DNA from: Halorussus marinus
Lineage (GTDB): Archaea > Halobacteriota > Halobacteria > Halobacteriales > Haladaptataceae
Direction: 5' to 3'
DNA: 64,000 bases
Assembly: GCF_004765795.1 (NCBI RefSeq)
Contig: NZ_SBIV01000001.1
Coordinates: 434,001-498,000 of the forward strand
Shown here: piece after piece, positions 1-64,000 of the stretch
Layout: the number at the start of each line of letters is the position of its first letter
Numbering within the stretch: position 1 is the first letter of the stretch
The notes under the pieces: generated by a model
Told to the model about the DNA's origin: nothing
Database searches by the model: none
What the model saw: only the letters and a program-made list of their open reading frames with translations
Position numbers and translations under genes: made by a program

Positions 1-1491
1 GCGCTGGCGGAGCTCCGACCGGACCTCCGCGACGCGCTCGTCGGCGTCGCCCGTCGGCTCGCCCGAAGACGGCTCGCGGGCCTTCGACGCTCGGCTCGAC
101 TCGCCGCTCGCCCGCGGGTCGTCGGTCCGCGAACGGTCCGCCGCTCCGGAGCGTCGGCCCGCCGACCCGCTCGAGGGCTCGGAACCGCCGCGACTCTCGG
201 TCGCCGACCCCGACGAGGACGGCGAGGGGGTCGACCCCGCCGCGGCGCGCTCGCCGGTCCGCTCGGGACCCGCGTCGTCGGCTGTCCGGTCGGGGTCGAG
301 CGAGGGAATCGTGGTGGTCTCGCGCCACTCGGCCTCGCCTTCGAACATCTCGCCGTCGTCGCTCTGACGTTCGTCCGACGATTCGCCCGAACCGGTCGGC
401 GTGGTCGGCTCGTCTTCGCCGGCGTCGGCCGGCGATTCGTCCGCCGCCGCGCTCGGCGTCGGCTCGGATTGCACCTCGGCGCTCGCGGCGCCACCGGCCG
501 GCTCCGCGGAGTCGGTATCGGCGACCTCGGCTCCGGTGGTCGCCTCGGTCGGGGCGGACTCGGCCGATGAGGTATCGGGAGAGCGTTCGGCCGGGGCGTC
601 GCCGGCGTCGGTCGACGCCTCGGCGGTCGGTCCGCCACCGAGCGCCGACTGGTCGCCACGCTCCCGAGCACTTTGCGCGGCGTTATCTCGCGCGTCCGCG
701 CGCTCGGACCGACTGCCCGTCCCGGACGCGGTTCGTCTCTCGGTCTCCGTCCCGGACGCGTCTCGGGCTCCGGACGGATCGCCGCCTCGGGAGGGGTCGG
801 TCTCGGTCGCGTCGGTCGCCGGCGAGGCGTCGGCCCCCTCGGACGGCCCTCGGCGCTGGTCGCGTCCGGTGGCGGGCGTCGAGTCCGGGGCCGTCCCGCC
901 GTCAGCGCCGCCGGCGCTCGGAGCATCCGGGGCGGGGTCGTCGGGCTCCTCGGGTTCGGGGAGGTCGATCACGTCGATGTCGACGTCGGTGACTTTGTAG
1001 ATGCCCACCTCGTCGGCCGCCCGTTCGAACGCCTCATCGCCGGAGACGACCTGTTCGCTCGCGCCGACGAACGCCACGCTCATCGAGCGCCCGCCGTAGT
1101 AGGCGACGTAGTAGTCCCCGCTCAGGACGTTCTCGCTGAGTTCGATGAAACCAGTGAACCCGCCGTCGCTGAGCGTCGAATCGACCTCCGTCAGCGGCGT
1201 GTCGTTGGTGTAGTACTTGGCTCGCGTGTCGCCGCCGGTCTCTTGCATGCTGAAGAGCAGCGGGAGCGAGGGGTGTGGCGCGGCGTACGCGGTTCCGTCG
1301 GCGTCCTCGAAGTCGTCCAGATCGCCCTCGTGGACGCCGATTGCCCGCCCGTTGAGCATGAACAGCCACGCCCCACCCGTTCGTACCGCCCCCGAGAACT
1401 CCCCGTCGGAGAGTTCGCGCAGGCCGGCGTACCCGCCCGAGAACGGACGGGAGTTCCAGCCTTCGACCTGCTCGACCGTGCGCGTTTCCAT
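1..1491 (-). CDS. Conserved haloarchaeal hypothetical protein (DUF7527-like N-terminus plus long acidic low-complexity region); 3' end lies outside the window
   Basis: Translated by hand from ATG at 1491: METRTVEQVEGWNSRPFSGGYAGLRELSDGEFSGAV...GFTGFIELSENVLSGDYYVAYYGG, followed by a D/E/P/S-rich tract. Absent from the ORF track, consistent with no stop inside the window. Confidence 0.75.
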   Translation of the reverse strand, partial: METRTVEQVEGWNSRPFSGGYAGLRELSDGEFSGAVRTGGAWLFMLNGRAIGVHEGDLDDFEDADGTAYAAPHPSLPLLFSMQETGGDTRAKYYTNDTPLTEVDSTLSDGGFTGFIELSENVLSGDYYVAYYGGRSMSVAFVGASEQVVSGDEAFERAADEVGIYKVTDVDIDVIDLPEPEEPDDPAPDAPSAGGADGGTAPDSTPATGRDQRRGPSEGADASPATDATETDPSRGGDPSGARDASGTETERRTASGTGSRSERADARDNAAQSARERGDQSALGGGPTAEASTDAGDAPAERSPDTSSAESAPTEATTGAEVADTDSAEPAGGAASAEVQSEPTPSAAADESPADAGEDEPTTPTGSGESSDERQSDDGEMFEGEAEWRETTTIPSLDPDRTADDAGPERTGERAAAGSTPSPSSSGSATESRGGSEPSSGSAGRRSGAADRSRTDDPRASGESSRASKAREPSSGEPTGDADERVAEVRSELRQR

Positions 1492-1533
1492 GTTACGGTC
1501 AAGCCAAAGCCCTTCTAAATATCTTGCGGCCCG

Positions 1534-1900
1534 CGACCTTTTGCTGCGGGCGCGCCCCGAGCGGCGCGCCCTTGCAAAAGCTCGATCAAAATCCTGCGTC
1601 ACCCCCTTCGGGGGTTCCTTGGTCCGCTCGCTCGGGCTTCGCCCTCGCTCTCGGTACAATTGCTCGCCTCCCGTGGACGATGGGAGTCACGAAGGTCACA
1701 AAACAGTGCGTGGCTCGGGGACACGTTCCACGGACCCACACCACAATCCGCCGCGAGCGACCGAAGGGAGCGAGCGGACCAAGGAACCGTCGAAGGAACA
1801 CCCGAGCGAAGCGAGGGTGTGACTGAGGCGGTGACGCCGTGTTTTTGATCGAGCTTTTGCAAGCGAGCGCCGCTCGGGGCGCGAGCGCAGCAAAAGGTCG
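1534..1900. repeat. Non-coding nested inverted-repeat element (MITE/REP-like)
   Basis: About 58-bp imperfect terminal IRs (1534-1591 and 1843-1900), an inner 8-bp IR (1596-1603 and 1830-1837), a perfect 21-bp IR (1613-1633 and 1768-1788) and small internal hairpins. Confidence 0.85.
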
Positions 1901-1902
1901 TT

Positions 1903-2181
1903 TTAGATCTTAGACTCGGCGTCGTCGGCGAGTTCCTGCATGCGCTTGCCGATGCGGCCGGCCTCGCTGAACTCGTCGTCGCTCATCGCGGTCGCGAGCG
2001 CGTTGCCGAGGACGAATACGGCGTGTTTGTGCTCGCTCTTGGACTTGTGGACGTGCGAGGGGTCGACGTCCAGTTCCTCGTAGGGGTCGAACAGCCCGTC
2101 GGCGACGCTCTCGCGGTCCTGAAAGTACTCCATGATGAGGACCATCTCCTCGTGGAGTTCGAGAAGCTCGTCTTTGTGCAT
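1903..2181 (-). CDS. UPF0058 family protein
   Basis: MHKDELLELH...YEELDVDPSHVHKSKSEHKHAVFVLG signature. Confidence 0.85.
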   Translation of the reverse strand: MHKDELLELHEEMVLIMEYFQDRESVADGLFDPYEELDVDPSHVHKSKSEHKHAVFVLGNALATAMSDDEFSEAGRIGKRMQELADDAESKI

Positions 2182-2248
2182 GGACGTGGGTAGGGAACTG
2201 TTCGGTTTAAGGGTTTCTGAGAACGGGTCCCACGAGAGAAAGGGAGAG

Positions 2249-2467
2249 CTAGAAGACGTACTCGTCTTCGTGACCCATCATGCCTTCGTCTTCGAGGCCG
2301 GGCTCGCGGTCGTCGTCGTCCATGGGGCCGCTCGTCTTGTAGGCTTTCAGGCCGGTCGAGAGGAGGTCCTCGATCGCTTCCTCGCGGTTGACGAACTCGC
2401 CCTGTTCGACCATCTGGGCGATCTGCATTTCGAGGTGCTCCGGGATAGTTATCTCTACCTTCGGCAT
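2249..2467 (-). CDS. Ribbon-helix-helix (CopG-like) domain protein
   Basis: MPKVEITIPEHLEMQIAQMVEQGEFVNREEAIEDLL fits the beta-alpha-alpha RHH pattern; acidic tail. Confidence 0.75.
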   Translation of the reverse strand: MPKVEITIPEHLEMQIAQMVEQGEFVNREEAIEDLLSTGLKAYKTSGPMDDDDREPGLEDEGMMGHEDEYVF

Positions 2468-2655
2468 TGGAACATTGGTGGCTTCGGGAGGGGTGTTCTT
2501 AAGTCTGACGGGGAGAGTTCGAGTGTTCCTAAAGGTTTTATCTGCTACCGAAAATTCTGTTCGGAGAGTCGTAACTCAGACTCACTCAGTCGGAATTCGC
2601 GGGACCGACCGCCGGACAGCGCTCGGACGATCAAATAAAGGGGTTCGGACGGCGG

Positions 2656-2946
2656 TTATCGGCCGCTCAGCATCTGCTCGATCGAGTCTTTGATCCGGCT
2701 CGGACCCAGCGACGCGAGCTTTTGCTCCATCCGCTTCTGATTGAAGTAGCTGGCGAACCCGATGATCGTGGGCGCCCACAGGCCGACGAACAGCCCCATC
2801 TCGCGGTCGCCCCGCACGAAGAACTGATACCACGAGAGCGCGACGGACGCTACCGACGCGAGAACCGCGATGTCGGTCGTCGAGTCCTCGGCGGCCTCCA
2901 TCGCCGCTCCGCTACCACTGTCTTGGGTTTGTTTTTGCATCGCCAT
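2656..2946 (-). CDS. Small membrane protein (2 TM)
   Basis: C-terminal part of ORF 2656..3591 from the ATG at 2946: ...AVLASVASVALSWYQFFVRGDREMGLFVGLWAPTIIGFASYF. Confidence 0.7.
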   Translation of the reverse strand: MAMQKQTQDSGSGAAMEAAEDSTTDIAVLASVASVALSWYQFFVRGDREMGLFVGLWAPTIIGFASYFNQKRMEQKLASLGPSRIKDSIEQMLSGR

Positions 2947-3123
2947 GCAACCCGAATCTTTGGCCACGCGTCCTTTGTTATTGAGTCGATGCCCGCGAGT
3001 ACCCAGCGTTTCTCTCGGGAAACATCGGGTTACGACCGCGAAACACGCGGTTTTCGCGGTCGGTCGCGAGCCGAATCGCCCCGAGTCGATAGACCTACTT
3101 GTCTCCCAGCCCGACCACGGGAC

Positions 3124-3720
3124 ATGAGCCTCACGGACGTGACCGACCTCCACGAGGAGTTCGACGGCGACCGCCTCCCGCCGGGCCAGCGGGAGACCAG
3201 CAAGTTTCCGGTCCTCTCGAAGGGCGGGACCCCCGACTGGGACCCCGAGACGTGGGAGTTCACCGTCTCGGGCGCCGTCGACGACGAGCTGGCGTTCTCG
3301 TGGGAGGCGTTCAGAGACCTCCCGACCGAGACCCAGCGTCAGGACTTTCACTGCGTGACCGGCTGGAGCAAGTTCGACTGCGAGTTCACTGGCGTCCCGT
3401 TCGCGACGCTCGCCGAGCGGGCGGGCGTCGACGACGAGGCGGTCCACGTCATGTTCTCCGCCCTCGACGGCTATACGACCGATCTGACCCTCGAAGAGTG
3501 CATGCGCGAGGAAGTGCTGTTCGTCTACGAGTACGACGGCGAGCCGCTCGCGCGCGAACACGGCGGCCCGCTCCGGGTAGTGACGCCGCACAAGTACGCC
3601 TACAAGGGCGCGAAGTGGGTCGACGGCGTCGAGTTCCTAACCGAACCCGAGCGGGGCTACTGGGAGAAGCGGGGCTACTCCGACACCGCGAACCCGTGGC
3701 GCGAACAGCGATACAGTTAG
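3124..3720 (+). CDS. Sulfite oxidase-like molybdopterin oxidoreductase (YuiH/MsrP-like)
   Basis: RLPPGQ, DFHCVTGWS (Mo-ligand Cys), EHGGPLRVV.P.KYAYKGAKWV, GYWEKRGY; ATG at 3124. Confidence 0.9.
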   Translation: MSLTDVTDLHEEFDGDRLPPGQRETSKFPVLSKGGTPDWDPETWEFTVSGAVDDELAFSWEAFRDLPTETQRQDFHCVTGWSKFDCEFTGVPFATLAERAGVDDEAVHVMFSALDGYTTDLTLEECMREEVLFVYEYDGEPLAREHGGPLRVVTPHKYAYKGAKWVDGVEFLTEPERGYWEKRGYSDTANPWREQRYS

Positions 3721-3752
3721 ACTGAAGGGTTCCCGACCCTGAGTCCGACTGA

Positions 3753-5087
3753 ATGGAGTCATCGCCCCGCGACGGACAGGTGTCGGCCGAACCGACCGGC
3801 TCCGCGGTCGCGAGCCGGGCCTGCCAGCTACCCGACTGCGCCGCCCGGTCGTTTCTCGCCGGGCGCGACGCCCCTCGCGTCTACTGGACCAGCCCGTACG
3901 GGCCGGAGTTCTCGGGCGGCGGGAGCGCGGCCCGGATCATCGCGACCGACCCGAACCGCTTCGAGTCCGTCCGCGAGGACGCGGCCGACCTCTTCGACGG
4001 GGTCGAGTACGACGGGCCCGGGGTCGCCCGTCCGCGGCTGTTCGGCGGGTTCTCGTTTCACGACGATCACGAAGCGCTCGCGCCGTGGCGGGGGTTCCCG
4101 CCGGCCCACTTCGTGCTCCCGCGCACCCTCCTGACCCGCGCCGACGGCGAGACGTGGGTGACCGTCTCGGTGCCCGAAAGCGCGCCCGAGACCGTCGACG
4201 AGGAGCTCGAATCGGTCCGCGAGCGTCTCGTCGACGACGCGCCCGAGAGCCGCCTCCCGTCGGTCGTCGCCACGGAGCCGACAGCGACCCGCGAGGAGTG
4301 GGCCGCGCAGGTCCGGGGCGCGGTCGAGCGCATCGAGCGCGGCGACCTCCGGAAGGTCACCCTCGCGCAGGCGCTTTCGGCCGACCTCGACGGCCCCGTC
4401 CCGATTCCGGACGTCCTCGAACGCCTCGGCGAGTCGTACCCCGACTGCTTCCGGTTCCTCTTCGAGCCGACCGCCGAGGCGGGCTTTTTCGGCGCGACGC
4501 CCGAGCGGCTCGCGACTCTCCGGGGCCGGACGGTCGAGACCGACGCGCTCGCGGGGTCGGTCGGTCGGGGCGAGACCGACGCCGAAGACGAGCGACTCGA
4601 AGCCGACCTCCGGGACAGCGAGAAGATGCGCCACGAGCACGAGCTGGTCGTCGAGACGATCCGCGACCAGCTCGGCCCCCTCGCCGGCTCGGTCAGGGTC
4701 GGCGACCGGCAGGTCCGGAAGCTCGCGAACATCCAGCACCTCTGGACCCCGGTCGAGGCCGAGTTCCCCGACGACGCCGGCCACGTCCTCTCGGTGGCCG
4801 AGGCGCTCCACCCGACGCCCGCGGTCGGCGGGCTCCCGCTCGAGGAGGCGCTGGCGACCATCCGGGCGGTCGAGAGCTTCGACCGCGGGTGGTACGCCGC
4901 GCCCGTCGGCTGGTTCGACGCCGACGGCGACGGCACATTCGCGGTCGGCCTCCGGTCGGGGGTCGCGACCGACCGGCGGGTGACGCTGTTCGCCGGCAAC
5001 GGCATCGTCGCCGACAGCGACCCCGAGACCGAGTACGAGGAGGTCCAGCTGAAGTACCGGCCGATCCTCGACGAACTCCAGCGATGA
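3753..5087 (+). CDS. menF: Isochorismate synthase
   Basis: FFGATPERL, ALAGS, HEHELVV, LHPTPAVGG, DRGWYAAPVGW, FAGNGIVADS; overlaps menD (ATGA). Confidence 0.92.
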   Translation: MESSPRDGQVSAEPTGSAVASRACQLPDCAARSFLAGRDAPRVYWTSPYGPEFSGGGSAARIIATDPNRFESVREDAADLFDGVEYDGPGVARPRLFGGFSFHDDHEALAPWRGFPPAHFVLPRTLLTRADGETWVTVSVPESAPETVDEELESVRERLVDDAPESRLPSVVATEPTATREEWAAQVRGAVERIERGDLRKVTLAQALSADLDGPVPIPDVLERLGESYPDCFRFLFEPTAEAGFFGATPERLATLRGRTVETDALAGSVGRGETDAEDERLEADLRDSEKMRHEHELVVETIRDQLGPLAGSVRVGDRQVRKLANIQHLWTPVEAEFPDDAGHVLSVAEALHPTPAVGGLPLEEALATIRAVESFDRGWYAAPVGWFDADGDGTFAVGLRSGVATDRRVTLFAGNGIVADSDPETEYEEVQLKYRPILDELQR

Positions 5088-6877
5088 CCGACCGCTCGGA
5101 CGCCCCGGCGCCGAACCGCAACACGCTGTGGGCCCAGGCCCTCGTCGCCGAGTTCGAGGCCGCCGGGATCGAGGCGGTGTGTATCGCGCCCGGGAGCCGG
5201 TCGACGCCGCTCACCGTGGCGTTCGCCGACAGCGACCTCACCGTGTTCTCGCACCTCGACGAGCGGTCGGCGGCCTTCTTCGCGCTCGGGCGGGCCAAGC
5301 GCACCGGGCGCCCGACGCCGCTGGTCTGTACCTCGGGCACCGCGGCCGCCAACTTCCACCCCGCGATCATCGAGGCGAATCAGGCCCGGGTCCCGATGGT
5401 CGTGCTCACCGCCGACCGGCCGCCCGAGCTCAGAGACTCCGGCGCGAACCAGACCGTCGACCAACAGAAGCTCTACGGCGACGCGGTCCGGTGGTACACC
5501 GAGCTCCCCGAGCCCGAGGCCGACGACCGCAAACTCCGGTCGGTCCGGACGACCGCGGGCCGCGCCGTCGCGGAGTCGACCGGCACGCCACCGGGGCCGG
5601 TCCACCTCAACGTCCCGTTCCGCAAGCCCCTCGAACCGATCGAGGTGCCCGGCGACGTGCCCGAGGGCTTCCCCGACGACCACCCGCTCGCGGCCGACGG
5701 TCGGGATGGGCCGTTCGTCCGGACCGCCGGCGGGCGCCCGGGCCTCGACGAGACCGACCTCCGGGTTGTCCGGGACGCAGTCGCCGACGCCGACCGCGGG
5801 CTGGTCGTGGTCGGCCCCGCCGACGCGCCGACGCCCGACCGGGCGGCGCTCGCCGACCTCGCGGTGGCGACCGGCTTTCCGGTGCTCGCAGACCCTCTCT
5901 CGGGCCACCGCTTCGGGCACGCGGCGCCCGACGACGGCGGCCCGCTGGTCGCCGGCGGCTACGACGGTTACCTCGACGCCGTCGCCGATTCGTGGCCCGA
6001 CCCGGAGGTGGTCGTCCGGTTCGGCGCCTCGCCCACTTCGAAGGTGCTCCGGCAGTATCTCGGTGCCAGCGGCGCCCGCCAGTTCCTCGTCGACCCGGCG
6101 GGCGAGTGGCGCGAGGCGACGTTCGCCGCGACCGACCTGCTGGCGGCCGATCCGACCCTGCTCGCCGAGCGACTCGCCTCGGCGCTCGACGCCGACGAGG
6201 CCGGCGAATCGGGGCGTGCGTGGCGCCGGCGGTTCGTCGACGCCGAGCGCGAGTACTGGGAGACCGTCGAATCGGCCCGCGAGGACCGCCTGTTCGAGGG
6301 CGGGGTGCTCTCGGCGGTGGCCGCCGACGCGCCCGACCCGGCGACCGTGATGGTCTCGAACAGCATGCCGGTCCGAGACCTCGACCGCTTCGGCGAGCCC
6401 CGGGCGGCGGCGCTGACGGTACTGGGCAACCGGGGCGCGAGCGGCATCGACGGCATCGCGTCGACCGGGCTGGGCGCGGGGAGCGCGACCGACGACCCCC
6501 TCGTCGTCGTCACCGGCGACCTCGCGTACTACCACGACATGAACGGTCTGCTCGCGGTCAGGCGGTGTGGCGTCGACGCCACCGTCGTCGAGATCAACAA
6601 CGACGGCGGGGGCATCTTCCACATGCTCCCGATCGAGGGGTTCGACCCGCCGTTCACCGACCAGTTCAAGACCCCTCACGGGCTCGACTTCGAGGCGACC
6701 GGCGACCTCTACGGGCTGGAGTTCGAGCGGGTCGCCGACCTCGGGTCGTTCCGGTCTGCGTTCGCCGACTCGGTCGACCGCGACGGGACTCAGGTGATCG
6801 AAGTCGTGACCGAGGCCGCCGAGAGCCACCGCTACCGCGAGGAACTCGCCGAGCGAGTCGGTCGCCGCCTCGGGTAG
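5084..6877 (+). CDS. menD: SEPHCHC synthase (TPP-dependent)
   Basis: IAPGSRSTPL, LDERSAAFFALG, CTSGTAAAN, NRGASGIDG, GDLAYYHD, NNDGGGIF; ATG at 5084. Confidence 0.95.
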   Translation: MTDRSDAPAPNRNTLWAQALVAEFEAAGIEAVCIAPGSRSTPLTVAFADSDLTVFSHLDERSAAFFALGRAKRTGRPTPLVCTSGTAAANFHPAIIEANQARVPMVVLTADRPPELRDSGANQTVDQQKLYGDAVRWYTELPEPEADDRKLRSVRTTAGRAVAESTGTPPGPVHLNVPFRKPLEPIEVPGDVPEGFPDDHPLAADGRDGPFVRTAGGRPGLDETDLRVVRDAVADADRGLVVVGPADAPTPDRAALADLAVATGFPVLADPLSGHRFGHAAPDDGGPLVAGGYDGYLDAVADSWPDPEVVVRFGASPTSKVLRQYLGASGARQFLVDPAGEWREATFAATDLLAADPTLLAERLASALDADEAGESGRAWRRRFVDAEREYWETVESAREDRLFEGGVLSAVAADAPDPATVMVSNSMPVRDLDRFGEPRAAALTVLGNRGASGIDGIASTGLGAGSATDDPLVVVTGDLAYYHDMNGLLAVRRCGVDATVVEINNDGGGIFHMLPIEGFDPPFTDQFKTPHGLDFEATGDLYGLEFERVADLGSFRSAFADSVDRDGTQVIEVVTEAAESHRYREELAERVGRRLG

Positions 6878-6947
6878 CCCGGGCCGTTGTGCTCGGTGAT
6901 GACCGAGGCAACATTAATGTCCGTTTAGCGTCAATTCAGCCCGAACC

Positions 6948-7322
6948 ATGTCAGTAGCCGCCGCCGAATCGCTGACCGAGTTCCTGCGCGAGCGCGTCGG
7001 CGACCACCTCCGGAGCGTCGTCCACTACACCGCCGACGACTGGCAGGTGGTGTATCTCCGCGACGACGTCGCCGACCGCTACGCCGACGGGGAGATCGAG
7101 CGGGCGGTCGACGACGTCCGACTCGAAGGATTCGGCAAGCCCCATCAGGAGAGCCTCTACGACCACGGCGAGCTGAACTGCACGGTCAAGTGCTTCGAGA
7201 ACGCCGTCGAGATGCACTTTGCCCACGACGCCAACACCGGCACCGCGGTCGCGCTCGACGCCGAGGTGTTCGCGGTCCACAACACGTTCATCGGCCGTTG
7301 CAGGGAGTTGGTGGCCGATTAG
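6948..7322 (+). CDS. Conserved haloarchaeal hypothetical protein
   Basis: GDHLRSVVHY...VYLRDDVADRY pattern typical of small haloarchaeal families; acidic composition. Confidence 0.7.
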   Translation: MSVAAAESLTEFLRERVGDHLRSVVHYTADDWQVVYLRDDVADRYADGEIERAVDDVRLEGFGKPHQESLYDHGELNCTVKCFENAVEMHFAHDANTGTAVALDAEVFAVHNTFIGRCRELVAD

Positions 7323-8506
7323 CGCTCGGCCCGAGCCATCTCCTCGATTCGGTCGAGGCCCGTCTCGATGCGGTCTAAGCTGTTCGCGAAGCTGATCCGG
7401 AGGTAGCCCTCGCCGGCGTCGCCGAAGCCGTCGCCGGGCGCGGTCACGACTCCGTACTCCTCGAGCAGGCGCTTGGCGACGTCGAAGCTCCCGCCCTCGA
7501 ACTCGCTCACGTCGAGGAACGCGTAGAACGCCCCCTCGGGGCGCGGACACGAGACGCCGTCGATGTCGGCGACGCGCTCGACCACGTAGTCCCGGCGCTC
7601 CTCGAACGCCGCCTTCATCTCCGCGACGGGCTCTTGGGGTCCGGTCAGCGCGGCCAGCGCGGCGTGCTGGCTCACGCTCGACGAGCAGGCGGTGGTGCTC
7701 TCGCCCAGCTGTGTGACCGCGTCGACGATCTGCTGGGGGCCCGCGAGCCAGCCGAGCCGCCAGCCGGTCATCGCGTAGGTCTTCGAGCACGAGCCGACTG
7801 TCAGCACCCGCTCGGGGTGGTCGACGTACGACGCCATCCCCCGGAACGACTCGTCGTACGTGAGCCGACCGTACACCTCGTCGGCGAAGACGTAGGCGTC
7901 GTGGGCCGCGGCGGCGTCGACCACCTCGCTGATCGCGTCCTCGTCGTAGACCCGTCCGGTCGGGTTCGACGGGGTCGTCAGGATCACGGCGGCGGTGTCG
8001 TCGCCGATGGCGTCGGCCACGCGGTCGGCGTCGAGGTCGAACCCCTCGTCGGCCGACAGCGGGACCTCTACCGGGGTCGCGCCCGCCATCGCGGCGTGGT
8101 TGTAGTAGTTCGGCCACGCCGGCGTCGGGATCACCACCTCGTCGCCGGGGTCGGCCACCGCGAGGGTCCCCAGCGCGAGGGCCTCCATCGCGCCCGACTT
8201 GACGGTTACCTGCTCGGGCGAGACCGTCACGTCGCTCTCGCGGGCAAGTTCGTCGGCGACGGCCTCACGGAGCGGCGCGATCCCCTGATTGACCGTGTAG
8301 TGAGTCTCGCCGTCGCGGGCCGCCCGGTCGGCCGCGTCGAGAACGTGCTCGGGGGTGTCGAAGTCGGGCTCGCCGACGTGGAGTCGGACGGGATCGCCGT
8401 CGTGTTCGGCGGCGAGATCGAACATCACGCGGATCTTCGAGCGTTCGAGGTGGTCGACTCGGGCCGCGGTCGGTGGCGTCGAGGCCTGCTGGCTTGCGTC
8501 GGTCAT
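7319..8506 (-). CDS. PLP-dependent aminotransferase class I/II (aspartate aminotransferase-like)
   Basis: VGEPDFDTP, PSNPTG, DEVY, SCSKTYAMTGWRLG; start at ATG 8506. Confidence 0.92.
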   Translation of the reverse strand: MTDASQQASTPPTAARVDHLERSKIRVMFDLAAEHDGDPVRLHVGEPDFDTPEHVLDAADRAARDGETHYTVNQGIAPLREAVADELARESDVTVSPEQVTVKSGAMEALALGTLAVADPGDEVVIPTPAWPNYYNHAAMAGATPVEVPLSADEGFDLDADRVADAIGDDTAAVILTTPSNPTGRVYDEDAISEVVDAAAAHDAYVFADEVYGRLTYDESFRGMASYVDHPERVLTVGSCSKTYAMTGWRLGWLAGPQQIVDAVTQLGESTTACSSSVSQHAALAALTGPQEPVAEMKAAFEERRDYVVERVADIDGVSCPRPEGAFYAFLDVSEFEGGSFDVAKRLLEEYGVVTAPGDGFGDAGEGYLRISFANSLDRIETGLDRIEEMARAER

Positions 8507-8621
8507 GGGCGTACGCACGGAATCTGGCGTGAAGTAAGTTCGTCCCCCGGAAAACGGGCCGGGTCGTCGCGTCGAGTCGCCCCGCCACACCGCATATGCG
8601 AGCCGAGCGCGTTGTTCACCT

Positions 8622-9341
8622 ATGACCGATTCGAGCGACGACGAGTTCGATCCGCAGGCTCCCGACCAGCGGGAGATCGGCCGCGAGATGGTCGACGAGA
8701 GTACGGGTCTCGGATCGGTGATGGCCCACGCCTACCGCGGGGAGGTCGATCGGGTCGGGACGTGGCGCCAGCGGCTCGATCAGGCCACGACGTGGTCGGT
8801 GACCGTGTTGGCGGCGATCCTGACGTGGGCGTTTTCGAGCGGCGACAACCCCCACTACATTCTGCTGATCGGGGTCGTCGTCGTCGCTATCTTCCTCGGC
8901 ATCGAGGCGCGGCGCTACCGCGACTACGACGTGTTCCGGTCGCGGGTCCGACTCCTGCAGGAGAACCTGTTCGCGAACGCGCTCGACCCCTCAGACGGCG
9001 TCGAGAGCCGCGACTGGCGCGCCCAACTCAGCCGCGACTACCGGCGGCCGACGCGGAAGGTCTCGGTGCCCGAGGCGCTCGCGAACCGGCTCAAGCGGGT
9101 CTATCTCGCCCTGCTCGGCGTCCTGCTCGTCGCGTGGGCGTTCCGGATCACGGCGTTCGCGCCCCGCGAGGACTGGCTGACGGCCGCCGCGATCGGCACC
9201 ATCCCGGGCGTCGCCGTGATCGGGACCGTCGGCGCGTTCTATCTGGCGATGGTCGCGATCGCGTTCTGGCCCCGCGAGCGCCACGCCAAGGGGGAGTTCC
9301 GCGAGGGCGACCCCGACGAGTGGAAGGACCTCGACGAGTGA
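8622..9341 (+). CDS. DUF2270 family membrane protein
   Basis: HAYRGEVDRVGTWRQRLDQATTW and EARRYR.YDVFRSRVR motifs; 4 hydrophobic segments. Confidence 0.85.
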   Translation: MTDSSDDEFDPQAPDQREIGREMVDESTGLGSVMAHAYRGEVDRVGTWRQRLDQATTWSVTVLAAILTWAFSSGDNPHYILLIGVVVVAIFLGIEARRYRDYDVFRSRVRLLQENLFANALDPSDGVESRDWRAQLSRDYRRPTRKVSVPEALANRLKRVYLALLGVLLVAWAFRITAFAPREDWLTAAAIGTIPGVAVIGTVGAFYLAMVAIAFWPRERHAKGEFREGDPDEWKDLDE

Positions 9342-9384
9342 CGAACGTGGAACCTATTTGGGGGTTCCCCACCCACTCGGGGGT

Positions 9385-10278
9385 ATGGTCTCAGAGACCT
9401 TCGACCCCGAGGCGTGGGAGGCCGCGGGGCCGGACTTCGACGACATCACGTACCACCGCGCGGTCGATTCGGGGACGGTCCGGATCGCGTTCGACCGGCC
9501 GGCGGTCCGGAACGCCTTCCGACCCAAAACCGTCGACGAACTCTACGACGCACTCGACCACGCCAAGCGCCAGACCGACGTCGGCTGTGTCCTGCTGACC
9601 GGCAACGGTCCCTCGCCGAAAGACGGCGGGTGGGCGTTCTGCGCGGGCGGCGACCAGACCGTCCGGGGCGAGGACGGCTACGAGTATCGAGGCGAGGACG
9701 GCGAGACCGGCCGCGCCGCCGAGGGCGGTCGGCTCCACATTCTCGAAGTCCAGCGCCTCATCCGCCACATCCCCAAGCCGGTGGTCTGTGTCGTCCCCGG
9801 CTGGGCGGTCGGCGGCGGCCACAGCCTCCACGTCGTCTGCGATCTGACCATCGCGAGCGAGGACCACGCCGTGTTCAAGCAGACCGACCCGGACGTGGCG
9901 TCGTTCGACGGCGGGTTCGGCTCGGCGTACCTCGCCCGGCAGGTCGGCCAGAAGAAGGCCCGCGAGATCTTCTTCCTCGGAAAGGATTACAGCGCCGCGG
10001 AGGCCGAGGAGATGGGGATGGTCAACGAGGTGGTCCCCCACGAGGACCTCGAAGCGGTCGCGCTGGAGTGGGCGGCCGAGATCAACCGCAAGAGCCCGAC
10101 CGCGATCCGGATGCTCAAGTACGCGTTCAACCTCGACTCCGACGGGATGGTCGGCCAGCAGGTGTTCGCGGGCGAGGCCACCCGACTCGCGTACATGACC
10201 GACGAGGCCCGGGAGGGCCGCGACGCGTTCGTCGAGGGGCGCGACCCCGACTTCGAGGAGTTCGACTGGCACTACTGA
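9385..10278 (+). CDS. menB: 1,4-dihydroxy-2-naphthoyl-CoA synthase
   Basis: RNAFRP, AFCAGGDQ, GWAVGGGHSLHVVCDL, SFDGGFGSAYLARQVGQKKAREI. Confidence 0.96.
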   Translation: MVSETFDPEAWEAAGPDFDDITYHRAVDSGTVRIAFDRPAVRNAFRPKTVDELYDALDHAKRQTDVGCVLLTGNGPSPKDGGWAFCAGGDQTVRGEDGYEYRGEDGETGRAAEGGRLHILEVQRLIRHIPKPVVCVVPGWAVGGGHSLHVVCDLTIASEDHAVFKQTDPDVASFDGGFGSAYLARQVGQKKAREIFFLGKDYSAAEAEEMGMVNEVVPHEDLEAVALEWAAEINRKSPTAIRMLKYAFNLDSDGMVGQQVFAGEATRLAYMTDEAREGRDAFVEGRDPDFEEFDWHY

Positions 10279-10294
10279 GACTCACGCCACAGAG

Positions 10295-10308
10295 CCGAAC
10301 GTGTTCGG
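10295..10308. promoter_or_regulatory. Palindromic CGAA-N4-TTCG operator-like site
   Basis: CCGAACGTGTTCGG about 55 bp upstream of the molybdate/tungstate-binding protein start. Confidence 0.6.
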
Positions 10309-10363
10309 GAGTAACGTATTTTGGTTTCGATACAACTTTTGAGTAACCACTGGGAATCCCACT

Positions 10364-11314
10364 ATGGCCGACTCTGAGCCTCGACGATCGCGCCGCGGCG
10401 TCCTCGCCGGCGGGGCGGCGATCCTCGCGAGCGGGCTCGCGGGCTGTGTGACCCACCTGTCGGCCGGCGGGCCGTCGGCCGAGACCACCGACTCGGGGCC
10501 CGTCGAACTCCTCGCCGCCGGGAGTCTCAACCACGCCCTCGAGAACGGCCTCCGGCCGACGCTTCGGGACCGAGGGACGACCCTCCGTGTCGAGGCCCGC
10601 GGCTCGGCGGCGCTCGCCCGACTGGTCGACGAGGGCCAGAAAGACCCCGACATCGTGTCGGTGGCCGACCCCGTGCTGTTCGACGGGCCGCTCGATCCGC
10701 CGTGGCACGCGGCGTTCGCGACCAACTCGGTCGTGATCGCCTACGACCCCGACACGCCGGGCGGCCGGGCGCTCGCCGATGCCGGGTCCGAGGCGTGGTT
10801 CCGACCGCTACTCGACGGGGAGGTGACGCTCGGGCGCACCGACCCCGACCTCGATCCGCTCGGCTATCGCACCCTCTTCGCGCTGGAGCTCGCCACCGAG
10901 CGCTACGACACAGACGCCGACCTCCGGGAGGCGATCCCCAGCCGCGACCAGCTCTACCCCGAGACCCAGCTCGTGAGCCAGTTCGAGACCGGCAACGTCG
11001 ACGCCGCGTTCACCTACCGGAGCGACGCGCTCGCGCGAGGCTACGAGTACGTCGACCTGCCGCCCGAGATCGACCTCAGCGACCCCGACCGCGAGGAGAC
11101 CTACCGGACAGTCTCGTACACCCTGCCGAGCGGCAAGACCGTCCGGGGCGCGCCCGTGCGCTACGCGACCACGATTCGCTCGGAGCCGACCCGGACGGTC
11201 CGGGCGGTGTTCGAGGCGCACGCGACCGGCGACTATCTGACCGAGTACGGCTTCGAAGTGCCCGACGACTACCCCGAGTTCGGAGGCGATGTTCCCGACG
11301 CGATCGCGGAGTGA
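10364..11314 (+). CDS. Molybdate/tungstate ABC transporter substrate-binding lipoprotein (ModA/WtpA type)
   Basis: Twin-arginine signal SRRGVL plus lipobox LAGC; AGSL, EARGS, GRTDPDLDPLGYR motifs. Confidence 0.85.
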   Translation: MADSEPRRSRRGVLAGGAAILASGLAGCVTHLSAGGPSAETTDSGPVELLAAGSLNHALENGLRPTLRDRGTTLRVEARGSAALARLVDEGQKDPDIVSVADPVLFDGPLDPPWHAAFATNSVVIAYDPDTPGGRALADAGSEAWFRPLLDGEVTLGRTDPDLDPLGYRTLFALELATERYDTDADLREAIPSRDQLYPETQLVSQFETGNVDAAFTYRSDALARGYEYVDLPPEIDLSDPDREETYRTVSYTLPSGKTVRGAPVRYATTIRSEPTRTVRAVFEAHATGDYLTEYGFEVPDDYPEFGGDVPDAIAE

Positions 11315-12092
11315 GGTCCGCTCGACGGGGTGGCTCACCGTCGCTCTCCTGCTCGGGGGCCTGTTGCTGTGTTACTACCTCCTCCCGCTGGCGGCGCTGG
11401 TCGTGGCTCGCCCGCCAGGCGACGTGGCCGCGCGGCTCGGGGACCCGAGCGTGATCGGGGCGGTCACGAACTCGCTGGTCTCGGCGACCGCGAGCACCGT
11501 CGTCGCGACCGCGCTCGGCCTGCCGCTCGCCTACTGGCTCGCCCGGACCGAGACCCGGTGGCGGAGCCTCGTCGTCGCGGTCGTGGTGTTACCGCTCGTG
11601 CTCCCGCCGATCGTGAGCGGTCTCGTCCTGCTGACGCTGGTCGGGCCGAACTCCGCGGTCGGGACCGCGGCCGCCGCCGCGGGTGTCCCGCTCACCCGGT
11701 CGCTCGCGGGCGTGGTCCTCGCCCAGACGTTCGTGGCCTCGCCGTTCGTCGTCGTGACCGCGAAAGCCGCCTTCGAGGGCGTCGACGATCGACTCGAAGA
11801 GGCGGCGTTCACGCTCGGGGAGTCCCGGGCCGCGACCTTCCGGCGAGTGACCCTGCCGCTCGCGTGGCCGGGGGTGCTCGCGGGCGTGACGCTGGCGTTC
11901 GCCCGGTCGATGGGCGAGTTCGGCGCGACCATGATGCTTGCCTACTACCCCCGGACCATGCCGGTCCAGATCTGGGTGTCGTTCACCACGACCGGGCTCT
12001 CCGAGGCGTTCCCCGTCGCGCTCGTCCTCGTCGGGGTTTCGATCGCCGCGCTCGTCGTATTGAACCTCGTCGGCACGAACCCGTGGGACTGA
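11289..12092 (+). CDS. Molybdate/tungstate ABC transporter permease (ModB/WtpB type)
   Basis: LPLVLPPIVSG, EEAAFTLG (EAA loop), FARSMGEFGAT. Confidence 0.88.
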   Translation: MFPTRSRSEVRSTGWLTVALLLGGLLLCYYLLPLAALVVARPPGDVAARLGDPSVIGAVTNSLVSATASTVVATALGLPLAYWLARTETRWRSLVVAVVVLPLVLPPIVSGLVLLTLVGPNSAVGTAAAAAGVPLTRSLAGVVLAQTFVASPFVVVTAKAAFEGVDDRLEEAAFTLGESRAATFRRVTLPLAWPGVLAGVTLAFARSMGEFGATMMLAYYPRTMPVQIWVSFTTTGLSEAFPVALVLVGVSIAALVVLNLVGTNPWD

Positions 12093-12316
12093 GCGCCCGC
12101 GAGTCCGGAGGCCGCCCCGCAGAGTCCGGCGTCGGGAAGTCGGCGTCCGCCGCGATCGTTTAAGTGATTCTGGCGACAAGGAGTAGATACGAGCGAAGAC
12201 GCCTTCTACGGGCCGCCGCGATTCGACAGCCGCGGCGCCGCCCCGAGGCCGAGGGGTTCCGGCCGCGTTTCCCGAAACCGCAGGGGCTATTGTTCGGTTC
12301 CCGTAAGGGTCACACA

Positions 12317-13258
12317 ATGAGCGAAACGACCACCGACCACAGCCGCCGCGAGGCGTGGCTGATCGCGGCCCGGCCCCACACGCTCCCGGCGGCCGCGGCC
12401 CCCGTCGTCGTCGGGACCGGGCTCGCGGTCCACGAGGGGCTGTTCGCGCCGCTCCCGGCGCTCGCCGCGTTCCTCGGCGCGGCGCTCATCCAGATCGGGA
12501 CCAACTTCGCCAACGACTACTACGACGCCGTCAAGGGCGTCGACACCGACGACCGCGAGGGGTTCACCCGCGTCACCCAGTCGGGACTCATCCCGCCGGC
12601 ACAGGTCAAGCGCGCGATGTACGCCACCTTCGGGCTCGCGATCCTCGTCGGGACCTACCTGGTCGCGGTCGGCGGGGTCCCGATCCTCGTGATCGGACTC
12701 GCCAGCGTGGTCTCGGGCGTCGCGTACGCCGGGGGCCCGTTCCCGCTCGGCTCGCACGGTCTCGGGGACCTGTTCGTCTTCGTCTTCTTCGGCGTCATCG
12801 CGGTGACCGGCACCTTCTACGTGCAGGCGGCCGCGGTGGTCGCCCCGCTGTTCCCGACCGCGATTCCGTCGGGGACGGTCACGCTCGCGTCGGTCGTCGC
12901 CAGCCTCCCGGTCGCCGCCATCTCCACCGACATCCTGGTGGTCAACAACGTCCGGGACCTCGAAACCGACCGCGAGGCCGGCAAGAAGACCCTCGCGGTC
13001 ATCCTCGGCTACCGGGCCAGCAGGGCGGAGTTCGTCGGCTTGCTCGCGGTCGCGTACGCCGTCCCGTTCTGGTTCTGGCTCGCCGCCGACTACTCGCCGG
13101 CCGTGCTCGCTCCGCTGGCGACCCTGCCGTACGCCGGCCTGATCGCCCGGACCGTCCTCACCGACGCCTCCGGCGAGGCGCTCAACCCCGCGCTCGAACA
13201 GACTGGCAAACTGCTGGCGGCCCACTCGGTCCTCTTCGCGCTGGGTCTGATAGCATGA
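12317..13258 (+). CDS. menA: 1,4-dihydroxy-2-naphthoate polyprenyltransferase
   Basis: AARPHTL, QIGTNFANDYYD, VNNVRDLETD...GKKTLAV. Confidence 0.95.
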   Translation: MSETTTDHSRREAWLIAARPHTLPAAAAPVVVGTGLAVHEGLFAPLPALAAFLGAALIQIGTNFANDYYDAVKGVDTDDREGFTRVTQSGLIPPAQVKRAMYATFGLAILVGTYLVAVGGVPILVIGLASVVSGVAYAGGPFPLGSHGLGDLFVFVFFGVIAVTGTFYVQAAAVVAPLFPTAIPSGTVTLASVVASLPVAAISTDILVVNNVRDLETDREAGKKTLAVILGYRASRAEFVGLLAVAYAVPFWFWLAADYSPAVLAPLATLPYAGLIARTVLTDASGEALNPALEQTGKLLAAHSVLFALGLIA

Positions 13259-14307
13259 AGGCGGGCGTCCGGCCGTTCGCGGTCCCGCTCGCGGAGTCCC
13301 TCGACACCGCCCGGGGGTCGATCGAGCGCCGCGAGGGGCTGGTGCTCCGGCTCGACGCCGACGACGGCGCGGTCGGCGTCGGGGAGGCGACCCCGCTCGC
13401 GGGCTGGACCGAACACTACGACGAGTGCGAGCGCGCGCTCGGCACCGTCGTCGACGCCGTCGATCGGGGCGCGGCCCCCGACGACTCTCTCGACGCGCTC
13501 GAACCGACCCCCGCGGCGCGCCACGCGCTCGATCTCGCGCTCGCTGATCTGGCGGCCTCTCGGGCGGACGAGCCCCTCTACCGCCACCTCGGCGCGTCCG
13601 ATCGGGTCGAGAGCGTCCCGGCGAACGCGACGGTCGGGGACGCCCCCGCCGATCAGACCGTCGCGGCGGTCGAACGCGCCGTCGACGCCGGCTTCGACTG
13701 CGTCAAGCTCAAGGTGGGCGCGCGCCCGCTCGCGGCCGACATCGAGCGCGTCGAGGCCGCCGCCGACGCGGTCGACGCCGCCCTCCGGGCCGACGCCAAC
13801 GGGGCGTGGTCCCGGTCGCAGGCCCAGCAGTTCCTCGACGCCACGGCCGACCGACTCGAGTACGTCGAACAGCCCCTGCCCGCGACCGACGTGCCCGGAC
13901 TCGCGGCGCTGTCGGGGCCGATCGCGTTAGACGAGACGCTCGCGGCGGTCGACGTCGCGGACGCCCTCGACGCGGACCCGGCGGCGCTCGTGCTCAAACC
14001 GATGGCGCTCGGCGGCCCCCGGCGTGCGGTCGCGGTCGCCGAGCGGGCCCGGGAGGCGGGCGTCGAGCCGGTCGTGACCACCACCGTCGACGCCGCGGTC
14101 GCGCGGACCGCCGCGGTCCACGTCGCGGCCGCGATCCCCGACCCGCCGGCGTGCGGGCTCGCGACCGCGAAACTGCTCGAATCGGACCTCGGCCCCGACA
14201 TCGCGCCGGTCGCCGACGGCCGGGCGGTGGTCCCGCAGGGGTCGGGCAACGGCCCCGTCGACGCGTGGGGCAACGCCGCGGGGGCCCACGGGGGCGACCG
14301 TGTCTGA
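13255..14307 (+). CDS. menC: o-succinylbenzoate synthase (enolase superfamily)
   Basis: GEATPL.GWTE, KLKVG, RADANGAW, EYVEQP, IALDE, VLKPMALGG; ATG 13255 overlaps the menA stop. Confidence 0.88.
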   Translation: MKAGVRPFAVPLAESLDTARGSIERREGLVLRLDADDGAVGVGEATPLAGWTEHYDECERALGTVVDAVDRGAAPDDSLDALEPTPAARHALDLALADLAASRADEPLYRHLGASDRVESVPANATVGDAPADQTVAAVERAVDAGFDCVKLKVGARPLAADIERVEAAADAVDAALRADANGAWSRSQAQQFLDATADRLEYVEQPLPATDVPGLAALSGPIALDETLAAVDVADALDADPAALVLKPMALGGPRRAVAVAERAREAGVEPVVTTTVDAAVARTAAVHVAAAIPDPPACGLATAKLLESDLGPDIAPVADGRAVVPQGSGNGPVDAWGNAAGAHGGDRV

Positions 14308-15850
14308 GCGTTGGCCCGACGGGACCGTCGACTGGCTGGCCCGCCGGGCGCGGATCTCGCCCGACGCCACCGCGCTGATCGAGGCGGCCGACGCCACCGA
14401 GTGGACCTACGCCGACCTCGACGAGGCGGTCGCGGCGACCGCGGGCCGGCTCGCGGCCCTCGGTGTCCGGGAAGGCGACCACCTCGGCGTCCTGATGGAG
14501 ACGCGGGTGGCGTTCGTCCGGCTCGTCCACGCCGCGGCCCGGCTCGGCGCGGTGTTAGTCCCGCTCAACGCCCGACTCGCCGACCCCGAACTCGCCCGGC
14601 AGGCCGCGGTCGCCGACCTCACGCTACTCGTCTGCGAGGCCGAGACCGAGTCCGCGGCGGTAGCCGCCTCCGAGCCCCGACGGGCCGACGATTCGCGGGC
14701 CGACGGCGAGCCGGTCGGGGCCGTCCCGGTCGCGTCGGTCGACCCGCCGGACCGCGAGCCGGTCGCCTCGCTCCGCGAGACCGAGCCCGCGGCGGTCGCG
14801 CCCGCCGAGCGGTCCCGCGGCGACCGGCAGGCGCTTCTTTTCACCTCCGGCACGACCGGCGATCCGAAGGCGGTCGCGCTCACCGCCGGGAACGTCCTGT
14901 CGAGTGCGGTGTCGTCGGCGTTCCGGCTCGGCGCGACCCCCGACGACCGGTGGTTGCTCTGCCTGTCGATGTACCACATGGGCGGGCTGTCGGTCGTCCT
15001 CCGGTCGGCGCTGTACGGCTCGACCGTCGTGCTTCAGGAGGGGTTCGACGCCGCGAGGGCCGCCGACGCGATCGCGGCGTACGATGTCACCGGCGTCTCG
15101 CTGGTCCCGACGATGCTCCGCCGGATGCTCGACGCCACCGACGACCTCGCCGACTCGCTGCGGTTCGTCCTGCTCGGGGGCGCGCCCGCCCGCGAGGAAC
15201 TGCTCGAACGCTGCGAGGAGCGGCGCGTGCCGGTCCACCCGACCTACGGCATGACCGAGACGACCTCCCAGATCGCGACCGCCCGGCCCCGCGAGGCGTT
15301 CGCCCACCGGGGGACCGTGGGCCGGCCCCTGCTGTGGACCGACGTGACGGTCGTCGACGACGCCGGCGAGCCGGTTTCGGCGGGCGAGACCGGCGAACTC
15401 GTCGTGGCCGGCCCGACGGTCACGCCCGGCTACTACGGCGATCCCGGGGCGACCGAGGCGGCGTTCGGCCCCCGCGGTCTCCACACCGGCGACGTGGGCT
15501 ACCGCGACGACGGTGGTCGAATCTGGGTGCTGAACCGGCGCGAGGACCGCATCGTCACCGGCGGCGAGAACGTCCACCCCGGCGAGGTCGCCGACGTACT
15601 GCGCGACCACCCCGACGTTCGGGACGCCGCCGTCGTCGGACTCGACGACGAGGAGTGGGGCGAGCGGGTCGGCGCGCTCGTGGTCCCCGAGGCCGGGGCC
15701 ACGCTCTCGGTCGGCGATGTCGAGCGCCACTGCGAGGGCCGACTCGCGGGCTACAAGCGGCCCCGAACCGTCGGGGTCGCCGACGAGCTCCCGCGAACCG
15801 CCTCGGGCACCGTCGAGCGCGAGGCGGTCCGCGAGTTCCTCCGGGAGTAG
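14300..15850 (+). CDS. menE: o-succinylbenzoate-CoA ligase
   Basis: FTSGTTGDPK AMP-binding motif, TYGMTET, HTGDVG, GGENVHP; men cluster context. Confidence 0.9.
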   Translation: MSERWPDGTVDWLARRARISPDATALIEAADATEWTYADLDEAVAATAGRLAALGVREGDHLGVLMETRVAFVRLVHAAARLGAVLVPLNARLADPELARQAAVADLTLLVCEAETESAAVAASEPRRADDSRADGEPVGAVPVASVDPPDREPVASLRETEPAAVAPAERSRGDRQALLFTSGTTGDPKAVALTAGNVLSSAVSSAFRLGATPDDRWLLCLSMYHMGGLSVVLRSALYGSTVVLQEGFDAARAADAIAAYDVTGVSLVPTMLRRMLDATDDLADSLRFVLLGGAPAREELLERCEERRVPVHPTYGMTETTSQIATARPREAFAHRGTVGRPLLWTDVTVVDDAGEPVSAGETGELVVAGPTVTPGYYGDPGATEAAFGPRGLHTGDVGYRDDGGRIWVLNRREDRIVTGGENVHPGEVADVLRDHPDVRDAAVVGLDDEEWGERVGALVVPEAGATLSVGDVERHCEGRLAGYKRPRTVGVADELPRTASGTVEREAVREFLRE

Positions 15851-15906
15851 CAGAAGGAGCTTCCGAAGCCGCGAGGTTTTAGCCCGCCACGGCCGTAGTG
15901 GCGACC

Positions 15907-16659
15907 GTGTGTACCCTCGTCCTCGCGTGGCAGGTGTTCGACGACGCCCCGATAGCCGCCGCGGCGAACCGCGACGAGCGGGTCGACCGCCCGTCGCGAC
16001 CGCCCGCGACCATCGACGACGATCCGCGAGTCGTCGCGCCGACCGACGAGGAGGCCGGCGGGACGTGGATCGGCTACAACGACGCCGGCGTGTTCGTCGC
16101 GATCACGAACCGCCGGCGCGACCCCGAGACGGGCGCTGGCTTCGAGCCCGACCGGTCTCGGGGACTCCTCGTGCGGGACGCGCTCGCCGCCGAGTCCCAC
16201 CACGAGGCGGTCTCGACCGTCCGCGACGAACTGGCGGCCCGCGCGTACGACGGCTTCAACCTCGTGGTCGCCGACGCCGGGGACGCGACTCTGCTCGAGT
16301 GGGACGGCGTCCTCCGTGCGACTCACTTCGACCCCGGCGTCCACGTCGTCGTCAACGACGGCTACGAGGGGGCCACAGAGACGGCCGATCGGGTCCGCGA
16401 GGCCGTCCGGCCCGTCCCGAGGGGCGATCCGACCGGCGACGCCGATCGCGGCGAGGAGGTGTCGGCGTGGTTCGAGACCGCGGCGGCCGCGCTCGAAGAC
16501 CACGACCTCGGCGCGTGCGTCCACGGCGAGGGGTACGCCACCAGATCGTCCTCGCTGATCTCGATCGACGCGACCGGGGCGGGGCGGTATCGGTTCGCCG
16601 ACGGGCCGCCGTGCGAGACCGACTACGAGGACGTCGAAATCGGCGACGGTCAGCTTTAA
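15907..16659 (+). CDS. NRDE/TANGO2 family protein
   Basis: GTG-CTL start, AANRDE, GGTWIG, SRGLLV, GFNL, YATRSS. Confidence 0.9.
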   Translation: MCTLVLAWQVFDDAPIAAAANRDERVDRPSRPPATIDDDPRVVAPTDEEAGGTWIGYNDAGVFVAITNRRRDPETGAGFEPDRSRGLLVRDALAAESHHEAVSTVRDELAARAYDGFNLVVADAGDATLLEWDGVLRATHFDPGVHVVVNDGYEGATETADRVREAVRPVPRGDPTGDADRGEEVSAWFETAAAALEDHDLGACVHGEGYATRSSSLISIDATGAGRYRFADGPPCETDYEDVEIGDGQL

Positions 16660-16684
16660 ACCGCTCGGGGACCGTGTTCCCCGT

Positions 16685-17029
16685 ATGGCAGCATCCGAGG
16701 ACGACCTCACCGAGGCGGAGCGTGCCGGTCTCGAACTCGTCCGGCAGTCCGGCGGTATCCACCAGAGCGACTTCTGGAAGGAACTCGACGTCGACTCCCG
16801 GAAGGGGAGCCGGATCGTGGAGTCGCTCTACGAGAAGGGCCTCGTCCAGCGCGAGGAGACCGTCTACGAGGGTCACAACACCTACCTGATCACGCCCGCG
16901 GCCCGCGACCTCGACTTCTCGCTGTTGATGGCCGGCGACATGCTCTCGCCGTTCATCGGCGAAGAAGAGATCGACGCCGAGAGCGACGCCTTCTCCCAGT
17001 GGATCATGAACCTCGCGTACAGCGAGTGA
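16685..17029 (+). CDS. Winged helix-turn-helix protein (MarR-like)
   Basis: GIHQSDFWKELDVDSRKGSRIVESLYEKGLVQRE...TYLI. Confidence 0.8.
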   Translation: MAASEDDLTEAERAGLELVRQSGGIHQSDFWKELDVDSRKGSRIVESLYEKGLVQREETVYEGHNTYLITPAARDLDFSLLMAGDMLSPFIGEEEIDAESDAFSQWIMNLAYSE

Positions 17030-17038
17030 GTCGGACGC

Positions 17039-18274
17039 CTACTGGGACTCTACTTCTTCGATCGCCGTGTTCGGCGCGTTTTGCTTCACGCCGTTGACCC
17101 CCTCGACCGCCCCGGAGCGATCGCTGTACCCCTCGCCGCCGGTGGCGAGGATGGTGCCGTTGCGGTGGCGGAGCCGCCAGCGGTACTCGCCGCCGGCGTC
17201 CTCGTAGATCTCGACGGCGGCCTCGCCGACCGTGAGCGCGTCCGCGTCCGGCGCGTACTCGCAGACTCGTTCGACCGCGTCAGTCGCGGCCGACCGGTCT
17301 GCATACCCCTGCCCGCCGTCGGCGATGAGCTCGTTGTTTGCGCTCAGGAGCCGCCAGCGGTGCTCGCCGCCGGCGTCCTCGTACACCTCGAACCGGGCGC
17401 CGTCGTCGGCGTCGACCGCCGCCTCGCCGGCCGTCTCCGCGACGGTCTCGACCGCCCGACGGGCGTTCGACCGGGAGACGTACCCCTCGCCCGAGTCGGC
17501 GAGTATCCGGCCGTTCCGGTGGACGAGCCGCCAGCGCCACTCGCTGGCCTTGTCGCGGTAGAGCTGGAACGTGGCGGTGCTCTCGTGGAGGCGCTCGAGG
17601 CGGGCTTGGGCGTCGGCGGCGCGCTCGCGCTCGGCGGCGGTCTCCTCGCTGGCCGCGTCGGCCGCCGCGGCCGCGGCGTCCCGGGAGTCGCTGAGTTCGT
17701 CGAGTTCGGCCTCCAGTCGCTCGATTCGGTCGGCCTTCTCCTCGAGCTCCGATCGGAGCGCCGACGCCTCTCGCTCGCGGTCCGCGGACGTCTCGCGGGC
17801 GGCGGCCAGCGCCGCCTCTGCGGCGCTCCGGGCGCGGCTCTGGCCCACGGTCACGGGCGCGAGGACTCCCGAGAAGGTGATGACGCCGAGTCCGAGCGTG
17901 TACAGCGCGATCACGTTCGTGGTCGCGGCTCGACCGAACTGCCACTCGAACGGGTAGACGGCTGTGAACCACCCGACGGCGGCGACACACACCGCGGCGC
18001 CGAGATACACCAGTAGCTTCGCCACCCGGTGGAACGACTGGCCGACCACGAGCCCGGTCAGCGCGCCGGCGAGGCCGAGCCCCGTCAGCGAGAACGCCAT
18101 CTCCCGGGTGGTGCCGATGCTCTCGGTACTCAACGCGAGCACCATGCCCGCGACCGCGGCCAGGACGCTGACCACGAACAGCCAGTAGCCGTACACTTCG
18201 TCGTTCGTCAGCGGTTCGCCGAACCGCTTGCGATACGTGCTCACGAGCGCGCTCTCCGACGTGTCAGTTGACAT
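17039..18274 (-). CDS. Membrane-anchored DUF1508 (YegP/UPF0339) repeat protein with coiled coil
   Basis: 4 TM helices, an Ala/Glu coiled coil, then three (F/V)-x-x-Y-x-D-x4-x-RWRL...GEGY/GQGY repeats. Confidence 0.85.
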   Translation of the reverse strand: MSTDTSESALVSTYRKRFGEPLTNDEVYGYWLFVVSVLAAVAGMVLALSTESIGTTREMAFSLTGLGLAGALTGLVVGQSFHRVAKLLVYLGAAVCVAAVGWFTAVYPFEWQFGRAATTNVIALYTLGLGVITFSGVLAPVTVGQSRARSAAEAALAAARETSADREREASALRSELEEKADRIERLEAELDELSDSRDAAAAAADAASEETAAERERAADAQARLERLHESTATFQLYRDKASEWRWRLVHRNGRILADSGEGYVSRSNARRAVETVAETAGEAAVDADDGARFEVYEDAGGEHRWRLLSANNELIADGGQGYADRSAATDAVERVCEYAPDADALTVGEAAVEIYEDAGGEYRWRLRHRNGTILATGGEGYSDRSGAVEGVNGVKQNAPNTAIEEVESQ

Positions 18275-18447
18275 TACTTCTGAGAGTTCTCACCACCACA
18301 CCATGAATGTTGACAAATGTATTATAACTGAACGGTGAAAGCAAACCGGGACACGGCACGGGCGCGTCCCGGAACACGCGGCGGCGGCGCTCACCAGTCG
18401 GAAAATCGACGCTCTCGGGGATCGAAGGCGGTAAAAACCCGCTCGGC

Positions 18448-19722
18448 TCAGTTCTCGACCGCACTGCCGACCCGGATGATCGCCTCCTCGCCGAACGCGG
18501 GGCCGACGAACTGCACCCCGACCGGGCCGGCGTCGGTCTCGCCGGCGGGGACCGAGATCGCGGGCAGGTCCGCCAGATTCACCGGCACGGTGTTGGCGTC
18601 GGCGAGGTACATCTGGAGCGGGTCCTCGAGGCTCTCGCCCTGCTCGAACGGCGGGGTGGGCATCGTCGGGCTCGCGAGCACGTCGACCGACTCGAACGCC
18701 TCGTCGAAGTCCTGCTTGACCCACGCGCGGGCGTCTTGAGCCTGCTTGTAGTACTTGTCGTGGTAGCCCGCCGAGAGCGCGTAGGTCCCGAGGAGGATGC
18801 GCCGCTTGACTTCCTCGCCGAACGCCTCCCGAGAGTCGCTGAACGCCTCGTTCCAGTTGCCCTCGAAACCGCCCGAGTTGCCGTACCGGACGCCGTCGAA
18901 CCGCGCGAGGTTCGAGGACGCCTCCGACATCGCGATGACGTAGTAGGCCTCGACCGCGTGTTCGACCGAGGGCAACGAGACTTCCTCGACGATCGCGCCC
19001 CCATCGCGGAGGTCCTCGAGGGTCTCCTCGAAGCGCTCGCGGACGCCCGCGTCGGCGCCCTCGACGAGTTCGGTCGGGACGCCGATCGTGGTCCCCGCGA
19101 CGTCGCCGTCGGCGGCGCTCGCGTAGTCGGTGTCGGCGCCCTCCTCGCGGGAGGTGGCGTCTCGGTCGTCTGGCCCGCTGATGACGTCTAAGAGTTCGGC
19201 GGTCGCCTCGACGGTCGGCCCGAGCGGCCCGATCTGTTCGAGGCTGTTGGCGTACGCCACGAGGCCGTACCGCGAGACGAGCCCGTAGGTGGGCTTGATG
19301 CCGACCACGCCACAGAACGCCGCGGGATTGCGGACCGACCCGCCGGTGTCGCTTCCGAGCGCGAGGTCGGCCTCGCCCGCGGCGACCGCGGCCGCGCTCC
19401 CGCCCGACGAACCGCCGGGCACGCGGCCCGGTGCGGCGGGGTTCTCGACCGGCCCGAACGCCGAGGTCTCGGTGGTCGACCCCATCCCGAACTCGTCCAT
19501 GTTGGCCTTGCCGACGATCGTCGCGCCGGCCGCCTTCAGCGACTCGACGACGGTCGCGTCGTAGGGCGGGACGTAGTCGTCGAGCATCGCCGACCCGCAG
19601 GTCGTGCGGACCCCCTCGGTGCTGATGTTGTCCTTGACCGCCACCGTCGCGTCCGCGAGCGGGCCGTCGTCGGCGCCCTCGACGATCTCCTCGGTGACGA
19701 AGATGTTGTGGTCGTCGGTCAT
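18448..19722 (-). CDS. gatA: Asp/Glu-tRNA amidotransferase subunit A
   Basis: VAVKDNI, PGGSSGGSAAAV, GSDTGGSVRNPA, SNLARFDGVRYG. Confidence 0.96.
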   Translation of the reverse strand: MTDDHNIFVTEEIVEGADDGPLADATVAVKDNISTEGVRTTCGSAMLDDYVPPYDATVVESLKAAGATIVGKANMDEFGMGSTTETSAFGPVENPAAPGRVPGGSSGGSAAAVAAGEADLALGSDTGGSVRNPAAFCGVVGIKPTYGLVSRYGLVAYANSLEQIGPLGPTVEATAELLDVISGPDDRDATSREEGADTDYASAADGDVAGTTIGVPTELVEGADAGVRERFEETLEDLRDGGAIVEEVSLPSVEHAVEAYYVIAMSEASSNLARFDGVRYGNSGGFEGNWNEAFSDSREAFGEEVKRRILLGTYALSAGYHDKYYKQAQDARAWVKQDFDEAFESVDVLASPTMPTPPFEQGESLEDPLQMYLADANTVPVNLADLPAISVPAGETDAGPVGVQFVGPAFGEEAIIRVGSAVEN

Positions 19723-19724
19723 GA

Positions 19725-20003
19725 TCAGGAGACGTTCGGCCCCTTGAAGTAGCCGTCCTCGGTCTCGGGTGCGTTCGAGAGCGCCTCGTCCTGACTCAGC
19801 GACTCGCGCACCTCGTCGGCGCGCATCACGTTGGCGAGGTCGGCCTCGCGCTCGACCTCGGGGACCTCCTCTAGCGTCTCGAAGTAGCCGAGGATGTCCG
19901 CGAACTGGTCGGTGAACCGCTCGACCTCCTCGTCGTCGAGCCCGACGCGCGCGAGGTCGGCGACGTGGCGGACCTCCTCGGGTCCGGGAGACGTTTCGCT
20001 CAT
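19725..20003 (-). CDS. gatC: Asp/Glu-tRNA amidotransferase subunit C
   Basis: EVRHVADLARV...NVMRADE...LSNAPETEDGYFKGP. Confidence 0.93.
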   Translation of the reverse strand: MSETSPGPEEVRHVADLARVGLDDEEVERFTDQFADILGYFETLEEVPEVEREADLANVMRADEVRESLSQDEALSNAPETEDGYFKGPNVS

Positions 20004-20172
20004 ACCCAAAGGGTCCCGCGGACCGGCGGTAAGGGTTTCGATACGGGACCTCTCGGAAACTGTATTAAAGATACGGGAATTGGAGCTCTCGCGCAAAACA
20101 GCGTAGATGCCTTCCGCGGCCGTATCGACCCTCGAAGTCGCTATCCCGGGCCGAATCTCCACCCCCACCGAG

Positions 20173-20186
20173 CCGAACTATTTAAG
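20173..20186 (+). promoter_or_regulatory. Putative BRE/TATA of tfb (implies a leader of roughly 60 nt)
   Basis: CCGAACTATTTAAG about 85-95 bp upstream of the tfb ATG. Confidence 0.4.
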
Positions 20187-20269
20187 TAGCTTCGGTCGCT
20201 ATTAACGGTGTCTTCTGTACTGCGGTCGACCGCCCCGTCTACCGTTGGCTATCCCGTCCCAACCCGATC

Positions 20270-21238
20270 ATGACTGACACACGAATCCGAAACCCGACCG
20301 ACGAACGAACGGCCGACGAGGCCGAAGAACAGCGCGAGCAACACCAGTGTCCCGAGTGCGGCGGCGACCTCGTCACCGACGGCGAGCGCGGCGAAACCGT
20401 CTGTGCGGACTGCGGCCTCGTCGTCGACGAGGACCAGATCGACCCCGGTCCCGAGTGGCGGGCGTTCGACGCGGCCGAGAAAGACGAGAAGAGTCGGGTC
20501 GGCGCCCCGACCACCAACACGATGCACGACAAGGGGCTGTCGACCAACATCGGCTGGCAGGACAAAGACGCCTACGGCAACTCGCTCGGTTCGCGCCAGC
20601 GCGAGAAGATGCAACGGCTCCGCAAGTGGAACGAGCGGTTCCGAACTCGCGACTCCAAAGAGCGCAACCTCAAGCAGGCGCTCGGCGAGATCGACCGGAT
20701 GGCTTCGGCGCTCGGGCTCCCGAACAACGTCCGGGAGACCGCTTCGGTCATCTATCGGCGCGCGCTCGACGAGGATCTCCTGCCCGGCCGCTCGATCGAG
20801 GGCGTCGCCACAAGCGCGCTCTACGCCGCCGCCCGGAAGGCCGGGACCCCCCGGAGCCTCGACGAGATCAGCAACGTCTCGCGGGTCGAGAAAGACGAGA
20901 TCGCCCGGACCTATCGGTACGTGGTCCGGGAGCTCGGGCTCGAAATTCAGCCCGCCGACCCCAAAAGCTACGTCCCGCGGTTCGTCTCGGATCTGGGCGT
21001 GAGCGAGGAGGTCGAGCGCAGCGCGCGCGGCCTGCTCGACACCGCGACCGAGAAGGGCATCCACAGCGGCAAGTCGCCGGTCGGGCTCGCCGCGGCCGCC
21101 GTCTACGCCGCCGCCCTGCTCAGCAACGAGAAGGTGACCCAGAGCGAGGTCAGCGAGGTCTCGGACATCAGCGAAGTCACGATCCGCAACCGCTACCACG
21201 AACTGCTCGAAGCGAAAGACGACGCGCTCGCGCCCTGA
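20270..21238 (+). CDS. tfb: Transcription initiation factor IIB
   Basis: Zn ribbon CPEC...CADC, GPEWRAF, two cyclin repeats (GRSIEG, GKSPVG). Confidence 0.97.
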   Translation: MTDTRIRNPTDERTADEAEEQREQHQCPECGGDLVTDGERGETVCADCGLVVDEDQIDPGPEWRAFDAAEKDEKSRVGAPTTNTMHDKGLSTNIGWQDKDAYGNSLGSRQREKMQRLRKWNERFRTRDSKERNLKQALGEIDRMASALGLPNNVRETASVIYRRALDEDLLPGRSIEGVATSALYAAARKAGTPRSLDEISNVSRVEKDEIARTYRYVVRELGLEIQPADPKSYVPRFVSDLGVSEEVERSARGLLDTATEKGIHSGKSPVGLAAAAVYAAALLSNEKVTQSEVSEVSDISEVTIRNRYHELLEAKDDALAP

Positions 21239-21289
21239 TTCTCCGCGGATTTCGTAACGCGCAAGACGGCCGACCGTCTGGAGGCCGGC

Positions 21290-21766
21290 ATGGAGACCAC
21301 TCGCCACTTCACCGCTACGGCCTACGTCGTCCACGACGGCGCGCTCGCCTTACACCACCACGATCGGCTCGACATGTGGCTGGCGCCCGGCGGCCACGTC
21401 GAGCGCGACGAGCGCCCCCGCGAGACCGCCCGCCGCGAAGTCCGCGAGGAGGTCGGCCTCGACGTCGACCTGCTCGAACCCGAGACCGCCCTCGACGTGG
21501 AGGCCGGACGGGAACTTCCGCCCGCCGAGCACGTCATGCTGTTCGACATCAACGTCCACCCCGACGGCGAGGTCGGCCACCAGCACGTCGACTTCGTCTA
21601 CTTCGGTGTGGCCGCCGACCGCGAGATCGCGCCCGCCGACGGCGAGGCCGGCGCCGACGAGTGGGAGTGGTTCACCGCCGCGGACCTCCGGGACGACGAC
21701 GCGCTCACCAGCGAGGTCGTCCAGATCGGGACGCAAGCCATCGAACGCGTCGAGGCCGAGGCCTGA
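21290..21766 (+). CDS. NUDIX hydrolase
   Basis: PGGHVERDERPRETARREVREEVGL Nudix box. Confidence 0.92.
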   Translation: METTRHFTATAYVVHDGALALHHHDRLDMWLAPGGHVERDERPRETARREVREEVGLDVDLLEPETALDVEAGRELPPAEHVMLFDINVHPDGEVGHQHVDFVYFGVAADREIAPADGEAGADEWEWFTAADLRDDDALTSEVVQIGTQAIERVEAEA

Positions 21767-21857
21767 GCGACGCCCCGTCGTTCGGCTCTTTCAATTATCT
21801 CTCTGATCTTATCAATTAGCAAGCTTAATTACCCCGCTTTCTGAAAAGCTCGCTTAC

Positions 21858-22382
21858 ATGAGCGTCGGGGAGGTCGGCGGCGGGCGACGCGACGACGCGG
21901 CCGAGAAGCCGAGCGAGCGCTTCGACGACGAGCTCCAGTCCGAGGAGTCGGTCCGGTTCTCGTGGACCGCGACCGGCGTCCGGTGGGCGAACGAGTCGAT
22001 CCACGACGTCTCGACGCCGACGACGTTCGCGGCGACCGACCGTCGAATCCTCTTCGAGACCGACGAGTCGGTCGCCTCGATCGGGTACGACCGGATGCGG
22101 GCGGTCAAGACGAGCCCCGCCGCCGCCGGGTTCGACGTCTCGACGGCGTTTCTCGCGAGCGGCGGGCTCTGTCTGGTGGTCGGGGTAGTGGTCGCGCTAC
22201 AGGACTTCACCAACGGCGCGGGCCTCGTCGTCCTCTCGATCGCGCTCCTCGCGGTCGGGGCCGCGATCGACGACACCGATCGGGCCGCGACCGTCACCAT
22301 CGTCATCGGCAACGAGCGCCAGCGCCTGTCGTTTGCGGCCGACGAGGACGTCGGCCCGAAGCTGTCGGGGCTGGTCGACTGA
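21858..22382 (+). CDS. Hypothetical membrane protein (PH-like region plus 2 TM)
   Basis: FAATDRRILF motif, two hydrophobic helices, AT-rich region upstream. Confidence 0.6.
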   Translation: MSVGEVGGGRRDDAAEKPSERFDDELQSEESVRFSWTATGVRWANESIHDVSTPTTFAATDRRILFETDESVASIGYDRMRAVKTSPAAAGFDVSTAFLASGGLCLVVGVVVALQDFTNGAGLVVLSIALLAVGAAIDDTDRAATVTIVIGNERQRLSFAADEDVGPKLSGLVD

Positions 22383-22388
22383 GCGTCG

Positions 22389-23501
22389 CTACTCGCCGAT
22401 GCGGGACTCGACGTACGTCGAGACGTGGTCGTCGATCCGGCGTTTGAACCCCGCCTGCCGGGCGAGCCGGTCGAGTTCGCGGGCCACGAGGCTCCCGTAC
22501 TGGACGGCCTTCTTCTCGCGGAACGCCACCGCGTCGGGGACGAACTCGCGGGCCGCGAGCCGGAGCGCCTTCTTGCGTTCGCCCCGCGAGTCGACCAGCA
22601 GGTCCCCGGGGAGCGCCAGCGCCGCCCGGACCACCCGGTCGTCGAGTAGCGGCGCGACCGGCTCGACCCCCGCGGCCCGGAGCGCGAGCACGTCCCGTTC
22701 TAACTGCTCGGAGAGCGTCCGGGTCACCTCCCGGGCGGCCCCGCGGACGGTGTCGGCCTCGACGCGGGGGTCCTCGGGCGCGCGGGCGACCTTGGCGTAG
22801 CCGCCGAACAGTTCGTCGGCGCCCTGTCCGACCGCGAGCCGGTCGAAGCCGTCCCGGGCGGCCCGCTCGGCCGCCAGAAACAGCGGGAGCGCGATCTGGA
22901 CGTCCATCGCGTTCGTCCGGCCGGTCGCCCGCGCGACCGCCGGAACCGCCCGTTCGACGTCGGCCGGTGAGAGCTCGACGACCCGGAGGTCGGGCACACG
23001 GCCCATCAGCCCCGCCGCGGTCCGGGCCGCCGCCACGTCGTGGCTGTCGGGGAAGCCGACGACGTACAGCGGTGCGTCGACCGCGCTCGCGACGACCGCC
23101 GAGTCGACGCCGCCCGAGAACGCGACCGCCAGCCCGTCGTCCTCGACGGCGCCGAGGCTCGCGTCGAGCGCGTCCCCGACGGCGCTCGCGGCCGCCCGTC
23201 GGTCGGCGACCGGATCGGGATCGGGGAGCGAAAAGGCGCGTTCGAGGCTCCCGTCGGCCGAGCGCACTGCGCCGGCCGGCACGGGGTCCGGGTCGGCGAG
23301 CCCGTCCGGGCCGAACCCCCACTCGCCGTCGCTCCCGACGAAGATCGGCCGTCGACCCAGCACGTCCCGGACGAGTCGCCCGTCGGGGAGTTCGCCCGCG
23401 TACCCCCGGATCGCCGACCCGGTCCGGTCGCGGGCGCCGACGAGCGGCTCCGCCCGGTCGAGAGCTCGCTCGACCGCCGCCGCCGGCGCCCCGCGGATCA
23501 T
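22389..23501 (-). CDS. Asparagine synthase C-terminal domain protein
   Basis: AFSGGVDS PP-loop, GQGADELFGGY, REKKAVQYGS; ATG 23501 overlaps the PHP gene stop. Confidence 0.88.
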   Translation of the reverse strand: MIRGAPAAAVERALDRAEPLVGARDRTGSAIRGYAGELPDGRLVRDVLGRRPIFVGSDGEWGFGPDGLADPDPVPAGAVRSADGSLERAFSLPDPDPVADRRAAASAVGDALDASLGAVEDDGLAVAFSGGVDSAVVASAVDAPLYVVGFPDSHDVAAARTAAGLMGRVPDLRVVELSPADVERAVPAVARATGRTNAMDVQIALPLFLAAERAARDGFDRLAVGQGADELFGGYAKVARAPEDPRVEADTVRGAAREVTRTLSEQLERDVLALRAAGVEPVAPLLDDRVVRAALALPGDLLVDSRGERKKALRLAAREFVPDAVAFREKKAVQYGSLVARELDRLARQAGFKRRIDDHVSTYVESRIGE

Positions 23502-24217
23502 TCGAGGAGGTCGGCGACCCGGCTCTTCACCCGGCGCTTGGCCCCGCCGGCGGCCTGCCGGAAGCTGATCCGCCACGGGGTTCGCTTGCCCTCGACGGTC
23601 GTCCGGCCCGCCCGGATCGCGTCGAGGATCGCGTCGACGGAGGCGGGGCCGTCGGACCCGGGACCGTTCGGAGCGTCCGCTCCGGTGTCGATGCGGGTGA
23701 CCGCCTGTCCGACCATCTCGCTGATGTGGGCGTCGCTACCCGCGGTCTTGGGGAGCCCGCGGCGGTCGGCGAACTTCTCGGCCTTCCGGTTGCCCCGGCC
23801 GGTGAGCAGTCGGGAGTTGTACACCTCGATGGCGTCGGCGGCCGCCAGCTCGGACCGGGAGATGTTGGCCATCACGCCGCTCCGGGACTTCTGAAACGGG
23901 TGGGGGACGACCGCGACCCCGCCCTGCTCGCGGATCCGGGCGAGCGTCTCGCCGAACGACAGCCCCGCCGGGATCGCCTCGGTCACGCCGAGCCCGAGGA
24001 CGTGGCCCGCGGCGGAGCTCACCTCCATGCCGGGGATGCCCACCAGTCCGTACTCGGGGGCCCGGTCGACGGCCGCGAGGCTCGCGTCGATCTCGTCGTG
24101 ATCGGTGATCGCCAGCGCGTCGAGACCGACAGCGGACGCCTGCTCGAGCAGGAGGTCGACGTCGTCACGGCCGTCGTACGACAGCGACGAGTGGGCGTGA
24201 AGCTCGACCGATAGCAC
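23498..24217 (-). CDS. PHP domain phosphoesterase
   Basis: ELHAHS, AITDHD, HPF, GSDAH; GTG start at 24217. Confidence 0.9.
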   Translation of the reverse strand: MLSVELHAHSSLSYDGRDDVDLLLEQASAVGLDALAITDHDEIDASLAAVDRAPEYGLVGIPGMEVSSAAGHVLGLGVTEAIPAGLSFGETLARIREQGGVAVVPHPFQKSRSGVMANISRSELAAADAIEVYNSRLLTGRGNRKAEKFADRRGLPKTAGSDAHISEMVGQAVTRIDTGADAPNGPGSDGPASVDAILDAIRAGRTTVEGKRTPWRISFRQAAGGAKRRVKSRVADLLE

Positions 24218-24333
24218 GGCTTGAGCTTCGGAGGGCGGTGGCAAAAGCGACTCGGTCTCGGGACCGCGCGAGCCCGACGGTCTGGTCGGGCGGCTTCGTA
24301 ACTACTATCCAGCTATTGAAAGACCCGTTAGGT

Positions 24334-25779
24334 ATGACCGCCCTACCCGCCCCGCGCTGGCTCGCCCGCGGTCTGCTCGGCGCGCTCGTCGCCGTGCTGG
24401 TGCTGGCGAGCGGGGCGATGACGCTCTCGTACGACACACCCCGGCTCGGAGCCGGCGCGGTCGAGTCGCCGGCCGACGGGACGACGGTCGTCACCAGTCA
24501 GGGGTGGCACGCGAACGGCTACTCGCTGCCCGGCCGGCCCGCCCGACTCGCTGGCGTCGGTCCCAACGCGACCACCGAGTGGACCCACGACGGTCCGGCG
24601 GACACCGAGCAGTGGTTCTACGACGTCGACCCCCTGCCGAACGGGACCCTCCTCGTCGTCAATCCGGTGCCCGAGACGACCGTCGTCTACGAGTACGACC
24701 CCGAGACGGGCGAGCGTCTCTGGACCGAGCGGTTCGACCTCCCGGACGTTCACGACGTCGACCTGATCAACGGCGACGAACTCCTCGTCGCGGGGATCAA
24801 CTACGACGAGGACCGGGTCAGCCGCGACAGCGTCTTCGTCTACAACCGCACCCGCGAGGCGGTCACCTGGGAGTGGCACTTCGAGGACCACTACCCCGAG
24901 GACGCCGGGCCGGGCGTCCGGGCCAAAGACTGGACCCACGTCAACGACGTCGACAAGATCGGCGACGGCGAGTATCTGGTCTCCCCGCGCAACCTCGATC
25001 AGGTGATCGTGGTGAACCGCTCGACAGACGAGATCGAGATGGCACTCGGGAGCGACGGCGACCACGAGACGATGTACGAGCAACACAACCCGACGTACCT
25101 CGAAAGCGAGGACGGGACGCCCACGATTCTGGTCGCCGACAGCGAGAACGACCGCGTCGTGGAGTACGAGCGCACCGGCGACGGGGGCGAGCGAACGAAC
25201 GGTTCGGGAGCCTCGGCCGACGGCGAGTGGGAGCGCGTCTGGTCGGTCTCGGGCGGCCTGAACTGGCCCCGGGACGCCGATCGGCTCCCGAACGGCAACA
25301 CGCTGATCGTCGACTCGATGAACCACCGCGTCGTGGAGGTGACCCCGGACGGGGAGGTCGTCTGGGAGACGTTCGTCCCGTGGGCGACCTACGACGCCGA
25401 ACGGGCGGTCCACGGCGACGAACCCGGCGGGCCGACGATGGCCGACCTCGGGGCGGGCGGTGACCGCGAACTCCACGGCGCGACCGGATCGGGGGTCCCG
25501 GGCGTGCGGTCGGTTCCGGCGGTCGCGGCCGACCTGACCCGCGGGACGCCCGCGGCGGCGCCGGTGGTCCGGGCGGCCGAGCGGTGGCACCACGTCGCGC
25601 CGTGGTTCACGCCGCGATGGCTCCCGACCTGGAGCGCCACGCTGTTGGGGGCGGCGCTCGCGGTCCTGCTCGGGTGGGGCGTCGGCGAGGCGGTCTACCA
25701 GCGCGAGCGCATCCTGCGGCGAGTCGGCGACGTCGGCGAGGCGGTCCGCGATCGGGCGTTCGGATCGAAGGGGAACTGA
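24334..25779 (+). CDS. Arylsulfotransferase (ASST)-like beta-propeller membrane protein
   Basis: VHDVD, DWTHVNDVD, SPRN, EQHNP, WPRDADRLPNGNTLI; N- and C-terminal TM segments. Confidence 0.82.
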   Translation: MTALPAPRWLARGLLGALVAVLVLASGAMTLSYDTPRLGAGAVESPADGTTVVTSQGWHANGYSLPGRPARLAGVGPNATTEWTHDGPADTEQWFYDVDPLPNGTLLVVNPVPETTVVYEYDPETGERLWTERFDLPDVHDVDLINGDELLVAGINYDEDRVSRDSVFVYNRTREAVTWEWHFEDHYPEDAGPGVRAKDWTHVNDVDKIGDGEYLVSPRNLDQVIVVNRSTDEIEMALGSDGDHETMYEQHNPTYLESEDGTPTILVADSENDRVVEYERTGDGGERTNGSGASADGEWERVWSVSGGLNWPRDADRLPNGNTLIVDSMNHRVVEVTPDGEVVWETFVPWATYDAERAVHGDEPGGPTMADLGAGGDRELHGATGSGVPGVRSVPAVAADLTRGTPAAAPVVRAAERWHHVAPWFTPRWLPTWSATLLGAALAVLLGWGVGEAVYQRERILRRVGDVGEAVRDRAFGSKGN

Positions 25780-25838
25780 TCGGCACAGACTGCCAAGACC
25801 GACGGCGCTTTCGGCTCTCTCGTCTGAAACTCCGAGCG

Positions 25839-26477
25839 TCAGCGTTCTACGGTCAGGCCTCTCGCGAGGGTGGCGATCATCTCCTCTTGGAGGTGATCGT
25901 AGATCCCGTTCTGAATCTCGGCGACGTTCGCGCTGATCTCGTCGTACTCGTCTTTGTGAAGGATCAACAACCCGAGCGCCGACCCCATGAGACCGAGGAC
26001 GGTGATCGGCTCCATCTCCGCGATCGGACCGTCGCTACGGGCCTGAATCTCCGCGACAGGGGGGATCAGCACGTTCATCTCCTTTTTTTCTATCTCGGCG
26101 AGCTGATCCGACGAGATGTCCCCGAGGACCTCCCGGTAGTCCTGTTTGATGAAGACTTCCTGAATGAACTCGTTTCCCTCGCCGAACTCCACGTAACAGC
26201 GGAAGAACCGTTCGAGGCGGTCCTGAGGATCGTCGATGGCCGCCAGTTCCGACTCCAGGGTCGTCGCGAACTCGTCTAGCTCCTGTTCGAAGATATCGAC
26301 GTACAGATCGGACTTGGCGTCGAAAAACTGGTAGAAGGTGGGTTTGGCGATCCCGACGGGGTCGGTGATGTCTTTGACGGTCGTTTTCGCGGGCCCGAAC
26401 TTCACCAACAGCTCGCGTGCGGTTTCGAGCAGTTCCTCCCGGATCCGCTCCCGTTCGTCGTCGCTGAACGATCGCAT
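25839..26477 (-). CDS. TetR/AcrR family transcriptional regulator
   Basis: TTVKDITDPVGIAKPTFYQFFDAKSDLY HTH; divergent from the ABC exporter. Confidence 0.9.
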   Translation of the reverse strand: MRSFSDDERERIREELLETARELLVKFGPAKTTVKDITDPVGIAKPTFYQFFDAKSDLYVDIFEQELDEFATTLESELAAIDDPQDRLERFFRCYVEFGEGNEFIQEVFIKQDYREVLGDISSDQLAEIEKKEMNVLIPPVAEIQARSDGPIAEMEPITVLGLMGSALGLLILHKDEYDEISANVAEIQNGIYDHLQEEMIATLARGLTVER

Positions 26478-26502
26478 GTCTCTGTCCACGGATCGAAAAC
26501 TC

Positions 26503-26557
26503 ATAACTAAATTGGTTTTCGGTTATTACCCCGTAACCAAAATAAATATTTAGTCAT
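26503..26557. promoter_or_regulatory. AT-rich divergent promoter with nested inverted repeats (candidate TetR operator)
   Basis: TTGGTT (26512-17) / AACCAA (26535-40), and ATAACTAAA (26503-11) / TTTAGTCAT (26549-57). Confidence 0.5.
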
Positions 26558-26574
26558 AGCGGGCACATTGGGGT

Positions 26575-27492
26575 ATGGCGACGATAGAGGTAAAAGATTT
26601 TACAAAAGAGTTCGGGAGCGTGCGTGCAGTCGACTCCATCTCGTTTACCGTCGAATCCGGGGAAGTGTTCGGATTCCTCGGTCCGAACGGGGCCGGCAAG
26701 ACGACGACGATCCGGTCGCTACTGGGCTTGCTCGAACCGACCGCCGGGACCGCGACCGTCCTCGGCGCAGACGTCCACGACGAGGACGCCCTCATCGAGG
26801 CGAAACGACGCATCGGCTACCTGCCCGCACACCTCGGGTTCGACGAGGAAGCGACGGGCGCCGAGGTGCTCGACTACCACGAGTCGGTCAAAGGCGGCTC
26901 GCGCCGGGACGAACTCCTCGAGATTTTCACCCCGCCGGTCGAGCGACCGATTCGGGAGTACTCGACCGGGAACAAGCGCATGCTCGGGATCGTTCAGGCG
27001 TTCATGCACGATCCGGACCTCGTGATCATGGACGAGCCGACCTCCGGTCTCGACCCGCTCAAACAGGAGGAGTTCAACGAGTTCGCCAGAAACGAGTGCG
27101 AGCGAGGCAAGACGCTGTTCTTTTCTTCCCACGTCCTGAGCGAGGTCCGACGCGTGTGCGACCGCGTCGGGATCCTCCGGGAGGGCGAACTCGTCGGTCT
27201 CGAAGACGTCGAGACGCTACTTCGACAGGGCGGCAAGCGGGTCCGACTCCAGACGACCGACGACGCCAGAACGGATCTCGAAGCGATCGAGGGGGCCCTC
27301 GACGTCCAGACGTTCGCCGAGGGGGTCCAGTTCATCTACACCGGGGAGTACAACGCGTTGCTCCGCGAACTGGCGACTCACGACGTTCGCGAAATCGAGA
27401 TCAGCGAACCGCCGCTCGAAGACATCTTCATGCACTACTACGGCGCGACCGATGCGGTCGAGTCCGACCGGGAGGTGCGAACCGATGTTTGA
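26575..27492 (+). CDS. ABC-2 type exporter ATP-binding protein
   Basis: GPNGAGKTT, YSTGN, IMDEPTSGLD, SSH. Confidence 0.93.
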   Translation: MATIEVKDFTKEFGSVRAVDSISFTVESGEVFGFLGPNGAGKTTTIRSLLGLLEPTAGTATVLGADVHDEDALIEAKRRIGYLPAHLGFDEEATGAEVLDYHESVKGGSRRDELLEIFTPPVERPIREYSTGNKRMLGIVQAFMHDPDLVIMDEPTSGLDPLKQEEFNEFARNECERGKTLFFSSHVLSEVRRVCDRVGILREGELVGLEDVETLLRQGGKRVRLQTTDDARTDLEAIEGALDVQTFAEGVQFIYTGEYNALLRELATHDVREIEISEPPLEDIFMHYYGATDAVESDREVRTDV

Positions 27493-28270
27493 GACCACCA
27501 AGTACGAGATGGGTCGTCGGATTCGCGGAACCGCGGTCCTGACCGTCGGCGTCAGCGCCTACGTGGCCTTCATCGTCTGGTACTTCTCGCTGTTGGACCC
27601 CTCGGCGTACGCACAGATCGCCGAGTCGCTGCCGCCGGCGATGCTGGACGCGTTCGGCATGCAGTCGATCGGCTCGATCGAGGGATGGCTCGGCGGACAG
27701 ATCTACACGTTCCTGTGGCTGTTGGGGCTCGGCGTATACTTCGCGTACGCGTCGGCGGGCGTGATCGCGAACGATATCGAGAGCGATCGGATGGACCTGT
27801 TGCTCTCGTTTCCGGTCTCCCGGCGGCGGTTGCTCACCGAGAAGTTCGCGTCGGTGCTTCTCCCGCTCGTCTCGCTGAACGTGGTCGTGGGGGCCGTGAC
27901 CTACGGTCTCGTGGTGGCGATCGGCGAGACGATCGATCCGATGCATCTCGCGGCGGCCCACCTCCTCTCGATCCCGTATCTGCTCGTGTGTGCGGCGATC
28001 GGGCTTGTTCTGTCCGTGGTGGTCGATCGGGCGGCGATCGCAGAACGGGCCGCCATCGGACTGGTGTTCGTGCTCTGGCTCGTCGAGTCGGCCGTCGGCG
28101 CGGCCGAAGACTTCGCGTGGATACAGAACCTCAGCCCGACTCACTACTACGCCCCCACGCCGATTCTCGTCGACGGGTCGTACGAACTGATCGACGCCGC
28201 CATTCTGCTCGCCGCGTTCCTGGGGCTACTCGTCGTGAGCCAACTCCTGTTCCAGCGCCGGGACATATAG
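27485..28270 (+). CDS. ABC-2 type exporter permease
   Basis: About 6 TM; DLLLSFPVSRRRLLTEK. Confidence 0.88.
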   Translation: MFETTKYEMGRRIRGTAVLTVGVSAYVAFIVWYFSLLDPSAYAQIAESLPPAMLDAFGMQSIGSIEGWLGGQIYTFLWLLGLGVYFAYASAGVIANDIESDRMDLLLSFPVSRRRLLTEKFASVLLPLVSLNVVVGAVTYGLVVAIGETIDPMHLAAAHLLSIPYLLVCAAIGLVLSVVVDRAAIAERAAIGLVFVLWLVESAVGAAEDFAWIQNLSPTHYYAPTPILVDGSYELIDAAILLAAFLGLLVVSQLLFQRRDI

Positions 28271-28402
28271 GACCCCCGACACCGGCGTCGCGGTGCCAGT
28301 TTAGTTTAGGAAATATTCAAGTGCGACTTTGCGCGACATCTCTCAAAGCACTCCTGTTGCAACTTCTGATGTTTGTAGCGGCCCGAACTCTGTCATCGGA
28401 AC

Positions 28403-28424
28403 TATTAATTGAAGAAACATTCAA
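28403..28424 (+). promoter_or_regulatory. TATA box plus ArsR-type operator
   Basis: TATTAA (28403-08) directly followed by TTGAA-N6-TTCAA (28409-24), 10 bp before the arsR ATG. Confidence 0.65.
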
Positions 28425-28434
28425 CCTAAGCGCG

Positions 28435-28836
28435 ATGGCACAATCGACCGAGCGCCTTCGGCGGTACCTCGAAGACGAACTCGGAGAGTGTCGTAGCGAG
28501 GACGTCGAGCGTCGGCTCGACGAACTCGGCACTCTCGAAGCGGCACTCGGAACAGCGCAGGTGGGAGCCGAACTCGACGTGCTGTCGGCGCTCTCGAACG
28601 AGACGCGCTACACGCTCGTCCGGGTCCTCGTCGGGGCCCGAGAGGAGCTCTGCGTCTGTGAACTGCACGCGGTCGTCGACGTGACCGAGAGCGGGCTGAG
28701 CCACGCCCTCTCGGCGCTGGTCGACGCCGGGCTCGTCGAGGGCCGAAAAGACGGCCGGTGGAAGAAGTACCGCGCGACCAACCGCGCGGTGGCGCTCGTC
28801 ACGGTTCTGGACGGGAGCGTGAGCCCCGATGAGTGA
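28435..28836 (+). CDS. arsR: ArsR/SmtB family repressor
   Basis: ELCVCEL arsenite-binding motif, SHALSAL, GRW..Y. Confidence 0.9.
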   Translation: MAQSTERLRRYLEDELGECRSEDVERRLDELGTLEAALGTAQVGAELDVLSALSNETRYTLVRVLVGAREELCVCELHAVVDVTESGLSHALSALVDAGLVEGRKDGRWKKYRATNRAVALVTVLDGSVSPDE

Positions 28837-29995
28837 CGTCGACGCCCACGACCACGGGCCGAACTGCGACTGTGAGAGCTGTGGGGACCCGCGGTCGATG
28901 GACTTTCTCGACAAGTATCTCACCGTCTGGATCTTCGGCGCGATGGCGATCGGCGTCGGCGTCGGCTTCCTCGCGCCGTCGGTGACCCAGCCGATCCAGC
29001 GCTTCAACCTCGTGGAGATCGGGCTCGTCCTGATGATGTATCCGCCACTGGCGAAGGCCGACTACTCCCGGCTCCGGGCGGTGTTCAGCAACTGGCGCGT
29101 GCTCGGGCTGAGCCTGATCCAGAACTGGCTCATCGGCCCGACGCTGATGTTCGGGCTCGCGGTCGTCTTCTTCGGCGGCGTCGTGCCCGGTCTGCCGGCC
29201 CGCCCGGAGTACTTCCTCGGGCTCGTGTTCATCGGAATGGCCCGGTGTATCGCGATGGTCTTGGTGTGGAACGAGCTCGCGGAGGGCTCGACCGAGTACG
29301 TGACCGGGCTGGTCGCGTTCAACAGCCTCTTCCAGATCGTCACGTACGGCGTGTACGTCTGGTTCTTCGGGCTCGTGCTCCCGCCGCTACTGGGCATGGA
29401 GTCGCTCGTCGACGGGATCACGGCCTTCGACATCACGCCGATGCAGGTGTTCGAGGCCATCGTGGTCTTTCTCGGGATCCCGTTCGCCGCGGGCTTTCTC
29501 AGCCGCTACCTCGGCACCCGCCTCAGAAGCGAAACGTGGTACGACGAGGAGTTCGTCCCGAAGATCGATCCCCTGACGCTGATCGCGTTGTTGTTCACGG
29601 TGATCGTGATGTTCGCCACGCAGGGCGAGAACATCGTCGCGGCGCCGGGCGACGTCTTGCTGATCGCGGTGCCGCTGACGATCTACTTCGTCGTGATGTT
29701 TCTGGTGAGCTTCGGGATGGGCAAGGGGATCGGCGCGGACTACTCGACGACGACCGCGATCGGCTTCACCGCCGCCTCGAACAACTTCGAACTCGCGATC
29801 GCGGTCGCGGTCGCGGTGTTCGGGGTCGGTTCGGGCGTCGCGTTCACGACCGTCGTCGGCCCGCTGATCGAGGTCCCGGTGTTGCTCGCGCTGGTCCACG
29901 TCGCGCTCTACTTCCAGCGGCGGTTCGACTGGACCGGCGCCGCGACCGGACAGCTCGGCCCCTCCGTTTCGGGGTCGGCCGCCGAAGACGACTGA
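28829..29995 (+). CDS. acr3: ACR3 family arsenite efflux transporter
   Basis: LDKYLTVWI, MMYPPLAK, ARCIAMVLVWN, ASNNFELAIAVA, GPLIEVP. Confidence 0.95.
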   Translation: MSDVDAHDHGPNCDCESCGDPRSMDFLDKYLTVWIFGAMAIGVGVGFLAPSVTQPIQRFNLVEIGLVLMMYPPLAKADYSRLRAVFSNWRVLGLSLIQNWLIGPTLMFGLAVVFFGGVVPGLPARPEYFLGLVFIGMARCIAMVLVWNELAEGSTEYVTGLVAFNSLFQIVTYGVYVWFFGLVLPPLLGMESLVDGITAFDITPMQVFEAIVVFLGIPFAAGFLSRYLGTRLRSETWYDEEFVPKIDPLTLIALLFTVIVMFATQGENIVAAPGDVLLIAVPLTIYFVVMFLVSFGMGKGIGADYSTTTAIGFTAASNNFELAIAVAVAVFGVGSGVAFTTVVGPLIEVPVLLALVHVALYFQRRFDWTGAATGQLGPSVSGSAAEDD

Positions 29996-30121
29996 GCGCG
30001 CTCCGATTCCGCATGGACGGGTCGACGCCGCCGGTCCGATTCGTCTCGCGTTCGGCCGGGACGAACGGGCCAGATAGACGGCGTCCTCGGTTGAGAGTCC
30101 GCAATTGGTTCGCCGGTTCGC

Positions 30122-30322
30122 TCAATTGCGCGGTGGGTCTCTCTCAGAAGTGACAAACAGAACGACGAGTGCCAGTCCAAAAGACGTCGCCGACAGCGGT
30201 TTCCAGTTTCCCGTCTCCCCGACGTGGTACGTGGCTACACAGACTGCTAAAATTCCCGCCAGGGATACGGCAACCTCTACTTTCTCGTCGACGACGAGTT
30301 TCGGTACTGAGCCCTCACTCAT
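30122..30322 (-). CDS. Small hypothetical 2-TM protein in a lower-GC tract
   Basis: MSEGSVPKLVVDEKVEVAVSLAGILAVCVA...FGLALVVLFV; AT-rich TATA-like stretch about 25-30 bp upstream. Confidence 0.45.
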   Translation of the reverse strand: MSEGSVPKLVVDEKVEVAVSLAGILAVCVATYHVGETGNWKPLSATSFGLALVVLFVTSERDPPRN

Positions 30323-30752
30323 GATAGACGACATTAACAAATTAAATTATAACTATTGTGTTTTTCAGCAGGGAGTGTCACGTTCACACTGCACACCAAA
30401 CGATTCACGCTCTGGATTGCTCGGCGACTGTTCGGAGTTGCTTCTTAGCTGGCGTCTTCGGCAAGGGCCGAAGCCCGCTGAGCCAGAAGATACCCGAATT
30501 CTAGGCGGGAGTAAGCGTGCGAACTGACGAAGTCTCTCCTCCGACTATCTGAACTGCTCGAACTGTTTTCTATATAGCAAAATACGATTTACTTGTTCGC
30601 TTCGGATCGGACGCCCGCGCCACAACGGTAACATCTCCGATACTAATTGCGTGAATACGAGGCGATGGCCGCGATCGCGGCTCCCGGACTGATATACCCA
30701 CGCACTTGCACATAGAAAGGCATTAATCCGCGCTGTCTGTACAGATGAGTGA

Positions 30753-32864
30753 ATGAGTCTCTCCGAGCCAGACCGCGAACTGGTCGTCGCCGAACTCGGC
30801 CGGGAGCCGACCCCGGCGGAGGCGGCCCTGTTCGAGAACCTCTGGAGCGAACACTGCGCGTACCGGTCCTCGCGACCCCTGCTCTCGGCGTTCGACTCCG
30901 AGGGCGAGCGGGTCGTCGTCGGTCCCGGCGACGACGCCGCGGTCGTGGAAGTCGCCGACGGCACGTACATCACGATGGGCGTCGAGAGCCACAACCACCC
31001 GTCGTTCGTCGACCCCTACGACGGCGCGGCGACCGGGGTCGGCGGCATCGTCCGCGACACCCTCTCGATGGGTGCGTACCCGATCGCGCTCGCGGACTCG
31101 CTTTACTTCGGCGACTTCGACCGCGAGCACTCCCGGTACCTGCTGGAGGGCGTCGTGGAGGGTATCAGCGACTACGGCAACTCGATCGGCGTTCCGACGG
31201 TTGCGGGCTCCACGGCGTTCCACCCCGACTACGAGGGCAATCCGCTGGTCAACGTCGCCTGCGTGGGACTGCTCGACGACGAGCGGCTGGTCACCGCCGA
31301 CGCGAAGTCGCCGGGCAACAAGCTCGTGCTCGTCGGGAACGCGACCGGCCGGGACGGTCTCGGCGGCGCGAGCTTCGCCAGCGAGGACCTCTCGGAGGAC
31401 GCCGAGACCGAAGACCGGCCCGCGGTGCAGGTCGGCGACCCCTACACCGAGAAACTGCTGGTGGAGGCCAACGAGGCGCTACTCGACGAGTCGCTCGTCG
31501 AGGCGGCCCGCGACCTCGGGGCGGCCGGGCTCGGCGGAGCGTCCTCCGAGATGGTCGCGAAGGGCGGACTCGGCTGTGAGATCGCGCTCGAACGGGTCCA
31601 CCAGCGCGAGCCCAACATGAACGCGCTCGAAATCCTACTCGCCGAGTCCCAAGAGCGGATGTGCTACGAGGTCCGCCCGGAGAACGTCGAGGCGGTCGAG
31701 CGCGTCGCCGAGAAGTACGATCTGGGCTGTTCGGTCATCGGCGACGTCACCGAGGGCAACTACGTCTGTACCTTCGAGGACGAGGTCGTCGTCGACGCGC
31801 CACCGGAGTTCCTCGCCGACGGCGCGCCGATGAACGACCTGCCCGCCACAGAGCCCGCAGGGCCAGAGCGCGATCTGCCCGACCCCGACCTCGAATCGGC
31901 GTTCGAGGCGGTGGTCGAGAGCCCGAACACCGCGAGCAAGCGGTGGGTCTACCGCCAGTACGACCACGAGGTACAGGTCCGGACCGCGACGCCGCCCGGC
32001 GACGACGCGGCGGTGTTGGCGCTCCGGGACGCCGAGAAGGGGCTGGCGTTCGCTTCGGGCGCCGACCCCAACTGGACGGCGGCCGCGCCCTACGACGGTG
32101 CCCGGGCGATCGCGCTCGAAAACGCCACCAACCTCGCGGCGAAGGGTGCGACGCCGCTCGCGGCAGTCGACTGCCTCAACGGCGGCAACCCCGAGAAGCC
32201 CGAGGTGTACGGCGGCTTCGAGGGCATCGTCGACGGCCTCGCCGACATGTGCCGCGAGCTCTCTGTGCCCGTCGTGGGCGGCAACGTCTCGCTGTACAAC
32301 GACTCGCCGTCGGGACCGATCCCGCCGACCCCGACGCTCGCGATGACCGGCACCAAAGCCGGGTACGATGCGCCGCCCGCCGCCCTCTCCGGTGAGGGCA
32401 CGCTCCTCGTCGTCGGCGCGGACGGAGGCTCGGGGCTCGGGGGCTCGGAGTACCTCGCGCAGGTCGGCGGAAGCGACCGGTTCCCCGAACTGCCCGCGAA
32501 TCCCGGCGAGGTCGTCTCCGCGCTCGCGGCGGTGGCCGACGCCCCCGAGACGCTCGCGGTCCACGACGTGAGCCACGGCGGGCTCGCGGTCGCGCTCGCC
32601 GAGATGGTGACCGACTCGGCCGGCGCGAGCGCCGAGGTCGAGACCGTCGAGGCGCTGTTCGCCGAGACGCCGGGCCGGGCCGTCGTCGAGACCACCGCGC
32701 CGGACGCGGTCCGCGAGGCGTTCGACGGCGTGGCGCCCGTGGCTGAACTCGGCGAGGCCGACGGCTCGGGGACGCTGGAACTGTCGGTCGGCGACGAGAC
32801 GCTGTCGTACGATGCGGCCGAGATCGCGACGCTCCGGGACGTGCTCGGGCGCGAACTGGCCTGA
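30753..32864 (+). CDS. purL: Phosphoribosylformylglycinamidine synthase subunit PurL
   Basis: [45 protein letters not shown]. Confidence 0.97.
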
Positions 32865-33069
32865 TCGGCGCGGGCGCCACTCCGGCGTTCGGCGGCAGTG
32901 ATAAATCCTCACCCGCGATACGTTCGGCCGGCGCCCGGTCGCCGAGACCGCGATCTCGATGCGGACGGGCCGCGATTTCGGTGCGGTCGGGCGAGAGCGC
33001 GATGGGGGGAATCTCGATCCCGTCGAGGTCCCCAATCGCTTTTGTAAGTTGGACAACGTGATCTGGACG

Positions 33070-34524
33070 ATGACGGACCTCCTGATTCACGATGCGATCG
33101 TCGTGACGGTGAATCAAGAGCACCAGATCCTGAAGAACGGCTCCGTTCGAGTGACCGACGGGGTCGTCTCGTCGGTCGAACCCACCGAGCCCGGCGATCG
33201 GGATTCGGACGCCGAACGCGTGATCGACGCCAGCGGCAAGGTCGTGATTCCCGGTCTCATCGACGCCCACCGCCACACCGACTTCACGCTCGTCCAAGGG
33301 CTGTTCAGTGAGCTCTCGGGCGACGAGTTGCTCAAGGAGGCCTTCGCGTTGTACCACACCGCCGAACCGCTCTTGGGCGACTCCTTTTTCGAGGCCGCGT
33401 GGCGACTCGCCTGCCTGCGTCAACTCACGCACGGAGTCACGACGGTGAACGCGATGGACTTCACGCCGGAAATCGGAGCGTCGGCGATCGGTGCGAGCGG
33501 GTTACGCGGCGTGATCGGGCCGGAGCTCGCGGACTTTCTCGCCCCCGCGTCCGCGGCCGAACAGCTCCGGGCCGCCCGTCGGTTCATCGAGGCCTACCAC
33601 GACACGCACGACGGACGCGTCACCGCGAGCATCGCGCCCGGCGGGGAAGTCGGCTGTTCGCGCGAGCTCTGGGAGGGCGTGGCCGAACTCCGCGCCGACT
33701 ACTCCGACTTGCGGCTCCACACGCATCTGTACGACTCCACGGAGGCGGACACGATGGCGGCCGGAAGTGGCGGTGACGATCCGCTCGACCTGCTCGACCG
33801 GTACGGTCTCCTCGACGAGCGGACGCTGGTGACCCACCTGTTACACGCAGACCGGGACGCCGCGCGCCGGATCGCCGCCAGCGGCGCGCACGTCCTTCAC
33901 TGTCCGACGGTCTACAGTTACTTCCGGGCGGGCGAGCGAACCTGGTTCCCGCTCCCGGCGCTCCGGGAGTTCGGCGCGAACGTCGTCGTGGGCCTCGACG
34001 ATCCGTTCTGGTTCGACTCCTGGGACCTCTTCCAGGAAGCCAAACACGCCCGCCTGCTGGCGAACTTCGAATACGGAGCCCAGCAGTGGTCCTCGTACGA
34101 CCTGCTCAAGATGCTCACCATCGACGCCGCGCGCGCGCTCGGACTCGACGATCGGGTCGGGAGTATCGAACCCGGGAAGCGCGCCGATCTGGTCGTCGTG
34201 GACGTCGACACGCCCCGCCACCGCCCCTACAGCAATCTCCCGTCGGTACTGATGAACACGGTCACTGCGGGCGACGTCGAGACGGTCGTCGTCGACGGCG
34301 AGGTCCTCGTGGAAGACCGATCGGTCAGGTCGATGGACGTCGAGAGTGTTCGGGCCGACGCGAGGCGGGAGCGCGAACGCCTCCGGACCCACACCGCCTG
34401 GGAGACGTCGCTGGCCGGCAGCACACCCCCAGACGAATCTCTTCTCCGGCGCGTTGCCCCGCGCCCGCTGTTGAGAGCAGTACGGCAGTACGGCCGGGGC
34501 GTCGTCGCACAACACCGGTGGTGA
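33070..34524 (+). CDS. Metal-dependent amidohydrolase (MTA/SAH deaminase or AtzA-like)
   Basis: IPGLIDAHRH, LHTHL, HCP, GLDD, GSIEPGKRADLVV, VETVVVDG. Confidence 0.85.
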   Translation: MTDLLIHDAIVVTVNQEHQILKNGSVRVTDGVVSSVEPTEPGDRDSDAERVIDASGKVVIPGLIDAHRHTDFTLVQGLFSELSGDELLKEAFALYHTAEPLLGDSFFEAAWRLACLRQLTHGVTTVNAMDFTPEIGASAIGASGLRGVIGPELADFLAPASAAEQLRAARRFIEAYHDTHDGRVTASIAPGGEVGCSRELWEGVAELRADYSDLRLHTHLYDSTEADTMAAGSGGDDPLDLLDRYGLLDERTLVTHLLHADRDAARRIAASGAHVLHCPTVYSYFRAGERTWFPLPALREFGANVVVGLDDPFWFDSWDLFQEAKHARLLANFEYGAQQWSSYDLLKMLTIDAARALGLDDRVGSIEPGKRADLVVVDVDTPRHRPYSNLPSVLMNTVTAGDVETVVVDGEVLVEDRSVRSMDVESVRADARRERERLRTHTAWETSLAGSTPPDESLLRRVAPRPLLRAVRQYGRGVVAQHRW

Positions 34525-34611
34525 GCGGAGTCGCGTCCGAGCGGGGATCGTTCACGCCGGTTCGAAACATCGGGGGACGACTGAGAGCCACCGAGCGAGG
34601 CGGCCCCCGGA

Positions 34612-34648
34612 TTGTAACCGGCTGTTACAAGAAGTTACTAGCCGTTAC
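34612..34648. promoter_or_regulatory. Phased GT(A/T)AC box array with a perfect inverted repeat
   Basis: TTGTAAC-N5-GTTACAA (34612-34630); GTWAC starts at 34614, 34624, 34634 and 34644. Confidence 0.6.
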
Positions 34649-34679
34649 GCTTATGTCGGTCGCCCCGCACGTTCGACGT

Positions 34680-34982
34680 ATGTCGGAGCCAGTCCGGATA
34701 CGAGACGACGACTACGAGGCGATCTCGGCCGCCCAAGAGGTGCTGGGGCTCTCGTTCCCCGAGGTGCTTCACCTCAGTCTGAACACCGACGTTTTGAGCG
34801 GGAGTCCGGCCCAGAACGCCCGGCGAGCGATCCAGTACTACTACACGTACATCGTCGAGGAGTACGACGACGTCCACGAAGTGCCGGTCGAGGACCTGAC
34901 GTTCGACGGCGCCGATCAGGCGAAGGCCGGACTGACCGTCGGCGCGGAGAAACACGAGCGCCGCCGGGCGAACGCCGAGTGA
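34680..34982 (+). CDS. Small hypothetical protein, possible RHH DNA-binding N-terminus
   Basis: MSEPVRIRDDDYEAISAAQEVLGLSFPEVLHLSL (strand-helix-G-x-S-helix); acidic composition. Confidence 0.6.
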   Translation: MSEPVRIRDDDYEAISAAQEVLGLSFPEVLHLSLNTDVLSGSPAQNARRAIQYYYTYIVEEYDDVHEVPVEDLTFDGADQAKAGLTVGAEKHERRRANAE

Positions 34983-35152
34983 CCGCCCGGAGTCGCCGCC
35001 CCGTTCGGTCGAAGCCTCGGTAGAGACACGCTACGCCGACGCCGTCGGACCGTCGCTCGCCGCGCGTTCGCCCCGGACTTGAGTCTGGCGCTCGGGGCCG
35101 GACCGGCCAGTTGGCCACTTGCTTTGTGTATCTGCGTCCAATGGTAGTACAC

Positions 35153-36643
35153 ATGCCAGACGACTTCTCGATAGACGCCGACTGGAACGCGCTTTACGTC
35201 GACGGCGAGTGGACCGACTCCGCCGGCGACGACGCCGTCGCGGTCGAGGACCCCTCGACGCGCGAGGCGGTCACCGAGGTCCCGGCCGGCGTCGAGGCCG
35301 ACGTCGACGCCGCCTACGAGGCCGCCGCGGCGGCCCAGACGGAGTGGGCCGACCAGCCGCCCGCCCGCCGCGAGGAGGCCGTACAGGAGTTCCTCGGCGC
35401 GCTTCAGGCCCACAGCGACGAGATCGTCGAGTTGCTCGCCCGCGAAGCCGGCGGCTCCCGGATCATGGGCGAGACCTCCGTCCAGATCGCCGCCGACCAC
35501 GCCGCCGAGGCGGCCACGCTCACTCGCCGGATGAAAGGCGAACACGCCGACTCGAACATCCCGGGCAAGGAGAACGTCGTCGAGCGCGGTCCGAAGGGCG
35601 TAGTCACGGTCATCTCGCCGTGGAACTTCCCGCTGAACCTCTCGATGCGGGCGGTCGCGCCCGCCATCGCGGCCGGGAACGCGGTCGTGCTCAAGCCCGC
35701 GACGAACACGCCGATCACGGGCGGGCTCCTGTTCGGCAAGCTGTTCGAGGAGGTCGGGCTCCCCGACGGCGTCCTCAACGTGGTCACCGGGCGGGGTTCG
35801 GACATCGGCGACCGGGTGGCGGGCCACCCCGAGAGCGACGTGGTGGCGTTCACCGGCTCGACATCGGTCGGCCGGCAGGTCGCGGCCACCGCCGCCGAGA
35901 ACCTCGCGGTCCCGACGATGGAACTGGGCGGGAACAACCCCTTCGTGGTGACCGCCGACGCCGGCCTCGATCGGGCGCTCGACGCCGCGTCGTTCGGCTC
36001 GTTCGTCCATCAGGGGCAGGTCTGTATCTCCATCAACCGCCACATCGTCCACGAGGACGTCTACGACGAGTACGTCGACCGACTCGCCGAGCGCGCGGCC
36101 TCGTTGCCCGCCGGCTCCGTCCACGACGACCAGACGGTCGTCGGCCCCATCATCGACGAGTCCCAGCGCGACGAGATGCTCGGCTACGTCGAGGAGACCG
36201 TCGAGGCGGGCGCGACCCTCGAAACCGGCGGCGAGACCGTCCCGGTCGACGGCGTCGACGACTCGCTCGTCGTCGCGCCCACGGTGCTGTCGGGCGTGAC
36301 AAACGACATGGCCGCGGCGTGCAACGAGCACTTCGGTCCGATCGCGCCCGTGATCCCGTTCTCGGACCTCGACGAGGCGGTCGAGATCGCGAACGACACC
36401 GAGTACGGCCTGTCGAGCGCGGTCCACGCGGGCGACCTCGGGGTCGCGAAGGACGTCGCCGACCGGCTCGAAACCGGCCACGTCCACATCAACGACCAGC
36501 CGATCAACGACGAGGCCCACGTCCCGTTCAGCGGGACCAAAGCCTCCGGGATGGGCTCGTACAACAGCGACGCCTTCCTCGACGAGATCACCGAGACGAA
36601 GTGGGTCTCGATCCAGCGCGAGCCCCGCGAGTACCCGTTCTGA
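35153..36643 (+). CDS. Aldehyde dehydrogenase (benzaldehyde/vanillin DH-like)
   Basis: PWNFP, FTGST, MELGGN, GQVC (catalytic Cys), EHFGP, YGLS. Confidence 0.93.
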   Translation: MPDDFSIDADWNALYVDGEWTDSAGDDAVAVEDPSTREAVTEVPAGVEADVDAAYEAAAAAQTEWADQPPARREEAVQEFLGALQAHSDEIVELLAREAGGSRIMGETSVQIAADHAAEAATLTRRMKGEHADSNIPGKENVVERGPKGVVTVISPWNFPLNLSMRAVAPAIAAGNAVVLKPATNTPITGGLLFGKLFEEVGLPDGVLNVVTGRGSDIGDRVAGHPESDVVAFTGSTSVGRQVAATAAENLAVPTMELGGNNPFVVTADAGLDRALDAASFGSFVHQGQVCISINRHIVHEDVYDEYVDRLAERAASLPAGSVHDDQTVVGPIIDESQRDEMLGYVEETVEAGATLETGGETVPVDGVDDSLVVAPTVLSGVTNDMAAACNEHFGPIAPVIPFSDLDEAVEIANDTEYGLSSAVHAGDLGVAKDVADRLETGHVHINDQPINDEAHVPFSGTKASGMGSYNSDAFLDEITETKWVSIQREPREYPF

Positions 36644-36724
36644 GCCCGCCGATCGCCGCTGGGACGCCAACGGCGAGTCCGGTCGGTCGCCCCCGATTTT
36701 TCGGTCGACGCATAACGCCGCCAC

Positions 36725-36796
36725 CGAACATGTCACGGTGTGACGAACACGTTCCGGAGCGTCCCGAGTAGCTGAGAACGTGGTTTCCGGTTAAAG
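36725..36796 (+). promoter_or_regulatory. Promoter region of the molybdoenzyme operon with CGAA-N4-TTCG-like sites
   Basis: CGAACATGTCAC (36725-36), GTCAC-N3-GTGAC (36732-44), CGAACACGTTCC (36744-55), TTAAAG (36791-96). Confidence 0.5.
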
Positions 36797-36867
36797 AGTT
36801 GGACACGCCGAGTGTCGGGTATGGCACGCCAGCCGACACGATGCCGGACGAACCGAGGTGAGCACGC

Positions 36868-39800
36868 GTGAGCCTCTCGCGACGCGACTTCATCAGGGGC
36901 GCGGGAGCGGGCGCGGTCGGCTCGCTACTCACCAGCGGGTGGGGCGCGACCCAGAGCATCGACCCCGTGACCGAGGTCGACAACCCCCTGCGGGGCTACC
37001 CCAACCGCGACTGGGAACAGGTGTACCACGACATCTACGCGTACGACGACGTCGACTGGACGGTGTGTCACCCCAACTGCACCCAGTCGTGTGCGCTCAA
37101 CTTCTACATGAAAAACGGGATCCCGATCAGGGCCGAGCAGGTCTACCACAACGAGGAGTCGAGCGTCGGCCCGTCGGGCTACGAGGACGCGGATGTCAGC
37201 CAGAACTGGAACCCCCGCGGGTGCATGAAGGGGCTGACGCTCCACCGCCGGACCTTCGAACCCAGTCGCATCAAGTACCCGATGGTCCGGAAAGGGTGGG
37301 ACCCCGACGACCCCAACCCGGAGGGCCGCGGCGAGGACGAGTTCGAGCGGGTCTCGTGGGACGAGGCGATCGATCTGGTCGCCGAGAAGATGGCGAGCCT
37401 CGACGACCGCAAACGGTTCCACATCTTCAACGCGATCAAGGCCGACGGGCTCATCACCCGCCACGGCGCTGGCCGGCGCCTCGCCTCCATCTTCGGGGGC
37501 TGTGAGTGGACCGAGTACGACTGGTACGCCGACCTGCCGCCGGGCCACGTCATCACGACGGGCTACCAGACCTCCGACGCCGACGCCGCCGACTGGCGCA
37601 AGGCCGACTACACCATCATCCAGGGCAAGAACCTCATCCACAACAAGCTCGCGGACAACCACTGGTTCCAGGAGATGCGCGAGCGCGGCGGCGAGATGGT
37701 CGGCATCTACCCCGACTACTCGCCGACCGTCCAGAAGTGCGACCGGTGGCTCCCCATCCGGCCGGGGTCGGACCCCGCGATCCCGCTCGGGTTCGCCCAC
37801 GTCATCATCAGCGAGGAGCTGTACGACCCCGACTTCGTGCGGAAGTTCACCAGCCTGCCCCTGCTGGTGCGGGCGGACGACGACAAGTACCTCCGGGCCC
37901 ACGAGGTGTTCGACGACCACGAGGCTCCCCCGGAGGACAGCCACGAACGCCACGAGAACGACGACTGGGGCGACTTCGTGGTCCTCGACCAGAACGGCGA
38001 CCCCGTCGCGGTCACCCGCGAGCAGGTCGGCGACGAGATGCCGGCGACGCCCCGACTCGACGCCGAGACCGAGCTCCGACTCGCCGACGGGTCGACGGTC
38101 GCGGTCGAGACCGACTTCTCGCGCCAGAAGCGCAACGTGCTGGAGAGCTACTCGCCCGAGCAGGTCGAGGAGATCACGACGGTCCCGGCCGACGCGATCC
38201 GGAAGACGGCGCGGGAGTTCGCCGATGCCGAGAACGGCCAGTGGTTCACCGGCGAGGGCATCAACCACTGGTTCCACGGTAACTCCGAGCTCCAGCGCTC
38301 GATCTTCTTCGTCCAGTCGATGCTCGGGAACGTCGGCAAGCCGGGGTCGGGCTACTACAACTACTCCGGCCAGTACAAGATCGAACTCCTCGACGGCTAC
38401 CCCGAGTACGTCAACCCCGACGGTCACGCGGCCCACGGGATGTACCCGGGGTACGCCTTCGCGTTCTTCGGCGGCGAGCAGTTGGACCCCCACGAGATCC
38501 GGGGCGATTTCGACCGGGAACTAGATCTCGTTCCGCAGGGCGACGCCGAGGAGCCGGTGATGCCGGAGGGGGCCGAGACGTACACGATGTCCAAGCCCAC
38601 CGTGTTGTGGACGATGAACTGCAACCTCCTGAACCAGACCAAACATCAGGAGCACGTCGTCAACAACTTCGTCAAGCACCCCGAGACCGAGAACGAGCTG
38701 TTCGTCGTCTCGGACATGCACATGACCTACTCGGCCCGCCACGCCGACGTCGTGTTCCCGGCGCCGTCGTGGCTGGAGTGTGAGTACCCCGACATCACCA
38801 TCGGGCCCGAGAACCCCTTCATCACGATGGACCACGGCGTGATGGACCCCATCTACGACACCAAACAGGACGGGGAGGTGCTCGCGCTTGTCGCCGAGAA
38901 GCTCGACGAGAAGATTCCGCCCGAGGAGCGCACCGTCGACTCGTACCGCTCGTACTTCGAGAAGTTCCTCGACGACGACGAGGACGTCTGCGATTACATC
39001 CAACAGACCCTCGATGCGGGGATCACCACTCAGGACATCGACGTCGAGGACCTCGAAGACGGGCCCGAGCGTCTGAATCTCAAGACCTACCCGCGGGTTC
39101 CGTTCTACTCGCAGGTGCACGACGATCGGCCCTTCTACACCAAGACCGGCCGGATGGAGTTCCACAAGGAGGAAGACCGGTTCGTGGACCTCGGACGCGG
39201 CGACCTCGACCACATCGAGAGCGTCGAGGGGACGCCATACGGCGTCAACGAGAAGTGGCCCGAGGCCGGCGAACAGGAGAATCCCCTCTACCACGACGAG
39301 GGCTACCAGTTCTACTACAACACGCCCCACAGCAAGTACCGGACTCACTCCTCGTGGGGGATGACCGACTGGAACCTGATCTGGTCGGCGCGGGACTTCG
39401 GGTCCACCAGCGCCGACCCCGAGGGCACCGAGCGACTCGTCGACGACTTCTCGTTCCCCGAAGGCGACGGCCAGACCAGCGACGCGCCGCCGCTCGGCGA
39501 GGCGTTCGTCGAGATTCATCCGAGCGACGCCGAGGACATCGGCGTGGAGAACGGCGACTACGTGCGCATCTCGGGCAAGCGCGGCGGGACGGTGGTCCGG
39601 GCGATGCTCAGCGAGCGCCAGCGCCCCGGGAAGGCGGGCGACATGGGACAGTTGACCCTCTGGCACGGCTGGTGGCCCCAGCACTTCCCGGACGACGAGG
39701 AGAAGGGCGACGACGAGGTCAAGGGGTTCAACACGACGACCAACATCTGGCTCGACCCCGGCCAAGAGACCGACGACCTCGTCCACAAGGCGGTGTTCGG

Positions 39801-40071
39801 CGACCCGAACGTCTCCGAGGAGGTCGGCGAGGAGATCGCGTGGCACGGCGCGGAACTCGAACACGGCTACGAGGAGACCGTCTGGGCCCCGACGGGCGTG
39901 AACCGCGACGACCTCGTGACCGTCGAGAAGTACGAGGAGGCCGACTGGTGGCCCGGCGACGCTCGGAAGGACGACCTCGTCGAGGACTACATCGGCGGGT
40001 CGCTCCAGTCGAAGGGCGGCGGGAGCGCGACGACCGACAGCGGCGGAACGACCACGCGAGGTGACGACTGA
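36868..40071 (+). CDS. Tat-exported type II DMSO-reductase-family molybdoenzyme alpha subunit (NxrA/NarG-like)
   Basis: SRRDFIRG Tat signal, CHPNCTQSC...NPRGCMKG FS0 motif, YDWYADLPPG Asp Mo-ligand motif, TPHSKYRTHS; SD-like GAGGTGA before the GTG. Confidence 0.92.
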   Translation: MSLSRRDFIRGAGAGAVGSLLTSGWGATQSIDPVTEVDNPLRGYPNRDWEQVYHDIYAYDDVDWTVCHPNCTQSCALNFYMKNGIPIRAEQVYHNEESSVGPSGYEDADVSQNWNPRGCMKGLTLHRRTFEPSRIKYPMVRKGWDPDDPNPEGRGEDEFERVSWDEAIDLVAEKMASLDDRKRFHIFNAIKADGLITRHGAGRRLASIFGGCEWTEYDWYADLPPGHVITTGYQTSDADAADWRKADYTIIQGKNLIHNKLADNHWFQEMRERGGEMVGIYPDYSPTVQKCDRWLPIRPGSDPAIPLGFAHVIISEELYDPDFVRKFTSLPLLVRADDDKYLRAHEVFDDHEAPPEDSHERHENDDWGDFVVLDQNGDPVAVTREQVGDEMPATPRLDAETELRLADGSTVAVETDFSRQKRNVLESYSPEQVEEITTVPADAIRKTAREFADAENGQWFTGEGINHWFHGNSELQRSIFFVQSMLGNVGKPGSGYYNYSGQYKIELLDGYPEYVNPDGHAAHGMYPGYAFAFFGGEQLDPHEIRGDFDRELDLVPQGDAEEPVMPEGAETYTMSKPTVLWTMNCNLLNQTKHQEHVVNNFVKHPETENELFVVSDMHMTYSARHADVVFPAPSWLECEYPDITIGPENPFITMDHGVMDPIYDTKQDGEVLALVAEKLDEKIPPEERTVDSYRSYFEKFLDDDEDVCDYIQQTLDAGITTQDIDVEDLEDGPERLNLKTYPRVPFYSQVHDDRPFYTKTGRMEFHKEEDRFVDLGRGDLDHIESVEGTPYGVNEKWPEAGEQENPLYHDEGYQFYYNTPHSKYRTHSSWGMTDWNLIWSARDFGSTSADPEGTERLVDDFSFPEGDGQTSDAPPLGEAFVEIHPSDAEDIGVENGDYVRISGKRGGTVVRAMLSERQRPGKAGDMGQLTLWHGWWPQHFPDDEEKGDDEVKGFNTTTNIWLDPGQETDDLVHKAVFGDPNVSEEVGEEIAWHGAELEHGYEETVWAPTGVNRDDLVTVEKYEEADWWPGDARKDDLVEDYIGGSLQSKGGGSATTDSGGTTTRGDD

Positions 40072-41252
40072 TGGCTGACGTGTACAACCCACAACTCGGC
40101 CGCGAGCACAGCTACCCCTACGAGCACCGCGAGGAGGACCGCGACTGGCACTGGGGGATGGTCATCAACATCAACCGGTGTATCAACTGCAACACCTGCT
40201 CGTTTGCCTGCAAGTCGACGTGGACCAGCGGCGAGGGCGAGGAGTACATGTGGTGGATGAACGTCGAGACCGAGCCCTACGGCGGCTATCCGATGGGCTG
40301 GGACATGCGACTGCTCGACGATCTGGGCGCCGACGAGACCGTCTTCGAGGCGGCCGACGACGGCGAGCAGGTCGAGGGCTACGTCGCCCAGAAGGAGGCG
40401 TGGGAGTACCCCGCCCTCGGCGACGATCAGGTCCACGGCGAGTACCCAGAGGGCGAGGTCGTCGAGAGCGACCCCGAGGAGGGGACTTACCACGACATGT
40501 GGCAGTTCTACCTGCCCCGCCTGTGCAACCACTGCAAGAACCCGGCCTGCCTCGCGGCGTGCCCGCGGAAGGCGATCTACAAGCGCGAGGAGGACGGCAT
40601 CGTCCTGCTCGACCAGGAGCGGTGTCGGGGGTATCGCAAGTGCGTGAAGGCCTGTCCGTACCACAAGCCGATGTACAACCCCGAGACCGGCGTCTCCGAG
40701 AAGCCCGTCGGCTGTTTCCCGCGAATCGAGGAGGGAAACGTCCCCCGGTGTGTCTCCTCGTGTATCGGGAAGACCCGGCTCCACGGCAACATCAACCGCG
40801 GTCCCGACGCCGGTCGGCCCAACGGCGTGAAGTCGGCCGCGAGCGGCCGGAGCCCGGTGAACTATCTGGTCCACTCCGACGAGAAGATCGCGCTCCCGCT
40901 GTACCCGCAGTTCGGGACCCGACCGCAGGTGTTCTACATGCCGCCCTACCACGTCCCGCCGGAGTTCCTGACCCAGATGTTCACCCCGAACACCGAGACC
41001 AAGCGCAACGACTGGCCCGGCGACACCTACGAGGAGAGCGTCGAGATCGTCCAACAGCGCGTCCGGAACCCCAGCCACCACGTCCTCGGCATCCTCCAAC
41101 TGTTCGGCGCGACCACCCGGCTCATCGAGACGTACAACGTCAAGGAAAACCGGGTGAAGGGCTGGGACCGGAAGGGCAACAAGGTGGTCGACATGCCCAT
41201 CGAGGAGGACCTCGAGGTGCGCGAGGGCGAACAGTGGACGAACCAACCGTGA
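40071..41252 (+). CDS. Fe-S beta subunit (NxrB/NarH-like)
   Basis: CINCNTCSFAC, CNHCKNPACLAAC, CRGYRKCVKAC, KPVGC...CVSSC; EYMWWMNVET.PYGGYP. Confidence 0.93.
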   Translation: MADVYNPQLGREHSYPYEHREEDRDWHWGMVININRCINCNTCSFACKSTWTSGEGEEYMWWMNVETEPYGGYPMGWDMRLLDDLGADETVFEAADDGEQVEGYVAQKEAWEYPALGDDQVHGEYPEGEVVESDPEEGTYHDMWQFYLPRLCNHCKNPACLAACPRKAIYKREEDGIVLLDQERCRGYRKCVKACPYHKPMYNPETGVSEKPVGCFPRIEEGNVPRCVSSCIGKTRLHGNINRGPDAGRPNGVKSAASGRSPVNYLVHSDEKIALPLYPQFGTRPQVFYMPPYHVPPEFLTQMFTPNTETKRNDWPGDTYEESVEIVQQRVRNPSHHVLGILQLFGATTRLIETYNVKENRVKGWDRKGNKVVDMPIEEDLEVREGEQWTNQP

Positions 41253-41262
41253 GGCGCCAGTC

Positions 41263-42006
41263 ATGGACGACACACCACCCGCGGAACGACACGCCGCCCG
41301 GGCCGCCCTCTACAGCGCCGCGGCGGGGGCGTTTTGCTACCCGGACGAGAGCACCGTGCGCGAACTGACCCACCCCGACGCCGCCGAGGGGATCAGGTCG
41401 GCCGCCGAGACGCTCGGCTTCGAGGCCGAGGCCGAGGCGGTGGTCGACGCGCTCGATCGGACCGACCGCGAGGCGCTCGAATCTGCGTACAACGGGCTGT
41501 TCGGACTGCCGACCGACGACGGCACCTACCCCGTCGTCCCCTACGAGGTCGAGTACACGGTCGGCGACGAGGTCGGCCGCCAACAGCGCCGGATCGCCAC
41601 CGTGGTCGGCCTGCTGGAGGCGTTCGGCGTCGAGCCCGCCGAGGAGTTCGACGAGCGCCACGACCACGTCGTCGTGGAACTCGAACTCGCGCAGGTGCTT
41701 GCGGCCCGCCGGGCGGTCGCCGCCGAGGAGGGCGACCGCGAGACGGCCGACAACCTCGAAGGCGCGGAAGCGACCGTCCTCGACGAGCATCTCACGGACT
41801 TCGTGCCGGCGTTCGCCCACGCGGTCCGGAACGCGACCGCCGATCCCGACGCCGAGGACGCGTCCGACCGAGTCGACGCCGGCGAGGCCGCCGAACTGGT
41901 CTACCGGGCGGCCGCGGACCTCGCCGAGGCGCTCGTGACGTGGGACGCCGGAATCCACCCCGAGCCGACGGTCGAGCCCGAGACGGAGGTGCGCTCGCAT
42001 GCCTGA
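41263..42006 (+). CDS. TorD/DmsD/NarJ-type maturation chaperone
   Basis: YNGLF...VVPYEVEY, EFDERHDHVVVELE, DEHL.DF motifs; operon position. Confidence 0.85.
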   Translation: MDDTPPAERHAARAALYSAAAGAFCYPDESTVRELTHPDAAEGIRSAAETLGFEAEAEAVVDALDRTDREALESAYNGLFGLPTDDGTYPVVPYEVEYTVGDEVGRQQRRIATVVGLLEAFGVEPAEEFDERHDHVVVELELAQVLAARRAVAAEEGDRETADNLEGAEATVLDEHLTDFVPAFAHAVRNATADPDAEDASDRVDAGEAAELVYRAAADLAEALVTWDAGIHPEPTVEPETEVRSHA

Positions 42007-43003
42007 CCGGACCGCGGCGGTGCGCGCGACCGTCGTGACGGCGGTCGTGCTCGCGGCGCTCGTCGTCGGTCAGGCCGCGGTCGGAGCCGCGGTCACGAGC
42101 GGCTCCCAGCCGGTGCGGGCCGTCGAGTCGGTGCCCGGGGATCCGGCCGCCGACGCGTGGACCGACGCACCCGAGCGCACCGTCTCGCTGTCCGAACAGC
42201 AGATGGCGGTGCCGTTCGGGGGCGGGAGCGTCGAGGAGCTGACCGTCCAGACGGTCCGCAACGACACCCACACCGCGTTCCGGCTGTCGTGGGCCGACCC
42301 GACGAGGGACGCGAACATCGACCGGCCGCGCAACTTCAGCGACGCCGCCGCGATCATGCTCCGGAGCGGCGACAAGCCGCCGATCACGATGGGGGCGGCC
42401 GGCAAGCCGGTCGACATCTGGTACTGGCGCGCGAGCTGGCAGGCCGCCGAGACCGGCGACTCGGGGTCGATGTACGCCTACCCGCACCCGGACAACGAGA
42501 CCAAGCCCGGCCGGGCGGCGGGCAACCCCCTCTCGAACGCCGAGTACGACCGGTACGCCCAGAACTACTACGCGACCGGCTACGGCTCGCTGACCCACGC
42601 GCCCGCCCAGAACGTCCGGGCGAACGGCGAGCGCACCGAGGACGGCTGGTCGGTCGCGTTCGTCCGCGAGCACTCGACCGACGGCGAGTACGACCCCGAC
42701 TTCGCGAGCGCCGACAACGTCTATCTCGCGTTCGCGGTGTGGAACGGGAGCGCCGACGAGGTCAACGGCGAGAAGTCGCTCACCCTCCGGTTCACCCAGC
42801 TCGACACCGAGAACTGGGAGCTGAGCGACGCGTCGACCGGGTCGAGCGGCGCCGACGACGGCGGCGACTCCGCGAGCGCCGAGAGCGACACCTCGGGCGA
42901 GGAGGGGTCGTGGCTCACCGAGTCGGTGAGCAACTGGGTGGTCGGTCTCGTGGCGACGATGCTGCTCACATGGTCGTTCGTCTACTGGAGGGCCAGAGAA
43001 TGA
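41999..43003 (+). CDS. Heme b gamma subunit (ethylbenzene dehydrogenase gamma / EB_dh-like), membrane-anchored
   Basis: N-terminal hydrophobic segment, LSWAD, FSDAAA, ITMG, DIWYWRA, AFAVWNG...NGEKS, C-terminal TM. Confidence 0.85.
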   Translation: MPDRTAAVRATVVTAVVLAALVVGQAAVGAAVTSGSQPVRAVESVPGDPAADAWTDAPERTVSLSEQQMAVPFGGGSVEELTVQTVRNDTHTAFRLSWADPTRDANIDRPRNFSDAAAIMLRSGDKPPITMGAAGKPVDIWYWRASWQAAETGDSGSMYAYPHPDNETKPGRAAGNPLSNAEYDRYAQNYYATGYGSLTHAPAQNVRANGERTEDGWSVAFVREHSTDGEYDPDFASADNVYLAFAVWNGSADEVNGEKSLTLRFTQLDTENWELSDASTGSSGADDGGDSASAESDTSGEEGSWLTESVSNWVVGLVATMLLTWSFVYWRARE

Positions 43004-43872
43004 CCGAGTACGCGAATCGGAGCGCCCGGGCTCACGCCCCGGCCGACGACGAGGCCGACCTCCGGAGCCTGCTCGCGTCGCCCCGCGAACCCGAGCGCCG
43101 CGACGCCGCGCTCGCGCTGGTCGACCGCGCCGACGAGGCGGGAATAGACGAGGCGACGATCGGGGCGCTCGCCGAACGGGTCCGGACCGACGACTCGACC
43201 GACGTCCGGCAGTTCGCGGTCGAGGCCCTCGGGGCCGGCGGGCCCGCCCAGCGGGCTGAGCGGGCGATCCGAGCCGCGCTCGACCGCGACGGCGACAAGT
43301 GGGTCCGGGCGGAGGCGGTCGTCGCGCTCTCGCGGGTCGCGCCCGACGACGGGGCATCCCTGCGGGCGGCGCTCGACGACGACAGCGGCTTCGTCCGCCG
43401 GAACGCGGTCATCGCGCTCGGCAAGACCGGCGCCGGGACCGACGAGACGTTCGCCGACCGGCTCAAGAACGATCCCCACCCGGCGGTCCGGGAGTACGCC
43501 GCGCAGTTCCTCGGGCGCACCGCCGACGACGTCCCGGAGGCGGTCCGACTGCTGGCCGCGATTCTCGCCCGCGAGCCCGAGGCGTTCGTCCGGGCGAAGG
43601 CCGCCGACGCGCTCGGAGAGCTCGGCACCGACCGCGCCGAGCAAGCCATCGAGACCCACGGCCTCACCGACCGGAGCGACGACGTGCGCCGGGCGGCCGA
43701 GACCGCGCTCGCGGCGGCCCGTGGCGTCGATCCCGACCACCTCGACGTCGACGTCGAGGAGCCGTCGCCGCCGGGCGGCGGCCCCCAGTCGCCCCGAGAG
43801 ACGCCGAAGGGCGGGCCGTCGCCCGAGCCCAAGGGACCCGGCCCGAGTCGGGAGTTCGAGTTCGACAGGTGA
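43000..43872 (+). CDS. HEAT/PBS-lyase repeat protein
   Basis: Repeated VRxxAxxAL(G) units. Confidence 0.88.
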   Translation: MTEYANRSARAHAPADDEADLRSLLASPREPERRDAALALVDRADEAGIDEATIGALAERVRTDDSTDVRQFAVEALGAGGPAQRAERAIRAALDRDGDKWVRAEAVVALSRVAPDDGASLRAALDDDSGFVRRNAVIALGKTGAGTDETFADRLKNDPHPAVREYAAQFLGRTADDVPEAVRLLAAILAREPEAFVRAKAADALGELGTDRAEQAIETHGLTDRSDDVRRAAETALAAARGVDPDHLDVDVEEPSPPGGGPQSPRETPKGGPSPEPKGPGPSREFEFDR

Positions 43873-43876
43873 TTCC

Positions 43877-44455
43877 ATGACCGGACAGACCAGATCGACA
43901 GATTCGAGCGGCACCGACGGAGAATCGCTGGGCGTAAGCGTCCCTGACGAGCACGTCGGGGCGTTCGTCGCCGAGGCGTTCGAGGACGTCGAGCGCGACA
44001 CGACGTGGAAGGAGGTCGTGGGCGCGCTCGTGGCCGAGGAGGCCCGCGACGCGTGGGCGGACCTCTCGCGAACCGAGCAGGCCGTGGAGGTGCTCGCCGC
44101 CGCGGCCGACTACGACGAGCGGGCGGTCGAGCTGTTGGCCGAGGTGCCGACCGACCGCGGCGAGCCGACCTCGGAGATCCGCGACCGCTACGAGGAGGCG
44201 CTCCGGTGTCGGCACAACGCCGACCGCTTCCGGGACGGCATCGCGGCGGCGTACGCCGACGGCTACCTCGCCGACGACCAGCTGGTGGCCGCTGTCGAGG
44301 CGTTCGGCTTCGATACCGCACTCATCGCCGAGCGCGAGGACGAACTCGACACCGTCGCCAACACCTACGAGTTCGAGTTCCGCCCGTACGGCGGGACGCT
44401 GATGACCGACGACGAGGGGGACGACCAGACGATGGACGGCTTCGAGGCGTGGTAA
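43877..44455 (+). CDS. Hypothetical acidic helical protein
   Basis: Tightly coupled within the operon (4 bp and 1 bp gaps); C-terminal FRPYGGTL. Confidence 0.75.
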   Translation: MTGQTRSTDSSGTDGESLGVSVPDEHVGAFVAEAFEDVERDTTWKEVVGALVAEEARDAWADLSRTEQAVEVLAAAADYDERAVELLAEVPTDRGEPTSEIRDRYEEALRCRHNADRFRDGIAAAYADGYLADDQLVAAVEAFGFDTALIAEREDELDTVANTYEFEFRPYGGTLMTDDEGDDQTMDGFEAW

Positions 44456-44456
44456 C

Positions 44457-45713
44457 ATGACTGAAGAACTCACCGAGCGCGTCAGGGAGGCGATCGCGAC
44501 CGTCGACGATCCAGATCTGGGGACGAGCGTGGTCGAGACGGGGCTCGTGACCGACGTGTCGGTCGCCGACGCGACCGCGACCGTCCGCGTCGAGTTCGCG
44601 GGCGCGGACCCCGGAGACGCCGAGGAGGTCGTCGAGGAGGTCCGGAGCGCGGCCTTCGAGGTCGCGGGCGTCGAGCGCGTCCGCGTCGAGGGCGACACCC
44701 CCGAGCCAGAGAGCGAGGGGGACGCGACCGGCGCGCTCGACGGCGTCGAGCAGGTGCTCGCGGTGATGAGCGCGAAGGGCGGGGTCGGAAAGACGACCGT
44801 GGCGACCCACCTCGCCCGCGCGCTGGCCGACGACTACGACGTGGGGCTGTTCGACGCCGACATCCACGGCCCGAACGTCCCCGAGATGCTCGGGATCGAG
44901 GGGCCCGCGCAGGCGACCGACGACGGGCTCGCCGCGCCGACGGAGGTCGACGGCATCGAGGCGATGAGCGTCGGACTGCTCGCCGGCGACGAGCCCCTTG
45001 CGTGGCGGGGCGCGATGGCCCACGACGCGCTCACCGAGCTCCTCGAAGACACCGCCTGGAGCGACCGCGACGTGCTGGTGGTCGACATGCCGCCCGGCAC
45101 GGGCGACGTGGCGCTCACGATGCTTCAGGAGGTGGCGGTCGCCGGCGTCGTCCTCGTGAGCACGCCGTTCCCGACCAGCCTGTCGGACACGGCCCGGAGC
45201 GCCGCGCTGGTCGAGGAGAACGGCGTCCCGGTCGTCGGGGCCGCGATCAACATGCGCGGGTTCGAGTGCGAGGCGTGCGGTCACCGCCACGACCTCTACG
45301 GCGGGGACGACCCCGAGTCGGAGCTCGGCGTGCCCGTGCTGGCCGAACTCCCGTTCGACCGGTCGCTCCAGCGCCCCGACGACGCCGCGGCGCCCGACCC
45401 GATCGCGGCGCTCGCCGAGGGGGTCGCCGACCACCTCGAATCGACCGAGGCGGGCGGCGTCTCGGTCCCGGACTCCGCGCTCGACGTCCGGGGACTGCCC
45501 CCGCAGGTGCGCCACGAGCAGGTGGGCGCGGAGTTCCGCGCGCTCGACCCCGGAGAGGCCTTCTACGTGGTGAACGACCACGACCCCTCGCCGCTCGCGG
45601 AGCTCCTGGCCGGGGAGGTCGCGGACGGGTCGGCCGACGAGGCCTTCGACACCTGCGAGGTCCACCGCCGCGGCCCCGACGAGTGGGTGCTCGAAGTCGA
45701 ACGCCCCTCGTAG
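44457..45713 (+). CDS. Mrp/NBP35 Fe-S carrier ATPase with N-terminal DUF59-like and C-terminal DUF2249-like domains
   Basis: VDDPDLG...V, SAKGGVGKTT, DADIHGP, DMPPGTGD, CEAC, LDVRGLPP..RH...VNDHDP.PL. Confidence 0.88.
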   Translation: MTEELTERVREAIATVDDPDLGTSVVETGLVTDVSVADATATVRVEFAGADPGDAEEVVEEVRSAAFEVAGVERVRVEGDTPEPESEGDATGALDGVEQVLAVMSAKGGVGKTTVATHLARALADDYDVGLFDADIHGPNVPEMLGIEGPAQATDDGLAAPTEVDGIEAMSVGLLAGDEPLAWRGAMAHDALTELLEDTAWSDRDVLVVDMPPGTGDVALTMLQEVAVAGVVLVSTPFPTSLSDTARSAALVEENGVPVVGAAINMRGFECEACGHRHDLYGGDDPESELGVPVLAELPFDRSLQRPDDAAAPDPIAALAEGVADHLESTEAGGVSVPDSALDVRGLPPQVRHEQVGAEFRALDPGEAFYVVNDHDPSPLAELLAGEVADGSADEAFDTCEVHRRGPDEWVLEVERPS

Positions 45714-45723
45714 CCCCCGATCC

Positions 45724-46182
45724 ATGCGCGCCAGCGACGACGCGTCCGGGACGGAGTCGGTCACGGTGATCGGCGACGCCGCGGTCTCGGTCCCGTCCGA
45801 CCCCCGGCGGGTCGGCGACGACACCCGAGTCGCGACCCGCGAGTGGTCGTTCCGATGTGCCTCCGGCGACGAGATCGCGGGCCCGTGGTCGGGGATCGCG
45901 CTGGACGAGCTACTCGCGGCCGCCGACCCGCCCGACGCGACGACGCATCTCGCGGTCGAGGGCGAGGACGGCTACCGGGCCTGCGTCCCTATCGCGGACG
46001 CGCTCGACGGCCTGCTCGCGTACCGCCGCGCGGGCGCCGCCTGCGGGGGCGCGCCGCGATTCCTCGCGCCCGGCGTCTCCGGAGTCCGGACGGTCAAGCG
46101 GGTCGCCCGGATCGAGGCGCTCGAACTCCCGGCCGGAGCCGACCCCGAGGACCGCGAGGCGCTGGTGCTCGCCGAGAAGTAG
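45724..46182 (+). CDS. Molybdopterin-binding-domain-like ('pterin cluster') protein
   Basis: FRCASG...WSGIAL.ELL...DGY...PRF...R.VK.V resembles a truncated sulfite-oxidase Moco domain. Confidence 0.7.
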   Translation: MRASDDASGTESVTVIGDAAVSVPSDPRRVGDDTRVATREWSFRCASGDEIAGPWSGIALDELLAAADPPDATTHLAVEGEDGYRACVPIADALDGLLAYRRAGAACGGAPRFLAPGVSGVRTVKRVARIEALELPAGADPEDREALVLAEK

Positions 46183-46230
46183 CTCACCGTCGACTCTCTA
46201 TCTTACGGGGCGAAACTCAGCGCGACGGCC

Positions 46231-46413
46231 TCAGGCCGCGAGCAGGGGCACCGCGTAGGCCACGACCAGCCCGATCGCGAGGACGGCGAAGCCGATGGCG
46301 ACCTGCCGCATCGAGAACTCCTGCATCGGCGAGGTGACTCGGTCGAGCCCCTCGACGTCGTGGCCGTGCGCTTCGCCGCTGTGCAAGTCGTCGGCGTCCG
46401 CGTGGTCGCTCAT
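46231..46413 (-). CDS. Small haloarchaeal membrane protein
   Basis: [32 protein letters not shown]. Confidence 0.75.
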
Positions 46414-46555
46414 ACGTCGGGGTTGCCGCCCCGTCCACTTAAACGCATCCGAACCGGGTCCGCGCGCCGGGCGCGGGCGGGCGCCTCGGCGCCCAGAGCC
46501 GGTGGATGGTTCCGGCAGTGCAAGAGTTACGTGCCGGCTCCGTCGAGTGAGAGTA

Positions 46556-47455
46556 ATGAACCCGACCGGTGCGATCCTCGGCGTCCTCCTCGCGGTCGGC
46601 GCGGCGATCGCGGTCGCCGTCCAGTCGGTGTCGGTTCGGGTTGGCACCGACGACGGACGGGCGACCGACGCGCTCGTCGTCGTGCTCGCGACGAACATCC
46701 TGCTCGTCGTGCCCGCCGCCGCGGTGGTCCACTATCCGACCTACTCGCTGACGCTCCGGGCGATCGCCGCGTTCGTCGCGGCCGGGGCCGTCGGGACGCT
46801 CCTCGGTCGGATCTTCTACTACACGAGCATCGAGCGGATCGGCGCGAGCCGCTCGGAGCCGCTGAAGGCGTCCCAGCCGCTCCACGCCACCGCGATCGCG
46901 GTCGTCGTGCTCGGCGAACGCGTGACCGCCGGCCACGTCGCCGGTATCCTGCTCATCGTCGCGGGCGTGGCGGCGATCTCGTGGGAGACCTCCCGGGGCG
47001 ACGGCGCCGACGGCGACTCCTCGGCGCTCGCGCTGGCGTTGCCCCTGGCGGCCGCGTTCCTCTTCGGTATCGAGCCGACGCTGGCGAAAGTCGGGTTCGC
47101 CGAGGGCACGCCGATTCTGGTCGGGCTCGCGATCAAGACGGTTGCGGCCACCGCGGGGTTTCTCGCGTACCTCCGGGCGCGAAACGACCTGCCGAGCCTC
47201 GGAGCGCTCGCCGACTCGAACGCGAAGTGGTACGCGGTCGCGGGGCTCGCGAACACCGGGTTCCTCTGTCTCTACTACCTCGCGCTGTCGGTCGCGCCCG
47301 TGTCGGTCGTGGTGCCGATCATCCAGACCAGCCCGCTGATCGTGATGGTGCTGTCGGTGGCGTTCCTCTCGCGGCTGGAGCGGGTCACCTGGAAACTGCT
47401 GGCCGGGGCGTGTATCGTCGTCGGCGGCGCCGTCGTGCTGACGGCGTTCGCGTGA
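46556..47455 (+). CDS. EamA/DMT family transporter
   Basis: About 10 TM, two EamA halves ([23 protein letters not shown]). Confidence 0.88.
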
Positions 47456-47505
47456 GCGGGCCCGGTTCCAGACGCCTTTTGGTGGCTGGCTCCGAAGGGT
47501 TCGGC

Positions 47506-48321
47506 GTGACCCTCACAAAGCGCATCATCCCGTGCATCGACGTCGACGTCGACGAGGACGGGAACCCGGCGGTGTACACGGGCGTGAACTTCGAGAACCT
47601 CGAGTACACCGGCGACCCCGTCGAGATGGCACAGCGGTACAACGAGTCGGGCGCCGACGAGTTCGTCTTCCTCGACATCACCGCGAGCGCCGAGGGCCGC
47701 GAGACGATGCTCGGAGTCGTCGAGGACATCGCCGACGAGATCTTCATCCCGCTGACCGTCGGGGGCGGCATCCGCACCCGCGAGGACATCAAAGAGACCC
47801 TGCGGGCCGGCGCCGACAAGGTGTCGATCAACTCCGGGGCGATCGCGAACCCCGAGCTCATCACCGAGGGCGCCGACGCCTTCGGGAGCCAGTGTATCGT
47901 CATCAGCGTCGACGCGAGGCGACGCTTCGACGAGGCCGGCGAACACTACGCCGAGGTCGACGGCGAGTCCTGTTGGTTCGAGTGCACCGTCAAGGGCGGC
48001 CGCGAGGGGACCGGCCTCGACGTCGTCGAGTGGGCCGAGGAGGCCGAGCGACGGGGCGCCGGCGAGCTGTTCGTCAACTCGATCGACAAGGACGGCACCG
48101 AAGAGGGCTACGACATCCCGCTCACGAAGGCGGTCTGCGACGCCGTCGACACGCCGGTCATCGCCTCGTCGGGCTGTGGGGGCCCCGAGGACATGTACGA
48201 GGTGTTCACCGACGCGGGCGCCGACGCCGGGCTCGCGGCGTCTATCTTCCACTTCGGGGACTACTCGATCCGGGAGACCAAAGAGTACCTCGACGAGCGC
48301 GGCGTCCCGGTCCGGCTCTGA
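47506..48321 (+). CDS. hisF: Imidazole glycerol phosphate synthase cyclase subunit
   Basis: [43 protein letters not shown]. Confidence 0.97.
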
Positions 48322-48344
48322 GCCGGCCCGTTCGCGCCGAGTCG

Positions 48345-49037
48345 CTACGCGTCGACGCCGGCGCCGGCCGCCGGGTCGGCGGGGAGCGAGCCGACGCCGA
48401 CGGTGCCGTTCTCGAAGGTCACGCCGTCGGCCGCGATCGAGTCGAGCGTGGCGGTCCCGACGGTCAGATTCTCGGCGCCGACCGTGGGGCGCTCGATCGA
48501 CTCGGTCGCCTCCTCGGTCTCGTTGGGCGGCGAGATCGCCGCCTCCGCGGTTCCGACCGAGACGTTCGCCACCCGGGTGTCTCCGACGAGGAGCGAGGCC
48601 ACGCTCAGGTTCGAGAGCGTGACGGTGTCGCGCTCGACGGTGTCGTTCTCGGGGCGGTCGGCGCCGAACAGCGCTGTCGCGACCGTCTCGTTGCGGACGG
48701 TGACGTTCTCGAAGCGCACGTCCGAGAGGGTGGCGTTCGCGACGGTGAGGTTCCTCGCCGTGGCGGTCCCGAGCGACTCGGCCGACTCGTCGGCACCCCC
48801 GGCGAGCGTCAGGTCGTCGAGTCGCGCGTCGCCGACGTCGACGCCTGTCAGGCGCAACTCCGCGATCGTGAGGGTCTCGACTCGCACGGCGGTGTCGTTC
48901 TGTGCGTCGGCCTGGGCGGTCGCCGATTCGACCGCGGTCCCGGCCTCGGCGTGGGGCGAGACCGGCCCGCCGGCCGCGACGCCGGGGCCGATTCCGGCGA
49001 GCAAGACGACTGTGGCGACGACTGCTGGTGTTCTCAT
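48345..49037 (-). CDS. Secreted hypothetical protein rich in N-x-S/T sequons
   Basis: Sec-type signal; repetitive LTV/VTV strands; 11 sequons counted. Confidence 0.65.
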   Translation of the reverse strand: MRTPAVVATVVLLAGIGPGVAAGGPVSPHAEAGTAVESATAQADAQNDTAVRVETLTIAELRLTGVDVGDARLDDLTLAGGADESAESLGTATARNLTVANATLSDVRFENVTVRNETVATALFGADRPENDTVERDTVTLSNLSVASLLVGDTRVANVSVGTAEAAISPPNETEEATESIERPTVGAENLTVGTATLDSIAADGVTFENGTVGVGSLPADPAAGAGVDA

Positions 49038-49174
49038 GCGGTCGGACCGTCGCCGAACGCGTCAATAAACCGGCCGCACCGTTTCGCGGTTCCGCGGGCG
49101 ATTACGGGCGTTAGGACGGGATTACCGCGGTAGGGCGGCGGGATCGTCGCGCGCCCCGCGGCGGTGTCGCAGGA

Positions 49175-49456
49175 TCAGGCCGCGGTCTCGTAGGCGTCTC
49201 GGAACGCCGTCGTCTTGTCCTTGATGTTGCCCGCGGCCGCCTCCAGCGCGTCGAGGGGGTCTTCGCCCTCGGTCTTGACGGTCAGGATGGGTTCGGTCTG
49301 GCCGCCAGACTGCTCGGGGTTCACGTCGTAGGTCGCGGCCGCGACGCCGTCCTGTTCGAGTAGGGTCCCCTTCAGCACGTTCATGAAGGTGTGGTCCTCG
49401 CCCGCGATTTCGATAGAGAGTTCGTCGGCTTCCTTCTCGATGACCCGGAGTTCCAT
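49175..49456 (-). CDS. rpoL: DNA-directed RNA polymerase subunit L (Rpo11)
   Basis: MELRVIEK...[17 protein letters not shown]. Confidence 0.95.
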
Positions 49457-49551
49457 ACCCCTCCCTTCCGTCCTCGGCGGTTTCAATATTGCGAAAGCTC
49501 GGTTTCGGGGCCGACGACCGTTTTATGTCGCGGTGGTCGAAAACACCGGCA

Positions 49552-51210
49552 ATGCTCGAACTCCCCTCGTGGCTGCCCTCCCCGGTGCAGGTGGCGGTCC
49601 CGCTCGCGCTGGCGGCGTCGCTGGCGCTGGTGTGGCGCCTCGACCGCCCGCGGGGCCGGTGGGGTCGGCGGCTCCGGTCGCGGTTCGTCCTCGGCGTTCC
49701 GTGGGGGACGCTCGCGTCGGTCTGTGGCGTCCTCGCGGTGTACCTGTTCGTCCAGCAGGGCGCCGCCCGGTGGCGCGCTCCCCTCACGCTCCCGTTCTCC
49801 TCGTGGTCGTACCTCTACCCCACTGGGTGGTTGTTCGCGGCGTTCTCCCACGCCGGACCGGGCCACCTCGTCGGCAACCTCACGACGACGCTCGCGGTCG
49901 CGCCCCTCGCGGAGTACTTCTTCGGTCACTTCCGGCGCGAGCGCGGCCACAACCCCTTCTCGTCGTGGCGGTCGAACCCGTACGTCCGGGCCTTCCTCGT
50001 CTTCCCTGCGGGAGTGTTCGTCGTCGGGCTCGCGACCAGTCTGCTGGCGTGGGGACCGATCATCGGCTTCTCGGGGGTCGCGTTCGCGTTCGTCGGGTTC
50101 GCGCTGGTCCGTTACCCCCTCGCGACCGTCGTCGCGGTGTCGGCACAGGGCGTGGTCCGGACGGTGTACCGCGCCCTGCGAGACCCCGTCGCGTTCGGCT
50201 CGGGGGGCACCAGTTTCAGCCAGCCGTGGTGGTACGGGATCGCGGTTCAGGGCCACGCGCTCGGGCTGTTTCTCGGAGTGTTGGCGGGCGTGCTGGTCCT
50301 CTACCGGCGCCGCGAGCGTCCGGACGCGCTCGGGCTCTGGACCGGCGCGGTCGTGCTCGGGGTCTCGATGAACCTCTGGGCGGTGTGGTGGTACCGCGGC
50401 GAGAGCTCCTACGTCCTCTATCGGGGGCTCGGCGTGCTGTTCGTGGTCGCGGTCGCGGCGCTGGTCGCCGCCGCCGCGACCGCCGACGCCCGATCGCTCT
50501 CGGTCCCGCTGGTCGAGGACGTCACTCGCCAACAGGTAGGTGTCGTCGCACTCCTGATCCCGCTGGCGGTGATGGCGGGGGTCGCCATCCCGGTCAACCT
50601 CACGAGCGTCGACGGGGCGAGCGTGCCGGGCGAGGGCCCCGGGATCGAGACCGGCGGGTACACCGTCACCTACGCCGAGGGCGTCCGGAACGAGAAGGTC
50701 TCGGTGGTCGACGTCGAACTGTTCGGCGAGACCACCAACGTCACCACCAGCGGCGTCATCGTGGTGAACGACGATCGCGAGATCTGGACCCAGCAGGTCC
50801 CGAAGGCTCGGCTCGCGTCGGCCGGCCGGCTGGGGGTCCGGGTCGGCGGGCTCGGGTGGTCGGAGGTCGTCGGCGTCCAGCGCCGGGGCTGGTCGGTCGC
50901 CGACGGTCCGACCGCCTATCAGGTGTGGCTCCACGGGCCCGACGACGACGGCTGGACCCACACCTACGCCTCGGACCCCGCGACGGCGGGGCCAACGCTC
51001 GCGAACCGGACCGTCGACGTCGTGCCGGCCAACGGGACGTTCTACCTCCGGGTGTCGAACGACAACGCGACGTTCCGGACCGCGCCGATGCCGGCGGTAA
51101 ACGAGTCGGTGACGATCGGGCCGGTCCGGTTCGAGCGCGAACAGCGCCGACTGTTCGCCGCCGTCGACGGGACCCGGCTCCGGATCGCCACGCGGGAGAA
51201 CCGCAACTGA
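49552..51210 (+). CDS. Rhomboid family intramembrane serine protease with extracellular C-terminal domain
   Basis: FSHAG..HLVGN, GFSG (catalytic Ser), GHALG (catalytic His). Confidence 0.88.
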   Translation: MLELPSWLPSPVQVAVPLALAASLALVWRLDRPRGRWGRRLRSRFVLGVPWGTLASVCGVLAVYLFVQQGAARWRAPLTLPFSSWSYLYPTGWLFAAFSHAGPGHLVGNLTTTLAVAPLAEYFFGHFRRERGHNPFSSWRSNPYVRAFLVFPAGVFVVGLATSLLAWGPIIGFSGVAFAFVGFALVRYPLATVVAVSAQGVVRTVYRALRDPVAFGSGGTSFSQPWWYGIAVQGHALGLFLGVLAGVLVLYRRRERPDALGLWTGAVVLGVSMNLWAVWWYRGESSYVLYRGLGVLFVVAVAALVAAAATADARSLSVPLVEDVTRQQVGVVALLIPLAVMAGVAIPVNLTSVDGASVPGEGPGIETGGYTVTYAEGVRNEKVSVVDVELFGETTNVTTSGVIVVNDDREIWTQQVPKARLASAGRLGVRVGGLGWSEVVGVQRRGWSVADGPTAYQVWLHGPDDDGWTHTYASDPATAGPTLANRTVDVVPANGTFYLRVSNDNATFRTAPMPAVNESVTIGPVRFEREQRRLFAAVDGTRLRIATRENRN

Positions 51211-51263
51211 GGGGTACTGTTCGAGGTCGCGTCCGAGTCGAACGACCGGCGACTCGACGGGGG

Positions 51264-51884
51264 TCAGGGCGTCCAGACGATTCGGAACGCCTCGGCGTCG
51301 AGAACCTCGCGGTCGCTCGTCTGGTGGTCGAACTGCCGGGGGAGGGTGAGCGCCGCCCGGAACGCGTGGGTCACCTCCCCGCCTTCGTCGGCGGCGAACG
51401 ACTCGACGAACTCCCGGCTCCCGGCGTTGTGGATCGAGTACGAGACCGCCCCGAGATCGGCCGCGGTCGACAGAAACGCGCGGTCGGCGTGGGCGTTGCC
51501 CCGCTGGGCGCCGAACGGCGGGTTCATCACGACGGTGGCGCCCCCGAGGTCGAGCGGCGGGCGGGTCGCGTCCCCGCACACCCACGCGACGCCGACCGCG
51601 GGGTCGATCCGGCGCTCGTTTTCGCGGGCGACCGCGAGCGCGCCGCGGTCGCGGTCGAGTCCGACGACGCGGGCGGGCGCTCGGGTCGCCGCCCCGAGCG
51701 CCAGCATCCCGGTCCCGGTCCCCAGATCGACCACCGTCCGGCCCGCGAGGTCCCCCTGGACGTCCGCGAGGTGGACGAGGTGGGCCGCGAGGTCGGCCGG
51801 CGTGGGGTACTGTTCGAGGTCGAGGCGGGGGTCGTCGAAGCCCGCGACCGCCGACAACCGACGCTCGAGAGCGGCCCTGCTCAT
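51264..51884 (-). CDS. METTL5 family N6-adenine methyltransferase
   Basis: LEQYPTP, DLGTGTG, MNPPFG, YSIH. Confidence 0.9.
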   Translation of the reverse strand: MSRAALERRLSAVAGFDDPRLDLEQYPTPADLAAHLVHLADVQGDLAGRTVVDLGTGTGMLALGAATRAPARVVGLDRDRGALAVARENERRIDPAVGVAWVCGDATRPPLDLGGATVVMNPPFGAQRGNAHADRAFLSTAADLGAVSYSIHNAGSREFVESFAADEGGEVTHAFRAALTLPRQFDHQTSDREVLDAEAFRIVWTP

Positions 51885-51948
51885 GCGGCGAGAGAGGCGG
51901 TCGAGAAAGGAGAACGTTCGGATTCTGTCTCGTCCGGGCGGCCGGGGC

Positions 51949-52350
51949 TCAGTCGGCCAGCGCGACGGGGCCGGCGACCTCGAACGCGACGCCTTCGCGG
52001 TGGGCGCGCTCGGCGAGCGCGGCGAGCGCGGGCCGGACCTTCGACTCGTCGGCGACGCTGTCGAACTCGACGGTGACGGTGTTCGCGCCGAGGAAGGCCG
52101 CCGCCCGGACGTACTCGCGGACCCGGTCGGCCTCTTGTTGGGTCGCGAACGAGCAGTCCTCGCCGAAGCAGGCGTCGACGACCACGCGAGCGGGCACGAG
52201 GTCGTCGGCGACGAACTCCCGTTTGAGCTCGCGCAGGTGGTCCGGGGCGGTCGAACCGATCGCGTCTGCGTCGAGGCTGACGGGGGTCGCGTCCTCGATT
52301 CGACAGCCTTCGACGGCGGTGCGGACGTCGGCGGAACGGGTGGCGCTCAT
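51949..52350 (-). CDS. Conserved haloarchaeal hypothetical protein
   Basis: Acidic ORF with CFGEDCS and ERAHREG; own AT-rich upstream region. Confidence 0.7.
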   Translation of the reverse strand: MSATRSADVRTAVEGCRIEDATPVSLDADAIGSTAPDHLRELKREFVADDLVPARVVVDACFGEDCSFATQQEADRVREYVRAAAFLGANTVTVEFDSVADESKVRPALAALAERAHREGVAFEVAGPVALAD

Positions 52351-52493
52351 GCTACTAATCCATATCCTTTACTCATACAAAAAGGTTTGTAAATGCTCAG
52401 TAGTAATATTCTGCGGCCGACGGCGGGCCGGAGGACAGGTATCTGTGAGCGAAAGTGTGTGAGACGCTGGCTGGACTCAGCGCCGCGAGCCCG

Positions 52494-53543
52494 CTACCAC
52501 GTCCCGTGGAACGTGTCGAACGAGAGCTCGTCGAGGGGCTTGTTCCCCACCGCGATCTCGTACTCGCCGGGCGTGAGCATCGGCTTGTGGAACTGCGGGC
52601 CGTCGTCGGTCGTGATCCGGGGACAGCCCGTGTTGACGAACGCGTCCATGTCGAAGTTCCGGAGCCGATCGGGGGTGACCTCGTCCATCGTGATGAGGTA
52701 GGCGTCGTCGTTGGCGTCGAGGATCTCCTGGGCCTGCTCCCACCGGCCCTGTCCGATCTTGGTGCAGAAGATGACGCCCCACTTCTCGGCGTCCATGGCC
52801 TTGTGGACGGCGGCGTAGCGCTGTTTGAGGAACTGATCGGTGTCCGCGACCGTCACCACGTTGTTGACCGGATCGGCGATGACGACGTTCTTGTCGGGGT
52901 GTTCCATCGCGAGTCCGAGCGGATGGAACTTCCCGCCGCCGACGTACAGCACTTGGTCGGCGTCGATGTCCGCCGAGGCGTAGTTACAGCCCAGCACTTG
53001 GCCCTCGTGGGTCAGCCGGTCGTCGCCCCGGCGGGTGTGGACCTCGAAGCCCCGGTCGTCGAGCCACGACTTCATGTCCTCGAACTGGTTCATGTGCTGG
53101 GCGGTGGTGACGAGTCCGATGTCGGGGTCCTCGGCGGGATCGGCGAGCTCGTCGAGGGACTCTTCGATGATCGGGAACACGTCGACGTTCGAGAACAGCG
53201 GGACGTAGATGACCTTGTCCGTGTTCTTCATCGGCGAGTGGCCGAAGTGGACGAACACGTCGGTCCGCTTCATCAGGAAGGTGTCGAGGTCGCAGGCGCC
53301 GTAGCAGGGCTGGCCCGACAGCATCACGGTCACGTCGTCGGGGACGAGGTCGCGGATGTCGTCGGCGACCTTCGGGCCGCGGCGTTTGAGTCCCTCGGGG
53401 AACTGCAGGCCGACCTTGGTGGCGTCCCGGTCCTCGACCGCCTCCACGATGCGGTCGAGCTCGTAGTCCCACTCGCGGTCGTGCTTCAGGGACATGCCGG
53501 TCTTTCTGAGGTCTCCCTCGCTGTACTCGCTCTCTTGGCTCAT
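52494..53543 (-). CDS. dph2: Diphthamide biosynthesis enzyme Dph2
   Basis: LQFPEGLK, CYGACD, GQVLGC, TGCPRI. Confidence 0.95.
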   Translation of the reverse strand: MSQESEYSEGDLRKTGMSLKHDREWDYELDRIVEAVEDRDATKVGLQFPEGLKRRGPKVADDIRDLVPDDVTVMLSGQPCYGACDLDTFLMKRTDVFVHFGHSPMKNTDKVIYVPLFSNVDVFPIIEESLDELADPAEDPDIGLVTTAQHMNQFEDMKSWLDDRGFEVHTRRGDDRLTHEGQVLGCNYASADIDADQVLYVGGGKFHPLGLAMEHPDKNVVIADPVNNVVTVADTDQFLKQRYAAVHKAMDAEKWGVIFCTKIGQGRWEQAQEILDANDDAYLITMDEVTPDRLRNFDMDAFVNTGCPRITTDDGPQFHKPMLTPGEYEIAVGNKPLDELSFDTFHGTW

Positions 53544-53687
53544 TGGAATGCGTTTGTCGTCGCGGACGTTTAAGCGCGGTGTTCTGCGGGTCGCTCGGCC
53601 GCGAGACTGCCCGACGCGCCGGGCCGCTCCCAGCAAGCCAGGCGGTATCCGGCAGGTCTAAAACGCCGCGGGCCCAACTTCCGATAC

Positions 53688-54095
53688 ATGAGCGTCGAAT
53701 CCGACGCGGACACCGAGGCCGAGGCGACCGAACTCTCGCACGTCGAACAGCTCGGCGCGGAGCTCGGCGAGGCCATCGCCGAGACCCCCGAGTACCGGAC
53801 GTTCGAGGAGACGAAGGCGGCCGTCGAGGACGACGACGAAGCCCAACAGAAGGTCTCGGAGTTCGAGCAGCTCCGCCAGGAGTTCATGCTCGCGCGCCAG
53901 ACCGGCGAGGCGACCCAGGAGGACGTCCAGCAGGTCCAGCAGGCCCAACAGGAGCTTCACAGCCTCCCCGTGATGGAAGAGTACCTCGAAGCCCAAGAGG
54001 AACTGGAAGCCAAGCTCGAAGCCGTCAACGACGCCATCTCCGAGCCGCTGGCGGTCGACTTCGGCCAGCAGGGCGGCGGCTGCTGCGAGGACTGA
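53688..54095 (+). CDS. YlbF/YmcA family protein
   Basis: Helical LGEAI...PEY...EYLEAQ pattern; C-terminal GGCC. Confidence 0.85.
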   Translation: MSVESDADTEAEATELSHVEQLGAELGEAIAETPEYRTFEETKAAVEDDDEAQQKVSEFEQLRQEFMLARQTGEATQEDVQQVQQAQQELHSLPVMEEYLEAQEELEAKLEAVNDAISEPLAVDFGQQGGGCCED

Positions 54096-54180
54096 ACCCT
54101 CCGTTTTTTCGTCGGTCGCTCCGCCGGAGTGGCAACTACACCTAAGTCCGTGGGTAGTGTCTCTCACTACGGTGGGGAAT

Positions 54181-55614
54181 ATGACACGCGATACGACAGC
54201 CGAAACTGAAATCACGACCGACCGAGAGACGATTCGCACCTGGCTCGACGAGACCGGTGCCGAACCGGCGTACGTCGACGACGAGTCGGGCGCGCGCCAC
54301 CTCCACGTCCGTCACCCGGACGACGACACCGACGAGTCGTTCGAGGAGACGACGTGGGACGACTTCTTCGACCGGCTCGAAGACGACGAGATGGTGCTCG
54401 TCCGCCATCCCGACCGACGGGGCGGCGACCAGTTCGAGCTCCTGAGCCGGACCGAAGCGATGGAGCGAGCGACCCTCGACGACGAGGAGATCGAGCGCTC
54501 GCTGTTGGACGGGGAGGTCGTCACGAGCGAGATCACCGAGACGAAGGTGATCGAACGAACCGTCCAGGAGACAGAGACCATCGAGAGCGAGGTGATCGAC
54601 AGCGAGGTCGTCAGCGACGAGGTCGTCGGCGACCGGCTCGTGCGCCGCGAGATCGCGGGCATCCACCTCGGCGAGGAGGACGACCGCATCGCGGTCGTCG
54701 AGGACGACGAGACGCTGGGCTGGGAGGACGAGCGAGACGAGCTCGAACACGAGATCGTCACCCTCGACGTCGACGAGACCCGGGAGGTCACCCGCGAGAT
54801 CGTCGAGCGCAAGACCGTCGAGAGCCGAGTGGTCGACCGAGAGGTCGAGGGGACCGAGACCGTCGAGTCCGACACCTTGGAGGGGTCGGTCGACCTCGAA
54901 GGCGTCCACCGCACCATCCTCGAGAGCGACATGCTGGGCGGCGAGCTGGTCACCGAGGACGTGGTCGAGGGCGACCACATCGAAAGCGAGTTCACCGAGG
55001 ACGCGACCATCCTGACCGAGCTCTACGAGCGCCGGACCGTCGAAGACGAGGTCCTCGAACGCAAGCGACTCACCTTCGAGCTCGTAGAAGAGGAGACGAT
55101 CAGCACCGAGACCATCGCCACGACCAGCATCGAAAGCGAGCTACTCGGCACCGAGGAGACCACCGAAATCGTCGGAGCCGACGCGGAGGCCGTCGGCGCG
55201 GACGAGACCACCGCGACGACCGGTGTGGAGACGTCCGACGAGACGACTGCCATGAGCGAAACGCCGTCCGACGAGGCGACCGCGATGGGCGAAACGCCGT
55301 CCGACGAGACGACCGCGATGGGAGAGACCCCGTCCGAGGAGCCGATCGCGGACGACGACACCGCGACCGCGTCGGTCGTCCCCGACGACGACGATGTCGG
55401 CAAGCACGTCATCGACGCCCAAGACGAGCAGATCGGCGTTGTGACGGAGGTCGACGAGGAGACCGGCTCCGTCTACGTCGACCCGAACCCCGGACTCGCC
55501 GAGCGCATCAAGACCCGATTCGGGTGGGAGAGCCACGACGACGACGCGTACGCCGTCGAGGCCGACAGCATCGACGAGATCACCGACGACGAGGTGCGAC
55601 TCCGGAGCTTCTGA
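54181..55614 (+). CDS. Very acidic multidomain hypothetical protein with C-terminal PRC-barrel
   Basis: TTDRETIRTW...WDDFF domain, E/V/T/R beta-rich segments, GKHVIDAQDEQIGVVTEV. Confidence 0.75.
   Translation: MTRDTTAETEITTDRETIRTWLDETGAEPAYVDDESGARHLHVRHPDDDTDESFEETTWDDFFDRLEDDEMVLVRHPDRRGGDQFELLSRTEAMERATLDDEEIERSLLDGEVVTSEITETKVIERTVQETETIESEVIDSEVVSDEVVGDRLVRREIAGIHLGEEDDRIAVVEDDETLGWEDERDELEHEIVTLDVDETREVTREIVERKTVESRVVDREVEGTETVESDTLEGSVDLEGVHRTILESDMLGGELVTEDVVEGDHIESEFTEDATILTELYERRTVEDEVLERKRLTFELVEEETISTETIATTSIESELLGTEETTEIVGADAEAVGADETTATTGVETSDETTAMSETPSDEATAMGETPSDETTAMGETPSEEPIADDDTATASVVPDDDDVGKHVIDAQDEQIGVVTEVDEETGSVYVDPNPGLAERIKTRFGWESHDDDAYAVEADSIDEITDDEVRLRSF
55234..55332 (+). 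repeat. 33-bp tandem repeat x3 (SDE(T/A)TAM(S/G)ETP)
   Basis: Units start at 55234, 55267 and 55300, in frame. Confidence 0.9.
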
Positions 55615-55658
55615 CCCGAAGAACAACACTTACCTCTTTTCTCGGCCCAGTTGGCCGC

Positions 55659-56492
55659 ATGAGGATACACAGCGACTGGGGCGACTGGCTCGTCCGCGAC
55701 GTCGAGGACGCCGACCCCGACGGGATCGCGGTCTGGTATCTCGGTTGCAACGGGTTCGTTCTCAAGGCGGCCGACACCACGCTGTTCGTCGACCCGTACC
55801 TCGGGATCGGCGATCCGCCCCGGACGGTCCGGATGATCCCGGTCCCGTTCGACCCCGCGGACGTGACCGAGGCCGACGCGGTGTTCGCGACCCACGAGCA
55901 CACCGACCACGTTCACGGCCCGAGTCAGGCCCCGATTCTGGAGGCCACCGGCGCGACCTTCTATGCGCCCGACGACAGCCTCGCGGTCGCCCGCGAGGAC
56001 GAAGCGTGGACCGACGAGTGGGCGATCGACGACGACCAGTTCGGCGAGGTCAAGGCGGGCGACACCGTCGAGGTCGGCGCGTTCACGGTCCACGTCGAGC
56101 CGGCCAACGACCCCGACGCGTCCCACCCGGTGAGCTACGTGTTCGAGCACGACGGGGACACGTTCTTCCACGGCGGCGACACCAAGCCGAGCGAGGAGTT
56201 CGAGCGCGTCGGCGACGCCTACGACATCGACCTCGGCGTGCTGGCGTTCGGGACCGTGGGCAACATCCCGGACAAGGAGACCCGCGAACCGAAGCGCACG
56301 CGGTGGTACAACGACGAGAATCAGGCGATCGAGGCCGCCAGCGACCTCGGCGTCGACCGCCTGCTCCCGACCCACTGGGACATGTGGAAGGGACTGACCG
56401 CCGACCCGACGGCGCTCTACCACCACGCGCGGAGCTTCGAGCACCCGCGACGCCTCGAACTCGCCGAGATCGGCGACCGGGTCGACGTCTGA
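55659..56492 (+). CDS. MBL-fold metallo-hydrolase (UlaG-like)
   Basis: WYLGCNGF, THEHTDH, HGGDT, PTHWDMW. Confidence 0.9.
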   Translation: MRIHSDWGDWLVRDVEDADPDGIAVWYLGCNGFVLKAADTTLFVDPYLGIGDPPRTVRMIPVPFDPADVTEADAVFATHEHTDHVHGPSQAPILEATGATFYAPDDSLAVAREDEAWTDEWAIDDDQFGEVKAGDTVEVGAFTVHVEPANDPDASHPVSYVFEHDGDTFFHGGDTKPSEEFERVGDAYDIDLGVLAFGTVGNIPDKETREPKRTRWYNDENQAIEAASDLGVDRLLPTHWDMWKGLTADPTALYHHARSFEHPRRLELAEIGDRVDV

Positions 56493-56513
56493 GTCCGGTG
56501 GCGACCGACCGGC

Positions 56514-57443
56514 TCAGACCGGACAGAGCGAGCGCACGCCCGCCGGCAGGGTCCCGCCCTGCACCCAGCCGTCGAGTTCGCGGACGATGATGCGGCCGCG
56601 GTTCGTGGCCGCGAGCACCTCGCGGTCGCGAGCGGCCCACGCGAGCACGACCTCCTCGGGGCGGCCCGGGTACGCCAGCGCCTCGAACTCGGGCGGCTCC
56701 GTCCTCGACTCGAACAGCGCCGCGTCGGCCCCCGACGAACCCTGCCACGTCCCGGGCGACGATCGGGCGGCCGCCGCGTAGAGCACGCCGTCGGCCTCGA
56801 ACGCCTCGCGGAAGTAGGTGTGGTCGAGGTCCCGGTCGAGCCGGGTCCACGACTCGCCCGCGTCGCGGGTCCGGTAGAGCCCGCCGCCACAGGAGGCGAC
56901 GTACTCGTCGGGGCCGCGAACGAGGACGTGGTGGACGTCGTCTTGCAGGCCGTCCCGGCGCTCGGTCCACGTCTCGCCGCGGTCGTCGCTGACGTGGACG
57001 CCGCCGACCTCCACGCCCGCGACGAGGCGGTCGGGCGCGTCCGGGTGGGCGCCGAGGCTCCGGACGTGGGCCTCGTCGCGGTGGCGCGGGGTGTACCACT
57101 CCTCGCGCGAGGGGAGGTCTTGCAATCCCGCCAGTTCGGTCCACGAGCCGCCGTCGTCCGCCGAAACGTAGAGGTGGGCGGGATGGGTACCCGCGTAGAG
57201 GCGCTCGCCCGCCGGATCGCCGAGCACCGAGTACACCTCCTCGCGGGGGACGCCGAGGTCGATCCACGAGTCGCCGCCGTCGGTCGATCGGTACAGCCCG
57301 GACTTCGTGGCCGCGAAGACGCCGTCCCAACCGTCGAACCGCCGAATCCGCATCGTTCGCCCCGCGTCCAGCACCCGTCGGGCGGACTCGAATCGCGGCC
57401 CGGCCGTCCGGTACACGCCGTCGTCGGTCCCTGCGAGTAGCAT
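56514..57443 (-). CDS. BNR/Asp-box repeat beta-propeller protein
   Basis: Repeated S-x-D-x-G-x-(S/T)-W boxes. Confidence 0.85.
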   Translation of the reverse strand: MLLAGTDDGVYRTAGPRFESARRVLDAGRTMRIRRFDGWDGVFAATKSGLYRSTDGGDSWIDLGVPREEVYSVLGDPAGERLYAGTHPAHLYVSADDGGSWTELAGLQDLPSREEWYTPRHRDEAHVRSLGAHPDAPDRLVAGVEVGGVHVSDDRGETWTERRDGLQDDVHHVLVRGPDEYVASCGGGLYRTRDAGESWTRLDRDLDHTYFREAFEADGVLYAAAARSSPGTWQGSSGADAALFESRTEPPEFEALAYPGRPEEVVLAWAARDREVLAATNRGRIIVRELDGWVQGGTLPAGVRSLCPV

Positions 57444-57573
57444 AGTCGCCCATACGGCGGGCCGCGTCAAATAGCTGGGTTCGAGCCGACTCGGGCGCGA
57501 CCGGCTCTGTCGCGCCGGTCGTTTCGCCCGCGACGGCGTGTGATTTATATGGCCGTTCTGGGATGGTCATCAC

Positions 57574-59526
57574 ATGAGCGACAGCATGACCGAGGTCGTA
57601 ACCGCCGAGGAGGGCGGTGTCGTCGTCGAGAAGTCATTCGAGGGCGACGAGTTCGCGGTCCCCGCGATCAAGTTCGTGATCCGGAGCGAGCGAGACGACT
57701 CGACGACGATCACGCTGGCCGACGACGTTCCCGAGTCGTTCCCGATGGACAACGTCGGCTTCCACCCCGACTACGAGAACGACAACTGGACGGCCTACAA
57801 GGACCACCGGGTCCAGTTCGAGCGCGAACTCGACCCCGGCGAGGAGCTGGTCACGGTGTACGGCGTCCGACTCGGCGAGGACGACGACCCCTCGATCTTC
57901 CTCGGATCGCCCACCATCGAGCAGGTCGCCCCCGCCTCGGTCGGCGGGACCGACGAGGCGGACGGCGGCCCGGACCCCCTCGGCGGAGACGTCGGCGACG
58001 ACGACCCCCTCGAGGACGGCCCCGATCCGCTCGGCGGCGAGGTGGGCGGTCCTGAGGGCAACACCATCACCGACATCGTCTCCGAGGAGGACAGCCAGAT
58101 CGTCCGGGACGTGGTCGCCGGCGAGGAAGACCTCTCGCTCGACGACGAGGCGGACGCGCCGACCGACGGCGACGAGCCGCTTGCCGACCCCGACGGGGAA
58201 GCCGGCGCGGGCGAAGAGTCGGACCCGCTGGCCGACGACGAGGCGTCGGCGGGCCCGCCGGACGAGGACGGCGAGCCGTCGACCGACGACCTCGACGAGG
58301 CGGACCCGCTCGGCGCCCCGGACGAGCGACCGGCGGACGCCGACGACCCGAGCGCGCCCGACGAGGGAGCCGACGATTCGACGGGTAGCGTGTCCGACGA
58401 AGGAGTCGACGACCCGATGGGCGACGAGCCCGACGAGGCGACGCCGGCCGCCGACCACGAGCCCGATTCGTCGGCGGACGCCGGAACCGCCTCGCCGCCG
58501 ACCCCGGGGAGCGTCGCGGCCACGCTCGCCGAGGAGATCCGCGCGGGCGAGGTGTCCGACGACGACCTCGACGTCATCCAGCGCGAACTCGACGTCGAGA
58601 CGCCAGAGAGCACCAACGTCCGCATCCGGCACCTCCAGTCGCGAGTCGAGGACCTCTCGGCGTACACCGAGGCCCTAGAGGAGTTCATCGACGAGAACGG
58701 CGTGGCCGAGGACGTGTTCGCGGACTTCGAGACCGACATCGCGAGCCTCCGGGCCGACGTCGAGGCGTTCGAGGACGAGGTTCAGGCGATCCGGACCGAT
58801 GCCGACGACACCGACGACCGGGTCGCGGAGCTGGACTCTTCGCTCTCGGGCGTCGAATCGGAGGTCGACGAGGTGGCCGAGGGGCTGGCGGCGGTCGAAG
58901 AGGACCTCGACGACGTGGCCGACCTCGACGCGGTCGAGGCGTTGCGCGCGGACCTCTCGGGCGTCGAGTCGGAGGTCGACGAGGTGGCAGAGGGGCTGGC
59001 GGCGGTCGAAGACGACCTCGACGACGCGGCCGACCTCGACGCGGTCGAGGCGTTGCGCGCGGACCTGACCGATCTGGAGGCCGACCTCGATTCGGTCGGC
59101 GACCTGCGCGAGCAGGTGTCGGCGCTGGAGGCCGAACTCGAGGACGCCGGGGACTTCGAGGCGGAGTTCGACGCCCTCGACGACCGGATCGACGACCTCG
59201 AAGAGCTCGTCGGCGCGAACACCGAGGACGTGACCGCGGTCGGCGCCGAGGTCGAGGAGCTGACCGACGAGATGGCCGACCTCCGGACCGAGATCGAGGC
59301 CGCGACCGACGCGGCCGAGGAGATCGAGTCGGTGGCGGCCGACGTCGAGTCGCTGTCGGACGACCTCGACGCGCTGGAGGAGAACCTCACCGCGCGCGTC
59401 GAGAGCGTCGAAGACGAGGTCGCCGACATCCGCGAGGGCGTCGAGCGCGACGTCGCCGACATCCGCGAGGAGATCGACGGCATCCAGGAGTGGCGCGACC
59501 GGATCAGCGACGTGTTCGGCAACTGA
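57574..59526 (+). CDS. Acidic protein with globular N-terminus, disordered linker and long coiled coil
   Basis: VGFHPDY.NDNW domain; RIRHLQSRVEDLSAY..ALEEF; heptad-like repeats. Confidence 0.8.
   Translation: MSDSMTEVVTAEEGGVVVEKSFEGDEFAVPAIKFVIRSERDDSTTITLADDVPESFPMDNVGFHPDYENDNWTAYKDHRVQFERELDPGEELVTVYGVRLGEDDDPSIFLGSPTIEQVAPASVGGTDEADGGPDPLGGDVGDDDPLEDGPDPLGGEVGGPEGNTITDIVSEEDSQIVRDVVAGEEDLSLDDEADAPTDGDEPLADPDGEAGAGEESDPLADDEASAGPPDEDGEPSTDDLDEADPLGAPDERPADADDPSAPDEGADDSTGSVSDEGVDDPMGDEPDEATPAADHEPDSSADAGTASPPTPGSVAATLAEEIRAGEVSDDDLDVIQRELDVETPESTNVRIRHLQSRVEDLSAYTEALEEFIDENGVAEDVFADFETDIASLRADVEAFEDEVQAIRTDADDTDDRVAELDSSLSGVESEVDEVAEGLAAVEEDLDDVADLDAVEALRADLSGVESEVDEVAEGLAAVEDDLDDAADLDAVEALRADLTDLEADLDSVGDLREQVSALEAELEDAGDFEAEFDALDDRIDDLEELVGANTEDVTAVGAEVEELTDEMADLRTEIEAATDAAEEIESVAADVESLSDDLDALEENLTARVESVEDEVADIREGVERDVADIREEIDGIQEWRDRISDVFGN
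58843..59064 (+). repeat. 111-bp tandem duplication (37 aa x2)
   Basis: LSGVESEVDEVAEGLAAVE(E/D)DLDD(V/A)ADLDAVEALRAD twice, with near-identical DNA. Confidence 0.92.
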
Positions 59527-59600
59527 GCCGGCCGCCGGCATTCGACCGCCGACGACCGGAAGCGCAACGCGTTTACTTTTGCCGTGCCATCTCGGGGACA

Positions 59601-60500
59601 ATGACTGAGACGATTCCGGTCGCGGTCCCGCGAAAGGGGCGCCCGCTCGAAGCGGTGCTCGACCGCGTGGCCGACGAGACGGGCGCGGAGTCGGTCGCCG
59701 ACACGATCATCTCGACGCTCCGCTACGAGAAGGCCGTCACGAAGGGCGATCAGGCCGCCGAGACGGGGGCCTACGAGCGACTCGCCGACTACAGCAACCC
59801 CGACGAGCCGACTCGGCCCGACTACACGCTGTTGCGCGACGACCGGGCGGGCAAGCCCCGCCGGATCGTCTTCGACAGCGTCACGATCCCCGCCGACGGC
59901 GTCGACCTCCGACTCGTCGGTCGCGAGGAGCCGTTCCGGGCGCTCCGCAAGCACGAGTTCGCGCTGGGGTTCGACAGCGCCGACCTCGTGCTCGAAGAGG
60001 TCGTCGAGCTCCGGCCCGATCCCCTGACCCGGATCGCCGACGTGAACGCCCGCGTCGACCCCCACGACACCGACGTCAGGGTCGTCGAGGGGATGGGCGA
60101 CACCGTCTACCACACGCTGATGGCGACCCCCGAAGCGCTCCCGCAAGGCGACCAGCCCACCCGAGAGTTTCTCACCGACTACGAGGGGAAACTGTGTATC
60201 TCGCCGCGATACGAACGGCTCGTCGAGGCGGTGTTGGGGACCCGAAACACCGAGACGCTGGAGTTTGCCTACCCGACCGAAGACGAAGAAGAGGAGGCCG
60301 CCATCGCGGAGACCGGCCTCGGCGTCTACCTCACGGTGACGGGCTCGACCGCCCGCGAACACGGGCTCGTCGTGGGCGAACAGCTGTTCCCGAGCGAGAC
60401 GGTGCTGATGGAGAACTGCTCTGAGTCGACGCCGGGCGTCGAGCGGGCGGCCGACCTCTTCGTGCGGGCCGAGACCGAGACCGAGATGGCGATCTACTGA
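59601..60500 (+). CDS. Divergent ATP phosphoribosyltransferase (HisG)-like protein
   Basis: VAVPRKGR, ALGFDSADLVLE, LTVTGSTAREHGL...LFPSETVLMEN parallel recalled HisG motifs. Confidence 0.6.
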   Translation: MTETIPVAVPRKGRPLEAVLDRVADETGAESVADTIISTLRYEKAVTKGDQAAETGAYERLADYSNPDEPTRPDYTLLRDDRAGKPRRIVFDSVTIPADGVDLRLVGREEPFRALRKHEFALGFDSADLVLEEVVELRPDPLTRIADVNARVDPHDTDVRVVEGMGDTVYHTLMATPEALPQGDQPTREFLTDYEGKLCISPRYERLVEAVLGTRNTETLEFAYPTEDEEEEAAIAETGLGVYLTVTGSTAREHGLVVGEQLFPSETVLMENCSESTPGVERAADLFVRAETETEMAIY

Positions 60501-60508
60501 GCCCGGTC

Positions 60509-61264
60509 TCACTCGCAGGTCCCGGTGCGTATCCGTATCGGCCGATCGAGATCGAGCGAGACGCGCTCGGAGACGCCTGCCGACCCGGAGAGAAACTCCC
60601 AGTCGGTGATCTCGCCCTCGTAGTGTTCGCCCTCGAGCGCGGCGTCCTCGTTGAATCCCGGGCGGACGACGACGTCGAAGTTCTCGCCGAGACCGCGGAA
60701 CGCGCCGCCGTCGGTGCCGGCTTTCCCCCAGGTCCAGTCGACGACGTGTTCGGACCCGTCGACCCGCCAGCGGTCGAAGTTCGTGGACGCGACCACGCCG
60801 GTGTTCGGGTTCCGATAGAAGTCGTCTCTGACGGCCCACTCGCCGCCCGACGGGAGTCCGTCGAGCCCGAACGTGACCGACCCGCCGATCGACGACTCGA
60901 TCCGGCCGTGGACGACGACGAGGCTCAGCCCCTTCGGGCCCCGGTAGAGCAAGAGGAGACTCGTCTTTTCTCGCTGGAGCTCCACGGTCCCGGCCGAGGC
61001 GTAGCGCGTGGCGAAGCCGATCGAGGCGCCGTTCTCCTCGGAGACGTACTTCTTTGGGAGCTGGTAGTCGTAGAACTCCTCGACGGGGAGCCGGCCCCGC
61101 ACCGGCGCCACCGGCTCACACCGGTCGCCCTGGACGACCGCGTAGTCGGACGCCCGTCGCCGCTGAGTCGCCGCGCCCCCGCCCGCGAACGCTCCGAGGA
61201 CGCCCGTTCCGAGGGCGCTCAGGAGCGCTCGCCGCGAGACGGTCGATCGCTGGGTTCGCCTCAT
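60509..61264 (-). CDS. Tat-exported hypothetical protein
   Basis: SRRALLSALG twin-arginine signal; beta-rich; two Cys near the ends of the mature chain. Confidence 0.7.
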   Translation of the reverse strand: MRRTQRSTVSRRALLSALGTGVLGAFAGGGAATQRRRASDYAVVQGDRCEPVAPVRGRLPVEEFYDYQLPKKYVSEENGASIGFATRYASAGTVELQREKTSLLLLYRGPKGLSLVVVHGRIESSIGGSVTFGLDGLPSGGEWAVRDDFYRNPNTGVVASTNFDRWRVDGSEHVVDWTWGKAGTDGGAFRGLGENFDVVVRPGFNEDAALEGEHYEGEITDWEFLSGSAGVSERVSLDLDRPIRIRTGTCE

Positions 61265-61454
61265 CTGCCACCGACCAGAGGAGGCAGTCGGCCTTTGTTA
61301 TCCGGGCGTTACGCCGCCCCGACTCCGACGCGCGGCCTCGACCGGCCGGTCGGTCTCCCGTCCATCGCAGAAACGCGGCGATAACGTGCGGTGGCGTCGG
61401 GAAACGCCCGGATAACAAAGGCGCGAGCTCTCGTCACCCACGTCGATTGCCTAA

Positions 61455-64000
61455 ATGTCCGGAGGGACTTCGTCGGCGGGAACCGACCGAACCGACACGG
61501 CCACCCAGCTCAAGACCGGTATCGTCGCCTGGTGTATCGTCGCCAGCAGCATGCTCTACGGCGTGGGCGTCGTCGGCGCCCAGTCGCCCCCAGAGGTCGA
61601 GGGCGACGTGATAGCGCCCGAGACGCCGGGGCCGCCGGACGCGACTGCCGACTCGCTCCCGAGCGCGTCACCCGGGTCGTCGGCCGCCGCCGACTCCGAC
61701 GGATCCGGCCCCGACGCGACCGCTCCGGAACCGAACGCGCGCGGTGCGAGCCCGGCGGCCGCGAGCGGGCCGAGCGACGCCGGTTCGGCGAACGCCTCGA
61801 CGACGTCGACTACCTCGGGGCGTGTCGGACCGTGCGCTCGGATCCCGCGCGGTCCGGTGGGCGACGTGCCGCTCGCGGCCGCCGACACCATCGCCGGCGC
61901 GGCGAGCAACGACCGGGCGGGGTGGGACACCGCGGTCGGCGACGTGAACGGCGACGGCTACGACGACCTCCTCGTCGGCGCGCCGACCAACGACTCCGGG
62001 GGGACCGACTCGGGCGGCGCGTTCCTGTTCTACGGCCCGACGAATCGCAGCGACCTCTCGCTCGCCGACGCGGACGTCACCTTCGAGGCCGAATCGCCCG
62101 GCGACTACGCCGGGTTCGCCGTCGAGATCGGCGACATGAACGACGACGGCCGCGCCGACATCGCCGTCGGCGCGCCGCTGACCAACACGAACGGCTACGC
62201 GTCGGGCACTACCTACGTGGTGTACGGCGGCGGCCTCCCCGAGGAGGTCCGACTCAAGTTCGCCGACGCCGCCTTCGCCGGCGACGAGGGCGACCGCGCG
62301 GGTTGGTCGCTCGCGACCGCCGAGAACGTCACCAACGGGACCCGGGGCCTGCTGATCGGCGCGCCCCAGCACGACGGCAGTGCCCGCGACGCCGGCGCCG
62401 CCCACCTCGTCCACATGCCCCGCACGGGCGGGTTCAATCTGTCCCGGGCCAACGCGACCTACCTCGGTGAGGCCGAAGGCGACCTCGCCGGAAGCGCGGT
62501 CGCGGTCGCCGACGCCGACAACGACAGCGTCAGCGACGTGCTGATCGGCGCGCCCGGCAACGACTCCGTCGCGCCCGACGCCGGCGCCGCGTACCTGAAA
62601 CACGGGCCGCAGTTCAACGGCACGTCGCTGTTGGTGAACGCGCCCGTGAAGTTCCGCGGTCCCGACGCGCAGGCCCAAGCGGGCTTCTCCGTGGCCGACG
62701 CCGGCGATATCGACGGCGACGGCCGCGACGAACTCGCGGTCGGCGCGCCGTTCGCCGACAGGGGCGGCCCTGAGACCGGCGCCGCCTACGTCGCCGGCGA
62801 GGGGAACCGCTCGCGGATCGTGAACCTCTCGACCGAGGTCGACGCCGCCCTGCCCGGGGCCGGCTCCGGGGACGCCGCCGGCTGGGACGTGGCCGGCGCG
62901 GGCGACGTGAACGGCGACGGTTACGACGACCTCCTCGTCGGCGCGCCGTACAACAACAGCACCGTCGGCACCACCGGCGCGGGCTACCTGCTGTACGGCT
63001 CCCAGATCGCGTCCCGACACCCTCTCTCGGGAGCCCACACCAAGCTCCGGGGCAACGAGACCGGCGACCTCGCCGGCTACGCGGTGGCGTCGGGTGCCTT
63101 CGACAACGACTCGGAGACGGACGTGTTCGTCGGCGCGCCGTACGCGAACGCGACCGACCGAACCGACGCGGGCGCCGTCTACGCGGTCGCCGGCGGCTGT
63201 CCGCGCGCCAAGACGACCGCCGACGAGACCGCGACCGAAACCACGACGCCGCCCGAACCCGCCACCGAGGAGCCGACCGCGACGACCGAGCGCCCGACGG
63301 CGACGCCCGGCGAACTGTTCCGGGTTCGGACGTCGTTCGACTGCACCGACGTCACGGTCGCCGCGAGCCAGTTCACCCGGGTGGTGCTGACGTTCGAGGA
63401 CGGGACGACCCAGACGTTTTCGAGCATCTACAGCGGAACGCGGCGGTTCTCCGGAACCGGGCGCAACGCCGGAAAGCTCGTGACCTCGGTGAAGGTGTTC
63501 AACGGCCCGCGGACGTTCGCACTCCGGACCAACGACGTCAGCGACTGCGAGACGCCGACCGAGACGCCGGAACCGCCGTTCTCCCCGAAGGTGTTCTTCC
63601 CGAACTGCGAGGACGCCGTCGTGGACGCGAACCGGTTCGAGTCGGTCACGGTCGTGTTCGGGGACGGCGACCGCCAGAACTTCTACGGGCCGTTCACCGA
63701 CCGGGGACGGTTCAGCGGGACGGGCGCCAACCGGGGCGAGGTGATCAAGCGCGTGATCGTCCGGAGCGCCGACGGCGAGCACGTCACTCGGACCAACCCG
63801 AGCTTCGAGGCCTGCCGCGAGCCCGAGACGACCACCACGACCGAGACCACCACGACCACGACGACCGCCGAACCCACGCCGGTGCCGTTCGAGCCGACGT
63901 TCGACTTCGCGTGTACTCAGGCCGCGGTGGACGCCCACGAGTACGACGCCGTGACGCTGGCGTTCGAGGACGGCGACCGCCAGACGTTCCGCGGTCCGTT
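61455..64000 (+). CDS. Secreted FG-GAP (integrin alpha-like) beta-propeller protein with Cys-bracketed repeat domains; continues beyond the window
   Basis: Hand translation from ATG 61455 is open to the window end; seven AG..(GDxNGDG.DD)..(V/I)GAP repeats; Thr-rich linkers. Absent from the ORF track. Confidence 0.85.
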   Translation, partial: MSGGTSSAGTDRTDTATQLKTGIVAWCIVASSMLYGVGVVGAQSPPEVEGDVIAPETPGPPDATADSLPSASPGSSAAADSDGSGPDATAPEPNARGASPAAASGPSDAGSANASTTSTTSGRVGPCARIPRGPVGDVPLAAADTIAGAASNDRAGWDTAVGDVNGDGYDDLLVGAPTNDSGGTDSGGAFLFYGPTNRSDLSLADADVTFEAESPGDYAGFAVEIGDMNDDGRADIAVGAPLTNTNGYASGTTYVVYGGGLPEEVRLKFADAAFAGDEGDRAGWSLATAENVTNGTRGLLIGAPQHDGSARDAGAAHLVHMPRTGGFNLSRANATYLGEAEGDLAGSAVAVADADNDSVSDVLIGAPGNDSVAPDAGAAYLKHGPQFNGTSLLVNAPVKFRGPDAQAQAGFSVADAGDIDGDGRDELAVGAPFADRGGPETGAAYVAGEGNRSRIVNLSTEVDAALPGAGSGDAAGWDVAGAGDVNGDGYDDLLVGAPYNNSTVGTTGAGYLLYGSQIASRHPLSGAHTKLRGNETGDLAGYAVASGAFDNDSETDVFVGAPYANATDRTDAGAVYAVAGGCPRAKTTADETATETTTPPEPATEEPTATTERPTATPGELFRVRTSFDCTDVTVAASQFTRVVLTFEDGTTQTFSSIYSGTRRFSGTGRNAGKLVTSVKVFNGPRTFALRTNDVSDCETPTETPEPPFSPKVFFPNCEDAVVDANRFESVTVVFGDGDRQNFYGPFTDRGRFSGTGANRGEVIKRVIVRSADGEHVTRTNPSFEACREPETTTTTETTTTTTTAEPTPVPFEPTFDFACTQAAVDAHEYDAVTLAFEDGDRQTFRGP

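Follow-up and report, generated by a model that had tools for sequence, protein, structure and literature searches.

The anammox NXR of Kuenenia stuttgartiensis (NXR-ABC; PDB 7B04) works in both directions and cannot be expressed heterologously; its description also gives approximately 40% identity between Nitrotoga NXR and anammox NxrA (PMC8387239). The clade of Nitrotoga NXR and Hydrogenobacter NAR, which like the enzyme described here is NXR-side and periplasmic, contains a nitrite oxidiser alongside an enzyme proven to reduce nitrate, and has archaeal members as well (PMC6050957). The canonical NarABC-GH of Haloferax mediterranei (TIGR03479) is an outward-facing Tat enzyme, encoded in a cluster with gamma, chaperone, HEAT, Mrp and pterin genes. 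In the same organism mutation of a CGAA-N4-TTCG motif lowered nos and nor promoter activity; this denitrification box is best conserved on the nir, nor and nos promoters and was without effect on the nar promoter (PMC10062603).

Here we analyse a window of 64,000 nt from Halorussus marinus (GCF_004765795.1; NZ_SBIV01000001.1, positions 434,001 to 498,000, forward strand). Eight consecutive ORFs on its + strand (36868..46182) follow one another at spacings between −8 (overlap) and +10 bp (Table 1), and the tightly coupled operon described in an earlier note on this DNA was found in place. Pfam matches were obtained for seven of the eight products that had been named there, the 192-aa protein being without a family; as the earlier note had observed, neither a Rieske nor a cytochrome b gene is present in the operon.

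Table 1. Features of the operon and its promoter (positions within the 64,000-nt window)
Feature	Position	Strand	Remarks
Promoter box 1, CGAA-N4-TTCC	36744..36755	+	One mismatch to CGAA-N4-TTCG core of haloarchaeal denitrification motif
Promoter box 2, inverted repeat GTTCY-N9-RGAAC	36761..36779	+	Separated from box 1 by 5 bp
AT-rich TATA-like element after box 2	36789..36796	+	Putative core promoter, from sequence
Alpha subunit, 1067 aa	36868..40071	+	PF00384/PF01568; Tat motif SRRDF
Beta subunit, 393 aa, no signal peptide	40071..41252	+	Fer4_11
Delta subunit, NarJ/TorD-type chaperone, 247 aa	41263..42006	+	PF02613, E=7e-20
Gamma subunit, 334 aa, EbdC/NxrC-type haem b domain	41999..43003	+	PF09459
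HEAT-repeat protein, 290 aa	43000..43872	+	PF13646; homologue of canonical nar-cluster HEAT gene
Lineage-specific soluble acidic protein, 192 aa	43877..44455	+	No family match
DUF59-Mrp/ApbC-DUF2249 Fe-S carrier, 418 aa	44457..45713	+	PF01883-PF10609-PF10006 fusion
Small pterin-domain protein, 152 aa	45724..46182	+	PF00174; variable member (5/34 loci)

Gene content was counted over the window and 33 related loci (n = 34, four of them interrupted by contig ends). The alpha gene occurs in all 34, beta in 33, delta, gamma and the HEAT gene in 32 each, the 192-aa gene in 30, Mrp in 22 and the pterin gene in five. The conserved core is six genes (alpha, beta, delta, gamma, HEAT and the 192-aa gene); the description of the locus as a complete eight-gene system holds for the ORFs of the window but not across the 34 loci, where the eight are not conserved together. 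The HEAT, Mrp and pterin genes are not distinctive, because homologues with 42–47% identity lie in the canonical H. mediterranei nar cluster, and they were rejected as marks of a new system. Amidohydrolase and aldehyde dehydrogenase genes upstream of the operon are not retained as neighbours at related loci. Relative to the canonical haloarchaeal cluster, the operon lacks the Rieske/cytochrome b genes, places delta before gamma, contains the extra 192-aa gene and has a nirK-type promoter. The 192-aa protein is predicted to be all-helical with a three-helix-bundle core (model pLDDT 84.6); a fold search returned generic helical bundles (best Z 7.9), with no Foldseek match at E 0.001 and no usable match in an Atlas search.

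Comparison with solved structures places 7B04 first for alpha (452 bits, against 268 for PcrA, 187–192 for NarG and 160 for EbdA), beta (284 bits; PcrB 198, NarH 191; by BLAST and PDB ranks) and gamma (84 bits; EbdC 50). Delta scores 71 bits against the TIGR03482 model, below the cut-off. The NXR-like motifs quoted in the earlier note are present in the translations, and the alignments bear out its assignment to the outward-facing type II enzymes on the NXR side of the family. Alpha reaches 426 bits against the canonical pNarG model TIGR03479 (cut-off 984.75) and shares 28–29% identity with canonical haloarchaeal NarG; it does not nest within the latter, a single clade of the two being rejected (AU p=2e-62).

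The rows of the alpha tree do not include named Nitrospira, Nitrospina, Nitrotoga or Hydrogenobacter sequences, PcrA and SerA are not labelled rows, and the anammox NxrA anchor is a stand-in (P0168, 2386 bits to 7B04 over its length; 32% identity to the window alpha). In this tree alpha falls outside a 22-row NXR-side clade (support 100/100), a placement unchanged under a mixture model, and a position inside the nine-row anammox-type NXR group is rejected (AU p=7e-5). Its sister branch consists of alphas from Thermincola sp. and Obscuribacterales (support 98/96; 91 with the mixture model), which are 37–43% identical to it and have the same four-Cys FS0, E216 and Mo loop (P0025/P0235, P0026-P0033). 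As judged from the trees, alpha is a member, together with these proteins, of its own deep lineage, in place of the NXR/NAR intermediate that had been proposed. Three stand-ins presumed to represent the Nitrotoga clade (P0290, P0541 and L090; 37–41% identity to anammox NxrA) lie inside the 22-row clade, whereas the window enzyme lies outside. The third haloarchaeal type (1180–1250 aa), to which L090 belongs, is not bacterial NarG, L090 lying within the NXR-side clade. An AlphaFold model of alpha built on a 20-row alignment (pLDDT 44.9) was set aside. A literature search, covering text without figures and few subscription journals, returned no paper describing this alpha lineage.

Alpha fits the Y-4x-D-11x-Q pattern of type II (Asp-ligated) DMSO reductases; its putative Mo ligand D222 aligns with Asp275 of 7B04 and is invariant in 20/20 aligned sequences. 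The residues N70, Y217, D222, Q234 and N466 are common to the window alpha, NarG and anammox NxrA, and the set is not retained in ClrA, an EbdA-like row or haloarchaeal DmsA; for NXR and NAR the residue at the N70 position has been proposed to bind the substrate, and EbdA has Ile there (PMC8387239). Of the gate positions (E216, Y217, Y503), E216 is lineage-specific, differing from both NarG (F) and NxrA (N), whilst Y503, like E463 and N259, is NXR-type. As in Kuenenia NXR, a Tat-type alpha carries the substrate-facing Asn70, an Asp Mo ligand and Tyr at the position of PcrA W461, and gamma is an exported Met/Lys haem b subunit; the 3 Cys + 1 Asp ligation of FS0 in periplasmic NXR is replaced by four cysteines (C67, C71, C75, C119). 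This all-Cys motif is also found in haloarchaeal DmsA and in some MAG proteins within the NXR-side clade; canonical pNar has His at the FS0 Cys and Glu at the gate Tyr. The Mo-ligand loop YDWYADLPPG, regarded in the earlier note as NarG-like, is indeed common to NarG and near-identical in H. mediterranei, but it also resembles the loops of other NXR-side proteins, so it is probably ancestral and not the mark of an intermediate.

The type II traits of the remaining subunits include a four-cluster beta with 14 cluster cysteines, a Met/Lys haem b gamma and a private chaperone. Pro212 of beta occupies the position of a cluster-ligand Cys in other family members, Kuenenia NXR among them (K-P-x-G-C versus K-C-x-x-C); the change is found in 32/32 lineage members, whilst the beta subunits of two metagenomic loci of the sister branch (L099 and L100) retain K-C-I-G-C. 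The all-Cys FS0 and this substitution are, on the alignments, the marks of the lineage. In gamma, M131 and K259 align with the haem b ligands Met155 and Lys305 of NXR-C; of its two hydrophobic segments, one N-terminal and one C-terminal, the latter is kept in orthologues and distinguishes it from the Kuenenia subunit.

The CGAAYATDKTYG box of the haloarchaeal denitrification regulon lies at a constant position upstream of the operon's first gene. The layout of box 1 and box 2 recurs upstream of nirK in the same genome, and the TATA-like element is at a similar position in orthologues, nirK and qnor. Among 33 orthologous promoters, CGAA-N4-TTCG occurs with at most one mismatch at −135 to −93 in 23 (exactly in 10), compared with 3, 0, 2 and 1 in other windows of these promoters and with 81 of 2391 genome ORFs (3.4%; six exact). 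Box 2 is found at two or fewer mismatches in 28/33 promoters, versus 7, 4 and 4 of 33 in control windows. Box 1 is absent from the expected place in 10/33, including all five Natrinema, in which box 2 is retained, and both Natrialba promoters. A matrix trained on 30 orthologous promoters, with the window left out, gave 16 genome matches above the threshold of 14 bits, of which this operon ranked first, nirK second, qnor third, a multicopper oxidase sixth and the halocyanin of the nir-nor cluster ninth; no match was obtained at narA of this genome. A composite pattern, written with the site of the window in view, matched only this operon and qnor; the matrix is used in its stead. The promoter suggests that the operon lies inside the haloarchaeal denitrification regulon, and a regulon with this type of box responds to nitrite or NO no less than to nitrate.

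The alpha lineage is patchily distributed, with carriers making up 34 of the 401 Halobacteria genomes. A qNor is present in every carrier (215/401 in the class) and a NirK-like gene in 31, counts which overstate independence because the carriers are related to one another. Within 10 kb, nirK, qnor, a haem-d1-domain gene or a canonical nar cluster is present at 13/33 loci, and in five Halosimplex loci the operon stands head-to-head with narABC. Canonical NarG is also present in 19/34 carriers; a search for a separate narGH, as the earlier note had advised, located narABC-GH on contig C8 of H. marinus. In 13/34 carriers no Nar/NXR-type enzyme other than that of this operon was found. According to a review, two of the carriers, Natrinema altunense and N. 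versiforme, use nitrate for anaerobic growth in the absence of NarGH (PMC8400030); besides this operon, the Mo/W-bisPGD genes in their genomes are NasA and DmsA, or NasA and two Fdh-like genes. A NarC-like cytochrome b was not found in 10/34 carriers (E 1e-30), and none of five carriers tested has a PF00033 match. In the H. marinus genome neither NosZ nor RuBisCO was found, and three haem-copper oxidase subunit I genes are present besides qNor.

We consider it likely that the operon encodes a respiratory nitrate reductase of an NXR-related lineage. Substrate and direction had been left unassigned in the earlier note; the promoter, the co-occurrence with denitrification genes and the reported Natrinema phenotype suggest nitrate reduction. 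Under this reading the operon would be switched on at low oxygen with nitrogen oxides present, and the chaperone and Mrp protein, perhaps with the HEAT and 192-aa proteins, would load Mo-bisMGD and the Fe-S clusters. Alpha-beta would then be exported by Tat and dock onto membrane-tethered gamma, with electrons predicted to pass from the menaquinol pool via haem b, the beta clusters and FS0 to Mo, where nitrate would be reduced on the outer side of the cell and the resulting nitrite converted to N2O by NirK and qNor. The operon contains no gene for the quinol-to-haem b step, which may depend on a bc complex with halocyanin acting in trans, on a protein of the NrfD type, or on gamma oxidising quinol directly. 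Where canonical NarABC-GH is present, the enzyme would be a differently regulated isoenzyme. The active-site set common to NarG and NxrA, the nitrogen-oxide genes near 13 of the loci, the sister-branch loci L099 and L100, which carry Rieske, cytochrome b and octahaem cytochrome genes directly upstream, and the lack of RuBisCO in H. marinus speak for nitrate reduction. Several observations point the other way: the matrix misses narA, the box did not affect the nar promoter, and box 1 is absent from its expected place in 10 promoters; the growth of Natrinema on nitrate is known at second hand, for genomes that also have assimilatory NasA; E216 is unlike NarG, and E463, N259 and Y503 are NXR-type; NarC-like cytochrome b was not found in 10 carriers, and in 2/34 carriers the alpha gene is split. 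The presence of NarG in 19 carriers could also mean that the enzyme has a different job.

One such job would be that of a reversible NXR which in the cell mainly oxidises nitrite under micro-oxic nitrite stress, with halocyanin taking electrons from haem b and delivering them to a terminal oxidase or NirK, as a means of detoxification or of gaining additional energy. For alpha, beta and gamma alike the nearest solved structure is that of NXR, the pocket contains several NXR-type residues, and the promoter class is that of nirK/qnor and not narA; such a role would account for the NarG redundancy (19/34) and the missing bc complex (10), the genome has three haem-copper oxidase subunit I genes besides qNor, and the three-Cys cluster of beta could raise a potential. 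Kuenenia NXR is reversible (PMC8387239), and nitrite oxidation for detoxification has been proposed for related clades (PMC6050957). This reading nevertheless does not account for the anaerobic growth on nitrate reported for N. altunense and N. versiforme, and the lineage lies outside the anammox-type group, without an Asp-ligated FS0, in a host that is not a RuBisCO autotroph, with sister loci tied to a Rieske/cytochrome b module. Moreover, nitrite oxidation requires an acceptor above +420 mV, versus a halocyanin potential near +280 mV. We regard predominant nitrite oxidation as unlikely, and an archaeal enzyme that oxidises nitrite in vivo, induced together with nirK and qnor when nitrite or NO is present at low oxygen, and delivering electrons via haem b and halocyanin to an oxidase or NirK, as quite unlikely.

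That the enzyme, expressed under anoxia, mainly reduces a different oxyanion or oxide (chlorate, perchlorate, selenate, an N- or S-oxide), with nitrate as a side substrate, likewise seems improbable. The genes stand in the order alpha-beta-delta-gamma, as in clrABDC, and the score of a cld-linked alpha encoded on an Alisedimentitalea plasmid is 376 bits, higher than that of canonical NarG (324–339). DmsA has the all-Cys FS0 too, E216 is specific to the lineage, and (per)chlorate is reduced by haloarchaeal NarGH (PMC8301774). Yet ClrA, Ebd-like rows and the cld-linked alpha belong to clades other than that of this alpha, the scores of PcrA and EbdA are far lower than that of NXR, and searches with two true Cld proteins gave no match in the genome or at any of the 33 loci; the single PF06778 match of the genome, in a 546-aa frame and with a counterpart match in H. 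volcanii, is most likely the haem-synthesis protein PitA. In three dms upstream regions box 2 is absent and box 1 has no more than single matches with one mismatch, and the neighbours of the operon are nitrogen-oxide genes. That the enzyme reduces nitrate as a redox valve or nitrite supplier without supporting growth, like many Nap systems, would fit the outward active site, the lack of a proton-motive quinol oxidase in the operon, the patchy distribution and the split alpha copies, but is very unlikely given that it is the sole Nar/NXR-type enzyme found in 13 carriers, including two species reported to grow on nitrate.

If the operon does encode a nitrate reductase, it would settle a published question (PMC8400030), namely by what means N. 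altunense and N. versiforme achieve nitrate respiration when NarGH is lacking, and would add a nitrate entry to N2O-producing denitrification in 13 of the 401 haloarchaeal genomes sampled, those in which a search for other Nar-type enzymes gave none. Were nitrite oxidation its role instead, haloarchaea without a bc complex could oxidise or disproportionate nitrite, and these cultured organisms would be the first archaeal nitrite oxidisers. A deep-branching relative of periplasmic NXR is present in cultured, harmless organisms with a tractable relative, Haloferax, and the combination of a four-Cys FS0 with a three-Cys beta cluster offers a natural test of how the Fe-S chain controls the direction between nitrate reduction and nitrite oxidation.

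The eight ORFs of the operon are tightly spaced and lie where the earlier note had placed them, and their domain matches agree with its description: Pfam and NCBIfam return alpha, beta, chaperone, EbdC-type gamma, HEAT, DUF59-Mrp-DUF2249 and PF00174 proteins, whilst the 192-aa protein matches no family in either. Across the window and 33 related loci, a count that includes four incomplete loci, the core alpha-beta-delta-gamma-HEAT-192-aa genes are present in 30–34 of 34, the Mrp gene in 22 and the pterin gene in five. The H. mediterranei nar cluster, too, contains genes for gamma, chaperone, HEAT, Mrp and pterin proteins, which leaves the 192-aa gene as the sole one peculiar to this operon. 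Alpha is split in two of the lineage copies among the 34 carrier genomes, and is in two frames in locus L033 and genomes G041 and G108 (pseudogene or assembly error). A ModA-like binding protein flanks the operon in eight related loci, and the window holds a homologue of it.

Coordinates of the operon, related loci and promoter sites (G000, source genome; C, its contigs)
Feature	Sequence	Position	Remark
Eight-gene operon	window	36868–46182 (+)	G+C 0.66–0.74
Homologue (41%) of ModA-like protein	window (G000:C1)	~10380–11290 (444379–445290)	~26 kb upstream of operon
Lower G+C stretch	window	26001–32000	0.61–0.65 vs ~0.70 around
Two-box sites	G000:C3	near 386425, 388866, 392952	
Two-box site	G000:C5	near 302830	
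Two-box site	G000:C1	near 744705	
Tat haem d1 protein	Natrinema L005	3102–4958	directly upstream of operon
Tat haem d1 protein	Natrinema L018	3034–4878	directly upstream of operon
Tat haem d1 protein	Natrinema L033		directly upstream of operon
Bacterial sister locus	L099 (metagenomic)	2557–14387	
Bacterial sister locus	L100 (metagenomic)	2526–14479	

The NXR likeness claimed in the earlier note is borne out by comparison with solved structures, as Kuenenia stuttgartiensis NXR (7B04) is the top match for alpha (452 bits; PcrA 268, NarG 187–192, EbdA 160), beta (284 bits; PcrB 198, NarH 191, next 175) and gamma (84 bits; EbdC 50). The window alpha shares a 90% cluster with Halorussus proteins, and a homologue search returned 23 proteins at 75–92% identity and a further partial match, all of those with a name being haloarchaeal; identity then falls to 43% (Thermincola sp.), 37–39% (Obscuribacterales) and 30–34% (NXR-like). 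The best four clusters among 1.84 billion 50% representatives are haloarchaeal, Thermincola, Obscuribacterales and one unnamed protein. The lineage occurs in 34 of 401 Halobacteria genomes and 13 of 91 genera.

The phylogeny that the earlier note had proposed was run for alpha (IQ-TREE, LG+G4; 55 rows hand-picked from several hundred, 858 columns), with anammox represented by P0168 (2386 bits to 7B04) and without named Nitrospira, Nitrotoga or Hydrogenobacter sequences. The haloarchaeal lineage has its own stem (100/100), with Thermincola and Obscuribacterales as sister (98/96); these unite with an unnamed protein and with a clade of 22 rows (100/100) that contains the anammox NxrA stand-in, giving an NXR-side clade (100/100). 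Canonical haloarchaeal NarG falls in a group (100/100) with the NarG, ClrA and Ebd-like sequences. Placement was unchanged with FastTree (105 rows) and a mixture model (34 of the 55 rows). Uniting the lineage with haloarchaeal NarG was rejected (AU p=2e-62), as was uniting it with a nine-row anammox-type group (AU p=7e-5), both groupings having been defined post hoc, after the trees were known. The note's placement on the NXR side stands, whilst its reading as an NXR/NAR intermediate is not supported; judged from sequence, the lineage is a haloarchaeal branch of NXR-side nitrate/nitrite oxidoreductases. A third haloarchaeal type II enzyme (~1180 aa, Asp-type FS0) also lies inside the NXR-side clade, in Natrinema thermotolerans (L090) and Natronococcus occultus (L072); this type is found in many class genomes at 235–260 bits, and could correspond to what PMC8400030 calls the ‘longer Natrialbaceae NarG’.

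In the active site, alpha D222 corresponds in alignment to Asp275, the Mo ligand of Kuenenia NXR, and N70 to Asn70, its proposed substrate ligand (PMC8387239). N70, Y217, Q234 and N466 are common to the lineage, NarG and NxrA, and the set is not kept in ClrA, the Ebd-like row or haloarchaeal DmsA. E463, N259 and Y503 are NXR-type; E216 occurs only in the lineage and its Thermincola/Obscuribacterales sisters. The FS0 cluster has four Cys ligands, in contrast to 3 Cys/Asp in NXR and 3 Cys/His in NAR (PMC8387239); the four-Cys arrangement is also seen in some NXR-side MAG proteins. In beta, Pro occupies, in 32/32 lineage members, a position where 37/37 other betas matched by the same pattern, and both sister loci, have Cys, from which we infer that a second cluster of the lineage beta has three ligands. 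In gamma, M131 and K259 are retained at the positions of the haem b ligands Met155 and Lys305, and a hydrophobic C-terminal segment is present in all 29 orthologues listed. In the two sister loci, ferredoxin, Rieske, split cytochrome b and octahaem cytochrome c genes precede alpha, beta and further subunits.

We found no description of the lineage in the literature as far as surveyed, including PMC6050957 (where ‘halo’ is absent from the main text), PMC10062603, PMC10999283, PMC8400030, PMC11218638, PMC8387239, PMC8301774, PMC10100899, PMC9751292, PMC6650914, PMC7331816, PMC4683180, PMC12942990, PMC11052009 and bioRxiv 10.1101/2021.10.18.464844. Members are labelled ‘nitrate reductase alpha subunit’ by automated pipelines, and narG and narH are scored present in N. 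altunense AJ2 in a table of PMC11052009, so the gene has been counted already without its separateness being recognised; members may be hidden inside wedges of published trees.

A search of the source genome (99.97% complete) for a separate narGH, another of the note's suggestions, revealed a canonical nar cluster on contig C8. Its NarG (1373 bits against TIGR03479; 86% to that of H. mediterranei) lies beside narA, Rieske and cytochrome b genes, and is one of three PF00384 genes, with the operon alpha and a 711-aa frame scoring under the NasA cut-off. nirK and qnor are clustered on C3; NosZ and RuBisCO were not found in this genome, nor were DmsA or Cld orthologues by tblastn, the PF06778 match presumably being PitA. 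qNor is present in 34/34 carriers vs 215/401 class genomes, and a NirK-like gene in 31/34 (counted in carriers only). Canonical NarG is encoded by 19 carriers, the third NXR-side type by two and neither by 13, 11 of which lack a DmsA-level match. Nitrogen-oxide genes are found no more than 10 kb from the operon in 13/33 loci, and no more than 15 kb from it in 13/34 carriers (coordinates transcribed by hand), the two sets overlapping and related carriers being non-independent.

The promoters carry a palindrome (box 1, CGAA-N4-TTCG with at most one mismatch) at −135 to −93, an interval picked after a first look, in 23 of 33 cases (exact in 10; L021, with too little upstream DNA, was omitted). 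The background is 81/2391 genome ORFs (6/2391 exact), with a mean of 0.41 in shuffles and 3, 0, 2 and 1 of 33 in other intervals. Ten promoters lack the box there, with every one of the five Natrinema and two Natrialba loci among them. In H. mediterranei this is the core of a motif that occurs upstream of nir, nor, nos and nar; according to PMC10062603, mutating the motif reduced promoter activity significantly for nos and nor and non-significantly for nir, and left nar unaffected. A second inverted repeat (box 2), not described in the literature on this motif as far as surveyed, comes next in 28/33 (controls 7, 4 and 4). A 54-bp matrix built on 30 orthologous promoters anchored on both boxes (window, L020, L021 and L031 excluded) gave 16 matches in the source genome, led by the operon (35.7 bits), with nirK at 34.8, qnor at 26.9, a multicopper oxidase sixth and the nir-nor halocyanin ninth; none of the 16 falls on the canonical narA promoter. 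nirK, qnor, halocyanin and multicopper oxidase share one layout (palindrome, 5 bp, inverted repeat spaced by 9 bp, TATA). A site on C1 ranks fourth and lies ahead of an unassigned gene. In Halosimplex (L015, L016, L022, L024 and L025) the operon stands head-to-head with canonical narABC, and the HTH_10/BAT gene between them is a candidate regulator.

Subunits, export signal, ligands, promoter and gene company suggest that the enzyme probably serves nitrate respiration, as a second respiratory nitrate reductase. It would be induced at low oxygen with nitrogen oxides; electrons would pass from quinol through haem b, the beta clusters and FS0 to Mo, nitrate would be reduced to nitrite outside the cell, and NirK and qNor would act downstream, with N2O as the end product in the source genome. 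The operon itself has no gene linking quinol to gamma. No NarC-like cytochrome b was found in 10/34 carriers at E 1e-30, nor PF00033 (bc-type cytochrome b) in any of the five genomes tested (G401, G402, G405, G372 and G280); each of the four of these searched has two NrfD-type genes elsewhere, and G000 has none. The membrane-anchored NarM that co-purified with Pyrobaculum NarGH (PMC4683180) offers a precedent for function without a bc complex. N. altunense and N. versiforme are among seven species listed in a review as growing anaerobically on nitrate without NarGH, and the review asks which molybdoenzyme serves them (PMC8400030); in the two species checked, the lineage enzyme accompanies NasA and DmsA in the former and NasA and two Fdh-like genes in the latter. 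Set beside this phenotype, a redox valve not serving growth seems very unlikely.

A different substrate we consider unlikely; the lineage-and-sister residue E216 is on its side, and the pocket set shared with NarG and NxrA speaks for nitrate reduction. The potential of halocyanin is about +280 mV, and physiological nitrite oxidation by this archaeal enzyme appears unlikely. Several points nevertheless weigh against nitrate reduction: more than half of the carriers already hold NarG, the operon promoter belongs with nir/nor and not with nar, several residues of the pocket follow the NXR type, box 1 is degraded in the genera that give the phenotype argument most strength, and Kuenenia NXR is reversible (PMC8387239). 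Together these leave nitrite oxidation a small probability.

The Tat haem d1 protein (PF02239, E 1e-76) encoded upstream of the Natrinema operons occurs in 14/401 class genomes; downstream of its gene come two propeller genes, a radical SAM gene and hemA. The protein matches solved NirN and NirS (E 1e-40 to 1e-37), and has a lipobox-like Cys and a cupredoxin domain with a CuA-like C-x3-C-x3-H-x2-M motif. This clade was put aside for want of cytochrome c in PMC10999283, the available text of which does not mention the copper domain; that domain could replace haem c.
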